Source: a virus
Lineage: Duplodnaviria; Caudoviricetes
Virus record (IMG/VR): IMGVR_UViG_3300017978_000526
Location: 1-33,747 of that record
DNA: 33,747 nt
Reading direction: 5' to 3' (one strand)
Part shown: piece after piece, positions 1 through 33,747 of the stretch
How positions within the stretch are numbered: the stretch's first letter is position 1
How the letters are laid out: each line of letters starts with the position of its first letter
Translations under genes and position numbers: made by a program
Notes under the pieces: model-generated
What the model was told of the DNA's origin: nothing
Seen by the model: the letters and a program-made list of their open reading frames with translations, nothing else
The model's database searches: none

Positions 1-71
1 TGATCAATGCCGGCAACATTTCCGCTGGCGGCACTACTACCGGCTCCGCGGTTTCCGCTCCGGCCGTGTAA
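1..71 (+). CDS. 3' end of a convergent gene (partial; host or phage unknown)
   Basis: Open frame ...INAGNISAGGTTTGSAVSAPAV ending TAA at 69-71, convergent with the tail module. Confidence 0.35.
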   Translation, partial: INAGNISAGGTTTGSAVSAPAV

Positions 72-118
72 CGCGCGGAAACTGTGAGAAGGCCCGTGCG
101 GGGAAAGTGTGTTTGGGG

Positions 119-826
119 TCAAGCGGGGAAATCCTCGCCTCGTTTTAGGGTGTGCCAGACTAGGGCGGCGGTTTTTGTTTGGCCGGTGGGGGATGGGGTG
201 TCGGCAATGAGATTGCGGGGACCTGCTGGGTCGGCTATCCAGTCTGCGTCGTTTGCGGATAGGTCGGTAGGGACTCGCTTGATGCAGCGGGTGACGCCTC
301 CAAAGGTCCCTCCGGCTGAGCCTGAATAAACGATGTCGATGATGGCTCCGTCGATCTCAGCGCGGATTTTAGCCCTGCTGGAAAACGGCGGTGCCCAGCG
401 AATCAATACCTGGTATTGCGTGGTCTCGCCCACCACTCTAACGCCTCCGAGGATCACCTCCGTGAAGAATGTCAGCTCGGCTGTGACGCTCTCTCCGGCT
501 AGCGCGGGGGAGTAGGTTTCCCATGGGCTGCCGTTTGCATCTGCGATTGCCGCTGCTTGGACTGCGAGGATGGCCTCATCCACGCGGGCTTGGAAATCAT
601 CATCCAGTTCCCCTTCGAGCCGAAATACCTGGGTTTCCGCCGTCCCTTCGCGGGTGGCAAGGGTAGCCATTTGCACGGGATCTGCGCAGAGCGGCCAAAA
701 CTCGCCGTAACCTAGAGGGATGGAGGCCGGGTCCACCTCGCCCCGCCCGGTGTCGGGATTGACGTTTCGCACTCCGTATTGGCTGTTTGAGGTGCCCGAG
801 CCGAACCATTGGAAAATCGGTCCCAT
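119..826 (-). CDS. Hypothetical protein, probable distal tail component
   Basis: 235 aa ORF, last gene of the tightly packed - strand tail operon. Confidence 0.55.
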   Translation of the reverse strand: MGPIFQWFGSGTSNSQYGVRNVNPDTGRGEVDPASIPLGYGEFWPLCADPVQMATLATREGTAETQVFRLEGELDDDFQARVDEAILAVQAAAIADANGSPWETYSPALAGESVTAELTFFTEVILGGVRVVGETTQYQVLIRWAPPFSSRAKIRAEIDGAIIDIVYSGSAGGTFGGVTRCIKRVPTDLSANDADWIADPAGPRNLIADTPSPTGQTKTAALVWHTLKRGEDFPA

Positions 827-829
827 AAA

Positions 830-1420
830 TCACATGGACGGGGAAAGAGGCCCGATTTTTTGCCGCCAGAAATCCGGGTATGAATACCCTTCGAAGGCGA
901 GATCATGCAGGAGGTTCGAGCGCACTCTTTGGAAGATACTGGTGATCTCGCCTGCCTCAATCTCCACGTCGGCGATCACGATATACGCCACTGTCCCTGA
1001 AGGCGATGGAGCGGACGCGGCAAATTCGATGGCCATGCCAGAGACTTCCGGGGTTTCCGCTTCGGTGAGGCTGATGGTGGACTTGAGGAGGATCACTCCG
1101 GTGGTGGGCGTCGGGTAGTCGTCATCAATGCCTGTTGGCGGCCCGTCCCAACCGTATGGGGATTGGATGGTGCCGTAATTTAAGGACACTTTCGGCCCCT
1201 CGTCATCGCTCACGTTTTTGACCTGAAACGGCCACTCGGGAGGGGTCTCGATCACCGATAAGATCCGCCCTTCGTTGGTGGCGAATTCTTTGAGTTGGGT
1301 TCCGGCAATGATGCGGTCGGCACGGAGCATTTTCTGCCAGGCTTGCAGCGTCTCGCCTTTGAGCCAATAGCGTTTGCCGGCCTCGAAATCTCCCGGGAGT
1401 TTGAAGTTTGGATTTGCCAT
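830..1420 (-). CDS. Hypothetical protein, probable tail component
   Basis: Start revised to ATG 1420 (MANPNFKLPG), 1 nt after the upstream stop; lies downstream of the tape measure gene. Confidence 0.55.
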   Translation of the reverse strand: MANPNFKLPGDFEAGKRYWLKGETLQAWQKMLRADRIIAGTQLKEFATNEGRILSVIETPPEWPFQVKNVSDDEGPKVSLNYGTIQSPYGWDGPPTGIDDDYPTPTTGVILLKSTISLTEAETPEVSGMAIEFAASAPSPSGTVAYIVIADVEIEAGEITSIFQRVRSNLLHDLAFEGYSYPDFWRQKIGPLSPSM

Positions 1421-1421
1421 A

Positions 1422-2084
1422 TTAGCCGGGGGTGAAGGTCCGGATGTATCGGAATGAATCCGTGACGGCTGCCGCATTTGCGCCAGGAAGGCGCTCTTGC
1501 GCGGACTCCATGAGAACCCATCCATTGGGCCAGTGGTAAACGTACTCGTTGAGGTAGCTCCAGATCGTCGGCGGCACCGACAATTCGACTGGCGGATCTT
1601 GAGCCGTGCCGACCTTTTCGGTTTGTTTTTCCTCTCCCACGTTTTCGACCAGGTAGGAAACGCGCATGGTCGGCAGGTTCTCGTGGGTCTGGCCTTTTGC
1701 GAAAATCTGGCCCACCAGATCCCCGACGTATCGCGGGAATCTCATGTTTTGGACCGATTGCGATTCCGCCGATGCTCCCACGGTGATGACGGGGAATTTG
1801 GTTCCGGCCCAGCCTTTGAAGGTCACTTGGATTTCCCAAAATCCGGGCGCTATTTGCTTGGGGTGCGGGTGGAGGATCCACCATGTCCGGAATCCGAGCT
1901 GGGCTCCGATGGGGAAATTTTGCTGGAGCACTGCGTCGTCGATTTCCGAGGCCCGCGCGTAGTAGTAGCGCACCAATGTCTCGAATCCGCTTGGGGCCGG
2001 GGTGTATTCCTCGTGCGAGTATCTCGGGGTCTGATCGAAATCCTCGGCCTGGATGATGATGGTGTTGTAGCGATCAGTGATCAT
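1422..2084 (-). CDS. Hypothetical tail protein immediately after the tape measure gene
   Basis: 220 aa; ATGA overlap with the tape measure stop. Confidence 0.6.
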   Translation of the reverse strand: MITDRYNTIIIQAEDFDQTPRYSHEEYTPAPSGFETLVRYYYARASEIDDAVLQQNFPIGAQLGFRTWWILHPHPKQIAPGFWEIQVTFKGWAGTKFPVITVGASAESQSVQNMRFPRYVGDLVGQIFAKGQTHENLPTMRVSYLVENVGEEKQTEKVGTAQDPPVELSVPPTIWSYLNEYVYHWPNGWVLMESAQERLPGANAAAVTDSFRYIRTFTPG

Positions 2085-3979
2085 GCGGTGGCGAGGGAAT
2101 TGATGGTGCCAGCCAGTTGTTTGACCACGGCAAGGATGGCATCCGGGGTTTTGGATTCGGCTGCGCGGCGGTTGTCGCGGGCGGCCTGCGCCGGGTCTGC
2201 CGCAGGACCACGGCGGGCCAGCGCCGCGGCGGCGCGCTCGGCATTGATGAGGCGGCCGGGGCCGGGGTTTTCATCGCGGCTTGAGCGGATGCGGGCTGCT
2301 CGCTCTTGGGCGATGCGCTCGCGGAGTGGGGTGCGGGCGGCATCGCCATTGGCGCGGGCTTGGAGGGCTACTCGCTTCTCGGCTTCGATGCGGGCCTCTG
2401 CTTCGGTGAGCCCTTGCTCGCGCATGATCTGGAGCTTCTTTTGCTCGATGGCGGCCTCGCGCTCGAGCTGGGCCACGCGGGCGGTGTCGCCAGCGGCGCG
2501 GGCTTCGAGGATGGCACCCTCTTGGGCGAATGCTGCGCGGGCTTGATTGCGGGTGGCTTGCTCCTTGGCAGCGGATTCGGCCTTTTGCGCAGCGGCTTCG
2601 GCATCGCGTTGGGCGGCATCGGCATTGGACTTGCGCAGCTCCGCCAGTTGCTTTTCGAGGGCCACGATCTGGGCAGTGCGATCCGCGATTTGCGCCGCCA
2701 CCTCGAGACTTTTGGCACCGTTGACGGCATCCGCTCCGGAGGGGCCTTGGCCACGGAGATTGGCGATCTGGCGCTCCAGGTTGGCCTCGGGCGTGAGGCG
2801 GTTCCCATAGATTTCCTCTTGGGCTTTGCGGATGCGCTCGGCGGCGGCTTTGTCTGCGGCTTCCTTTTCGGCGATGCGGGCCTTCTCCCCTTCCAGGCGC
2901 TCTTGGGCTTTCTGGTCCCAGAAATCTGCGCTGCGGTTGTCGGCTGCAATTTGTGAAGCCTCAGTTTCCCGGATGGCTTTCTCCTTTGCTTCCTTCTCGG
3001 CTTTGATGCGGGCGGATTCGGCGGATTCTGTAGTTGGTCCTTCCAACCCAGGTGTTTTAACTCCCAGTAGTTTTTGCAGCTTCCTTAGTTCATCCGTGGC
3101 ATATTGGAATGCTCCCGAAACCTCATCCTGCCAGCTCCCGGCGATGCGCACTGCAAACTCGGATGCGGTGTTTGTGAGTTCCTTCCAGGCGTCCGAATAG
3201 TTGTCCAGTTGGTTGCGGGCGCCGCTGGTCACTTGGGGGAGCTTGGCCAGCTCCGCCACGACGCCCTCAATGAATTGGGTGGCCGTGAGCGTGCTCTTAC
3301 CAAGGGCTTCCGTATCGGCGGTGCCGAATGCTGCGGCCATCGCGGCGCGCACCTGGGGGACTCGCTCATTGATCTGGTTGATTTCCTCCGCAGAGACTTT
3401 GCCCTTGGCTTGGATCTGGGTGAGGGCGAGGAGCACGCCGTCAAGATCCGCCTTGCCTCCGCCCACGGTGGCGATGGCATTTCCGAATGCGCGCATGCTC
3501 CGCTCGCTGAGATCGGCGGAGAGCCCCACGGCACGGAGGCGGATATCACCGCGCACCGCTTCCTCGAATCCGAGGCCCGGCACCTTGGCCACTTCGCGCA
3601 ATTCCTTGAGACGCTTTGAGGTTGCCGCCGCAGAGCCTTCTACTGTCTTGAGCCCACGAACAATGCCATCAAATTCGGCATAGCCTTCCAACACGCCTTT
3701 TGCCAATTTAACTGATGCAACCAGCCCAGCGATAATTAGCCCCAGACCTGCCATTCCAACGCTCAGTCCTGACATTCCGGCTGTCGCCGCACTCGCTGCG
3801 TTGCTCAATCCTGCCATTCCACGGCCTGCGCCGCCCAGCATATTGGTTAAATTTCCCAACCGTCCGCCTGTCGATCCGGCTGCTGCATTGAAGCCTCCCA
3901 GCGAAGATTGCGAACTTTGCAGTGGCCGGTCAAACTCGCTTGTCCGGAGTCTGAGAGCGTATTCGAGAACGGAGGCCAT
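2081..3979 (-). CDS. Tail tape measure protein
   Basis: 632 aa, Ala/Gly-rich and helical, tape-measure motif LALTQIQAKGKVSAEEINQINERVP, follows the chaperone pair. Confidence 0.9.
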   Translation of the reverse strand: MASVLEYALRLRTSEFDRPLQSSQSSLGGFNAAAGSTGGRLGNLTNMLGGAGRGMAGLSNAASAATAGMSGLSVGMAGLGLIIAGLVASVKLAKGVLEGYAEFDGIVRGLKTVEGSAAATSKRLKELREVAKVPGLGFEEAVRGDIRLRAVGLSADLSERSMRAFGNAIATVGGGKADLDGVLLALTQIQAKGKVSAEEINQINERVPQVRAAMAAAFGTADTEALGKSTLTATQFIEGVVAELAKLPQVTSGARNQLDNYSDAWKELTNTASEFAVRIAGSWQDEVSGAFQYATDELRKLQKLLGVKTPGLEGPTTESAESARIKAEKEAKEKAIRETEASQIAADNRSADFWDQKAQERLEGEKARIAEKEAADKAAAERIRKAQEEIYGNRLTPEANLERQIANLRGQGPSGADAVNGAKSLEVAAQIADRTAQIVALEKQLAELRKSNADAAQRDAEAAAQKAESAAKEQATRNQARAAFAQEGAILEARAAGDTARVAQLEREAAIEQKKLQIMREQGLTEAEARIEAEKRVALQARANGDAARTPLRERIAQERAARIRSSRDENPGPGRLINAERAAAALARRGPAADPAQAARDNRRAAESKTPDAILAVVKQLAGTINSLATA

Positions 3980-3980
3980 G

Positions 3981-4313
3981 TCAGAGTTTCAGTGGGGTTT
4001 CCGCTCCGAGTTGCCAGCCTACAACGGCGGCGGGGGCGGGGACGATTTCGAAGTGTGTTTCAAGGAAGCGGCGGCACTTGTTACGGGCAGAGATGGAGGC
4101 TCGCACGGTGTAGCTCGGGCCTCCGTTGCAGCCGATGCGTTGGTTGCGGATCGGGAGTATGACGGTGGCCAGGGCGAGCGAGGTTTTCCAGAAGGCATCA
4201 TGGAATGATATCTTATACTCGGCAGCCAGCCACTCCACGGTTGCTAGATCGTAGCCTCCGCAGGGATCGGCGTCTCGTTCGAGGCTCCAGGCGCTTCCGG
4301 GTCGGGCTTTTTT
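3981..4313 (-). CDS. Frameshift extension of the tail assembly chaperone (gpGT-like)
   Basis: The -1 frame is open from the slippery site into ORF 3981-4238 (KARPGSAWSLERDADPCGGYDLATVEWLAAEYK...). Confidence 0.75.
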   Translation of the reverse strand, partial: KKARPGSAWSLERDADPCGGYDLATVEWLAAEYKISFHDAFWKTSLALATVILPIRNQRIGCNGGPSYTVRASISARNKCRRFLETHFEIVPAPAAVVGWQLGAETPLKL

Positions 4314-4813
4314 TTTGGCTGTGGCTCGGGCTCGCTGCGGTTGAGATCGGAGATCCGGCGCATCTCCCTTTCAAAATGCCGCTCCAGTTGCTCTTGAATC
4401 TCCAGCGGAGTGTCGAACATGATGGCCTCGGCTTCCAGCACCAGCTCTTCCAGCTTGCCGAGTTCGAGGCGGATCATCGTTTGCAATGGGTCGCCGAATA
4501 CCAGAGTGCTGAGGCCCAGCTCAATGATTTCCCGGTAGCCGTTGGGCTCGTGGTCGGCTGCTTTGGGAATGCCCAGGGCATTGGCCCAGGTCACGAATTC
4601 CAGAGCGATGCGCCGGAGCGTGTGGCGTGTGCCGGCACTGGCGGGCCGCAAGGTGAAGCGGCCCACTTGCACGGGGCCCATGCAGCCAGTGGCTACGGCT
4701 TCCATGGCGAGGGGATCGGCCCCGGATTTCCGGGCTTCTGCCTTGGCTCGCATTCCGGCGAGGTGCTCGTGCCAGGAAGCTTCCTGCGCACTCATCTGTG
4801 GTTTTTCAATCAT
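4244..4813 (-). CDS. Tail assembly chaperone (lambda gpG-like)
   Basis: Position between the putative tube and tape measure genes, plus the slippery site. Confidence 0.7.
   Translation of the reverse strand: MIEKPQMSAQEASWHEHLAGMRAKAEARKSGADPLAMEAVATGCMGPVQVGRFTLRPASAGTRHTLRRIALEFVTWANALGIPKAADHEPNGYREIIELGLSTLVFGDPLQTMIRLELGKLEELVLEAEAIMFDTPLEIQEQLERHFEREMRRISDLNRSEPEPQPKKKPDPEAPGASNETPIPAEATI
4307..4316 (-). promoter_or_regulatory. Programmed -1 frameshift slippery site (A9G, containing A AAA AAG)
   Basis: CCA AAA AAA AAG near the 3' end of the chaperone gene, just upstream of the tape measure gene. Confidence 0.8.
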
Positions 4814-4843
4814 CGCGTTTTTGGGGGTTGGGGATGCTATCGG

Positions 4844-5281
4844 TTAGGCATCAGAAATTTCCGTGAAGGTCGTGCCATCGTAGGTGAATGCGTTACCAGC
4901 TCCATCGTTGTTGATCATGTGATCCCACGAGGTGACTTTGATTGCCAGAGTGCGATGTTGGCCCTCGGCCCACTTGATCGAGATGGGAGGCATCACGCGG
5001 CCGGAGATGCCAGCCAGCGGGAACTCGATGAGTTCGGCAAAACCGGGGGCTTCGATCGAATCGCGGAACATCACCTCGAACTCAAATTGAAACTTCGGGT
5101 TTTGGAGGATGGCGGCTTTGAGTGAGCCAGCGGCAATGATTTCTTGCACATCCGCCTCACGGATGATGCTGGCGCTGATCACCTCTCCGTAGGTGTCGCC
5201 GAGCATGGCGGTGCCGAACACAAGATCTTCCGGATTGTCCGCAATGAAGATCTGTCCATCATATCGAGTTGTAAAAGCCAT
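4844..5281 (-). CDS. Putative major tail (tube) protein
   Basis: 145 aa, beta-rich pattern, directly upstream of the chaperone; positional call. Confidence 0.5.
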   Translation of the reverse strand: MAFTTRYDGQIFIADNPEDLVFGTAMLGDTYGEVISASIIREADVQEIIAAGSLKAAILQNPKFQFEFEVMFRDSIEAPGFAELIEFPLAGISGRVMPPISIKWAEGQHRTLAIKVTSWDHMINNDGAGNAFTYDGTTFTEISDA

Positions 5282-5293
5282 GGGGTAGTTTGG

Positions 5294-5788
5294 TTATAGG
5301 TGTGGGAAAACGAGTGGAATGGTGCGAGTGAATGGCGGCAGCGCCGCGGTTAGTTTCCAGTTGAGGACATGGGCCGCGAAGTTGGGCGTAGTTTCCAGCC
5401 ATTGGCTGCCAGCCGGGGCGAATCCGGCGGAGTCGGCACCGGTGCCGTTGGGGAAGCGGAGCGCCACCATGAAAGCGGTGGCGATGTTGATATAATCAGA
5501 AAACGGGCGGGTGCCGGTGGGGCTGGCTTGGAGCGGGTTCGGAGATTTTGCCAATCCCCTTGGCGCTTGGATCACCGTGGCCACCTGATGGTAAACCATT
5601 CCTTGGCGGGCATTCGGATGTTCGCCGAGACCTTCCCAATGCAGGACCAGTCTCCAGCTCCGGGGCGAGGCTGCCATGAATGCTTGCACCTCTTCCATGC
5701 TCTCTGCCATTTCCACTTGCCCACCCTGAGCGCCTACCTCCGCACGGGCGGCGGCGGTGACGGCGGTCATGAGTTGGGCGTAGGTCAT
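5294..5788 (-). CDS. Putative tail completion/terminator protein
   Basis: 164 aa upstream of the tube gene; positional call only. Confidence 0.4.
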   Translation of the reverse strand: MTYAQLMTAVTAAARAEVGAQGGQVEMAESMEEVQAFMAASPRSWRLVLHWEGLGEHPNARQGMVYHQVATVIQAPRGLAKSPNPLQASPTGTRPFSDYINIATAFMVALRFPNGTGADSAGFAPAGSQWLETTPNFAAHVLNWKLTAALPPFTRTIPLVFPHL

Positions 5789-5815
5789 GGCAAGGAGCGG
5801 CGGAGAGTTAGCAGA

Positions 5816-6298
5816 TCAGGAATCGGCAGGCTTATCGGCCTTGGCCTTCTTGGGCACCGGATGCGCGAGGGCATCGATCTCATTGATAAGAGCGCCCAGG
5901 AAGGTGCGCACCTCGGCGGGATCGAATTGCTCGGCGGCTTTGAGTTCGGCGGCATCATCTTCCAGATCGGCGAGATCCGTTCCCACGCTTTCCACCTCGC
6001 GGCGGATGGTGAGGATGAGACTGCCGACGCGTTGCCGCACGGCTGCCACCTTGGCGCGGCGGGCTTGCAGCGTATCCGGCACGGGATCGAATGTCGGGTT
6101 CCCGATCACCGGGGCAGGCTCCGCAGCGGGTGCGGGCGGGGTGTGCGCGGCCTTGAAGGCTTCGCGAGCTGCTACCAGCGGATCCGCAGGTTTGGGTGCG
6201 CGGACGATGGTAGGGCCTTGAGGTGGCTTGGTGGCCGGGCCGCCGAGGGCTTCGGCTACTTCCGATTTGGACGGGGTGGAGATGGGGCGTGTTTTCAT
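5816..6298 (-). CDS. Hypothetical protein (Pro/Ala-rich N-terminus, coiled coil)
   Basis: 160 aa ORF in the structural operon. Confidence 0.55.
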   Translation of the reverse strand: MKTRPISTPSKSEVAEALGGPATKPPQGPTIVRAPKPADPLVAAREAFKAAHTPPAPAAEPAPVIGNPTFDPVPDTLQARRAKVAAVRQRVGSLILTIRREVESVGTDLADLEDDAAELKAAEQFDPAEVRTFLGALINEIDALAHPVPKKAKADKPADS

Positions 6299-6330
6299 GA
6301 GTGGGAGAAAAGTGAGAGAGTTATCAAAAA

Positions 6331-7176
6331 TCAGAGCGTGCCCTCTCCGAGCACGATGATGTCGAGGACGGGTTTCCCATTGGAGACGAAGCGGAGGTCT
6401 GCCTCCACATTGGCACCCTCATCGATCATGATGTGCGTGCGGCCCGGCGTGAGCGATGGCCAGGCAACGGCATCGGAACCATCATCAAAGATATCAATGG
6501 AGTCACCATCCACTCCTCGCACGGTCATGATGAGCACGTGATTGGCCGTTTGCGTGGGTAGAGTTTCGCTGAAGGCATTTGCACCATTTCCTCCTTGGCG
6601 CTGCATAATCGGACCGCTAATCCCGGATTCTGTATTGGAGCTACTGGTGACTGCCGAGACCCCTAAGCCTGCGGTGATTGCCAGATTGAGTGTGGTATCG
6701 TTGGCGTATGCCAGTTTGGATGCCAGTATCACGTCTGCGCCGGATGACGTCACATCGAAGTGTGCGGCCACCGCTGCGGTGTCGGTGAGTTTTGCCGCCA
6801 CGGCTGCGGCGATCAAAGCGGCAGTTGTATGCACGCCCGTAGTCAGTGGCACGGAGATGGCGAGCGGAGATCCGGCCACTCGCGCCGAGGTAAGGGTGAG
6901 CGCGAGGTTGCCGGTGGATGTTGCCCCACTCGCTGCAGTGATCGTGGCGGTTTCGCGCTGCTGCGTTCCCGTATCGAAAGTTAATACTCCAGTTTCCAGA
7001 TTCAAAACGAGGGTTTGATCATCGCCGCTGAATTTCATCTGGGCTGCCCAGAGGACGTTCGCATCCGGAAATGCCAGGTTTTTGGTAAATGCGACGGATG
7101 CCGAGGAGGTGGCAAGCGGATCGACCACTTGCGGAGTGTCCTTGGCGGAAAAGGCGAGCTTGATGGAAGAGGTCAT
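6331..7176 (-). CDS. Putative virion structural protein
   Basis: 281 aa, Thr/Ala/Ser-rich beta-type sequence between head-tail genes. Confidence 0.55.
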   Translation of the reverse strand: MTSSIKLAFSAKDTPQVVDPLATSSASVAFTKNLAFPDANVLWAAQMKFSGDDQTLVLNLETGVLTFDTGTQQRETATITAASGATSTGNLALTLTSARVAGSPLAISVPLTTGVHTTAALIAAAVAAKLTDTAAVAAHFDVTSSGADVILASKLAYANDTTLNLAITAGLGVSAVTSSSNTESGISGPIMQRQGGNGANAFSETLPTQTANHVLIMTVRGVDGDSIDIFDDGSDAVAWPSLTPGRTHIMIDEGANVEADLRFVSNGKPVLDIIVLGEGTL

Positions 7177-7182
7177 GATTTT

Positions 7183-7623
7183 TTAGGCGGAAAGGTTCCC
7201 GGCTGAGTTATGGGTGCGGGAGGGTTCCGTGAAGGTCATCACGGAGCGTTTCGGTTTTTGGGCGGTGGGTGTCAGCGGGCTTTCGCCATCACCGATGCGA
7301 TCCAGATCCTTGCGGGCGGCGCGGGCGGAAACGAGGAAGGGGTTGGTTTCTTCCGTGCCGAGGCCCCGGCGGAGATAGAGAGTTTCCAGCACGAATAGGA
7401 GGCTGGCTTGCGCGGCCACCGCTGGCATGTCCTCGGGATCGAGCGGGGTGGTGTAGCGTTTGCCCAGGCGGGCGTCCACCTGGTTGGCGGCATCCTCCGC
7501 CACGGCTTGCCAGACTGCCTCATCGGCCACGCCGTCCTGGTCATCGTCCAAGGCTTCCGTCACAAAAGTGCTCGGGAGCTTGGCAGAGACTTGGGCAAGG
7601 GTGGTGTAAACGACTCGGGACAT
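7183..7623 (-). CDS. Mu gp36-like head-tail adaptor (DUF1320-like)
   Basis: YTTLAQV...EDAANQVDARLGKRYTTPL...LYLRRG pattern; follows the capsid gene; start revised to ATG 7623. Confidence 0.8.
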   Translation of the reverse strand: MSRVVYTTLAQVSAKLPSTFVTEALDDDQDGVADEAVWQAVAEDAANQVDARLGKRYTTPLDPEDMPAVAAQASLLFVLETLYLRRGLGTEETNPFLVSARAARKDLDRIGDGESPLTPTAQKPKRSVMTFTEPSRTHNSAGNLSA

Positions 7624-7638
7624 ATCTAGCAGGATGGA

Positions 7639-7698
7639 CAAATGCGGGACAGAGGAGCGGGAAAACGCGAGAAAACCCGCCGCCCCGCCCCGCATTTG
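7639..7698 (-). other. Long RNA stem-loop downstream of the capsid gene (terminator or stabiliser)
   Basis: CAAATGCGGG (7639-7648) and CCCGCATTTG (7689-7698) form a perfect inverted repeat; the inner arm pairs through G-U on the - strand transcript. Confidence 0.55.
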
Positions 7699-7735
7699 AG
7701 AATTTACAAATCAGGGATCAGGGTGGCTCCGGAGA

Positions 7736-8659
7736 TCAACCCGCTCCGGTGGAACCGATGATCATCATCGGCAAGCCATAGCCCGCATTCCAGCGGCCAT
7801 AAGCCTGATAGATGAAGATTTTCTTCAGGAGCACGTGCTCGCTCTTTGGATCATCCGCCGCAACGAACTCGGGGCGAACCTCGAATTGCACGATGAGCGG
7901 TTTCACTGCGCGGCCACTTTCCACCAGGAACCATGCAGTGGAAGAGGAAAGCCCATGGAGCACCATCACATCGAAGGTGCCGCGCAAGGTGTTGGTTTCC
8001 GTCGAACCATTGGCCACACTGATGTTTTCAGCGGTGGCAAGTTTGGTAGCAGTTTCACGCAGTGCGGGCGGCACTACCAGAGTGACACGCTTACCCATGC
8101 GGAGGCTCTTGCCTTTGGCGTTTACCATCTGTTCGAGCATGGCCCGAGCCGTGACGAAGGATGCCGCGGAGAGCGCCGGGGTGATCTTGTTGGAGAACGT
8201 CGGGGCGTTCTTGCTTTTGTCGGCAGGATCGTAGGGCTTGGCCGTGTGGAAGAAGCTCACACCGGTATAATCCTTGCCGGTGGTGAAACCGTCATTGAGG
8301 AGATCCGCCACGAGTTCCTCCGGATGGAAGCGGGCAATGGCTCCCATTTCGGAAAACATGGGGCGATAGACTCCCAGGGAATCGCGCTCGATGGCGGCGC
8401 GTTTCACGGGCACTGTGGATTCCCATTCCTTGTTGCGGATCGATAATCCGGCAGTAGCCAAATCCTCAAGTTTCACCTCGCCGATCAGTTCCTTCATGCC
8501 TGGCAGGCCGAGGAGCATCTCGTAGGTTTCGGACTCGGAAGAGGATTCCACTTCCATGGCGATAGGAGCCCATTCCGGAGTGGCTCCTTCATAGGCGGCG
8601 AGGAAAACGGCGCGGAAGCCATCAGTGGCAGCGGCGATGCGGGCGGGTGTGAGTGTCAT
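7736..8659 (-). CDS. Mu-like major capsid protein (gpT family)
   Basis: LPGMKELIGE, IRNKEWESTVPVKRAAIERDSLG, LVVPPAL, AWFL, RWNAGYG motifs. Confidence 0.93.
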   Translation of the reverse strand: MTLTPARIAAATDGFRAVFLAAYEGATPEWAPIAMEVESSSESETYEMLLGLPGMKELIGEVKLEDLATAGLSIRNKEWESTVPVKRAAIERDSLGVYRPMFSEMGAIARFHPEELVADLLNDGFTTGKDYTGVSFFHTAKPYDPADKSKNAPTFSNKITPALSAASFVTARAMLEQMVNAKGKSLRMGKRVTLVVPPALRETATKLATAENISVANGSTETNTLRGTFDVMVLHGLSSSTAWFLVESGRAVKPLIVQFEVRPEFVAADDPKSEHVLLKKIFIYQAYGRWNAGYGLPMMIIGSTGAG

Positions 8660-8691
8660 GACTTTTTATCAGTTATGGATGAGAAGGAAGG

Positions 8692-8722
8692 GCGGCGGTC
8701 CAGTGCGGGACTGGCCCGCCGC
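8692..8722. other. Intergenic hairpin upstream of the capsid gene
   Basis: GCGGCGGTCCAGT-5 nt-ACTGGCCCGCCGC, 13 bp stem with one mismatch. Confidence 0.5.
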
Positions 8723-8731
8723 AGTGGTTGG

Positions 8732-9283
8732 TTATGCAGTGATGAATCCGGAGAGGACCAAGGCGGCATGGATGGCGCGAACGTCATCCCCGATTTTTTC
8801 CGCCTCGGCAGCCAGACCGGAAAGGTTGGCGGAAGCTGCTGCGGCGGTGCCGTTTGTGCTCGTGAGCGTCACGGTCACTGGCTTTTCGGCATAGGCGGTA
8901 TCCACGATGGCGAGGCCATTTTCATCGAATCCGATGAGCTTGCCAGCTCGGCAGGTGCCCACGCTCGCCACGGTGTCCGGGGCGGTGGCGTAAACCATGC
9001 GGCCCACGTGTGCCTTGGTAGGGGCGTTGGTGTCATCCAACTCCAATGCATAGCATCCACGCTTGGCCAGCACTTCGAGATCACCTGCGCTGCCGCCGGT
9101 GTTATCGATGCCCTCCTCGGCACGGCCCACCACGTGGCCGGTCACGGTGGAGTCTGCTTCCACCGCATTGCCTGCGGAGTTCACTGCCACGAGGGCACCG
9201 GTAGCAATCACGGCGTCTGCCGCTGCGGGATGTTTCCCGGCATAGCTGCCGGGATGTTCTGAGAATTGATAGTAATCGCTCAT
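8732..9283 (-). CDS. Putative capsid decoration/cement protein
   Basis: Small Ala/Gly-rich protein between protease and capsid (IATGALVAVN...VVGRAEEGIDNTGG). Confidence 0.6.
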   Translation of the reverse strand: MSDYYQFSEHPGSYAGKHPAAADAVIATGALVAVNSAGNAVEADSTVTGHVVGRAEEGIDNTGGSAGDLEVLAKRGCYALELDDTNAPTKAHVGRMVYATAPDTVASVGTCRAGKLIGFDENGLAIVDTAYAEKPVTVTLTSTNGTAAAASANLSGLAAEAEKIGDDVRAIHAALVLSGFITA

Positions 9284-9352
9284 GGGATCTTTCTATGTGG
9301 TTTGGTTTCGGGATATCAGGGTGGCGGGATCAGGCAGGGTGGCGGGGGGGGG

Positions 9353-9808
9353 TTATGCCTTGGGATTGGCCTTGCGGTATTGTTCCTCGGTAAGGCCCAG
9401 CTGGCGGGCCACGGCTGCCTCATCGGCGGAAAGTGCCACCACCTTGGCGGCGGGCTTTTCCTTGGCTTGGGTGCTGCCAGCCAGATTCACCTCGCCAGGA
9501 GTGAGACGGGAGATGATGGAGCTGAGCACGGCCACCGGGGTGGATTCGATTTCCTCGGCGCTCAGCGGGATCACCTTGCCCTCGCGGGTGGCACGGTCCA
9601 CCAGGGCATTGCGCTCGATGTTATCGAGGCGAGCGGATAGCGCCACTTCGGTGGTTTTTCCCTCGGGCTTGGCAACGCCAGCGGCTTCGAGTTTGTCGTC
9701 GATGGCCTTGGCGATTTCCTCATCGGAGATTTCGCCGGATTCGCCAGGGGTGAGAGCGAGTAGCTTGATGAGCTTGTCGCGGAATGGATTGGTTTCTTCG
9801 TTCTGCAT
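9353..9808 (-). CDS. Putative nested in-frame scaffolding protein (Mu gpZ-like)
   Basis: In-frame ATG 9808 (MQNEETNPF) with an A-rich leader; known Mu I/Z arrangement. Confidence 0.5.
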   Translation of the reverse strand: MQNEETNPFRDKLIKLLALTPGESGEISDEEIAKAIDDKLEAAGVAKPEGKTTEVALSARLDNIERNALVDRATREGKVIPLSAEEIESTPVAVLSSIISRLTPGEVNLAGSTQAKEKPAAKVVALSADEAAVARQLGLTEEQYRKANPKA

Positions 9809-10351
9809 AACTGTTTTTGTTTCGGTTGAATCTGCGGAAAGGGCCGCAGTGCGTGCGGAGAGCGCCGCCACTGCCTCGCCGAATTCCATGCCGGCCACAT
9901 CGCCGCGCTGCGTGAGGGCCACGCTGGAAATCCACAAGGGGCGGCCATCGGCATCCAGGTGAACCACGGCGGAAACATCGGTATAGCTATCGGCATGGGC
10001 GGAGCCGTTGGCCGTGTAGGAAATAGCGGATAGATAAACTCCATCGCCGGGGATCACCTCGATCACTCCATTGCCAGGAGAGAGCCGGGGATCGGGAACA
10101 TAGTTCGGGTGACCCTTTACGGATTGGTGCTCGTAGTCCATCGGCACCCGGTCGCAGGCCACCAGCTCTTGATTTGCGGAGAGCGTCTGAGCGACTACCT
10201 CATCCACCAGAATACGGGCACCGGTAGTGCGGCCGATGTTTTCTCCCCATGAGAGAATTTTGGTGCGTTGCGGCAGTCCCGCATCGGCAGCGCCGCAGAA
10301 GGGCATCGCCATGGAGAGGACAGCTTTTTTTGCAACGGGTGCGTCGATCAC
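9353..10351 (-). CDS. Mu-like prohead protease gpI with C-terminal scaffold
   Basis: PMDYEHQS, YTDVSAV, SVALT motifs; C-terminal AVARQLGLTEEQY. Confidence 0.88.
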   Translation of the reverse strand: MIDAPVAKKAVLSMAMPFCGAADAGLPQRTKILSWGENIGRTTGARILVDEVVAQTLSANQELVACDRVPMDYEHQSVKGHPNYVPDPRLSPGNGVIEVIPGDGVYLSAISYTANGSAHADSYTDVSAVVHLDADGRPLWISSVALTQRGDVAGMEFGEAVAALSARTAALSADSTETKTVMQNEETNPFRDKLIKLLALTPGESGEISDEEIAKAIDDKLEAAGVAKPEGKTTEVALSARLDNIERNALVDRATREGKVIPLSAEEIESTPVAVLSSIISRLTPGEVNLAGSTQAKEKPAAKVVALSADEAAVARQLGLTEEQYRKANPKA

Positions 10352-10410
10352 GGCGCTAGATTGCCCGTGGGAAAGCCTTTCCTCAAAAAGCCGTGGGGCT
10401 CGTGGTGGGA
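10352..10410 (-). promoter_or_regulatory. Putative late promoter for the head-tail operon
   Basis: 29 bp box (10382-10410) matches 26659-26687 at 28/29; TTGAGG-17-CAATCT-6-GTG. Confidence 0.65.
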
Positions 10411-10441
10411 TGGGCTAGCGCGGAAATCACGCCAAAAACCC

Positions 10442-10861
10442 TCACAGCCCGCGCGTGCGCAGGCTAGCCTTGAGAGCCCTCTCCACCGCTACCTTGCCCA
10501 GCATCGTGATTTGGCCGGAGGGATAGAACGGCAAGAATGGCCGGGCCGGAATGCCGCCTCTGCCCAGCTGGTGAGTGGCCGCGTATTTCCGATCCGAGCC
10601 GATCATCACCGTATCATTCGTGATGCCGATCACTCGGATGCTCTTGCGGAGCGTGGTGGATTTCTGGAGTAAGGCGTGAGGCTTGGCATCCTTGCGCGGT
10701 GCCCAATACTGAGCCCGTTTCGCAGGGTCCGTGAATGCCTGGATGGAGATCGCTTTGATGGCTTGTCCCATCGCACCCAGCAATGGCCGCTTATCTGCTA
10801 CCGCTGCCGCGCGCCGGCGCAGGTCGGGAGATATGCCATCGGTGATGCGGATGAGGCTCAT
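10442..10861 (-). CDS. Mu gpG-like virion morphogenesis protein
   Basis: LLQKSTTLRKSI, IGSDRKYAATHQLG, IPARPFLP motifs. Confidence 0.88.
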   Translation of the reverse strand: MSLIRITDGISPDLRRRAAAVADKRPLLGAMGQAIKAISIQAFTDPAKRAQYWAPRKDAKPHALLQKSTTLRKSIRVIGITNDTVMIGSDRKYAATHQLGRGGIPARPFLPFYPSGQITMLGKVAVERALKASLRTRGL

Positions 10862-10884
10862 GATTTACACGGGGAGCTTGATCC

Positions 10885-11151
10885 CTATCCGAGCACGTTG
10901 TCGATGCGCATCTTGGCCGTGCCCTCGCGGGTGATCTCATAAGTGGCCCCGGATTGTTTCGCCTGGTGAGCCACTACCTCCTCGATCCGATCCGCACTCC
11001 CAAGCATCGTGGGCAGGCTGCCACTTCGCAGGGCGAATGCAGCGCGGTTGCCAAGCCAGGAGGTTTCCACTGGCCAGCTGGTATCCAGATACTTGGCCGT
11101 GAATCGGGCGCCCGCCCCTTCTTTTCGGAGTTCTACGGTGATGATCATCAT
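10885..11151 (-). CDS. Small protein, candidate immunity partner of MuF
   Basis: 88 aa; ATGA overlap with the MuF stop. Confidence 0.5.
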   Translation of the reverse strand: MMIITVELRKEGAGARFTAKYLDTSWPVETSWLGNRAAFALRSGSLPTMLGSADRIEEVVAHQAKQSGATYEITREGTAKMRIDNVLG

Positions 11152-12749
11152 GGCGTGGGAGGGTTGGGGATGTTGTCAAAAAACGAATGCACCAGGGCGA
11201 ATGTCTCGCGGTTCTCTTTCGCGTGATCGTGCTCCTCGGGATTCATGATCGTGGTGATGGTCTCCGGCGTTTCCCATAACTCATAGTAACGCGTGGGCAC
11301 TTCCAGCCCGCCGGGCTTGCCCTTCTCGAATCCATACTCGCGGCCCGCGTAGAGGTCCCACCACTTATCCCGGCGATATCCGCCGATGAGGGTATCCCCC
11401 GCAGTGCGTGCGGCGTAGTGATCGGCAATCGCCTGGCGATACGCCTTGGCAGCCTCGCCCCGGGAACTCATGTGAGCCCAGTGCATCAATTCATGCGACA
11501 ACACGCGGCGCAGCTCGCGGCGGCGTGCTTCGCCCTTCACGCCCTTGAATCCGAGCGTGGCAGTAGTCACGCGGGCCGTGTGAGTGCGCGGATCATAGTC
11601 GCCATTTGCTCCGCCGATTTCATGGTCCACAATCTTGATGGTCACCTTGGGCAGGCTCTCGGCCATCGCCCGGGGCATGATGCCCAGGAGATCGGAAACA
11701 ATCCGGCGGATCTCTTTTTCCGTGAGGGCTCCACGGCTACGGGCCCCGATGATTTTCTCCACCTTTTCAGATTCCTTCACGGGATCGGCCACGCGCAGGG
11801 ATGCCTTGAGATTGGCAATGTCCTTGCGGTCCCACTTATCCTTGGTGTCCAGGCGCAGGGCAGAGATGGCAGCGGCAAACGTATCCGGCCTGGTCACCCC
11901 TGGCAGTCGCGGGCCTTGCGTCGGGGCGGCTCCGTTGAAATAACTCAGCAGGTCCCGGCCACTCTCGATTTCCATGTTGGATGCCCATGCCTGGAAGTCT
12001 GCGGCGGTGGTCGGGTCCCAGCGTTTTTTGATCTCCTCATAGGGCAAGCTCGCATCGCGTGCGGACCATTCATAAGTGCCTCCCCGCTCCTTGGGTGTGC
12101 GCACATCCACATTGGTAGAGAGCCCGCGATTGAGAGATCCGGTTTCGAGTTGTTTGAGGTTCGGCCCTTCCAGCACGCGGCGGTTTTCCGGCGCGCGGGG
12201 TTGATCTTTTGCATACTCCTCATCGCGCTCCTCTTCCGTCATCTCCACCACCTGGCAGCGGCAATTCCATTCCCATGGCGGAGTGTGCTTTTGCCAAAAT
12301 GGATGATTGGCCGGAAGGATGATCTCATTGAGGGCACGATGGCTGGCGCGGACCTTGCCATCCTTGGTGCTGAGGTATTGGCGAAAAGGGAACACATCCG
12401 CCATCTCATCCATGATGCGGGCCTGGGTGGCCGAGTAAGCGGCAAACGCATGATGAGAGAGCAAGAGCTGCGCACGCGCTGCGGCAGCCTCCGGCGTAAA
12501 CCATGGGGAAATCTTGGCCATCACCTCGCCCTTCACCTCATCCCAATCCGCACCGGCAGGAATCTTCGCGATCTCATCCCGCACGCCCTTGAGCACATCG
12601 TGATCCTCAATGCCGGTGATGGTAAACGCACGGGATTTGAGTTCATCGGGCAGCTGGTCAAACACATCACGCGCCACCGCTGGCTTGTCTGCAATCGCGC
12701 GGCGAGCGGTATCATGAGGGACGGGGCGAGTGACGTAGGCGGGCTGCAT
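11148..12749 (-). CDS. MuF (gp30-like) minor head protein with C-terminal HExxH metallopeptidase-like domain
   Basis: RAFTITG, DGKVRASHRAL, HPFWQKHTPPWEWNCRCQV; C-terminal VLSHELMHWAH. Confidence 0.88.
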   Translation of the reverse strand: MQPAYVTRPVPHDTARRAIADKPAVARDVFDQLPDELKSRAFTITGIEDHDVLKGVRDEIAKIPAGADWDEVKGEVMAKISPWFTPEAAAARAQLLLSHHAFAAYSATQARIMDEMADVFPFRQYLSTKDGKVRASHRALNEIILPANHPFWQKHTPPWEWNCRCQVVEMTEEERDEEYAKDQPRAPENRRVLEGPNLKQLETGSLNRGLSTNVDVRTPKERGGTYEWSARDASLPYEEIKKRWDPTTAADFQAWASNMEIESGRDLLSYFNGAAPTQGPRLPGVTRPDTFAAAISALRLDTKDKWDRKDIANLKASLRVADPVKESEKVEKIIGARSRGALTEKEIRRIVSDLLGIMPRAMAESLPKVTIKIVDHEIGGANGDYDPRTHTARVTTATLGFKGVKGEARRRELRRVLSHELMHWAHMSSRGEAAKAYRQAIADHYAARTAGDTLIGGYRRDKWWDLYAGREYGFEKGKPGGLEVPTRYYELWETPETITTIMNPEEHDHAKENRETFALVHSFFDNIPNPPTP

Positions 12750-12751
12750 GG

Positions 12752-12899
12752 CTAGGCGAGTTTGCGGAATGGGGTGATGATATCAGATTGCTGCATGGCT
12801 CTATCAAGCGGGCTTTGCACAGTATTGGAGCCTGCGGTGTGCAAGTAAAGCGCGGTGGTCTCGATGCTCGTGTGTCCCATTTGCTCTTGGATCACTTTG
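12752..12899 (-). pseudogene. C-terminal 48 aa remnant of an integron-integrase-like tyrosine recombinase
   Basis: KVIQEQMGHTSIETTALYLHTAGSNTVQSPLD resembles the IntI end TVQELLGHSDVSTTMIYTHV...VRSPLD; truncated exactly at a G|TT. Confidence 0.75.
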
Positions 12900-13201
12900 T
12901 TCTGCCGAGGATCGAGCGCCCACTCTGGTTTGAAGGATCGACCGTCCACATACTCGCGGAGGTTTTTCGCCCGGATCATGCGATAAACACACCCGCAGTT
13001 TGAGTATTCGGCGTAGTCGTTGGCTTCGTTTTGGAGGATGGCGTTTTGCGCTCGGGTGCAGTGATCCCAGCGCGGATTGGAGACGATTTTCCACCGTTCC
13101 CCGTCGCGGAGTTTCGTCACAATCACCCGGAAGAATGGCAGAACAAGTCGCTCCTGAGCAACCGCGCCCGCCGTGTTATTTGAGTCTGATTTTGATTTCA
13201 T
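12752..13201 (-). CDS. Cassette 1 protein fused in frame to the integrase remnant
   Basis: ATG 13201 lies in the attC1 loop; codon 101 is the crossover AAC. Confidence 0.6.
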   Translation of the reverse strand: MKSKSDSNNTAGAVAQERLVLPFFRVIVTKLRDGERWKIVSNPRWDHCTRAQNAILQNEANDYAEYSNCGCVYRMIRAKNLREYVDGRSFKPEWALDPRQNKVIQEQMGHTSIETTALYLHTAGSNTVQSPLDRAMQQSDIITPFRKLA

Positions 13202-13258
13202 AGATTTGTGAGTTGCGGCACGCGCTCTCGGCGCGGTGCCAGAGCTAGGCGTTAGCCG
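13137..13258 (+). repeat. attC-type site 1
   Basis: GGCAGAAC-AAGTC-GCTC[C]TG[A]GCA[A]CCGCGCC...GGCGCGGTGCCAGAGC-TAGGC-GTTAGCCG; 3 extrahelical bases. Confidence 0.88.
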
Positions 13259-13532
13259 GAGAATGAGCAGGGCACTTGCCTCCCCATGCTTTCGCGCCGG
13301 GATGCGACGAGTGAGAGCACTTGTAGGCGTTGTTCCAGTGGTCCCAGACGGGTGTGCATCCGTCCTCGCGGGGGACAGGTTCCCAGCGTCGGTGACAGCA
13401 GCGGCACTCGGCCCACGTTCCACCGTCAGCGTATTTCCCGCGCTCCAGATCGTGACCCGACCACCAGCACCGAAGACGGCTAACAAGGCGTGGCTGGAGC
13501 AACGCGGCCCCGGTGTGTGTTTGATTATCCAT
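13245..13532 (-). CDS. Cassette 2 Cys/His-rich small protein
   Basis: 95 aa with CWWSGH and CRCCH; starts in attC2 and stops in attC1. Confidence 0.65.
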   Translation of the reverse strand: MDNQTHTGAALLQPRLVSRLRCWWSGHDLERGKYADGGTWAECRCCHRRWEPVPREDGCTPVWDHWNNAYKCSHSSHPGAKAWGGKCPAHSPANA

Positions 13533-13603
13533 GGTAGTTACTGAGGTTTGAGAGTGGTTGGAGTGGCGCTCTCGCCGCGTGCCAGCACATCGGCGTTCGG
13601 TGG
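13477..13603 (+). repeat. attC-type site 2
   Basis: CGGCTAAC-AAGGC-GTG[G]CTGG[AG]CA[A]CGCGGC...GCCGCGTGCCAGCAC-ATCGGC-GTTCGGTGG. Confidence 0.88.
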
Positions 13604-13918
13604 ATTAAATTCGCGGCCACACAGCATGCACTTGCCACGATCCGCATACCGCAGGTGATCGTCCGGCGTGCAGTATGGACCACATTCGGTTCCCACTGCC
13701 CTCTGTTGCGCTTCCGTAAGCGGATGGCGCTCCGTTGGTTTCGCTTGCCGCCAGAGACGGCATTCAGTGGCGCACCCATCGTCGCAGATGTGCATAGGGT
13801 TGTTTTTGCAGGGTGTTGGCTTGTGATACGGCTGATATTCATCCGGCGAATCGTGCCACTCGTAAGCGCCCGGTTCATCGACTCCATCATCTAGCTCTAT
13901 TCCGTTTACGATTCTCAT
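13538..13918 (-). CDS. Cassette 3 second gene, Cys-rich hypothetical protein
   Basis: Start revised to ATG 13918 (ATGA overlap); ends NADVLARGESATPTTLKPQ inside attC2. Confidence 0.65.
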   Translation of the reverse strand: MRIVNGIELDDGVDEPGAYEWHDSPDEYQPYHKPTPCKNNPMHICDDGCATECRLWRQAKPTERHPLTEAQQRAVGTECGPYCTPDDHLRYADRGKCMLCGREFNPPNADVLARGESATPTTLKPQ

Positions 13919-14163
13919 GGTTTTGGTTGGTATTTGAGTCCTTTCAGCGCAAGCCCGAAGCGGGCGCGTATGATTTTTCCGCAGCGGTGGCAGGCGCATT
14001 CCACACCTTCATCCGTGCGCGTCATCAGTGATTTTCCATTGCGGTCGCACGGATACACTGCGTGACCGACTAGTCCGCACACGAACCACCGAACAAGACA
14101 GTGGACAGGAATCACCATGAGCGGTGATGTCCTGCGTGATTGACTGGCCGTGTCCTCGCTCAT
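13915..14163 (-). CDS. Cassette 3 first gene, Zn-ribbon-like protein
   Basis: CGLVGH...CHRCGK; starts in attC3. Confidence 0.6.
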   Translation of the reverse strand: MSEDTASQSRRTSPLMVIPVHCLVRWFVCGLVGHAVYPCDRNGKSLMTRTDEGVECACHRCGKIIRARFGLALKGLKYQPKP

Positions 14164-14191
14164 GGTGATCCGTCACTTTTTGCGTTCAGCC
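14086..14191 (+). repeat. attC-type site 3
   Basis: CCACCGAAC-AAGAC-AGTG[G]AC[A]GGA[A]TCACCATGAGCG...CGCTCATGGTGATCCGTCACT-TTTTGC-GTTCAGCC. Confidence 0.92.
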
Positions 14192-14702
14192 GAGAGATTT
14201 GATACAGCGCCATGAGCGCCGCCCCGAGCGGGGAGAAGTATTGGAGATCATAGACCGCAACCCCGAGTCCTTCATTCCACGTCGTTGGGGCGTCATTGGA
14301 TAGCAGCACCACGCCAGCGTCTTCGCCTTCGGTGACGATGACTTTTTCCATGGCATCCCCGATTTTCTGGAGTCGTGCCTCCAGTCGGTCGATGTCGTTT
14401 TTCAGTCGTTCCCGATGACAAATAAGATGGCGGATTTGCTCATCGCGAGCCGCGATTTTTTGTTCGGGCGTTTCCGTTTGTGCAAGATTATTGGTGATAT
14501 CCTGCCAATAAGCATTCAGCACGCAGCCCGTGGCTTGAGCGTTGTTGTCGTAGTGGAGTTCCACTTCGGAGGATGACCAGATTGGATCATCTCCATCCCG
14601 GTCGATTTGGAGCGTGACAGGGATCTGGTGCGGGATTTGCCCGCATTCGAGCGCGTACTCGATGGCGCGATCTAATTCTTCTTTAAGTTGTTGCAGGTCC
14701 AT
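14160..14702 (-). CDS. Cassette 4 hypothetical protein
   Basis: 180 aa; ends NAKSDGSP inside attC3. Confidence 0.7.
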   Translation of the reverse strand: MDLQQLKEELDRAIEYALECGQIPHQIPVTLQIDRDGDDPIWSSSEVELHYDNNAQATGCVLNAYWQDITNNLAQTETPEQKIAARDEQIRHLICHRERLKNDIDRLEARLQKIGDAMEKVIVTEGEDAGVVLLSNDAPTTWNEGLGVAVYDLQYFSPLGAALMALYQISRLNAKSDGSP

Positions 14703-15007
14703 GGTTGGCTTATTTTATCGTTCTGCCGAGAGAATCTATACCATCCTCGGGCGTTGTATTGGTTGGTTCGATGTTCGAGATACCCCTTCTGGCAGAGCGC
14801 CCTGAAATAGTTCATGGCGGCATTTTGCGAAGAGCTTCCAAGGAATTCTTGCAGCTCGTAGCTTGATGGCAGCCGATCTTCGGCCTCATGGAATTTCTTC
14901 AGGAACTCCATCACCGCAACTTGCTTGCCCGTCAAAAGAGGCTGAACAAGACGGTGGACGGAATCGCCCATCTGCGGGCTGTCAGCGGTTGTTGGTGGCA
15001 GTGGCAT
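14672..15007 (-). CDS. Stand-alone LexA-type winged-helix DNA-binding protein
   Basis: LTGKQVAVMEFL...LPSSYELQEFLGSSSQNAAMNYFRALCQKGYLE resembles the LexA N-domain; no peptidase domain. Confidence 0.75.
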   Translation of the reverse strand: MPLPPTTADSPQMGDSVHRLVQPLLTGKQVAVMEFLKKFHEAEDRLPSSYELQEFLGSSSQNAAMNYFRALCQKGYLEHRTNQYNARGWYRFSRQNDKISQPWTCNNLKKN

Positions 15008-15062
15008 TATCGTGTCGGTTGAGTGTTAGTGCCGGGCGATCCGTCACCTTGGACGTTGAGTG
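14940..15062 (+). repeat. attC-type site 4
   Basis: GGCTGAAC-AAGAC-GGTG[G]ACGGA[A]TCGCCC...GGGCGATCCGTCACC-TTGGAC-GTTGAGTG. Confidence 0.9.
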
Positions 15063-15087
15063 GACCGAAAACGGCCCTTTTAAAAAA

Positions 15088-15139
15088 TACGCACGTTTGC
15101 GTAAATAGTTGTTGACCTTTACGCAGTATTGCGTAAGTT
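15088..15139 (+). promoter_or_regulatory. Cassette 5 promoter with two palindromic operators
   Basis: TTGACC (15112)-16 bp-TAAGTT (15134); TACGCA-N4-TGCGTA at 15088-15103 and 15120-15135. Confidence 0.7.
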
Positions 15140-15183
15140 GTCCTCGTCAGCGGCAATGAGGCCAACGACCAACTACTAAGACA

Positions 15184-15375
15184 ATGACCACTACCACCAT
15201 CACCACCTCCGCCACCCTCTTCGACGCCCAAGGCTACATCCAGCAGCACGGCGTTGAGATCAGCGACCACGGCGACACCATCGGCATCAACGGCAGCGAG
15301 CACCTCAAGTCTGACCTCATCATTGAGGACAACAAGATCACCTCCACCCTCGCTGGTTGGGAACTCACTTGGTAA
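15184..15375 (+). CDS. Cassette 5 small hypothetical protein
   Basis: 63 aa with strong C-ending codon bias, downstream of the promoter. Confidence 0.65.
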   Translation: MTTTTITTSATLFDAQGYIQQHGVEISDHGDTIGINGSEHLKSDLIIEDNKITSTLAGWELTW

Positions 15376-15378
15376 GCC

Positions 15379-15612
15379 ATGAGAGTGACGACCAACCACA
15401 GCGCGTCGTCCTACGGGCAGCCCGTCATCCTCGCGGATGACGGGTCGCTTATGGACTACGCCCCAGGGATCAAGGCCATCCGCTCCAAGCTCGGCTGGAG
15501 CACTCAGCAGCTGGCCGACGCGTGCGGCGTCTCCCGTCGCACCGTCGAGGGCTGGGAGCAAGACCGGACGCCCACAGCGGCGGCTCTCAACGTCATGGCC
15601 TCGCTCGTCTAG
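15379..15612 (+). CDS. XRE/Cro-type HTH protein
   Basis: IKAIRSKLGWSTQQLADACGVSRRTVEGWEQDRTP. Confidence 0.85.
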   Translation: MRVTTNHSASSYGQPVILADDGSLMDYAPGIKAIRSKLGWSTQQLADACGVSRRTVEGWEQDRTPTAAALNVMASLV

Positions 15613-15620
15613 CAAAAAGA

Positions 15621-15725
15621 CACTCAACAAGGCACGGCAGGACAACCGCCATGAGCGGTCAAGTCCTCCGTGCTTTTTTACGTCCAGTGCGCTCATGTCG
15701 GTGTCTGCGTTTTATCGTTCGGTGG
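15621..15725 (+). repeat. attC-type site 5
   Basis: CACTCAAC-AAGGC-ACG[G]CAG[G]ACA[A]CCGCCATGAGCG...CGCTCATGTCGGTGTCTGCGT-TTTATC-GTTCGGTGG. Confidence 0.88.
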
Positions 15726-15947
15726 ATTTATTTTCTCCATCACGGTGCCGTTGCATCCGGTCCATCCGCACGCGGTCGGCAGTTCATCTCGGGGGAACTC
15801 GGCCATATCGCGGCAGGTGTCGCATTGAGCAATCACCACCGAACCAGCCGTGGGATGCAACCGATCCTCGGCTTCTCTTTCGCGCATATCGTCCACAATG
15901 CTTTCCATCTGGTTTGACCATTTCTCGGTGTCTCGGCGCGTGCTCAT
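15693..15947 (-). CDS. Cassette 6 small Zn-binding-like protein
   Basis: CDTC...CGWTGC; ATGA overlaps at both ends, inside attC5 and attC6. Confidence 0.6.
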   Translation of the reverse strand: MSTRRDTEKWSNQMESIVDDMREREAEDRLHPTAGSVVIAQCDTCRDMAEFPRDELPTACGWTGCNGTVMEKINPPNDKTQTPT

Positions 15948-15990
15948 TTGCTTTCCTTTCTCATCGGTGCATCCACATCAGCGTTCGGAG
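15836..15990 (+). repeat. attC-type site 6
   Basis: CCACCGAAC-CAGCC-GTG[G]GATGCA[A]CCGAT...ATCGGTGCATCCAC-ATCAGC-GTTCGGAG. Confidence 0.85.
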
Positions 15991-16225
15991 GAATTGGCGC
16001 TTCGAAGTGCGGGCAGATCACAGCGGCCTTGAGCGGCATCACAGCGTTTCGATGGAGGAAGATCGTCATGTCCACTACTTGGGGCGCTCGCTCGCGTGGG
16101 TAGCGGCAGCGGACCGTTGCGGTCAGGTGCGTCATGTATTCCGCGTGGTGGCGGCATTGCAGGCACGAAGACGGAGAACAAGGGGCTGATGCCCGACCCT
16201 CAATAGCTGTGCTGTTAATTTCCAA
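15944..16225 (-). CDS. Cassette 7 Cys-rich protein (start possibly disrupted)
   Basis: CLQCRH...CPHFE; TTG start lies at a rearrangement junction. Confidence 0.5.
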   Translation of the reverse strand: MEINSTAIEGRASAPCSPSSCLQCRHHAEYMTHLTATVRCRYPRERAPQVVDMTIFLHRNAVMPLKAAVICPHFEAPIPPNADVDAPMRKESK

Positions 16226-16341
16226 GGCGTGGCTGGAGCAACGCGGCCCCGGTGTGTGTTTGACTATCCATGGTAGTTACTGAGGTTTGAGAGTGGTTGG
16301 AGTGGCGCTCTCGCCGCGTGCCAGCACATCGGCGTTAGCCT
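16172..16341 (+). repeat. Composite attC-type site 7 containing a 114 bp copy of attC2
   Basis: Orphan left arm CGGAGAAC-AAGGG..., then 16223-16336 equals 13484-13597 with one mismatch. Confidence 0.8.
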
Positions 16342-16909
16342 GACTGGATTTAAGCATCCGGCGCACGACCTTGCAGATGGTCATGGGCAGTTTCTCGCCA
16401 CTGTCCATCATTGGCCTTCCATCGGCCATGACGATTTCCACCAGGTGCTTTCCGTCGTCGCATTTGCGGACGCTCCACGTTTTGATTTTGTCGGCCAGTT
16501 CCTCGAACAGCCGGATTGCGCAGTGGAGATTCTCGGATCGTCCGTAGCACACGCGTTTGATTTGATAGGACACCACCGGGCGGAAGTCATCGGCGGTTGC
16601 ATCGGCGGGCAGTCCGTATTGTTTGCGGATCTCGCGCGCCCAGTTCTCCCACATCTGCGGCCACAGCGATTCCTTCTTTTTCCGGGAGTTGAGCAGGCGG
16701 ACCATGGATTCGGTTCGCTCGCGTTCACGGGGCGAATCGTAGGGCGTGCCGAATCGCTCGAATTGCACTCCATTGAAGCACAGGACGATGAAGTCGGCGG
16801 ATTTCTCACCGAGCAATTCGGTGAGTTCGTAGTCGATTGGGTTTCCGGAGATGGTGAGTTCAGGTTCCATTTTTTCGGGCGTTTGGGGTAATTCGGGCAA
16901 GGCTAACAT
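16277..16909 (-). CDS. Cassette 8 hypothetical protein
   Basis: 210 aa; ends NADVLARGESATPTTLKPQ. Confidence 0.7.
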   Translation of the reverse strand: MLALPELPQTPEKMEPELTISGNPIDYELTELLGEKSADFIVLCFNGVQFERFGTPYDSPRERERTESMVRLLNSRKKKESLWPQMWENWAREIRKQYGLPADATADDFRPVVSYQIKRVCYGRSENLHCAIRLFEELADKIKTWSVRKCDDGKHLVEIVMADGRPMMDSGEKLPMTICKVVRRMLKSSQANADVLARGESATPTTLKPQ

Positions 16910-16920
16910 GGTGTTATGAT

Positions 16921-17127
16921 TTACCGAATCGAAATCCTCACCTCCACCGCAGTGGGCACCCGTCCATTCACCGTCGCACCTTCCACGTGCTTCGCGGCGA
17001 TGCGCAATGCCTGGGCGAGATCCGGGGCCACGAGGCTCCCATTCATAGGCAGGGTGGTGGTGGCGATGGCGTCCTTGTGGATGAGCTTGATCCGCAGGCG
17101 GTGCGTAGGGCTTGGTTCTTTTGGCAT
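16921..17127 (-). CDS. Hypothetical protein
   Basis: 68 aa in the early operon. Confidence 0.5.
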   Translation of the reverse strand: MPKEPSPTHRLRIKLIHKDAIATTTLPMNGSLVAPDLAQALRIAAKHVEGATVNGRVPTAVEVRISIR

Positions 17128-17139
17128 GGCTGGTTCTTT

Positions 17140-17168
17140 CTGATAACTGATAACTGATAACTGATAAC
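17140..17168. repeat. Heptamer tandem repeat (CTGATAA)x4
   Basis: Read directly; intergenic. Confidence 0.9.
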
Positions 17169-17172
17169 CGGC

Positions 17173-17736
17173 TTACCTCTCCCAGGGCTCCCGGTAGGGC
17201 AGGCCCACGAACTCGAAAACATCGCGCTCATCGGTCACCTGGTGCACCGCTCCATTCGGGCCGGAGAATCCGGCACCGTAGGGATTCCAGCGCCAGCCCT
17301 TATCCACGGCGGCTTTGGCGATGCGCATGTTGGACTCCTTGGAGCCGGTGCGGCAAACGAGGTAGTTATACCAGGAGCTTTCCACCGTGGCGAAAAAATC
17401 CACCGGCATCCCCGTGGGCAGATGGGTCATGAGTTTGTTTTTGGGGCCGCAGGCAGTGTGGCCGGTTTCCCCTTTGCGGAGTTCGAGCGTGCCGGCATCC
17501 ATCATCTCGCGGATGGCAAGGTCCACCAGATCCACCATTTTTTTCCCGAACATGTCGCCGGGGATTTGGCGCTCCTCGCGGATGGGAATGTATAAAATCT
17601 CGATGTCCCCCACCTCTTGTTTCCGGCGGCGCAAAGAGCCTGCCACGATCACGCGCTCGCAGCCCTCGCCGATTGCCTCCAGGCATTCGCGGCAGACTTT
17701 GAGTGCCAGGGCACGGGGATATCGGGTCTTGCTCAT
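17173..17736 (-). CDS. Minimal family X DNA polymerase (Pol beta-like nucleotidyltransferase)
   Basis: VAGSLRRRKQEVGDIEIL, VDFF, TGSKESN, DERDVFEFVGLPYREPWER. Confidence 0.88.
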   Translation of the reverse strand: MSKTRYPRALALKVCRECLEAIGEGCERVIVAGSLRRRKQEVGDIEILYIPIREERQIPGDMFGKKMVDLVDLAIREMMDAGTLELRKGETGHTACGPKNKLMTHLPTGMPVDFFATVESSWYNYLVCRTGSKESNMRIAKAAVDKGWRWNPYGAGFSGPNGAVHQVTDERDVFEFVGLPYREPWER

Positions 17737-17936
17737 TGGATGGGATAGGTGAGCTGCGGCGTGAGGCTGGCAGCGCGGATGTTTTTGAGTGCTTCCATCA
17801 ACTCCGTGCCGGTGGGCTCGGCAATCAGGAGCTTGGGATCGGAGTCGATGCCATTGAAACGGCGGGCCGTGATGGCAATGGATAGCTCCACATCCGGAGA
17901 GACCATGAGGAAGAGAGTGGTGGCGGGAGTTTGCAT
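17733..17936 (-). CDS. Hypothetical protein
   Basis: Start revised to ATG 17936, tightly packed with neighbours. Confidence 0.5.
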   Translation of the reverse strand: MQTPATTLFLMVSPDVELSIAITARRFNGIDSDPKLLIAEPTGTELMEALKNIRAASLTPQLTYPIQ

Positions 17937-17937
17937 A

Positions 17938-18453
17938 TTAAGAATTGGAAATGGATTCGCACACGCTGCGCCAGTGCTCCCGTCGCTTGGCGTCCCAAAA
18001 GGTTTTCTCCTGGGCGCAATCGTTGGCAGTGCGGTGGAAGTGGGAAAGCAGGCTCTCGATGGATACCATGATGGTATCTGCCCCCACTCGGGCGTGCTCC
18101 ACGTATCCGGCCCAGAGCAGGCGGCGCATGGTGCTGGCACTCAGGCCGATGATGCCCAGGCGTTTCCCGAAATCATCGGTGAGGCGCACCCAGCCAGGAT
18201 AGGGCTCCGGTTGCAGTATATAAGTGCCGGGCTCCTTGCCAGGCATGAGACGGCAAAGCACGTGAGACGGCACCTCGAACTCGGGCAGGCCAGTCACCCA
18301 CACGCCGGGCGCAATCTCGGAAAGGGTCTCCTTGAGGGCGGCAAGGGCACCGCTTGGAGGGGCGGCGGCGAACTCCATTTTCTCCAGGAAGGCAAAGCCT
18401 GCCTGCGCCGCCTCGTGGCGGGTGGGTTTGGGGGGTTCGGTGGCCGTGCTCAT
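17938..18453 (-). CDS. Hypothetical protein
   Basis: 171 aa in the early operon. Confidence 0.6.
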   Translation of the reverse strand: MSTATEPPKPTRHEAAQAGFAFLEKMEFAAAPPSGALAALKETLSEIAPGVWVTGLPEFEVPSHVLCRLMPGKEPGTYILQPEPYPGWVRLTDDFGKRLGIIGLSASTMRRLLWAGYVEHARVGADTIMVSIESLLSHFHRTANDCAQEKTFWDAKRREHWRSVCESISNS

Positions 18454-18492
18454 AAACGCGTTTTAAGAGGGGGGTGGGTGGTTTTGGCACCA

Positions 18493-18945
18493 TTACGCCT
18501 GATCGGCGCTAGGAGCGGAAATAACCTGCCGCGCGCTGCGGCGTGAGGCTATCTCGTGGGCTGCTTGCAGGAGCCGATCCCACCGGAGGCTTTGCTCGGG
18601 TTCCGTGTCTCTCAGATCGGCGATGCGGCGGATGTTGTGGAGCGGGGCAGCATGGGTGAGATGCCAGAGTTCCCCCAGCTCTTGGAGGGTGCGCTCCGGG
18701 TGCAGAGCTTCCAAAAGCGCCATGGCGAATTGGCGCGGCAGCACCACCGCAGCCTCGCGGCTGGTCCGCGTCATGAGTTCATGGATGGAGATGCCAAACT
18801 CCTCTGCCACCGCAGCCAGTGCGGGCATGGCCCAGGAGGCGGCAAGCGGCACCGGCTGGATGGCGGCGCGGTCCCGGCGGAGGATCTCTGCGAGGAGATC
18901 CTCCATGGGCACCTCGCGCAGGAGTTGGGCAATGGCTGCATTCAT
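18493..18945 (-). CDS. DnaA domain IV-like HTH protein
   Basis: VAEEFGISIHELM...VVLPRQFAMAL...TLQELGELW..THAAPLHNIRRI resembles the DnaA C-terminal domain. Confidence 0.7.
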   Translation of the reverse strand: MNAAIAQLLREVPMEDLLAEILRRDRAAIQPVPLAASWAMPALAAVAEEFGISIHELMTRTSREAAVVLPRQFAMALLEALHPERTLQELGELWHLTHAAPLHNIRRIADLRDTEPEQSLRWDRLLQAAHEIASRRSARQVISAPSADQA

Positions 18946-19721
18946 TGGCCGGATTGTTTCTTGTTCCGCTTCTCAGTGTCTCCCCGTCCCTCACGCGCTG
19001 CGATGCGGTTGGTGATGGTCCACAAGAGTTGTTCCAGGCGGCTCGCAGGGAGCTTGATCAGATCGCCAGTATCTTTGAGCACCTCCGCCGGGTTCTTGCG
19101 TTGGGCCACCACCATGAGGTATGCCTCATTGATCACTCCGCCCTTCATGGTCGCGTAGGCAGCCCATTGGCTCTCCTCTACCGTCTGCGGATTCTCCACT
19201 CGGCGGGCATGATGTCCCAGCGCAGTGGCGATGGTGCGGATGATGTGCATACGGCGCTCATCCGTATCATCCTTCTCCTTGCTCCACTTCTGCGGCGCTG
19301 CCTTGGTGCTGGCACCGCGCAAGGTGCGGAAGTGGTTGAGGAGTTTCACATACATCGAGTTGGTGCAATCACTCAGTCCCTCACGCCGCACGCACTTCCA
19401 CACTTGGGCATGTCGCCATACATCATAGGTATCCGTGGTGAGGCCGAGATTGCTCTCATGCTTCCAGGCGCTGGTGCCCTCCACTTGCAGACTCTTGATC
19501 TGGCCCCGGCTCAGTGGCTTGTCCGTGTTCTTGTTTGCCTTGGTGAGCTTGCGGTCACTGTCTCCGCCCTTCTTGTAGCAGCGGATGAACTCCCAGCCGC
19601 TCGCATCGCACACGGCGCGGGCCGTGTCGTGGTCCATGGTGGGAAACTCGAACGATGGGTTGCCTGCCTCGCGGGCCTCGCAGATGTATTCCATCGGGTA
19701 TTCGTCGTGCGTGGTGTTCAT
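18942..19721 (-). CDS. Hypothetical protein, loosely GemA/gp16-like
   Basis: LSRGQIKSL...LGLTTDTYDVWR...LSDCT...KLLNHF pattern; start revised to ATG 19721 (ATGA overlap). Confidence 0.45.
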   Translation of the reverse strand: MNTTHDEYPMEYICEAREAGNPSFEFPTMDHDTARAVCDASGWEFIRCYKKGGDSDRKLTKANKNTDKPLSRGQIKSLQVEGTSAWKHESNLGLTTDTYDVWRHAQVWKCVRREGLSDCTNSMYVKLLNHFRTLRGASTKAAPQKWSKEKDDTDERRMHIIRTIATALGHHARRVENPQTVEESQWAAYATMKGGVINEAYLMVVAQRKNPAEVLKDTGDLIKLPASRLEQLLWTITNRIAAREGRGDTEKRNKKQSGQ

Positions 19722-20248
19722 TGGGCGCGGGAGTGAGCTTTGGTGAAAGGGAGGGTTTCCAGAGGGCGCAGCATCATCGCGTCGATCTCTGCCATCTTGG
19801 CATCGCGCAATGCCTGGCGGCCGGCATCGGTGATCGCCCATTCGTCATCGGCGAAATCCAACTCGGATTCCACGTAGTGCTCGGCATCCTCGAATCCATC
19901 CGAGTAGCCATCTTTATATCCTGTGGCAAAGCCGATCACCATGGCACATGCCACGAAGACGAAGCCGATGAGCAAGATCCAGCCGAATGCCTGGGAGTCG
20001 ATCACTGGCAGGCCAGTGGCCATCAATGGCAAGGCGAAGCACGTATCTTTGCCGGTCGGCATGGTTTGACCAGGCACACGGCCTCCACGAGTGTTCCACT
20101 TTTTCATGGCGGTGGTGGCTGTCTTGCCTTCCACGCGCGCACCGCACTTTTCGATGCGGCAGCGGACATACCAGGTGTGGGGCTCGCCTTGTTGGACGTT
20201 AAAAAGCGGGTTTGGTTTTCCGCAGAATGGACAGTTTAGAAGAGTCAT
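19718..20248 (-). CDS. Lar-like (restriction alleviation) Zn-finger fused to a membrane segment
   Basis: LLNCPFCG...YVRCRIEKCGA...AMKKWNTR followed by hydrophobic FGWILLIGFVFVACAMVIGFA; start ATG 20248. Confidence 0.65.
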   Translation of the reverse strand: MTLLNCPFCGKPNPLFNVQQGEPHTWYVRCRIEKCGARVEGKTATTAMKKWNTRGGRVPGQTMPTGKDTCFALPLMATGLPVIDSQAFGWILLIGFVFVACAMVIGFATGYKDGYSDGFEDAEHYVESELDFADDEWAITDAGRQALRDAKMAEIDAMMLRPLETLPFTKAHSRAQ

Positions 20249-20282
20249 GGTTCGCGTTTTTTTTAGGGTTGAGTGATGGGTT

Positions 20283-20834
20283 TCAGTCCTTGGCAACGGT
20301 GGCCTCGGCCTTGGCGGCTTGGGCCACGGCCTTGCCCATGTCTGGCTTGGCGGGCTTGATGGTGCATGTCTCGCTCTCCACTCGCTTGATGCGCAGGCGT
20401 TCGAGTTCCTTGTCATCCAGCTTCTCCAGGGCTTCCAGCACCAGGCGCTTTTCATTCTTCAGGAATGGCAGTCCCTCTTGCCCGAGTTGTTCCAGGAGCA
20501 CGATGGATACCTCTTCATTGGCCACGCTCAGCTTGGTGCTCTTGCGGAATGCCACGGAGCCGTAAGGCGTCTTGAGGCTGCGGGACTTGGCAAACCACTG
20601 AGGGTTGGTCTCGGCAAGGAATCGAATGCCTTCCTCCGTCTGGCCAATCGCGGCTTGGAGCTTGGCGTAGTCCTTGCGGCGGGCATCTACGAGGTCCAGC
20701 CAGGCTTGATGCAGATCGTTTTCCAGCTCATCCATGCGGGCGGTGGCCTCGGCAAAGATGGCCATGAGATCGATCAGGTTTTTATAGTCCGGGGCATCGG
20801 CCACTTGGGCGTTGGTGTTGGTTTTGGCACTCAT
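20283..20834 (-). CDS. gam: Mu Gam-like host nuclease inhibitor
   Basis: Coiled coil then WFAKSRSLKTPYGSVAFRKSTKL; start revised to ATG 20834. Confidence 0.8.
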   Translation of the reverse strand: MSAKTNTNAQVADAPDYKNLIDLMAIFAEATARMDELENDLHQAWLDLVDARRKDYAKLQAAIGQTEEGIRFLAETNPQWFAKSRSLKTPYGSVAFRKSTKLSVANEEVSIVLLEQLGQEGLPFLKNEKRLVLEALEKLDDKELERLRIKRVESETCTIKPAKPDMGKAVAQAAKAEATVAKD

Positions 20835-20884
20835 GATAGATAGGTGGTGGGGTGTTGTTGTTTGGTGGTTTGGTTGGGTGAGAT

Positions 20885-21133
20885 TCAGCGATTGTTTTTG
20901 TATCGGGAGAGGCGGCGGCGGGTTTGATCCAGCGTCTCGCACTCGCTGCGGAGGCGGTAGAGTTCCACTCCGCTGCCGTCCTTGGTGCGCATGGAGACGG
21001 TGCGGGCTCCGGTTTCGCGGAGGTAGTCGCAGAGGCGCAGGAAGAGCGCCTCCTCGGCATCCACAAATGGCCCGGCGATGCAGCGCCAGCGGATGCCGAT
21101 TCCGGGGGTGTATTGTTCCTGGGCAAGGATCAT
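20885..21133 (-). CDS. Hypothetical protein
   Basis: 82 aa between the B-like gene and gam. Confidence 0.5.
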   Translation of the reverse strand: MILAQEQYTPGIGIRWRCIAGPFVDAEEALFLRLCDYLRETGARTVSMRTKDGSGVELYRLRSECETLDQTRRRLSRYKNNR

Positions 21134-21159
21134 GGTTCGGGTGTGGAGTGGATGGGTTC

Positions 21160-22197
21160 TCAGGCGATCTCGCGGGCGGCTGCTTGACCGGCATGGAGCA
21201 TCTCCGCATCGGTGGGCTCGGTGATGCCGTTGGTGTGGAGCTGGTCCACCACGCGGCGGAGATAGGACCAGTGGCCGCAGTGGCGGGCGGTCTCCACCAG
21301 ATGGTTTAGGGTGTTTTCCTTCCAGGCACTTTCCATCCCGAGACGGCGACTCAGGAACTCCCTTGCTCCATCCTTGTTTGGGCCGCCGAGTTTTACTCTT
21401 TGGAAAAGCCGGTTATGGATGAGCTGCTTGGCCTCCTCGCTCGCTGCCGTGCGCAGCTTCTCAAACAAGGTGGACATGCCCGCCAGGATGAGGAGCATCT
21501 CCGTTTCGTTGAGGAGGGACTTGAAGAGATTCAGCACCGTGCCGGAAACGTGGTGAGCCTCATCGATCGCAATCACGATCCGGCCCTTGCCCTTGATGGT
21601 GGAGATGAGGGTTTCCATCATCTCGCCCGTCACGCTCGGGATCTTGGCCTCGCTCAGTCCCAGGGCACGGAGCATGGAGCGCATGGCCACTCTCTGGCTT
21701 TTCCATGCTTCGTTCGCATCCATCCGATAGATGGAGCTACCAGAGGCGGCGGAAACGCTCAGGAGATCGAGCGAGGATGTCTTGCCGCTTCCACTGCCAC
21801 CTTCGATGAGGATCATGCGATCCTTGCCGTGATGGTGCATGAGGCGCAGCGTGGCCAACGTCACCTCTTGGGCTCCGCCGAGGTCATCATATAACTCCTC
21901 GGCGGCACGCTTGCGGCTTTGTGCCTGGACGGCTGCCAGCACTCCACGGTAGTCTGTGAGCTTGGCGGCGATGTTGATGCCGTCCATGTCGGTGCGGAGG
22001 ATCTTGCTCCAGGTCTTTTGAGATCCGAGTGCTGGCCACTCGCGCACCCAGGCATTTTCCGAGGGCACCGGGCGCAATGTCCGGCGATAGCTTTCAAGGT
22101 TTCCGGCCACTTCGCGCAGCTGGGTCTTGAGGGATTCTTGAGCCTCTGCTTGTTCCGCTTGGAATTCGGGGTGTGATATTTCTATGAATGGATTCAT
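21160..22197 (-). CDS. MuB-like AAA+ transposition ATPase
   Basis: Walker A GGSGSGKTS, Walker B IAIDEAHH; downstream of the transposase. Confidence 0.88.
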   Translation of the reverse strand: MNPFIEISHPEFQAEQAEAQESLKTQLREVAGNLESYRRTLRPVPSENAWVREWPALGSQKTWSKILRTDMDGINIAAKLTDYRGVLAAVQAQSRKRAAEELYDDLGGAQEVTLATLRLMHHHGKDRMILIEGGSGSGKTSSLDLLSVSAASGSSIYRMDANEAWKSQRVAMRSMLRALGLSEAKIPSVTGEMMETLISTIKGKGRIVIAIDEAHHVSGTVLNLFKSLLNETEMLLILAGMSTLFEKLRTAASEEAKQLIHNRLFQRVKLGGPNKDGAREFLSRRLGMESAWKENTLNHLVETARHCGHWSYLRRVVDQLHTNGITEPTDAEMLHAGQAAAREIA

Positions 22198-22231
22198 GGT
22201 TTCGCGTTTTGGTTAGGGTCGGTGATGGGTG

Positions 22232-22465
22232 TTAGCTTTCCATCCAGATCGCCAGTTGTTGGCCGATCTTGGAAAACTTGCCTTCGAGTTCACTGATAAG
22301 ATCCAGCGCATCGTCTGCGGCGTTCTTGGCCATGTGCATATTGCCAAGCTCGGCATCATTGGTGGCCTCACGTAGCAGGCCCAAGGCACTGCCGATGTCT
22401 TCGATGGTATCCGCAAGCTCGCTGCGGATGGCTTTGGGCACTTCTGCCTCTGTGTTGGTTATCAT
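22232..22465 (-). CDS. Hypothetical protein
   Basis: Helical ORF; ATG 22465 has the same leader as the B-like gene (alternative start 22495). Confidence 0.55.
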   Translation of the reverse strand: MITNTEAEVPKAIRSELADTIEDIGSALGLLREATNDAELGNMHMAKNAADDALDLISELEGKFSKIGQQLAIWMES

Positions 22466-22491
22466 GGTTTCGCGTTTTGGTGTTGGGTGAT

Positions 22492-24288
22492 TCATGCTTC
22501 TTCCAAAGCTGCTTGCAGGCGGCGGATCTCGGCGGCGGCATCCACTGGCATGGCGCGGGATGAGATAGCGGGCATGATCTCGCGGCTCGGGCGGATGGAG
22601 CGGATGCTATCCGGAATGGCTCCCACTTCCGCAGCGGGTGCGGTGCTCTCGTGGCGTTCCAAGTCACCGGCCTTGGCGATGCCGCCAGCGCCATTCATGG
22701 CCACTGCCTCGCGGGTGCCGGAGGGTTGCGGCATGCCTGCGGCGGCACGGATGGCGCGGAAGGTAGTCGCTGCTGCAGCGCTTGCCTTCTTCCGCACGAT
22801 CATGTGCGGCGTGAGGATCGAACTGGCATTGAACTGCGGGGCCAGTCCCATCTCCGGCGCGCAGGGGATGAGCACCTCGCCCATGCGCCAGCCATTGCGG
22901 TTGCGCGCGGAGCGGTCGCCATTGCAGACCCAAGCGCCGAGATCGGGCCGGGCCGGATCGTAGGCAATGAGCACCTGGTGGCCGTTCTCAAAATGGATGC
23001 CATCCCGCACGCCGTTGAGTTTGAAATACATCTTGGGCCAGCCATTGCCGGGGCTCACGTTCACCGTGCCGGCACGCACGGTGCGTTGGCACTTGTAGGG
23101 GCGGAAATACCACTCTTGCGAGGGGTGGAGCGGGCTCGTATGCCAGCCCAAGCGGGCTACCAGATCATCCGGGGAGACTCGCTCATTGAGATGCTCGCGC
23201 ATCATCGGGTTGGAGTTGATTTTGCAGGCTGCTTCCTCGTGTAAAATCGAAGACTTTTCCTGTGGAAGGAAGCCCAGCGTCAAGGGGTCCACCCCTGTGG
23301 CTTGTGCTTGGCGCAGGCGCCGGGTGGCCTCCTCGAACTCGCCACGGCTGCGGCCAATATCCGTGCCTGTGTGGCCAAGCCAGCGTTGGAGCACATTGAA
23401 TCCGCCCTCAATCCCACCTTTGCCTTTGGATTTGAAAACGTGGTCAATGAGCATGATATCCCTCAAGTCCCCCCAGCGTCCGGACATGCCTTGCACTTCG
23501 ATTCCATGCACTGCGGTGCCTTCCCAAGATCCGCGCTCCAGGCGCAGGCGGCGGGGCAGGCCCCACGCACGCACCAGCCGCGCGATGTAGCGCACAATGT
23601 CCTCGCCACGGTAGGCATCACGCTCGCGGCCGATGTGATCGAACCCGAGCCAACGGGCGGCAGCCAGGTCACGAGCGGCGAGCACCTGGCGGCCAAGCAT
23701 TAACTCGCCCGGGGCAGGGTCACGGAAAACATAAGGTTGGTTTGCGGAATAGTCATCGAGTTCCCATGTCTCGCCTGGAAGGATCTCGCGGTGCGTGCCA
23801 TCGGCGAGGATCTCATACATGCCCCGGCGCGTGATCATCTCCGTTTGTTGGGCATGCTTTGAGCCTCTATGTAAAGCCTTCTCCTCTGCCGTTACCCGGA
23901 ATGCGCGGCGAACACTCTCAGGCCAGTCTTCTTTCCGTCCGTGGATGAGTGCCTTTTCCCGAATTCTTTCGATAACTTCGCGGATCTCCGGGCGCACACG
24001 TTCATCATGGGCAAAGAAGTAGGCCGCTACGTTTAGGCTTTCCTTGGTGCTTCGATAGAAACGAGCTAAGCCGATCTCCAGTTCGTTGGGATCAAAAACA
24101 ACCGGGCGGCCTGTGGCCTTGGGCGTGAGTGCCTCATCCACATCCCCACCGCACTCCGCCACGCGGGCAAGCCAGCGGGCGAGGGTAGCATTGGGCACTC
24201 CCAAGCGGCTCGCTGCTTTCTTGCAGCTGAGGCCGTTGGTGGTGAGTTCCAGAGCGAGGATGAGTTTGGATCGTTCCATGGGTTCCAT
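22492..24288 (-). CDS. MuA-like DDE transposase
   Basis: N-terminal HTH; WELDD...WGLPRRLRLERG...KGGIEGGF core; C-terminal YDPARPD; context. Confidence 0.85.
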   Translation of the reverse strand: MEPMERSKLILALELTTNGLSCKKAASRLGVPNATLARWLARVAECGGDVDEALTPKATGRPVVFDPNELEIGLARFYRSTKESLNVAAYFFAHDERVRPEIREVIERIREKALIHGRKEDWPESVRRAFRVTAEEKALHRGSKHAQQTEMITRRGMYEILADGTHREILPGETWELDDYSANQPYVFRDPAPGELMLGRQVLAARDLAAARWLGFDHIGRERDAYRGEDIVRYIARLVRAWGLPRRLRLERGSWEGTAVHGIEVQGMSGRWGDLRDIMLIDHVFKSKGKGGIEGGFNVLQRWLGHTGTDIGRSRGEFEEATRRLRQAQATGVDPLTLGFLPQEKSSILHEEAACKINSNPMMREHLNERVSPDDLVARLGWHTSPLHPSQEWYFRPYKCQRTVRAGTVNVSPGNGWPKMYFKLNGVRDGIHFENGHQVLIAYDPARPDLGAWVCNGDRSARNRNGWRMGEVLIPCAPEMGLAPQFNASSILTPHMIVRKKASAAAATTFRAIRAAAGMPQPSGTREAVAMNGAGGIAKAGDLERHESTAPAAEVGAIPDSIRSIRPSREIMPAISSRAMPVDAAAEIRRLQAALEEA

Positions 24289-24323
24289 GAGGATTGGATT
24301 GGGGGATGCCGCGTTTTCAGTTA

Positions 24324-24536
24324 TTATTTCTCAACGGGCGGGGTGAATTTGACCTTCACTAGCTTCAGCTTGCAGCCCGGCCATTTTTCCATGCTGCGCA
24401 TCGCACTCTTGGCATAGATGCGGTCGTATTGCTTCCAGAGGGTAGGAGCGGAACCCGGCCCCAAAGATGCAAAGCCTGTTGATCCATCGGCATAGGACTT
24501 TTTGATGGCCCACCAGAATTGATTCCCGCGCTTCAC
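24324..24536 (-). CDS. Hypothetical protein
   Basis: 70 aa, overlapping the upstream stop. Confidence 0.5.
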   Translation of the reverse strand: MKRGNQFWWAIKKSYADGSTGFASLGPGSAPTLWKQYDRIYAKSAMRSMEKWPGCKLKLVKVKFTPPVEK

Positions 24537-25603
24537 TCCTCACCTCCGTTGTTGATGGTTTCGATAAGCGTTTTGCGGAATTCCTCCGGTGCCTCGCTGA
24601 TAGCATTTGCGGCGCGGGTAGTTATTTCCTTTCTCCCCTCGCTGGGCATGGTCTCCCAAAATTTGAGTGAGGTGCTCATGGATGTCCAAACCTTGAGGGC
24701 TGTTTCTACTCGCTCCTGGGCAATGCGCGCCTTGGCTTGCTCCTCTGTTTCCGGCTCCTCATCGGGCTCCTTACCGGTGGCCATAAATCCCTCAATGCCA
24801 GCTAACAACTTCTCAAGCCCGGCACCTACCCAAATCGCATCCTCGAACTTTTTGCGGATATCTCCACGGCTTTCAAAAATGCGGAAAATCTTCACTGCGT
24901 ATTCCACAAGGCGCGGGCTAACCCCAGCGCGTTTTGCAAGGGCGGCGCACGATCCTTCCTGTTGGAGCAAACCGCATTCGCTGCGGTTTGCTCGCCTATC
25001 CCCACCTCGGGTTTGAGCTGCCACCTCCGGCTCCATGAGCACGGCGAGGTAAGCACGCGCACCCTTGGACATGTGGCGGCGGGTGACGGCATCCATGATG
25101 ATGGGCACTACATCCGCCTCCTTAACGATCTCGCAGGGGATGCCATCGGTAGCCAACTTGCGGGCGATGGCCTCGCGCTCAGGCTCGGCATAACTCATCT
25201 TGGCCACCTGCGCAGCCGCCTCATAGCGGTGCCGACCATCTGCGATCTGGTAGCCCTTGGGCGTCAAAACAACCTTGATTTTATCCCGCACTCCGACCCG
25301 TGAAACTGATTCCACAAGCGCCTCGAAATCATGGGCCATTTCCTCCGCTGCGGCCTTGTGAGCTGCGCGGCTTTTTCCCTGGGCATTGCCAAGTTTGGTT
25401 TCCCGTTCGATCAGCGCAGGCAGCATGGCCACACGCTTGAGCAGGGGATGAAATTTAAGATCGGTTAGGGGAATAAGCACGGTCCTCCGATTGCTCAGCT
25501 GGGCCTTGTATGCTTTGGGTGATGCCGCAGCTTTTTGCTCGCGGGCCTGCGCTGCTTTCTTTGCGCGGCTCACATATTTGATTGGTGTTTGGGCAGTGCT
25601 CAC
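24533..25603 (-). CDS. ParB/Srx-like domain protein with HTH
   Basis: LVESVSRVGVRDKIKV...IADGRHRYEAA; later LAKRAGVSPRLVE. Confidence 0.75.
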   Translation of the reverse strand: MSTAQTPIKYVSRAKKAAQAREQKAAASPKAYKAQLSNRRTVLIPLTDLKFHPLLKRVAMLPALIERETKLGNAQGKSRAAHKAAAEEMAHDFEALVESVSRVGVRDKIKVVLTPKGYQIADGRHRYEAAAQVAKMSYAEPEREAIARKLATDGIPCEIVKEADVVPIIMDAVTRRHMSKGARAYLAVLMEPEVAAQTRGGDRRANRSECGLLQQEGSCAALAKRAGVSPRLVEYAVKIFRIFESRGDIRKKFEDAIWVGAGLEKLLAGIEGFMATGKEPDEEPETEEQAKARIAQERVETALKVWTSMSTSLKFWETMPSEGRKEITTRAANAISEAPEEFRKTLIETINNGGEE

Positions 25604-25782
25604 AGCGCACCTCCCGTGGTGAGAATTTTCACGGCATGCCGGATGCCCGATGCCTTGTTGCGGAGAGCCGCGCCCGTCTCATACATGCCGTTTTGCGCAG
25701 CTACCTTGGCAGCAGCCTCCATTTCTTCGGCGTCGAGATTCAATGCCGCTATCGCAGCGGCGGTTTGTTCGGCGGTGATCAC
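25600..25782 (-). CDS. Hypothetical protein
   Basis: 60 aa with overlaps at both ends. Confidence 0.5.
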   Translation of the reverse strand: MITAEQTAAAIAALNLDAEEMEAAAKVAAQNGMYETGAALRNKASGIRHAVKILTTGGAL

Positions 25783-25985
25783 TGGGCCAGTTCCTTTCCA
25801 TTTTTGAGACTTTCGTAGCTGGCAATGAGGCGGTGGCTTGTGCGCTTACCGCTCAATACCTCGTAGAGGTGCACCCGGTGCACTCCGAGTTTTTGGGCGT
25901 CCGCGCAGATGCCCGGAAATCGCACTCTCCCTTTTGTTAGCTTTTTCGCCTTGCGGCCCGTCGTGTGTTGTGGCGTTGTTTTCAT
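25779..25985 (-). CDS. Ner/Cro-like HTH regulator, first early gene
   Basis: ICADAQKLGVHRVHLYEVLSGKRTS. Confidence 0.7.
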   Translation of the reverse strand: MKTTPQHTTGRKAKKLTKGRVRFPGICADAQKLGVHRVHLYEVLSGKRTSHRLIASYESLKNGKELAQ

Positions 25986-26038
25986 CCCGTTTGAAACGCG
26001 TTACCGCGTGGATGGGGAAATAAAATCACGTAAACACG

Positions 26039-26231
26039 ATGACTCAAGAAAAAAATCACACATCCAGCCAATTTAAAGCTCTCGGCCTCTGCGGATCTCT
26101 CCCAGTTGCTCGACACGATGGAGTCTTTGAGCAAGAATCACCCAGGCGATCCGCGAGTCAGCAATGCCGTTGGAGAGATGGCCGTGATCGTCCGCAATCG
26201 CCTTGAGAAACAATCGGCTTCCAAATCATGA
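26039..26231 (+). pseudogene. Possible broken gene at the repressor position
   Basis: ATG 26039 (MTQEKNHTSSQFKAL) and a +1 frame (SADLSQLLDTMESL...RNRLEKQSASKS) ending in an ATGA overlap with 26228. Confidence 0.35.
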
Positions 26232-26602
26232 AAAAATCACGCCGCTCCGCACCTCCTGCAAAATCCCCTTGGGGGTGCATCATTCTTCTCATTTCGCCTT
26301 TGGGCATCGTGGGATGCTTGATGGCTTTCATCCATGCAAACGGCCCCACCCGTGAACAGATCCAAGCACAACAACGGGCGAGGGCCGAGGTCCTTGCTTA
26401 TATCACTGATAAAGTGGGCGCATCCGGTGCGGAATTCCGCTCACGCTCCTCAATCTCTCATGATATCATCATCCCCCCGGAACACATATCATCCGTGAGC
26501 CCCATTCAGGCACAAGAGCTTGCCCTCACAACTCAAAGCAGAACCGGTGGCATCGTAAGAGTTGTTACCCCCGCTGGAAAAGTTCTCGCAGAAGCTCCCT
26601 GA
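26228..26602 (+). CDS. Membrane-anchored hypothetical protein
   Basis: Basic N-terminus followed by a single hydrophobic segment. Confidence 0.6.
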   Translation: MKKSRRSAPPAKSPWGCIILLISPLGIVGCLMAFIHANGPTREQIQAQQRARAEVLAYITDKVGASGAEFRSRSSISHDIIIPPEHISSVSPIQAQELALTTQSRTGGIVRVVTPAGKVLAEAP

Positions 26603-26658
26603 TCCCTCATCCTCTGCGTCCCTCAGCGGCCTTTGCGCCTCTGCGTTAGCTCTCCATT

Positions 26659-26716
26659 TCCCACCACGAGCCCCACCGCTTTTTGAGCGCGTGGGTTTTT
26701 TTGTTAGTTTCGGGGC
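26659..26716 (+). promoter_or_regulatory. Putative late promoter for the lysis/packaging operon
   Basis: Shared 29 bp box; TTGAGC-16-(TG.)TAGTTT-6-ATG. Confidence 0.65.
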
Positions 26717-27115
26717 ATGCCGTTGCCAGCTCATGTTGTCTTGCTCTGCCTCATCGCTCCGTTTCTCGCGTCTGCCGCTCCGGGATCACCTCCGGCGGAT
26801 ACTGATCCGCAGTCTTATCAATCCATCGGTTGGCTTCTGGTTGGGCTTGGATCTTTGGCTGTCACCATCAATCAGATCCTCGGCGTATTCGCCAAGGTGC
26901 GGGAACTCAAATCCCCCACTCCCGGCAGCGTCTCTGGTGATCGCGTGAAGGCATTGGAGGATCGCATGCACACCATGGAGATTTCCGTGGCGAATCACAT
27001 GGGCGGCATCAAGAGCCAGTTCGATTCCATTTCCCAAACGCTCACCAACCTCCAAGCAGATTGGAACTATGCCATCGGCAAGATCGATGGCCGCAGCGAA
27101 GCCTCCGGCAAATAA
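26717..27115 (+). CDS. Membrane plus coiled-coil protein (Mu gp25-like position)
   Basis: Two hydrophobic segments and a C-terminal coiled coil. Confidence 0.55.
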   Translation: MPLPAHVVLLCLIAPFLASAAPGSPPADTDPQSYQSIGWLLVGLGSLAVTINQILGVFAKVRELKSPTPGSVSGDRVKALEDRMHTMEISVANHMGGIKSQFDSISQTLTNLQADWNYAIGKIDGRSEASGK

Positions 27116-27134
27116 CTCTCACCCAATAAACGCC

Positions 27135-27392
27135 ATGACACTCGACCAAAAAGAAGAACTCCGCCGCATCGTCCTCGGGTGGCTCTGCAATCGTAGCGCC
27201 TGCTCATTCAACTGTGTATCCGTCCAGAATGGAGTGCGGCGTGCCATGAATTGCACGGAAGATGAATGCGAGGAAGCCATGGTTTTCCTCAAAAGCGCCG
27301 GCTACCTGGACGAGATCCCCAACAAGCTAGGCTCCCGCCGCTACTACCAAGCAAGCTCCGAGGGCGTCCTCGCCCACGAACGCGGCATCTAA
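27135..27392 (+). CDS. Small winged-helix-like protein (Mu gp26-like)
   Basis: ELRRIVLGWL...EAMVFLKSAGYL...SSEGV; start ATG 27135. Confidence 0.55.
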   Translation: MTLDQKEELRRIVLGWLCNRSACSFNCVSVQNGVRRAMNCTEDECEEAMVFLKSAGYLDEIPNKLGSRRYYQASSEGVLAHERGI

Positions 27393-27435
27393 CCATTTCC
27401 ATCAATCGGAAATCTAAAATCATCAATCGGAAATC

Positions 27436-27711
27436 ATGAAGGCCAAACTCCTCTCCGTCTGCACTGCCATCCTTGCCATCGTTGCCATGCTTGGCGGGCT
27501 CGATCTCTCCGGCGTCATCACCCTCATCCCCGGTGGCAATGCGGAAATGGTCACCCTCATTAGTGGCGGCCTCGCCACCCTCGGCGCCATCGCCCGCGCC
27601 ATCGGTGATCTCGCCGATGATGGCAAAGTCAACGGTTCATTCGGAAAACTCCAGATGAGCCCCATCACGTTTCTCCTCTGCGTCATCATCGCCCTCATCG
27701 GCGCAAAGTAA
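27436..27711 (+). CDS. Putative holin
   Basis: 91 aa with 2-3 hydrophobic segments, directly upstream of the endolysin. Confidence 0.6.
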   Translation: MKAKLLSVCTAILAIVAMLGGLDLSGVITLIPGGNAEMVTLISGGLATLGAIARAIGDLADDGKVNGSFGKLQMSPITFLLCVIIALIGAK

Positions 27712-27749
27712 TATCTTCTGTCTTCTGTCTCCCCATCTTCTGTCTCCCC

Positions 27750-28388
27750 ATGAAATTCCAACTCCAAGCCCTCATTGCCCAGCACCTCCTCAAGGCTGGC
27801 GGATTCTATGATGGTCCGCTCGATGGCTTGTGGGGTCCCAAATCCATCCAGGCCGCCGATGAATGGGCCAGTGATCGGGATGCCGCTCTCGACAAACCAT
27901 CCACCACCGTTCCCGGTGCTCCCACTCCCTACGAGCTGGCCCTCCGCCACATCGGCCAAAAGGAAATCCCCGGCTCCAAGGACAATCCGTTGATCGTTAC
28001 CTGGCTGCGCAAACTCGGCTCATGGATCAACCACGATGAGACTCCCTGGTGCGCGGCATTCGTCAATGCCATGGCCCGCGAGGCAGGCTTTGAACAAACC
28101 GGAAAGCTCAATGCCAGGTCATTCCTCGACGTCGGTCAGCCAGTGCGTCTCACGGAGGCCAAGACTGGAGATGTTGTTATCTTCTGGCGCAATGCTCCGG
28201 ACTCATGGGAGGGCCATGTTGGTTTCCTCATTTCCTACGATGCCCGCACCGGCAAGCTCCGCATCCTCGGCGGGAATCAATCCAACTCCGTCAACATCTC
28301 CACCTACACCACTGATCAACTCCTCGGCGTCCGCCGCCTGCGCTCGCTGGATCTTCTCCAAGGCAATAGCGGCAACCGCACCGTCTGA
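27750..28388 (+). CDS. Endolysin: peptidoglycan-binding domain plus TIGR02594/CHAP-type amidase
   Basis: GFYDGPLDGLWGPKS; DETPWCAAFV, GDVVIFWR, GHVGF, LGGNQSNSV. Confidence 0.88.
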   Translation: MKFQLQALIAQHLLKAGGFYDGPLDGLWGPKSIQAADEWASDRDAALDKPSTTVPGAPTPYELALRHIGQKEIPGSKDNPLIVTWLRKLGSWINHDETPWCAAFVNAMAREAGFEQTGKLNARSFLDVGQPVRLTEAKTGDVVIFWRNAPDSWEGHVGFLISYDARTGKLRILGGNQSNSVNISTYTTDQLLGVRRLRSLDLLQGNSGNRTV

Positions 28389-28430
28389 TTTTCCGATTCG
28401 GCAATTTTCAATCCTCAATCTCCAATTCCC

Positions 28431-28703
28431 ATGATCCTCACAGCATCCAATGCCACCGTCACCATTCCCACCCTGCCAGGGGAGGAAACTTATATCTCTG
28501 CCCTCGGCACTTGGAACGGTGCCACCGTCACGGTGCAAAGCTATGTGGACGGCGCATGGAGGGCCGTGCCAGATGGAGCCTTCACCGCAGACTTTGAGAT
28601 TGTGCGCACCAACGGACCAGGCACGGAACTCCGGGCCTTGCTCACCAGCGCCGGTGGCTCCACCTCGCTCAGCGTCAACCTCACCAACTTGCCCACGGCA
28701 TGA
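28431..28703 (+). CDS. Small beta-rich putative virion protein
   Basis: 90 aa, GTWNGATVTVQ. Confidence 0.55.
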   Translation: MILTASNATVTIPTLPGEETYISALGTWNGATVTVQSYVDGAWRAVPDGAFTADFEIVRTNGPGTELRALLTSAGGSTSLSVNLTNLPTA

Positions 28704-29593
28704 CTCCTCGCGCTGGATCTCGGCTTGCGATTCGGGATGCCCTGCGCCCCGCATTGCGGGAGGCTATCATGGGTGGATTTGAAACATTTCACCCAACTGC
28801 CGTGGCGCGCATTGATGCGATTATCACGGCGGGTGGAATCATTCCAGTAGGGGCCGCCACGGCCAAACGATTGCTGTCTGATTTCATCATCGCCGAGGAA
28901 TTGGCAGGGCGATGGTCTGACATGAAGCGGCTGTATCTCCCAGGATTCGGCAATGCTGCGGCAAATGCTATCGACATTGTGGGAGGCACAAGCGGCACCT
29001 TCCCGGTTTCGGGGGGGGTAACGCATGCAACCGGCTACGTCCAAGGCAATGGCTCAACTGGATACTTTAACTTTGGGGTTACTCCGGCGGCTCTTGGATT
29101 GACGCTTTCGAGTGCTGCGGTTTTTGCGCTGATCACTCAATCACCGGCAGGGACGGCCGGCGAAAACATCGTGACTGCGATTGACGGTAGTGACACCACA
29201 AAGGTGTTGGAGCTTTCTCACCAATCTACGTTTATGGCATTTCGAGCCAATAACGTAACTGCGGGAAGCGGCACGGTGAACGCCATCATCGCCAGGGCAT
29301 CTCAGCATGGAATCATCGTGGGATCTCGCCATGGGGGAAACCGCCGTGTGATACAACGGACTACTGCCGGTGTTAATACTGTAATCGATTCCACAGCAGC
29401 AGACGCCGGAACCATGCCAGTTACCGGAACGTTACAAGCCATGCGCTCAGCTTTTGGAGGCGGGGCCGCATACTCGGATGGACGCTATGGTGCCTATGGC
29501 GCTGGCATGGGTATGACGGTAGCACAAGCCCAAGCATTTTCCGCAAACCTCAAAACCCTCTGGGAAGGATTGTTTACCCTGACACTGCCATGA
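28700..29593 (+). CDS. Putative fibre or receptor-binding virion protein (lectin/LamG-like)
   Basis: Gly/Thr/Ala-rich, GGVTHATGYVQGNGSTGYFNFG; codon usage differs from flanks. Confidence 0.5.
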   Translation: MTPRAGSRLAIRDALRPALREAIMGGFETFHPTAVARIDAIITAGGIIPVGAATAKRLLSDFIIAEELAGRWSDMKRLYLPGFGNAAANAIDIVGGTSGTFPVSGGVTHATGYVQGNGSTGYFNFGVTPAALGLTLSSAAVFALITQSPAGTAGENIVTAIDGSDTTKVLELSHQSTFMAFRANNVTAGSGTVNAIIARASQHGIIVGSRHGGNRRVIQRTTAGVNTVIDSTAADAGTMPVTGTLQAMRSAFGGGAAYSDGRYGAYGAGMGMTVAQAQAFSANLKTLWEGLFTLTLP

Positions 29594-29874
29594 TCGGATT
29601 CGTCCTCACCTCTGAAACGCTCGGCGCTCTCGAAGCTGGTTTTGCCGCGGCATTCACGGCGCGAGGCATTCCACAATATCTCACATTGGGAGCGATCTCA
29701 ATTCTATCAGGTGAGCATGCAGGCAAATCATTCATCCCTTTTCCCGATGATGCTTTAACTCAACCACTCCACCAGAATCACACCCTTCCTGATTTCCCCG
29801 AATTTTCCCAACTCATCGGCATGCTCGGGGGCCTGGATGCCCGCATCGATCTTCCCGAGAATTCTTTCCAATAA
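29590..29874 (+). CDS. Hypothetical protein, possible fibre partner
   Basis: 94 aa; ATGA overlap. Confidence 0.55.
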   Translation: MIGFVLTSETLGALEAGFAAAFTARGIPQYLTLGAISILSGEHAGKSFIPFPDDALTQPLHQNHTLPDFPEFSQLIGMLGGLDARIDLPENSFQ

Positions 29875-29876
29875 CC

Positions 29877-30521
29877 ATGGCCCGCCAAGGTAAATTCGCC
29901 CGCCTCCCTCACGCTCTGCGCGAGGAAACCAATCGCCGTCTCCACAACGGCGAAAGCTCTGGCGTCATCCTCGCCTGGCTCAATGCCAAGCCCGAGGCCA
30001 TCCGCATTTGGGATGCGCATTTCGACGGAGCACCGGCCACTCCGCAGAATCTATCCGAGTGGAGACTCGGCGGCTACAAAGACTGGATCGCCGAGCGCGA
30101 ATCCATCGAAAACACCAAGGCCCTCGCCTCCTATGCCGCCGAAATCGCAGGCGCAGGCGGAGCCCTTTCCTCCGGCCTCCAAGCCATCCTCGCAGGCCGC
30201 ATCATGGAGAGCTTCGAGGTTCTCCTCAATGCCGATGAGGGCGACGATCAACCGGACAAACCCGTTGATCGCATCGCCAAACTCAGCAGCTCCATCGTTG
30301 CCATGCGCAATGCCGATACCGCTGCGGATCGAGTCGCCCTGGATAAGGAAAAAGTTTCCGCCAAGAAGGAAGATCAGAAGCTCTCCCGCGAGAAATTCGA
30401 AATGCAGACCGTGGCGAAATTCATGCAGTTCGCGAAGTCACCGGAAGCCCAGACCATCCTCAATTCGAACTCCAAGAAAGACGTGAAAATGGAGCAAATC
30501 CGCAAACTCATGTTCGGCTGA
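29877..30521 (+). CDS. Mu gp27-like (DUF3486-like) putative small terminase
   Basis: GKFARLPHALREETNRRLHNG...NLSEWRLGGYKDW; upstream of the large terminase. Confidence 0.72.
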   Translation: MARQGKFARLPHALREETNRRLHNGESSGVILAWLNAKPEAIRIWDAHFDGAPATPQNLSEWRLGGYKDWIAERESIENTKALASYAAEIAGAGGALSSGLQAILAGRIMESFEVLLNADEGDDQPDKPVDRIAKLSSSIVAMRNADTAADRVALDKEKVSAKKEDQKLSREKFEMQTVAKFMQFAKSPEAQTILNSNSKKDVKMEQIRKLMFG

Positions 30522-30526
30522 AAATC

Positions 30527-30790
30527 ATGATCACCATTCATAAATTTCCCCTTGATGGCAAAGCCTGCCAGCCCATGGCGCTGCCAGAGGGCGCAGCTAT
30601 TCTGCATGTTGGGCTCGATCCAGAAAACAAGCCCTGCGTGTGGGCTCGGGTTGATCCTGATCGGCCTTTGAAAGGTCGGCAGTTTTTTACCATCGGCACC
30701 GGTGAGCGCCTGCCACCACCCGCCAAATACCATCATGGCTCCTACGTGGATGGTCCTTACATCTGGCATGTTTTTTCTGATCTTCCATGA
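30527..30790 (+). CDS. Hypothetical phage protein
   Basis: 87 aa, IHKFPL...VWARVDP...IGTGE...WHVF. Confidence 0.65.
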   Translation: MITIHKFPLDGKACQPMALPEGAAILHVGLDPENKPCVWARVDPDRPLKGRQFFTIGTGERLPPPAKYHHGSYVDGPYIWHVFSDLP

Positions 30791-31704
30791 GCGCCCTGGT
30801 CAAACAACGTCCTTACCAATCAGAGGGATTCCGCCATCCGGCGGGACTCCTCGCCAAGGTATGGCGTCGGCAATCCGGGAAATCTCACGATCTCGGAATC
30901 ACGGGCTTGGATTGGATGATGGAATCCGTTTGCAGCGTGATCTTCGCCTCCGCAGCCCTGCGGCTCGGGATGGAAAACATCCTCAAGGAAGCCACGATCT
31001 GGCGCGAACTCACGGAGAAACTTCGAGCCATCGCAGAGGATGGCCAATTCCAGCTCACCACCACGGCAGATAACGATGCCGGGGAGCTGCTCGATGCGGA
31101 TGCCATCGCCGATCTGTTCGAGCACCAGAAACTCGAAACCCGCCTGTGGCATTCAAACTCCACTTACAGCCGCTCCATGGTGGTCGCCCCCAACCCGGAT
31201 ACCGCCGTAGGTTGGACCGGTCATGTTATCCTGGATGAGGTCGGGCGCATGCCGGATTTCCGCGATGTTTTCGAGGCCATGGAGCCCATCGTTTCCAGCT
31301 CCCAAAACTACCGGGTCCGCATGGCCACCACGCCGCCGCCGGATGATGGCCATTACAGCTACGAACTCCTCGCCCCACCCGTCGAACTTGAAGGAACCTT
31401 TCCCGTCAACCCGCGCGGCAACTGGTACACCAGCCGCGAGGGCATCCTCGTGCATCGCGTGGATGCCTGGGACGGCCACGCCGCAGGCGTCCCTCTCTAC
31501 GATCTCAAAACCCGCGAGGCCCTCACACCGGAAGAGCACCGCGCCAGATCCGTGGACAAGCAAGCTTGGGATCGGAACTACGGTTGCCAGTTCATCAAGG
31601 GCGGCTCCTCGGCGCTCTCCCTTTCCGCGCTCATGACAGCGCAGGCCGCAGGCCGCCACGAAGGCACCGGCCTCCACATCACGGAAATCCTTGTCCCCGC
31701 ATGA
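30787..31704 (+). CDS. Large terminase, ATPase half
   Basis: WRRQSGKSH (Walker A), VILDEVG (Walker B), ATTP, RNYGCQF. Confidence 0.85.
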   Translation: MSALVKQRPYQSEGFRHPAGLLAKVWRRQSGKSHDLGITGLDWMMESVCSVIFASAALRLGMENILKEATIWRELTEKLRAIAEDGQFQLTTTADNDAGELLDADAIADLFEHQKLETRLWHSNSTYSRSMVVAPNPDTAVGWTGHVILDEVGRMPDFRDVFEAMEPIVSSSQNYRVRMATTPPPDDGHYSYELLAPPVELEGTFPVNPRGNWYTSREGILVHRVDAWDGHAAGVPLYDLKTREALTPEEHRARSVDKQAWDRNYGCQFIKGGSSALSLSALMTAQAAGRHEGTGLHITEILVPA

Positions 31705-32423
31705 CACCCCGCCAAGCCATCCCGCCAGAATGGGCAGACCGCATCACCGATGATGGTCCGCTCGCCCTCGGCTATGACGTGGCCACATCGAACAAGGGCA
31801 AATCCAACCCCTCCTCGATCACCGCCATGCAGCGCAGCGGCCCCGTCGCTATCGCTCGCCTGGTCATCTCATGGAAATCCGCCGAGCCCGAGATCGCCCG
31901 CCAGATCATCACCGCCATCCTAGATGATATCGACCGCGTAGGAGCCCGAGCCCGCCGCCTCAATATCGATGCCAGCTCAGAAAAATACTTCGCCGCAGAC
32001 ATGCGCACCTTCCTGCGCAGTCGCCTCCCCGTCGATCTCATCGCCGGAAACCAAACCCTCAAATTCCGGGGCGAGGAAATGGACGCCAAAACCCTCCTCG
32101 GGAACATGTATTGCAGCGCCCTTGAGGACAATCTCATCCTCCTTCCCGCCGGTAGTTTCATTGAACTCGATCACCGCCTCGTAAAACGCGAGGCCGGCCG
32201 ATTCGTCACAGAGCTTGGACCCTCCGGCGAACACGGCGATACCTTCGACTCCGGAAAGCTCGCCTATTGGGGAATCCAAAACTCCGGCACCACCCGCGCC
32301 CACGCCGCCCAGGTCGGCACCGGAGCCGGAAACCCGAACCCACTCAAATCCCGCCCCGGCCTCATCGGCCCCATCGGCGGTGGACGCCTATTCGGCCGCA
32401 CCGCTCGCCGCCTCGGCACCTGA
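31701..32423 (+). CDS. Large terminase, RNase H-like nuclease half
   Basis: LGYDVA, IDAS, EHGDTFDS; ATG 31701 overlaps the ATPase stop. Confidence 0.82.
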   Translation: MTPRQAIPPEWADRITDDGPLALGYDVATSNKGKSNPSSITAMQRSGPVAIARLVISWKSAEPEIARQIITAILDDIDRVGARARRLNIDASSEKYFAADMRTFLRSRLPVDLIAGNQTLKFRGEEMDAKTLLGNMYCSALEDNLILLPAGSFIELDHRLVKREAGRFVTELGPSGEHGDTFDSGKLAYWGIQNSGTTRAHAAQVGTGAGNPNPLKSRPGLIGPIGGGRLFGRTARRLGT

Positions 32424-32441
32424 TCCTTTCCCCAAAACGCC

Positions 32442-33747
32442 ATGAATCTCCGCAACTCCATTTCCGGCTTCCTCGCTGGACTCATGCCCACCAAAACCCG
32501 CGTCATCGTGCGCGGTCACCAGCAGCCCACCAGCTCCGCCCACACCGCCGATGCTGATTCCATTTCCGCCTACCTCCGCTCTGCCGAGGCCGGGGATACC
32601 TATCTGCTTTTCGGTCTCTACCGGGACATCCTCGCCAGCTCCGCACACCTCCAAGGCGAGTTCAGCAAACGAAAGCTCGCCGTCCTCGGCGAGCCCCTCA
32701 CGCTCACCAGCCAAGATCCCAAAGATGCCCTCGCCGTCGCCCGCGATACCGCCGTGCAAGAGCACCTGCGCATGCTGCCAAACTGGGGCGCATTCCTCTC
32801 CCATTCCCTCGACTCCACCCTCTATCCCGTCGCTCTTTCCGAGCGCCTCTGGCGCATCTCCGCACGGCCCGGCTGGCGCTACGAAATCGGCGATCTCGTA
32901 GCCGTCCCGCACATCCATCTCGCCTGGCCCAGCGGCATCCTCTCCATCCGCGAAACCGATGATCTCGGAAACTTCACGAGCACCTACGCCGAGCCCTCGC
33001 CACGCACCCACATCACCCACCGTGCGCACCTCCTTTCCAGCGTCCCAGACTGGTGGGGCGGCCCGTTCCGAGCCCTCGTTTTCTGGTGGCTCTTCGCCAC
33101 CTGTGATCGGGATTGGTGGGTTCGCTTCCTAGACCGCTTCGGCTCTCCTTTCCTCGAAGGAAAATACCAGGAAGCGGATGATCGCGCACGCTACGAACTC
33201 CAAGACGCATTCAGCGCAGCCACAAAGCTCTTCGGCCTCGTGGTCTCCAAAGATACGGAGATCAAAATGCACCAAGCCAACAGCGTCGGCGGAGGCGAGG
33301 CATTCCTCACTTTCCACAAAACCGCCAATGCCGAAATTTCCAAGCTCATCATCGGCCAAACCAGCTCCGCCGAAATCTCCAATGCCGGCATCGGCGGCGG
33401 CCAAGGCGATGCCCAGGCCGAGGTCCGCGACGATATCCGAAAATACGATGCCCACGTTCTGAGCCAGTCGGTCCAAACTCAAATCCTCGCCCCCCTCTGG
33501 CGCATCAACGGATGGACCACCCCGATTCCAAACGTCTCCTTTGGAACCGTCTCGGAAGAGGATGCCCTCCTCTCTGGCGATCTCATCGAGAGCCTCGCCA
33601 ATGCCGGCATCGAGTTGACCGATGATGGACTCGAAAAGCTTTCTTCCAAAACCGGTTACGGTCTCCGCCGCGTAGCCCCGGCCATTCCCGGCTTGCCACT
33701 CTCCGCCCGCCCATCCCTGCCTTTGCTGCCACCCGTCGCCAGGCGTG
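32442..33747 (+). CDS. Mu gp29-like portal protein (DUF935), partial
   Basis: HLQGEFSKRKLAVLG, WWVRFLDRFGSPFLEGKY, EISKLIIGQTSS; runs off the window. Confidence 0.88.
   Translation, partial: MNLRNSISGFLAGLMPTKTRVIVRGHQQPTSSAHTADADSISAYLRSAEAGDTYLLFGLYRDILASSAHLQGEFSKRKLAVLGEPLTLTSQDPKDALAVARDTAVQEHLRMLPNWGAFLSHSLDSTLYPVALSERLWRISARPGWRYEIGDLVAVPHIHLAWPSGILSIRETDDLGNFTSTYAEPSPRTHITHRAHLLSSVPDWWGGPFRALVFWWLFATCDRDWWVRFLDRFGSPFLEGKYQEADDRARYELQDAFSAATKLFGLVVSKDTEIKMHQANSVGGGEAFLTFHKTANAEISKLIIGQTSSAEISNAGIGGGQGDAQAEVRDDIRKYDAHVLSQSVQTQILAPLWRINGWTTPIPNVSFGTVSEEDALLSGDLIESLANAGIELTDDGLEKLSSKTGYGLRRVAPAIPGLPLSARPSLPLLPPVARR

Follow-up and report, generated by a model that had tools for sequence, protein, structure and literature searches.

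Evidence for an integron cassette array with mostly backward genes in a Mu-like phage, and for a likely integrase-made loss of its intI

The window analyzed here (the whole stretch of DNA, 33,747 nt, which is the entire viral contig record) contains genes for TnpB, Gam, gpF, protease I, gpT and gp36 (phrog_296, PF07352, PF04233, PF10123, PF10124, PF07030), showing the combination of TnpB, Gam and Mu-type head genes expected from the Mu-like context claimed in an earlier reading of the sequence alone. A transposase candidate ahead of tnpB (22492-24288) gave only HTH-level and weak IS630 matches. The host is likely a member of the Verrucomicrobiota, an assignment that rests on genome contigs.

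The locus of interest lies between a Mu gpF-like head morphogenesis gene (11148-12749, - strand, PF04233), which is fixed backbone directly downstream of intI, and the fixed backbone at the far end (16907-17127, - strand), which contains the last early gene (16921-17127). The backbone including the gpF-like gene is common to relatives up to position 12899, and the ATG at 16907-16909 is the point where relatives join other terminal units. The C-terminal 48 codons of an integron integrase (12752-12899, - strand) are followed by a putative deletion junction reading G|TT (12899-12901, + strand), where relatives have G|AT, a GWT secondary site within intI. Cassette 1 (12900-13251, + strand) contains a - strand gene with its ATG at 13201, fused in frame to the integrase remnant (149 codons including the IntI tail), and cassette 2 (13252-13595, +) a - strand gene at 13245-13532. 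Cassette 3 (13596-14184, +) contains two overlapping - strand ORFs (13915-14163, 13538-13918), and cassette 4 (14185-15055, +) two - strand ORFs, one encoding a LexA-type winged helix (14672-15007) and the other spanning 14160-14702; what is probably a collapsed attC lies at 14714-14728 in the same cassette. Cassette 5 (15056-15717, +) is the exception, with + strand ORFs at 15184-15375 and 15379-15612 (HTH_3 gene) preceded by an AT-rich palindromic stretch, and is also spanned by a 229-codon - strand frame. Cassette 6 (15718-15983, +) contains a - strand gene at 15693-15947, with a purine-rich stretch ahead of its ATG, within the attC loop. Unit 7 (15984-16223, +) consists of a - strand frame without a start codon (15944-16222), an R'' box and a first attC arm, and is followed by an R''-to-R'' unit (16224-16907, +) containing a copy of the attC 2 core (112/113 nt identical) and gene 8 (16277-16909, - strand). 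This last unit appears to sit inside the start of gene 7. The cargo proteins gave no match beyond HTH-type domains in PHROGs, Pfam, NCBIfam and PADLOC. For gene 8, the Atlas returned Phage ABA sandwich (37-40% of members; mainly viral clusters), which is a lead only, and for gene 4a it returned nothing.

The sequence-only reading had described seven hairpins with attC anatomy, six intact and one composite. These were found at 13142-16336, all in one orientation, and the eight pairs of cassette ends that it had listed were each present where it had placed them. The ends of 7 of the 8 cassettes match their own R'' box over 8-9 nt, and those of cassette 7 over 4 nt, while the match between R'' and the next G|TT of its assembled site is only 3-6 nt in every cassette. 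Among 40320 possible re-pairings of the cassette ends, only 2 reached 7/8. Seven of the eight units thus have the complementary ends on circularization that define a gene cassette, and one of them, cassette 4, is also found elsewhere as a unit. In each of the six intact sites, the R''-L''-loop-L'-R' palindrome has 2-3 extrahelical bases on one of its arms and a spacer that stays unpaired.

A scan of the whole window with the pattern AAC-spacer-bulged arm-loop-arm-spacer-GTT, used instead of a looser hairpin scan that was too unspecific, gave 6 sites, all within 13142-15985 and all on the top (+) strand, and none on the opposite strand. In shuffles of 12701-17000, 2 of 150 yielded one site and none yielded more. 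In place of the IntegronFinder and HattCI models, we used a covariance model trained only on 36 chromosomal attC sites of the host family. Five sites, all on the - (bottom) strand, scored 42.7-54.9 bits: attC 1 (13138-13257, 54.9 bits), attC 2 (13478-13601, 42.7 bits), attC 3 (14088-14190, 49.7 bits), attC 4 (14941-15061, 46.6 bits) and attC 5 (15622-15723, 48.3 bits). The two halves of the composite site scored 18.4 and 14.6 bits. The long-looped attC 6 (15838-15989, bottom strand; 144 nt) passes the pattern scan and fails the covariance model (6.7 bits, E 3). Folding, which had been proposed as a check for the bottom strands, is a point against the sites: most of them folded no better than shuffles (z -2.3 to +0.8, 14 folds), and the minimum-energy fold of site 5 is a hairpin different from the attC one. 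An Rfam search returned nothing relevant, and a 19-nt attC 2 pattern gave no match.

Genes are reversed in all units except cassette 5. Judged by the longest ORF, a crude proxy that counts even cassette 5 as reverse despite its + strand genes, the reverse ORF is longer in 30 of 36 unique phage cassettes (the other 6 being forward) versus 5 of 41 host chromosomal ones (p 1.6e-10). Every attC loop contains a start codon together with the stop of the upstream gene: with the genes reversed, each cassette has its start inside its own attC loop, and the upstream gene ends in the same attC. A bottom-strand ATG open to the end of the site is present in 47/51 phage attC sites versus 25/68 chromosomal ones. 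The arrangement of a complete integron, with a Pc promoter driving forward cassette genes, is absent, and a scan of 12600-17300 gave no sigma-70-like promoter at its threshold, which is weak evidence for this host. Because most cassette genes face against the attC polarity, the array does not work like a bacterial Pc-driven array. Its genes may instead be expressed from a single coupled segment of the early transcript, without a Pc promoter. The last residues of a protein would then depend on the neighboring cassette, and variable tails do occur in homologs: the 24 gene 8 homologs differ in sequence beyond the residues that the R' box encodes. The positions of the extrahelical bases suggest that IntI recombines the folded bottom strand, which is the coding strand.

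The segment 12752-12899 matches positions 281-314 of 315 in TIGR02249 (E 6e-6), and the 48-codon remnant is 100% identical to the end of the full-length integrases P0084 and P0085. Relatives ~96% identical run on at 12899 into an intact intI. In 4 of the 8 runs compared, the backbone passes 12899 with G|AT into intI; 2 further runs diverge at 12892, one being a demonstrated intI variant. Loose ends behind 12899 are seen in runs X2, X5, X6 and X3. The junction of the window is present in none of the 8 runs compared, and so rests on one contig. It shows a 1-nt overlap and coincides with both GWT and the cassette boundary, and what is lost there is the greater part of intI, together with attI and any cassettes that came first. 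No intact integrase was found among the 63 ORFs scanned, and the attI that adjoins the intI 5' end in complete integrons is absent from the window, so that the attC sites form a CALIN, a cluster lacking an intact intI in its vicinity. We consider this break a likely integrase-made deletion, because it joins G|AT in intI to a cassette G|TT: recombination of the intI-internal G|AT with the cassette 1 G|TT would have deleted ~276 intI codons and attI. The array would now be frozen unless an integrase of the host or of a co-infecting phage acted in trans, which could allow loss of cassettes, with attI-based gain no longer possible. In locus L055, intI was lost via a deletion that retains attI and has its breakpoint away from G|TT, which shows that other routes to intI loss exist.

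As the sequence-only reading had predicted, relatives include Mu-like prophages with an intact intI at the same position. Along their coding strand, the early genes are followed by the cassette genes, a compact attI, intI and gpF. All 8 related loci measured have an attI-like AAT-N4/5-G|TT site at a distance of 28-49 nt from the intI start. Full-length alleles with C-termini identical to the remnant keep the IntI-specific insertion and all six catalytic residues, which are invariant in 17/17 aligned proteins. The full-length IntI scores 197 bits against TIGR02249, below the 265 cut-off, and its best solved-structure match is VchIntIA (2A3V, E 3e-37); it lacks equivalents of P232 and H240, which hold one extrahelical base. 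In a quick tree, the window's IntI belongs to an 18-row clade that has an altered attC-binding hairpin and includes no sampled chromosomal IntI. Neither gpF nor P0084 gave a match when used alone as a protein query against viral contigs. The terminal site in locus L030 is whole according to the covariance model, and its reading as a half site was rejected.

Exchange at G|TT, which the sequence-only reading had taken from the cassette ends, is borne out in related DNA. Cassette 4 is identical base for base over 14182-15055 in another sample (run X10) with other flanks. In two 99%-identical phages with this IntI clade, cassette order differs at G|TT, and cassette 2 of L177 equals cassette 7 of L178 over 741/741 nt. 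L054 and L055 have a 28-nt attI in common and then diverge. Comparison of the sequences thus shows cassettes exchanged as G|TT-to-G units, which would be expected from IntI acting on the folded bottom strand. The proposal that an integron serves as the accessory-gene region of the phage is supported, with two corrections: in this genome the integron is crippled, with a 48-codon intI remnant and no attI, and its genes mostly oppose the attC polarity.

We weighed three other explanations of the array. One is that the polarity is the mirror image of ours, with the + strand recombined, the crossover at R'', the hairpin belonging to the upstream gene and the genes forward. End complementarity alone is compatible with either polarity, the hairpin of the IntI clade is altered, and both boundaries of the 16224-16907 unit fall at R'' AA|C positions, unlike the products of canonical bottom-strand recombination. 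We nevertheless regard this explanation as very improbable, because the extrahelical bases are placed as in host chromosomal sites, 57 of the 58 matches of the host-trained model in phage loci fall on the coding strand, natural exchanges map to the R' G|TT with moved units running from G|TT to G and containing the hairpin upstream of the gene, and attI adjoins intI with its G|TT on the same strand as R'. Equally improbable, and already largely refuted, is a passenger origin, in which a fragment of a host chromosomal integron was acquired on one occasion and is now in decay, like the captures of Qi et al. 2023. The sites do fit a model trained on host attC, 69/151 host-family genomes contain an IntI above the cut-off, and the L054 integrase nests among chromosomal ones in the quick tree; but gene orientation is opposite to that of chromosomal cassettes, the 18-row clade has no chromosomal row, arrays differ on conserved phage backbones, and the gene 8 protein resembles mainly viral clusters (a lead only).

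Slightly less remote, though still improbable, is a real array with an inactive phage IntI, its variation and intI loss arising via microhomology, slippage or phage recombinases acting on the hairpin repeats. The sub-threshold IntI score, the L055 breakpoint, the collapsed or half sites at 14714-14728 and 16177-16223, and the 2-nt overlap found at each end of the 16224-16907 unit would suit it. Against it, exchanges begin exactly at G|TT after attI between partners with only 3-4 nt in common, the catalytic residues are invariant, and the 12899 junction, with its 1-nt overlap, falls on GWT and a cassette boundary. We are quite confident, from sequence comparison, in a phage-borne integron array with mostly backward genes, whose own integrase probably cut out intI and the docking site. 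A wider hypothesis, to which we give slightly less than even credence, is that Verrucomicrobiota phages run their own integron lineage, in which a phage-specific IntI with a remodelled attC-binding hairpin is common to tailed phages of Mu-like, integrase-type and other kinds, and the backward cassettes form a pool of their own. Here attC would be a translation-coupling module that supplies starts and rewrites neighbor tails, intI self-excision would fix chosen accessory genes, and the top strand would sometimes be used.

Phage integrons are already known: Qi et al. 2023 (PMC9892861) described attC arrays in phages, sometimes with intI and attI, and methyltransferase cargo, which is also found here in L178-L180. 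The complete integrons in the part of that article consulted are pieces of chromosomal or class 1 integrons, and the same part describes no transposable phage, reversed genes or phage-specific IntI. The Shewanella M16-3 phage was considered as a published Mu-like case and rejected, since the phage is P2-like, its cassettes are forward and a LexA box is present. The reversed form was not found in the literature searched, which lay outside subscription journals, bioRxiv supplements and the Dryad annotation of Qi et al.

GWT is the secondary-site consensus of IntI in the consulted part of a report on attG recombination (10.1101/2022.09.11.507474), and GWT with a bottom-strand attC partner fits the 12899 junction. 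That part of the report concerns cassette insertion in E. coli with IntI1-3, whereas here the event would be a deletion destroying the integrase gene. In the same part, top-strand attC did not rise above background, a result that speaks against the 16224-16907 unit having been made by the integrase. In the consulted part of another paper (PMC11641012) the attC loop is called of unknown function; the in-loop starts suggest a testable role for it.

Small unknown genes between the replication and head genes of Mu-like early operons vary among relatives. Here, such turnover is linked to an integrase and to site-specific att sites, and the array is a likely route for phages swapping methylases and other accessory genes. 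Sedentary chromosomal integrons of the host family, the Verrucomicrobiota family of Haloferula luteola, have the same attC grammar, self-complementary cassette ends and G|TT crossover, with an extrahelical G at arm position 3-4 and more extrahelical bases near 7-11. Their genes are forward in 36/41 cassettes, unlike the phage array, and their attC sites are longer (median 119 nt versus 90 nt). In the host-family IntI, RRHH is usually preceded by 12-13 residues with a DP-type motif, whereas most of the phage clade has 7 residues ahead of RWH. The phage enzyme also offers a natural variant at the residues contacting extrahelical bases. With the intact enzyme, attI and cassettes known from relatives, a standard assay is feasible. 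Integrons are familiar as devices of bacteria, and those in phages have been interpreted as rare captured pieces; in this case the integron occupies a fixed place in a transposable phage, its cassettes are reordered among near-identical phages, and expression appears to be solved differently, by backward genes with starts inside the recombination hairpin.

The cassette array is real, and it lies in a genome whose Mu-like character, as put forward in the sequence-only reading, was confirmed over the whole 33,747-nt record by genes for TnpB, Gam, gpF, protease I, gpT and gp36. The early genes, followed by the head and tail genes, occupy the - strand (119-25985), and the lysis and terminase genes the + strand (27069-33462), past the likely repressor region. 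This gene order is unlike that of phage Mu. The early region also contains a truncated PolX-like gene (17173-17736; PF14791, NF006375 under cut-off) and a tandem CTGATAA heptamer (17140-17170) immediately upstream of the gene at 16921-17127; its copy number varies between near relatives, with losses of 7 or 14 nt or a gain of 7.

A scan of the whole window for attC anatomy gave six sites (13142-15985), all with the top strand on the + strand and with unpaired arm bases recurring near positions 3-4, 7-8 and 10-12. The same scan of shuffled array regions returned one site in 2 of 150. A covariance model trained solely on 36 host-family chromosomal attC sites (36 of the 46 listed) scored five window sites at 42.7-54.9 bits, gave 18.4 and 14.6 bits for the two halves of the composite, and missed the long site 6. 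The six intact hairpins and one composite described earlier were recovered as attC-type sites, six by the pattern scan and the composite as two model matches. The accompanying claim, that the left end of a cassette is the reverse complement of its own R'' box in 7 of 8 cases, also held, over 8-9 nt each, and was equalled by 2 of 40320 re-pairings. Folding energies were mostly no better than those of shuffles, so the case for attC rests on anatomy and comparison, not on stability.

The window carries a remnant of intI, of which relatives have intact alleles. Translated, 12752-12898 yields the C-terminal part of an integron integrase (TIGR02249 positions 281-314), whose 48 residues are identical in two full-length proteins. 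These two (197-210 bits, under the cut-off of 265) retain the six catalytic residues R, K, H, R, H and Y, which vary in none of the 17 aligned proteins, and are presumably active. Their best match among solved structures is VchIntIA, in which K209, W219, P232 and H240 hold the extrahelical bases (PMC3053210, available text); equivalents of K209 and W219 are kept, P232 is absent, and W stands at H240. A quick tree of 80 proteins placed them in an 18-row clade (SH-aLRT 97) with zero chromosomal rows, nine of the 18 being database proteins labelled as phage without sight of their contigs. Because the remaining Mu-borne integrases fell elsewhere, that of locus L054 among chromosomal ones, intI appears to have entered phages on more than one occasion.

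The left junction was compared in eight runs with matching contigs (X2-X8 and X10). Contigs from X2, X3, X5 and X6 (~96% identical) matched the backbone up to 12899 and again from 16907, with the array between unmatched. Beyond 12899 all four encode the missing part of the full-length IntI P0084, giving the intact intI that the sequence-only reading had proposed to seek in relatives, and have G|AT where the window has G|TT. X7 and X8 diverge at 12892, X7 entering an intI variant; X4 and X10 are uninformative here. The window's own junction was present in none of the eight runs. The secondary-site consensus of IntI1-3 is GWT (10.1101/2022.09.11.507474, in part), and we infer that an attC-by-secondary-site deletion took ~276 intI codons and attI, in which case the integrase would have removed its own gene by self-excision. 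A trans-acting integrase for the array is plausible, since all five hosts that harbour related prophages have a chromosomal IntI over cut-off, as do 69 of 151 genomes in one host family.

Cassette 4 (14182-15055) occurs with zero differences and other flanks in X10, with one extra G beyond its right end. Within it, 14714-14728 consists of a spacer and GTT box with the arms absent, likely a collapsed attC by which two cassettes fused; the fused unit moves whole.

At the far end, the core of attC 2 is repeated at 16224-16336 (112/113 nt identical), gene 7 lacks a start codon, and gene 8 comes without its own hairpin. In one homolog of gene 8 the frame runs through another arm, so the hairpin at 16224-16336 is probably a neighbour's. 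In silico removal of 16224-16907 brings the backbone ATG in frame with gene 7 (93 codons), and run X8 has an ATG at the corresponding place within a similar site. We rather favor a single insertion as the source of the attC 2 repeat, startless gene 7 and hairpinless gene 8. Each end of the unit falls at an R'' position, with an overlap of 2 nt, and the event resembles recombination of the top strand, a rarity for IntI1 (10.1101/2022.09.11.507474; PMC5027507, both in part), or else a microhomology event. At or near the ATG at 16907-16913, at least two other terminal units join the backbone in relatives; on the - strand an AAC lies 5 nt ahead of this ATG, spaced as in the phage attI sites.

The extra bases of the window sites lie in the arm adjoining the + strand AAC. 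A strand that is recombined carries such bases in whichever arm does not adjoin its 5' AAC (Nivina et al. 2016, PMC5027507, in the part available), so the - strand is the bottom strand, which fixes the polarity of the sites. It is also the coding strand of the phage genes, as in 57 of 58 model matches from 37 phage loci. Each of the six intact sites contains an ATG opening a - strand frame, and in all seven sites the upstream - strand frame ends inside attC, with stop-to-start gaps of -4, -4, -4, -1, +5, +5 and +43 nt. Cassette genes may be translationally coupled, with transcription of the array by read-through from the early promoter. Alignment of the 24 homologs of gene 8 extends as far as the residues that the R' box encodes, and their tails differ thereafter, as expected if the tail is supplied by the neighbouring attC.

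Orientation was compared between 13 phage and 18 chromosomal loci, selected for adjacent sites. The longest ORF was reversed in 36/44 phage units versus 6/56 chromosomal ones (30/36 versus 5/41 after dropping duplicates and units with poor end matches, p 1.6e-10), and a bottom-strand ATG with a frame open to the site's end occurred in 47/51 phage versus 25/68 chromosomal sites. Cassette 5 (15056-15717) encodes genes on the + strand and contains palindromes at 15088-15103; as one of the genes is an HTH gene, the 229-codon - strand frame across the cassette, which is among the frames counted above as ending inside attC, may be spurious. Homologs of the HTH gene lie in L177 (3063-3434) and L181, beside an opposite-orientation attC outside the main array, and X8 contains cassette 5 with its first gene replaced.

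A gpF profile recovered 110 loci; among those with names, the best came from Verrucomicrobiota. Full intI lies near gpF in seven distinct Mu-like loci, upstream in L007, L022, L030 and L054 and downstream in L004, L005 and L050. The model search found attC in 12 of 29 gpF loci, the majority of relatives having none. Cassettes are exchanged in related DNA, and the differing cassette order or content that the sequence-only reading had looked to relatives for was found after attI in two pairs. L054 and L055 (94-95% identity) have a 28-nt attI in common and diverge beyond it, L055 having separately lost intI and retained attI. From attI on, L177 and L178 show 99.4% identity, yet their first cassettes differ, and a 741-nt cassette is at position two in one and seven in the other. 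The IntI clade of the window occurs in one Mu-like, one integrase-type and one head-protease-type phage, with methyltransferase and PAPS-reductase cassettes. In L007 the first cassette after attI (8910-8947) is an empty one of 37 nt whose ends are complementary, and L013 has an AAC-5 nt-GTT site without either arm between two genes (9040-9060).

In L193 (KX853513, virus Rctr41k; 4680-10097), an IntI-like gene is followed by ~7 attC-like sites on the same strand with forward cassette genes, a third layout. The literature searched gave no report of reversed phage cassettes or of a transposable-phage integron, and neither reversed genes nor a transposable phage is described in the searched main text and supplement of Qi et al. 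2023 (PMC9892861). That study, in the text available, detected parts of integrons in 21 of 10,705 phages and demonstrated recombination of five phage attC sites by IntI1.

Follow-up and report, generated by a model that had tools for sequence, protein, structure and literature searches.

The window (the whole stretch of 33,747 nt that was analysed) derives from a Mu-like phage, whose minus-strand gene run is closed by an integron array at positions 12899-16915. We read it, with a probability of about 0.8 for the explanation as a whole, as a phage integron array that is read backwards and has a coding crossover, in which the cassette genes run against the usual direction and an Asn codon is read in frame where they pass the G|TT swap point. 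Integrons are known as bacterial devices whose cassettes face away from the integrase, with attC sites that are non-coding obstacles to the ribosome. The phage form is widespread and inverts this picture in that the site is the stop, the spacer, and the start between genes. The crossover triplet, which is conserved, serves as a codon, so that protein ends would be rewritten by site-specific recombination.

Anatomy of the array

With our own scanner, six full attC sites were detected (Table 1), all with the plus strand as the canonical top strand and with the geometry AAC+5 nt+8-nt L'' with an extra base ... 7-nt L'+5-6 nt+GTT. At the same threshold, no further full site was found outside the array across the whole 33.7 kb, and 200 dinucleotide shuffles of the array yielded a mean of 0.025 and a maximum of 1 chance site. 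The array had been delimited as 12899..16336 from sequence alone; its left end holds, while the right end lies at 16915. The intI remnant ends 2 nt short of the Mu gpF-like gene. As in a CALIN, there are at least two R''-L''...L'-R' sites with an extrahelical base and a shared orientation, the TT-to-G unit changes context, and R'' complements the start of its own cassette: seven of nine tested pairings reach 5-6 nt past TT/AA, and the pairing fails for C8 and C5 alone. Two marks of a complete integron, a full-length integrase gene beside the array and an attI between intI and the first cassette, are absent here. Canonical gene cassettes carry a complete top-strand gene upstream of attC; here the genes are on the bottom strand and have no stop, and top-strand genes occur only in C6. 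The window does not have the layout of a Treponema-type reverse integron either.

Table 1. Features of the array, in window coordinates.
Feature	Positions	Strand	Description
intI remnant	12752..12898	-	terminal 48 codons of an integron integrase gene; place and orientation canonical with respect to the top strand of attC
C1-to-intI G|TT join	12899..12901	+	GAT (GWT-type secondary site) in near relatives
C1 ORF, 149 aa	12752..13201	-	starts in S1; in-frame Asn fusion to the intI remnant
attC S1, 112 nt, extra base C	13142..13253	+	gives C2 its N-A-stop tail and C1 its start
C2 ORF, 95 aa, Cys/His-rich	13245..13532	-	starts in S2
attC S2, 116 nt	13482..13597	+	19-aa tail NADVLARGESATPTTLKPQ plus start of C2
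cassette C3	13538..14163	-	two genes linked by ATGA: C3b (14163-13915), with its start in S3, and C3a (13918-13538)
attC S3, 95 nt	14092..14186	+	tail NAKSDGSP; ATGA overlap with C3b start
C4 ORF, 180 aa	14160..14702	-	chimera of two modules
half-site S4	14703..14722	+	right arm and G|TT alone
C5 ORF, 111 aa	14672..15007	-	LexA-type DNA-binding domain; starts in S5
attC S5, 113 nt	14945..15057	+	full attC geometry
cassette C6	15056..15717	+	genes 15184-15375 and 15379-15612 (HTH_3)
attC S6, 94 nt	15626..15719	+	tail NDKTQTPT; ATGA overlap
C7 ORF, 84 aa	15693..15947	-	starts in S7
attC S7, 144 nt	15842..15985	+	tail NADVDAPMRKESK; ATGA overlap
C8 ORF, 93 aa, TTG start	15944..16225	-	own attC reduced to left arm (AAC at 16177)
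site S8	16223..16336	+	S2-core copy without R'' box
C10 ORF, 210 aa	16277..16909	-	24 homologues, mostly starting at Met 16870
S9	16901..16915	+	C10 R'' box GGCTAAC abutting phage sequence; reciprocal to left end of S8

The nine G|TT junctions that the sequence-only reading had listed are where it placed them (G at 12899, 13251, 13595, 14184, 14720, 15055, 15717, 15983, and 16334), and at all nine AAC is an in-frame Asn codon in the longest open minus-strand frame, giving QN-KVI, AN-A*, PN-ADV, LN-AKS, QN-DKI, LN-VQG, PN-DKT, PN-ADV, and AN-ADV in order. In ordinary minus-strand genes of the phage, AAC is in frame in 72 of 171 cases (0.42), and the probability of eight or nine consecutive cases is therefore about 0.001 to 0.0004. 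Not every junction is an attC, as had been assumed: six are full sites, 14720 and 16334 are half-sites without a left arm or R'' box, and 12899 is a join into the final 48 codons of the integrase. A tenth candidate at 16214 (IN-STA) was rejected, as a run contig places that GTT in the loop of C8's own site.

It had also been proposed that the ORFs start inside their own attC and that cassette genes oppose the canonical orientation. Most do start there, the exceptions being those at 14702 (after a half-site) and 13918 (ATGA after another gene), and the orientation applies to the minus-strand genes but not to C6, which carries plus-strand genes. A palindromic AT-rich stretch precedes the two genes, the second of which matches PF01381 (E 1.6e-7); a promoter suspected by eye in C6 did not pass a consensus promoter scan. 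Opposite these genes, the minus frame 15696-15007 (LN-VQG) remains open, and 7 of 11 listed differences fall on third positions of the plus gene and first positions of the minus ORF. This ORF, taken earlier for a cassette gene, is a shadow of the C6 plus genes.

The identical tail described for two unrelated proteins is confirmed, 13484-13597 and 16223-16336 being 99% identical over 114 nt. The notion of an exchanged C-terminus survives in part: the tail is probably the neighbour's in one protein and the cassette's own in the other. C10 looks like a circle inserted through R'' (S8/S9), and its shared tail is therefore likely from its own site; alternatively, S8/S9 may have arisen by two independent deletions. 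Near relatives carry TTC ahead of position 16907. An atlas look-up of C10 returned only a weak Phage_ABA_S/NinX lead.

Several sites and cassettes have counterparts elsewhere. The S1 R'' flank pairs with the C1 start over 5 nt past TT/AA; the 5-nt spacer of S1, at first taken for damage, is treated as a family trait, because another contig shares the arm type and N-A-stop tails are common. The S2 core recurs in run contigs with other flanks, and the S3 core is 97% identical in loci L014 and L053, where the flanks are unrelated. In C3b, 10 of 13 listed differences from a run contig are at third codon positions. Homologues of C4 span 32-64% of the ORF, and a run contig starts within it, at 14502, adjoining another attC arm. 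For S4, no AAC/L'' partner was found. The S5 R'' flank complements the start at 14185, not that at 14721, and C5 matches PF01726 above the cut-off (E 9.6e-7). Protein family searches gave no match for C2. A run contig matches 16165-16224 and then provides an in-frame ATG for C8 and a right arm pairing with L''.

Searches around the array were mostly negative. No reverse transcriptase or transposase family, as expected for a group IIC-attC intron or inserted element, was found among the array ORFs, and no Rfam match in 12500-17500. A top-strand Pc scan of 12700-17200 gave no consensus promoter, although the Pc region is deleted and the consensus may not be the host's. Terminator-like matches were at chance level (8 vs 5.0), and two stop/start couplings in the window are loose (-31 and +43 nt). 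Relatives of the array were sought through the PolX-like gene (one locus, without an array), gpF (none), and the intI remnant (distant integrases only), none of which yielded an intact array from the lineage of this phage. A search of sequencing runs listed no RNA data set with a usable share of the sequence.

Reading frame and stops at the crossover in viral arrays

The viral sample, drawn by one attC pattern and containing related phages, comprised 53 loci with sites, 48 of which contributed 136 unique junctions; 122 of these junctions, in 40 loci, were scored, the frame being taken from the gene body beginning 9 nt away from the site. The contrast between a fixed frame at the crossover and a variable one at R'', first noted in the window, extends to this sample: the frame is locked at G|TT (102/12/8 of 122) and mixed at R'' (35/56/31 of 122), and frame 0 is the majority frame in 34 of 40 scored loci. 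That any cassette can stand next to any other is an overstatement, as 20 of the 122 scored junctions are crossed out of frame and 14 of 136 went unscored.

Of 135 viral sites, 132 contain a frame-0 stop, compared with 90 and 67 for the other frames and with 73 of 122 sites in cellular arrays. It overlaps the next start as ATGA in 42 of 111 cases, and the next start falls within -11..+12 nt of it in 75 of 111 (other frames, 24 and 19). The enrichment of within-site stops and stop/start overlaps is restricted to the locked frame. Sense orientation prevails in cellular arrays that carry this motif (longer sense run, 73 vs 25), and their antisense frame 0 is open for at least 50 codons in 38 of 124 cases vs 109 of 136 viral ones (Fisher 3e-16; sites are not independent). 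Perfect pairing of R'' with the start of its own cassette was observed in 58 of 84 viral cases, and with the neighbour's in 4 of 84. Among minus-strand cassette ORFs of the viral loci, 16 of 100 matched a Pfam family, eight of these being methyltransferases; the other 84 had no family match.

Integrase, tails, and cassette movement

Among NCBIfam models, the intI remnant fits TIGR02249 (integron integrase) best, at model positions 281-314 of 315; with E 5.9e-6, this match does not reach the cut-off for the whole protein. The remnant can also be aligned with the C-terminal ends of complete IntIs from phages. A full IntI of 318-336 aa lies downstream on the coding strand in eight distinct viral loci. 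In six of them, Asn is the residue at which the longest upstream ORF passes through an attI-like box, and its stop lies 2-38 nt ahead of intI; in the remaining two, it is a shorter ORF that does so. This attI tail motif is absent from seven other intI loci (four cellular, three metagenomic). Sites were found in 12 of 15 intI loci examined, and in every one of these 12, as for the window remnant, intI lies on the strand opposite the attC top strand.

In the window, C1 joins intI directly, and the attI-like box is visible in relatives only. Contigs of two runs, from two studies, match from 12500 and 12700, respectively, to 12899 and then continue with AT after G, and the integrase motif is intact across position 12899 in contigs of near relatives. 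GWT is the consensus of IntI secondary sites (10.1101/2022.09.11.507474). Here, the break in intI is at a GAT secondary site, and it was likely the integrase itself that made it. The array, which shows decay in its two half-sites, has likely become either immobile or reliant on an integrase of the host.

Homologues of C10 carry different tails beyond the Asn, as the sequence-only reading had anticipated for cassette proteins. Nearly all of these tails differ, and the conserved 180-aa family ends at the junction Asn, which occupies the junction column in 19 of 24 homologues by eye and in 16 by a strict script. Among 13,530 site pairs, five have the left body and core in common with a different right neighbour and four the right body alone, while core and right body together are common to none. 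The core alone is common in 89 pairs, which bottom-strand shuffling by itself leaves unexplained, and shared cores show breakpoints at the AAC end. A run contig is identical over 14182-15055 with other neighbours on both sides; this segment moves as a single block, spanning half-site S4.

Proposed model, alternatives, and known systems

The model builds on the anatomy, frame lock, stop placement, tail variation, and block mobility ending at G|TT that were observed. IntI would likely have shuffled the cassettes as ordinary bottom-strand cassettes, and a single phage transcript would likely traverse the array towards intI. The right arm of attC would give a short tail and a stop to the gene in the right-hand cassette, and the loop and left arm would provide the start and first codons of the own cassette's gene; sites are expected to be read through, with translation predicted to be coupled at the ATGA overlaps. 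In intact relatives, attI would tail the newest cassette and intI would be the last gene, whereas in this phage a cassette would have joined at GAT inside intI, deleting attI and most of intI, in an order of events that we infer. Judged from sequence, the layout likely lets cassettes reshuffle without breaking operon translation, and the methyltransferases and HTH regulators that relatives carry as cargo point to an accessory module that can be shuffled. A tentative extension is that phage attC cores are portable start/stop modules joinable at both R boxes, which may let these phage integrons create cassettes: joined on the bottom strand at an in-frame GWT close to a gene end, a core would add a tail (intI here, RecT in two relatives), and joined on the top strand at R'', it would add a leader, as S8/S9 suggest. 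Such top-strand R'' joins would be needed for the 89 pairs that share the core alone and whose homology ends at R''.

The locked frame could instead reflect a filter and not a design, with joins at GWT in any frame of which only in-frame ones survive because the gene is spared; the tails would be neutral, the landing units cassettes or bare attC cores, and the arrays rarely reshuffled. This would suit the core phage genes RecT and DnaA_C, which likewise terminate in frame at an attC, the in-frame join of intI at a secondary site, and the many tails of only 2-3 residues. Survival alone, however, does not account for within-site stops in 132 of 135 sites, for ATGA in 42 of 111, or for attI ending the first gene just ahead of intI, and the same gene occurs beside many neighbours, which leaves a mere filter improbable. 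Still less probable is a swap of strands, in which minus would be the true top strand, the genes sense, and the AAC end the swap point. The bottom-strand folding advantage of viral sites is mostly lost (mean -0.2 vs -2.75 kcal/mol) and their top-strand GC skew is positive, unlike that of mobile-integron sites (PMC5027507, which also reports a top/bottom ratio of 1:1000-10,000); the choice of strand may therefore be less strict than the model assumes. The breakpoints of shared cores at the AAC end and the resemblance of S8/S9 to a join at AA|C point the same way. Yet the extra base and 5/6-nt spacers fit same-family cellular sites with sense genes, intI placement is canonical for plus as top, left body and core are shared while core and right body never are, and the frame is locked at GTT, not AAC.

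A further reading takes the minus-strand ORFs, like spurious ORFs derived from attC, for mere shadows of cassettes that are sense or non-coding, with Asn an artefact of frame choice; this holds for C6 and could draw on the 84 of 100 cassette ORFs without a family match. As a general account it is already largely refuted by domain and substitution data, and we give it hardly any weight: frames were scored from the gene body 9 nt off the site, Pfam domains sit on the minus strand, C3b shows third-position bias, and the conserved 180-aa family terminates at Asn.

The backward array with a coding crossover accounts for many of the short hypothetical proteins of phages, a large class ending in N-A/D/V tails, and offers natural templates for protein-coding attC sites, which have so far only been engineered. 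It also gives a handle on cassette genesis and, if the minting of cassettes by portable cores is true, a testable DNA-only route for their origin.

Literature searches returned no description of the backward coding-junction design as a whole. With class 1 and sedentary chromosomal integrons (IntI, attI, Pc), the array shares the attC geometry, the G|TT crossover, the R''/R' complementarity of each cassette, and an intI to the left of the array and opposite to the attC top strand. Unlike in known integrons, the genes here are antisense to attC, lack their own stop, start in the site, and are read towards intI; the model requires no Pc, and attI and most of intI are gone in this copy. Phage attC clusters without a working integrase have been reported by Qi et al. 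2023 (PMC9892861), whose assay showed bottom-strand recombination of such sites with attI1; the text examined presents typical arrays without the words 'antisense' or 'in-frame', and the supplementary maps could show such a layout. A small precedent in print is ORF-11 of attI1, which extends over the crossover, ends at a stop provided by the first cassette, and couples translation (PMC8876359). It is a small sense leader peptide at one site, whereas here the cargo genes themselves are concerned, antisense, at every site, and in a fixed frame. Engineered attC hairpins that encode a peptide and still recombine were described by Nivina et al. 2020 (PMC7439510); compared with these synthetic protein-coding attC sites, those of the phages are natural, widespread, and serve as tails and leaders. 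Insertion at attG secondary sites (Loot et al., 10.1101/2022.09.11.507474) is matched by the join at 12899, where a GAT that fits the GWT consensus has been replaced, but the target is the element's own intI, and attI is lost. Finally, Treponema reverse integrons have intI inverted relative to attC and genes in sense (PMC4909258, PMC4889954). In both these and the phage arrays, intI and the cassette genes point the same way; in the phage arrays, however, it is intI that is canonical to attC and the genes that are inverted.

Anatomy of the array

The window is the entire 33.7-kb contig of a Mu-like phage, whose genes (gpF, gpT, protease I, Gp36, Gam, and a MuB-like ATPase) all lie on the minus strand, and the array is flanked by early-type genes (PolX-like, Lar-like, and Gam) and gpF. 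The small PolX-like gene among these early-type genes (17173-17736) contains DNA polymerase beta thumb and palm domains. The sequence-only reading had proposed nine attC junctions at which AAC, the minus-strand complement of the G|TT crossover, is read as Asn. All nine are present and in frame, but only six are full attC sites; 14720 and 16334 are half-sites, and at 12899 cassette C1 runs into an integron integrase of which only the last 48 codons remain. The geometry scanner returned no further attC sites elsewhere in the window, and a mean of 0.025 in shuffled sequence versus the six reported here.

Full attC sites in the array
Feature	Position	Strand	Source
Full attC	13142-13253	+ (top)	geometry scanner
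Full attC	13482-13597	+ (top)	geometry scanner
Full attC	14092-14186	+ (top)	geometry scanner
Full attC	14945-15057	+ (top)	geometry scanner
Full attC	15626-15719	+ (top)	geometry scanner
Full attC	15842-15985	+ (top)	geometry scanner

The flank of R'' (the non-crossover box) is complementary to the first bases of the cassette on its left in 7 of the 9 pairings tested. Stop and next start are tight, with gaps from C8 down to gpF of -4, -4, -1, -31, -4, -4, +5, +43, and +2 nt. By eye, the C3b/C3a boundary (13915-13975) resembles a worn attC right arm with a tail-like end and an ATGA overlap, lacking GTT. In one sequencing run, C>T at 14699 makes the tail of half-site S4 end in an ATGA overlap with C4; in the window itself, this tail is 10 codons longer.

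Frame lock in viral and cellular loci

One attC pattern delivered 53 viral loci (48 with sites; 136 unique crossovers), in which each junction was assigned the longest open frame found from 9 nt beyond the site. Of these crossovers, 14 went unscored; at the other 122, AAC shares the frame of the backward gene 102 times, the two remaining frames taking 12 and 8. These counts include related phages, so that p-values overstate independence. Among the 40 loci that could be scored, frame 0 holds the majority in 34. The comparison with R'' suggested from the sequence alone thus came out as expected, the frames there being mixed (35/56/31). In the cellular control (same pattern; 124 sites in 42 of 86 loci; some are probably prophages, and flanks are short in seven loci), cassettes are mostly sense (73 versus 25), and an antisense frame-0 run of at least 50 codons is found at 38 of 124 sites versus 109 of 136 viral ones. 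Because viral and cellular sites form one family, this control settles the strand assignment. Of the 79 distinct cellular loci listed under the pattern, 33 carry Verrucomicrobia in their titles, a weak hint to the host.

A frame-0 stop lies inside 132 of 135 viral sites (90 and 67 for the other frames) and 73 of 122 cellular ones. The next viral start overlaps this stop as ATGA in 42 of 111 cases and falls within -11 to +12 nt of it in 75 of 111 (24 and 19 for the other frames). Loci L004, L016, L026, L034, and L041 contain very short attC sites (46-54 nt), with tails such as NRQDQERQ.

In eight distinct viral loci, the array is followed directly, on the coding strand, by a gene for a full IntI. 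The longest ORF ahead of intI reads through an attI-like box at Asn in six of them, with its stop 2-38 nt short of intI; in the other two, a shorter ORF does so. The resulting tails come from attI (for example, NSDYPEQLSR and NSPIKES). Seven further intI loci of cellular or metagenomic origin do not have this attI tail motif. Placement and tails together suggest an array laid out for reading towards the integrase, its last gene.

Cassette genes and exchanged tails

C5 encodes a LexA domain, and 16 of 100 backward ORFs in viral loci match Pfam, including eight methyltransferases, several HTH proteins, and a few flanking phage genes such as RecT. Between C3b and a run contig, third codon positions hold 10 of the 13 differences among the best supported listed. 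Among 24 homologues of C10, Asn occupies the junction column in 19 by eye (16 by strict script) and is missing in five. The proposed check for differing tails was borne out, as almost every homologue has a distinct one; those 93% and 96% identical carry ND and NVESIHPEPKH. These comparisons argue that the backward genes are real and their tails swapped. RecT genes at L014:3290-4024 and L045:4052-4822 end at an attC with in-frame Asn, so the same tail system also serves core phage genes bordering the array. A small HTH gene ending in R-K-S/G-x-N recurs in several arrays (L023:5291-5524, L036:2265-2465, L051:2257-2445, and L151), with tails that differ among them, one coming from attI. C4 (14160-14702) is a chimera whose homologues match its C-terminal half only. 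One run contig begins at G|TT near 14502, inside C4, adjoining another attC arm, and multi-gene cassettes seem to arise through loss of inner sites.

The exception is C6, which holds two plus-strand genes. Its minus ORF (junction LN-VQG) had been taken for a cassette gene, a claim that has to be withdrawn: of the 11 differences listed, 7 are at third codon positions in the plus genes, which makes the 229-codon minus frame a shadow in codon register. One run contig carries a miniature cassette that starts and ends as C6 around a body of ~40 nt. By eye, two palindromes (15088-15103 and 15119-15137) could serve the C6 HTH protein as operators; the first is listed as terminator-like on both strands.

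Cassette movement and known integrons

In the IntI alignment, Asn stands at 12899 where relatives have Ile or Val. Contigs from two runs (two studies) agree with the window as far as the G at 12899 and then read AT, giving an intact integrase motif; the sequence visible beyond the join is only 30 nt, and as both contigs are equally long they may represent one phage. GWT secondary sites are reported for IntI in passages of 10.1101/2022.09.11.507474. As the GAT of these contigs fits GWT, the integrase likely cut out its own attI and the 5' part of intI. Half-site S8 (16334) begins TTC|CA and S9 ends TAA|CA; in a run contig, C8's own site continues CATGG after TTC, and this short word is also present in near relatives, at 16907. 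The simplest reading, held with moderate confidence, has a C10 circle opening at R'' (AA|C) and entering this word, which would have split C8's start from its frame and left C10 with a tail encoded by its own site. The word entered is no GWT site, and S8/S9 may instead stem from two deletions sharing one 2-nt overlap.

One run contig equals 14182-15055 without any difference but has different neighbours, an unlike attC arm to the left and unlike DNA to the right. Of 13,530 site pairs, five have left body and core in common, four the right body alone, and none core plus right body, which indicates that it is the ordinary cassette that moves as a unit. Another 89 pairs share the core only, a count biased by a search pattern favoring one core family; identity drops to background just outside R'', and the leader frame matches in 19 of 27 such pairs. 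In chromosomal integrons, shared sites beside unrelated genes are normal, whereas here the shared core itself carries the start codon. The bottom-strand folding advantage is mostly lost in viral sites (-0.2 versus -2.75 kcal/mol); for mobile-integron sites, passages of PMC5027507 give top-strand recombination as 1000-10,000 times rarer. Core-only pairs, the start codon in the core, and the lost folding advantage are the basis of a tentative and rather unlikely reading, in which attC cores would be portable start/stop modules joinable to genes at both R boxes.

The array is neither a complete integron nor a set of canonical cassettes; judged from its sequence, it would work like an integron and is best classed as a CALIN (an attC array without integrase) with an intI remnant. 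Comparison across loci makes the antisense, frame-locked phage integron a well-supported, widespread variant of integrons, of which no description was found in an open-access library. Passages of the main text of Qi et al. 2023 (PMC9892861) report functional sites in phage CALINs but no antisense, frame-locked genes. The nearest precedent is ORF-11 of attI1 (passages of PMC8876359). Protein-coding attC sites have so far been engineered (passages of PMC7439510), whereas those described here are natural, and in the Treponema reverse integrons, according to sections of PMC4909258 and PMC4889954, it is intI that is inverted, whereas here it is the genes.
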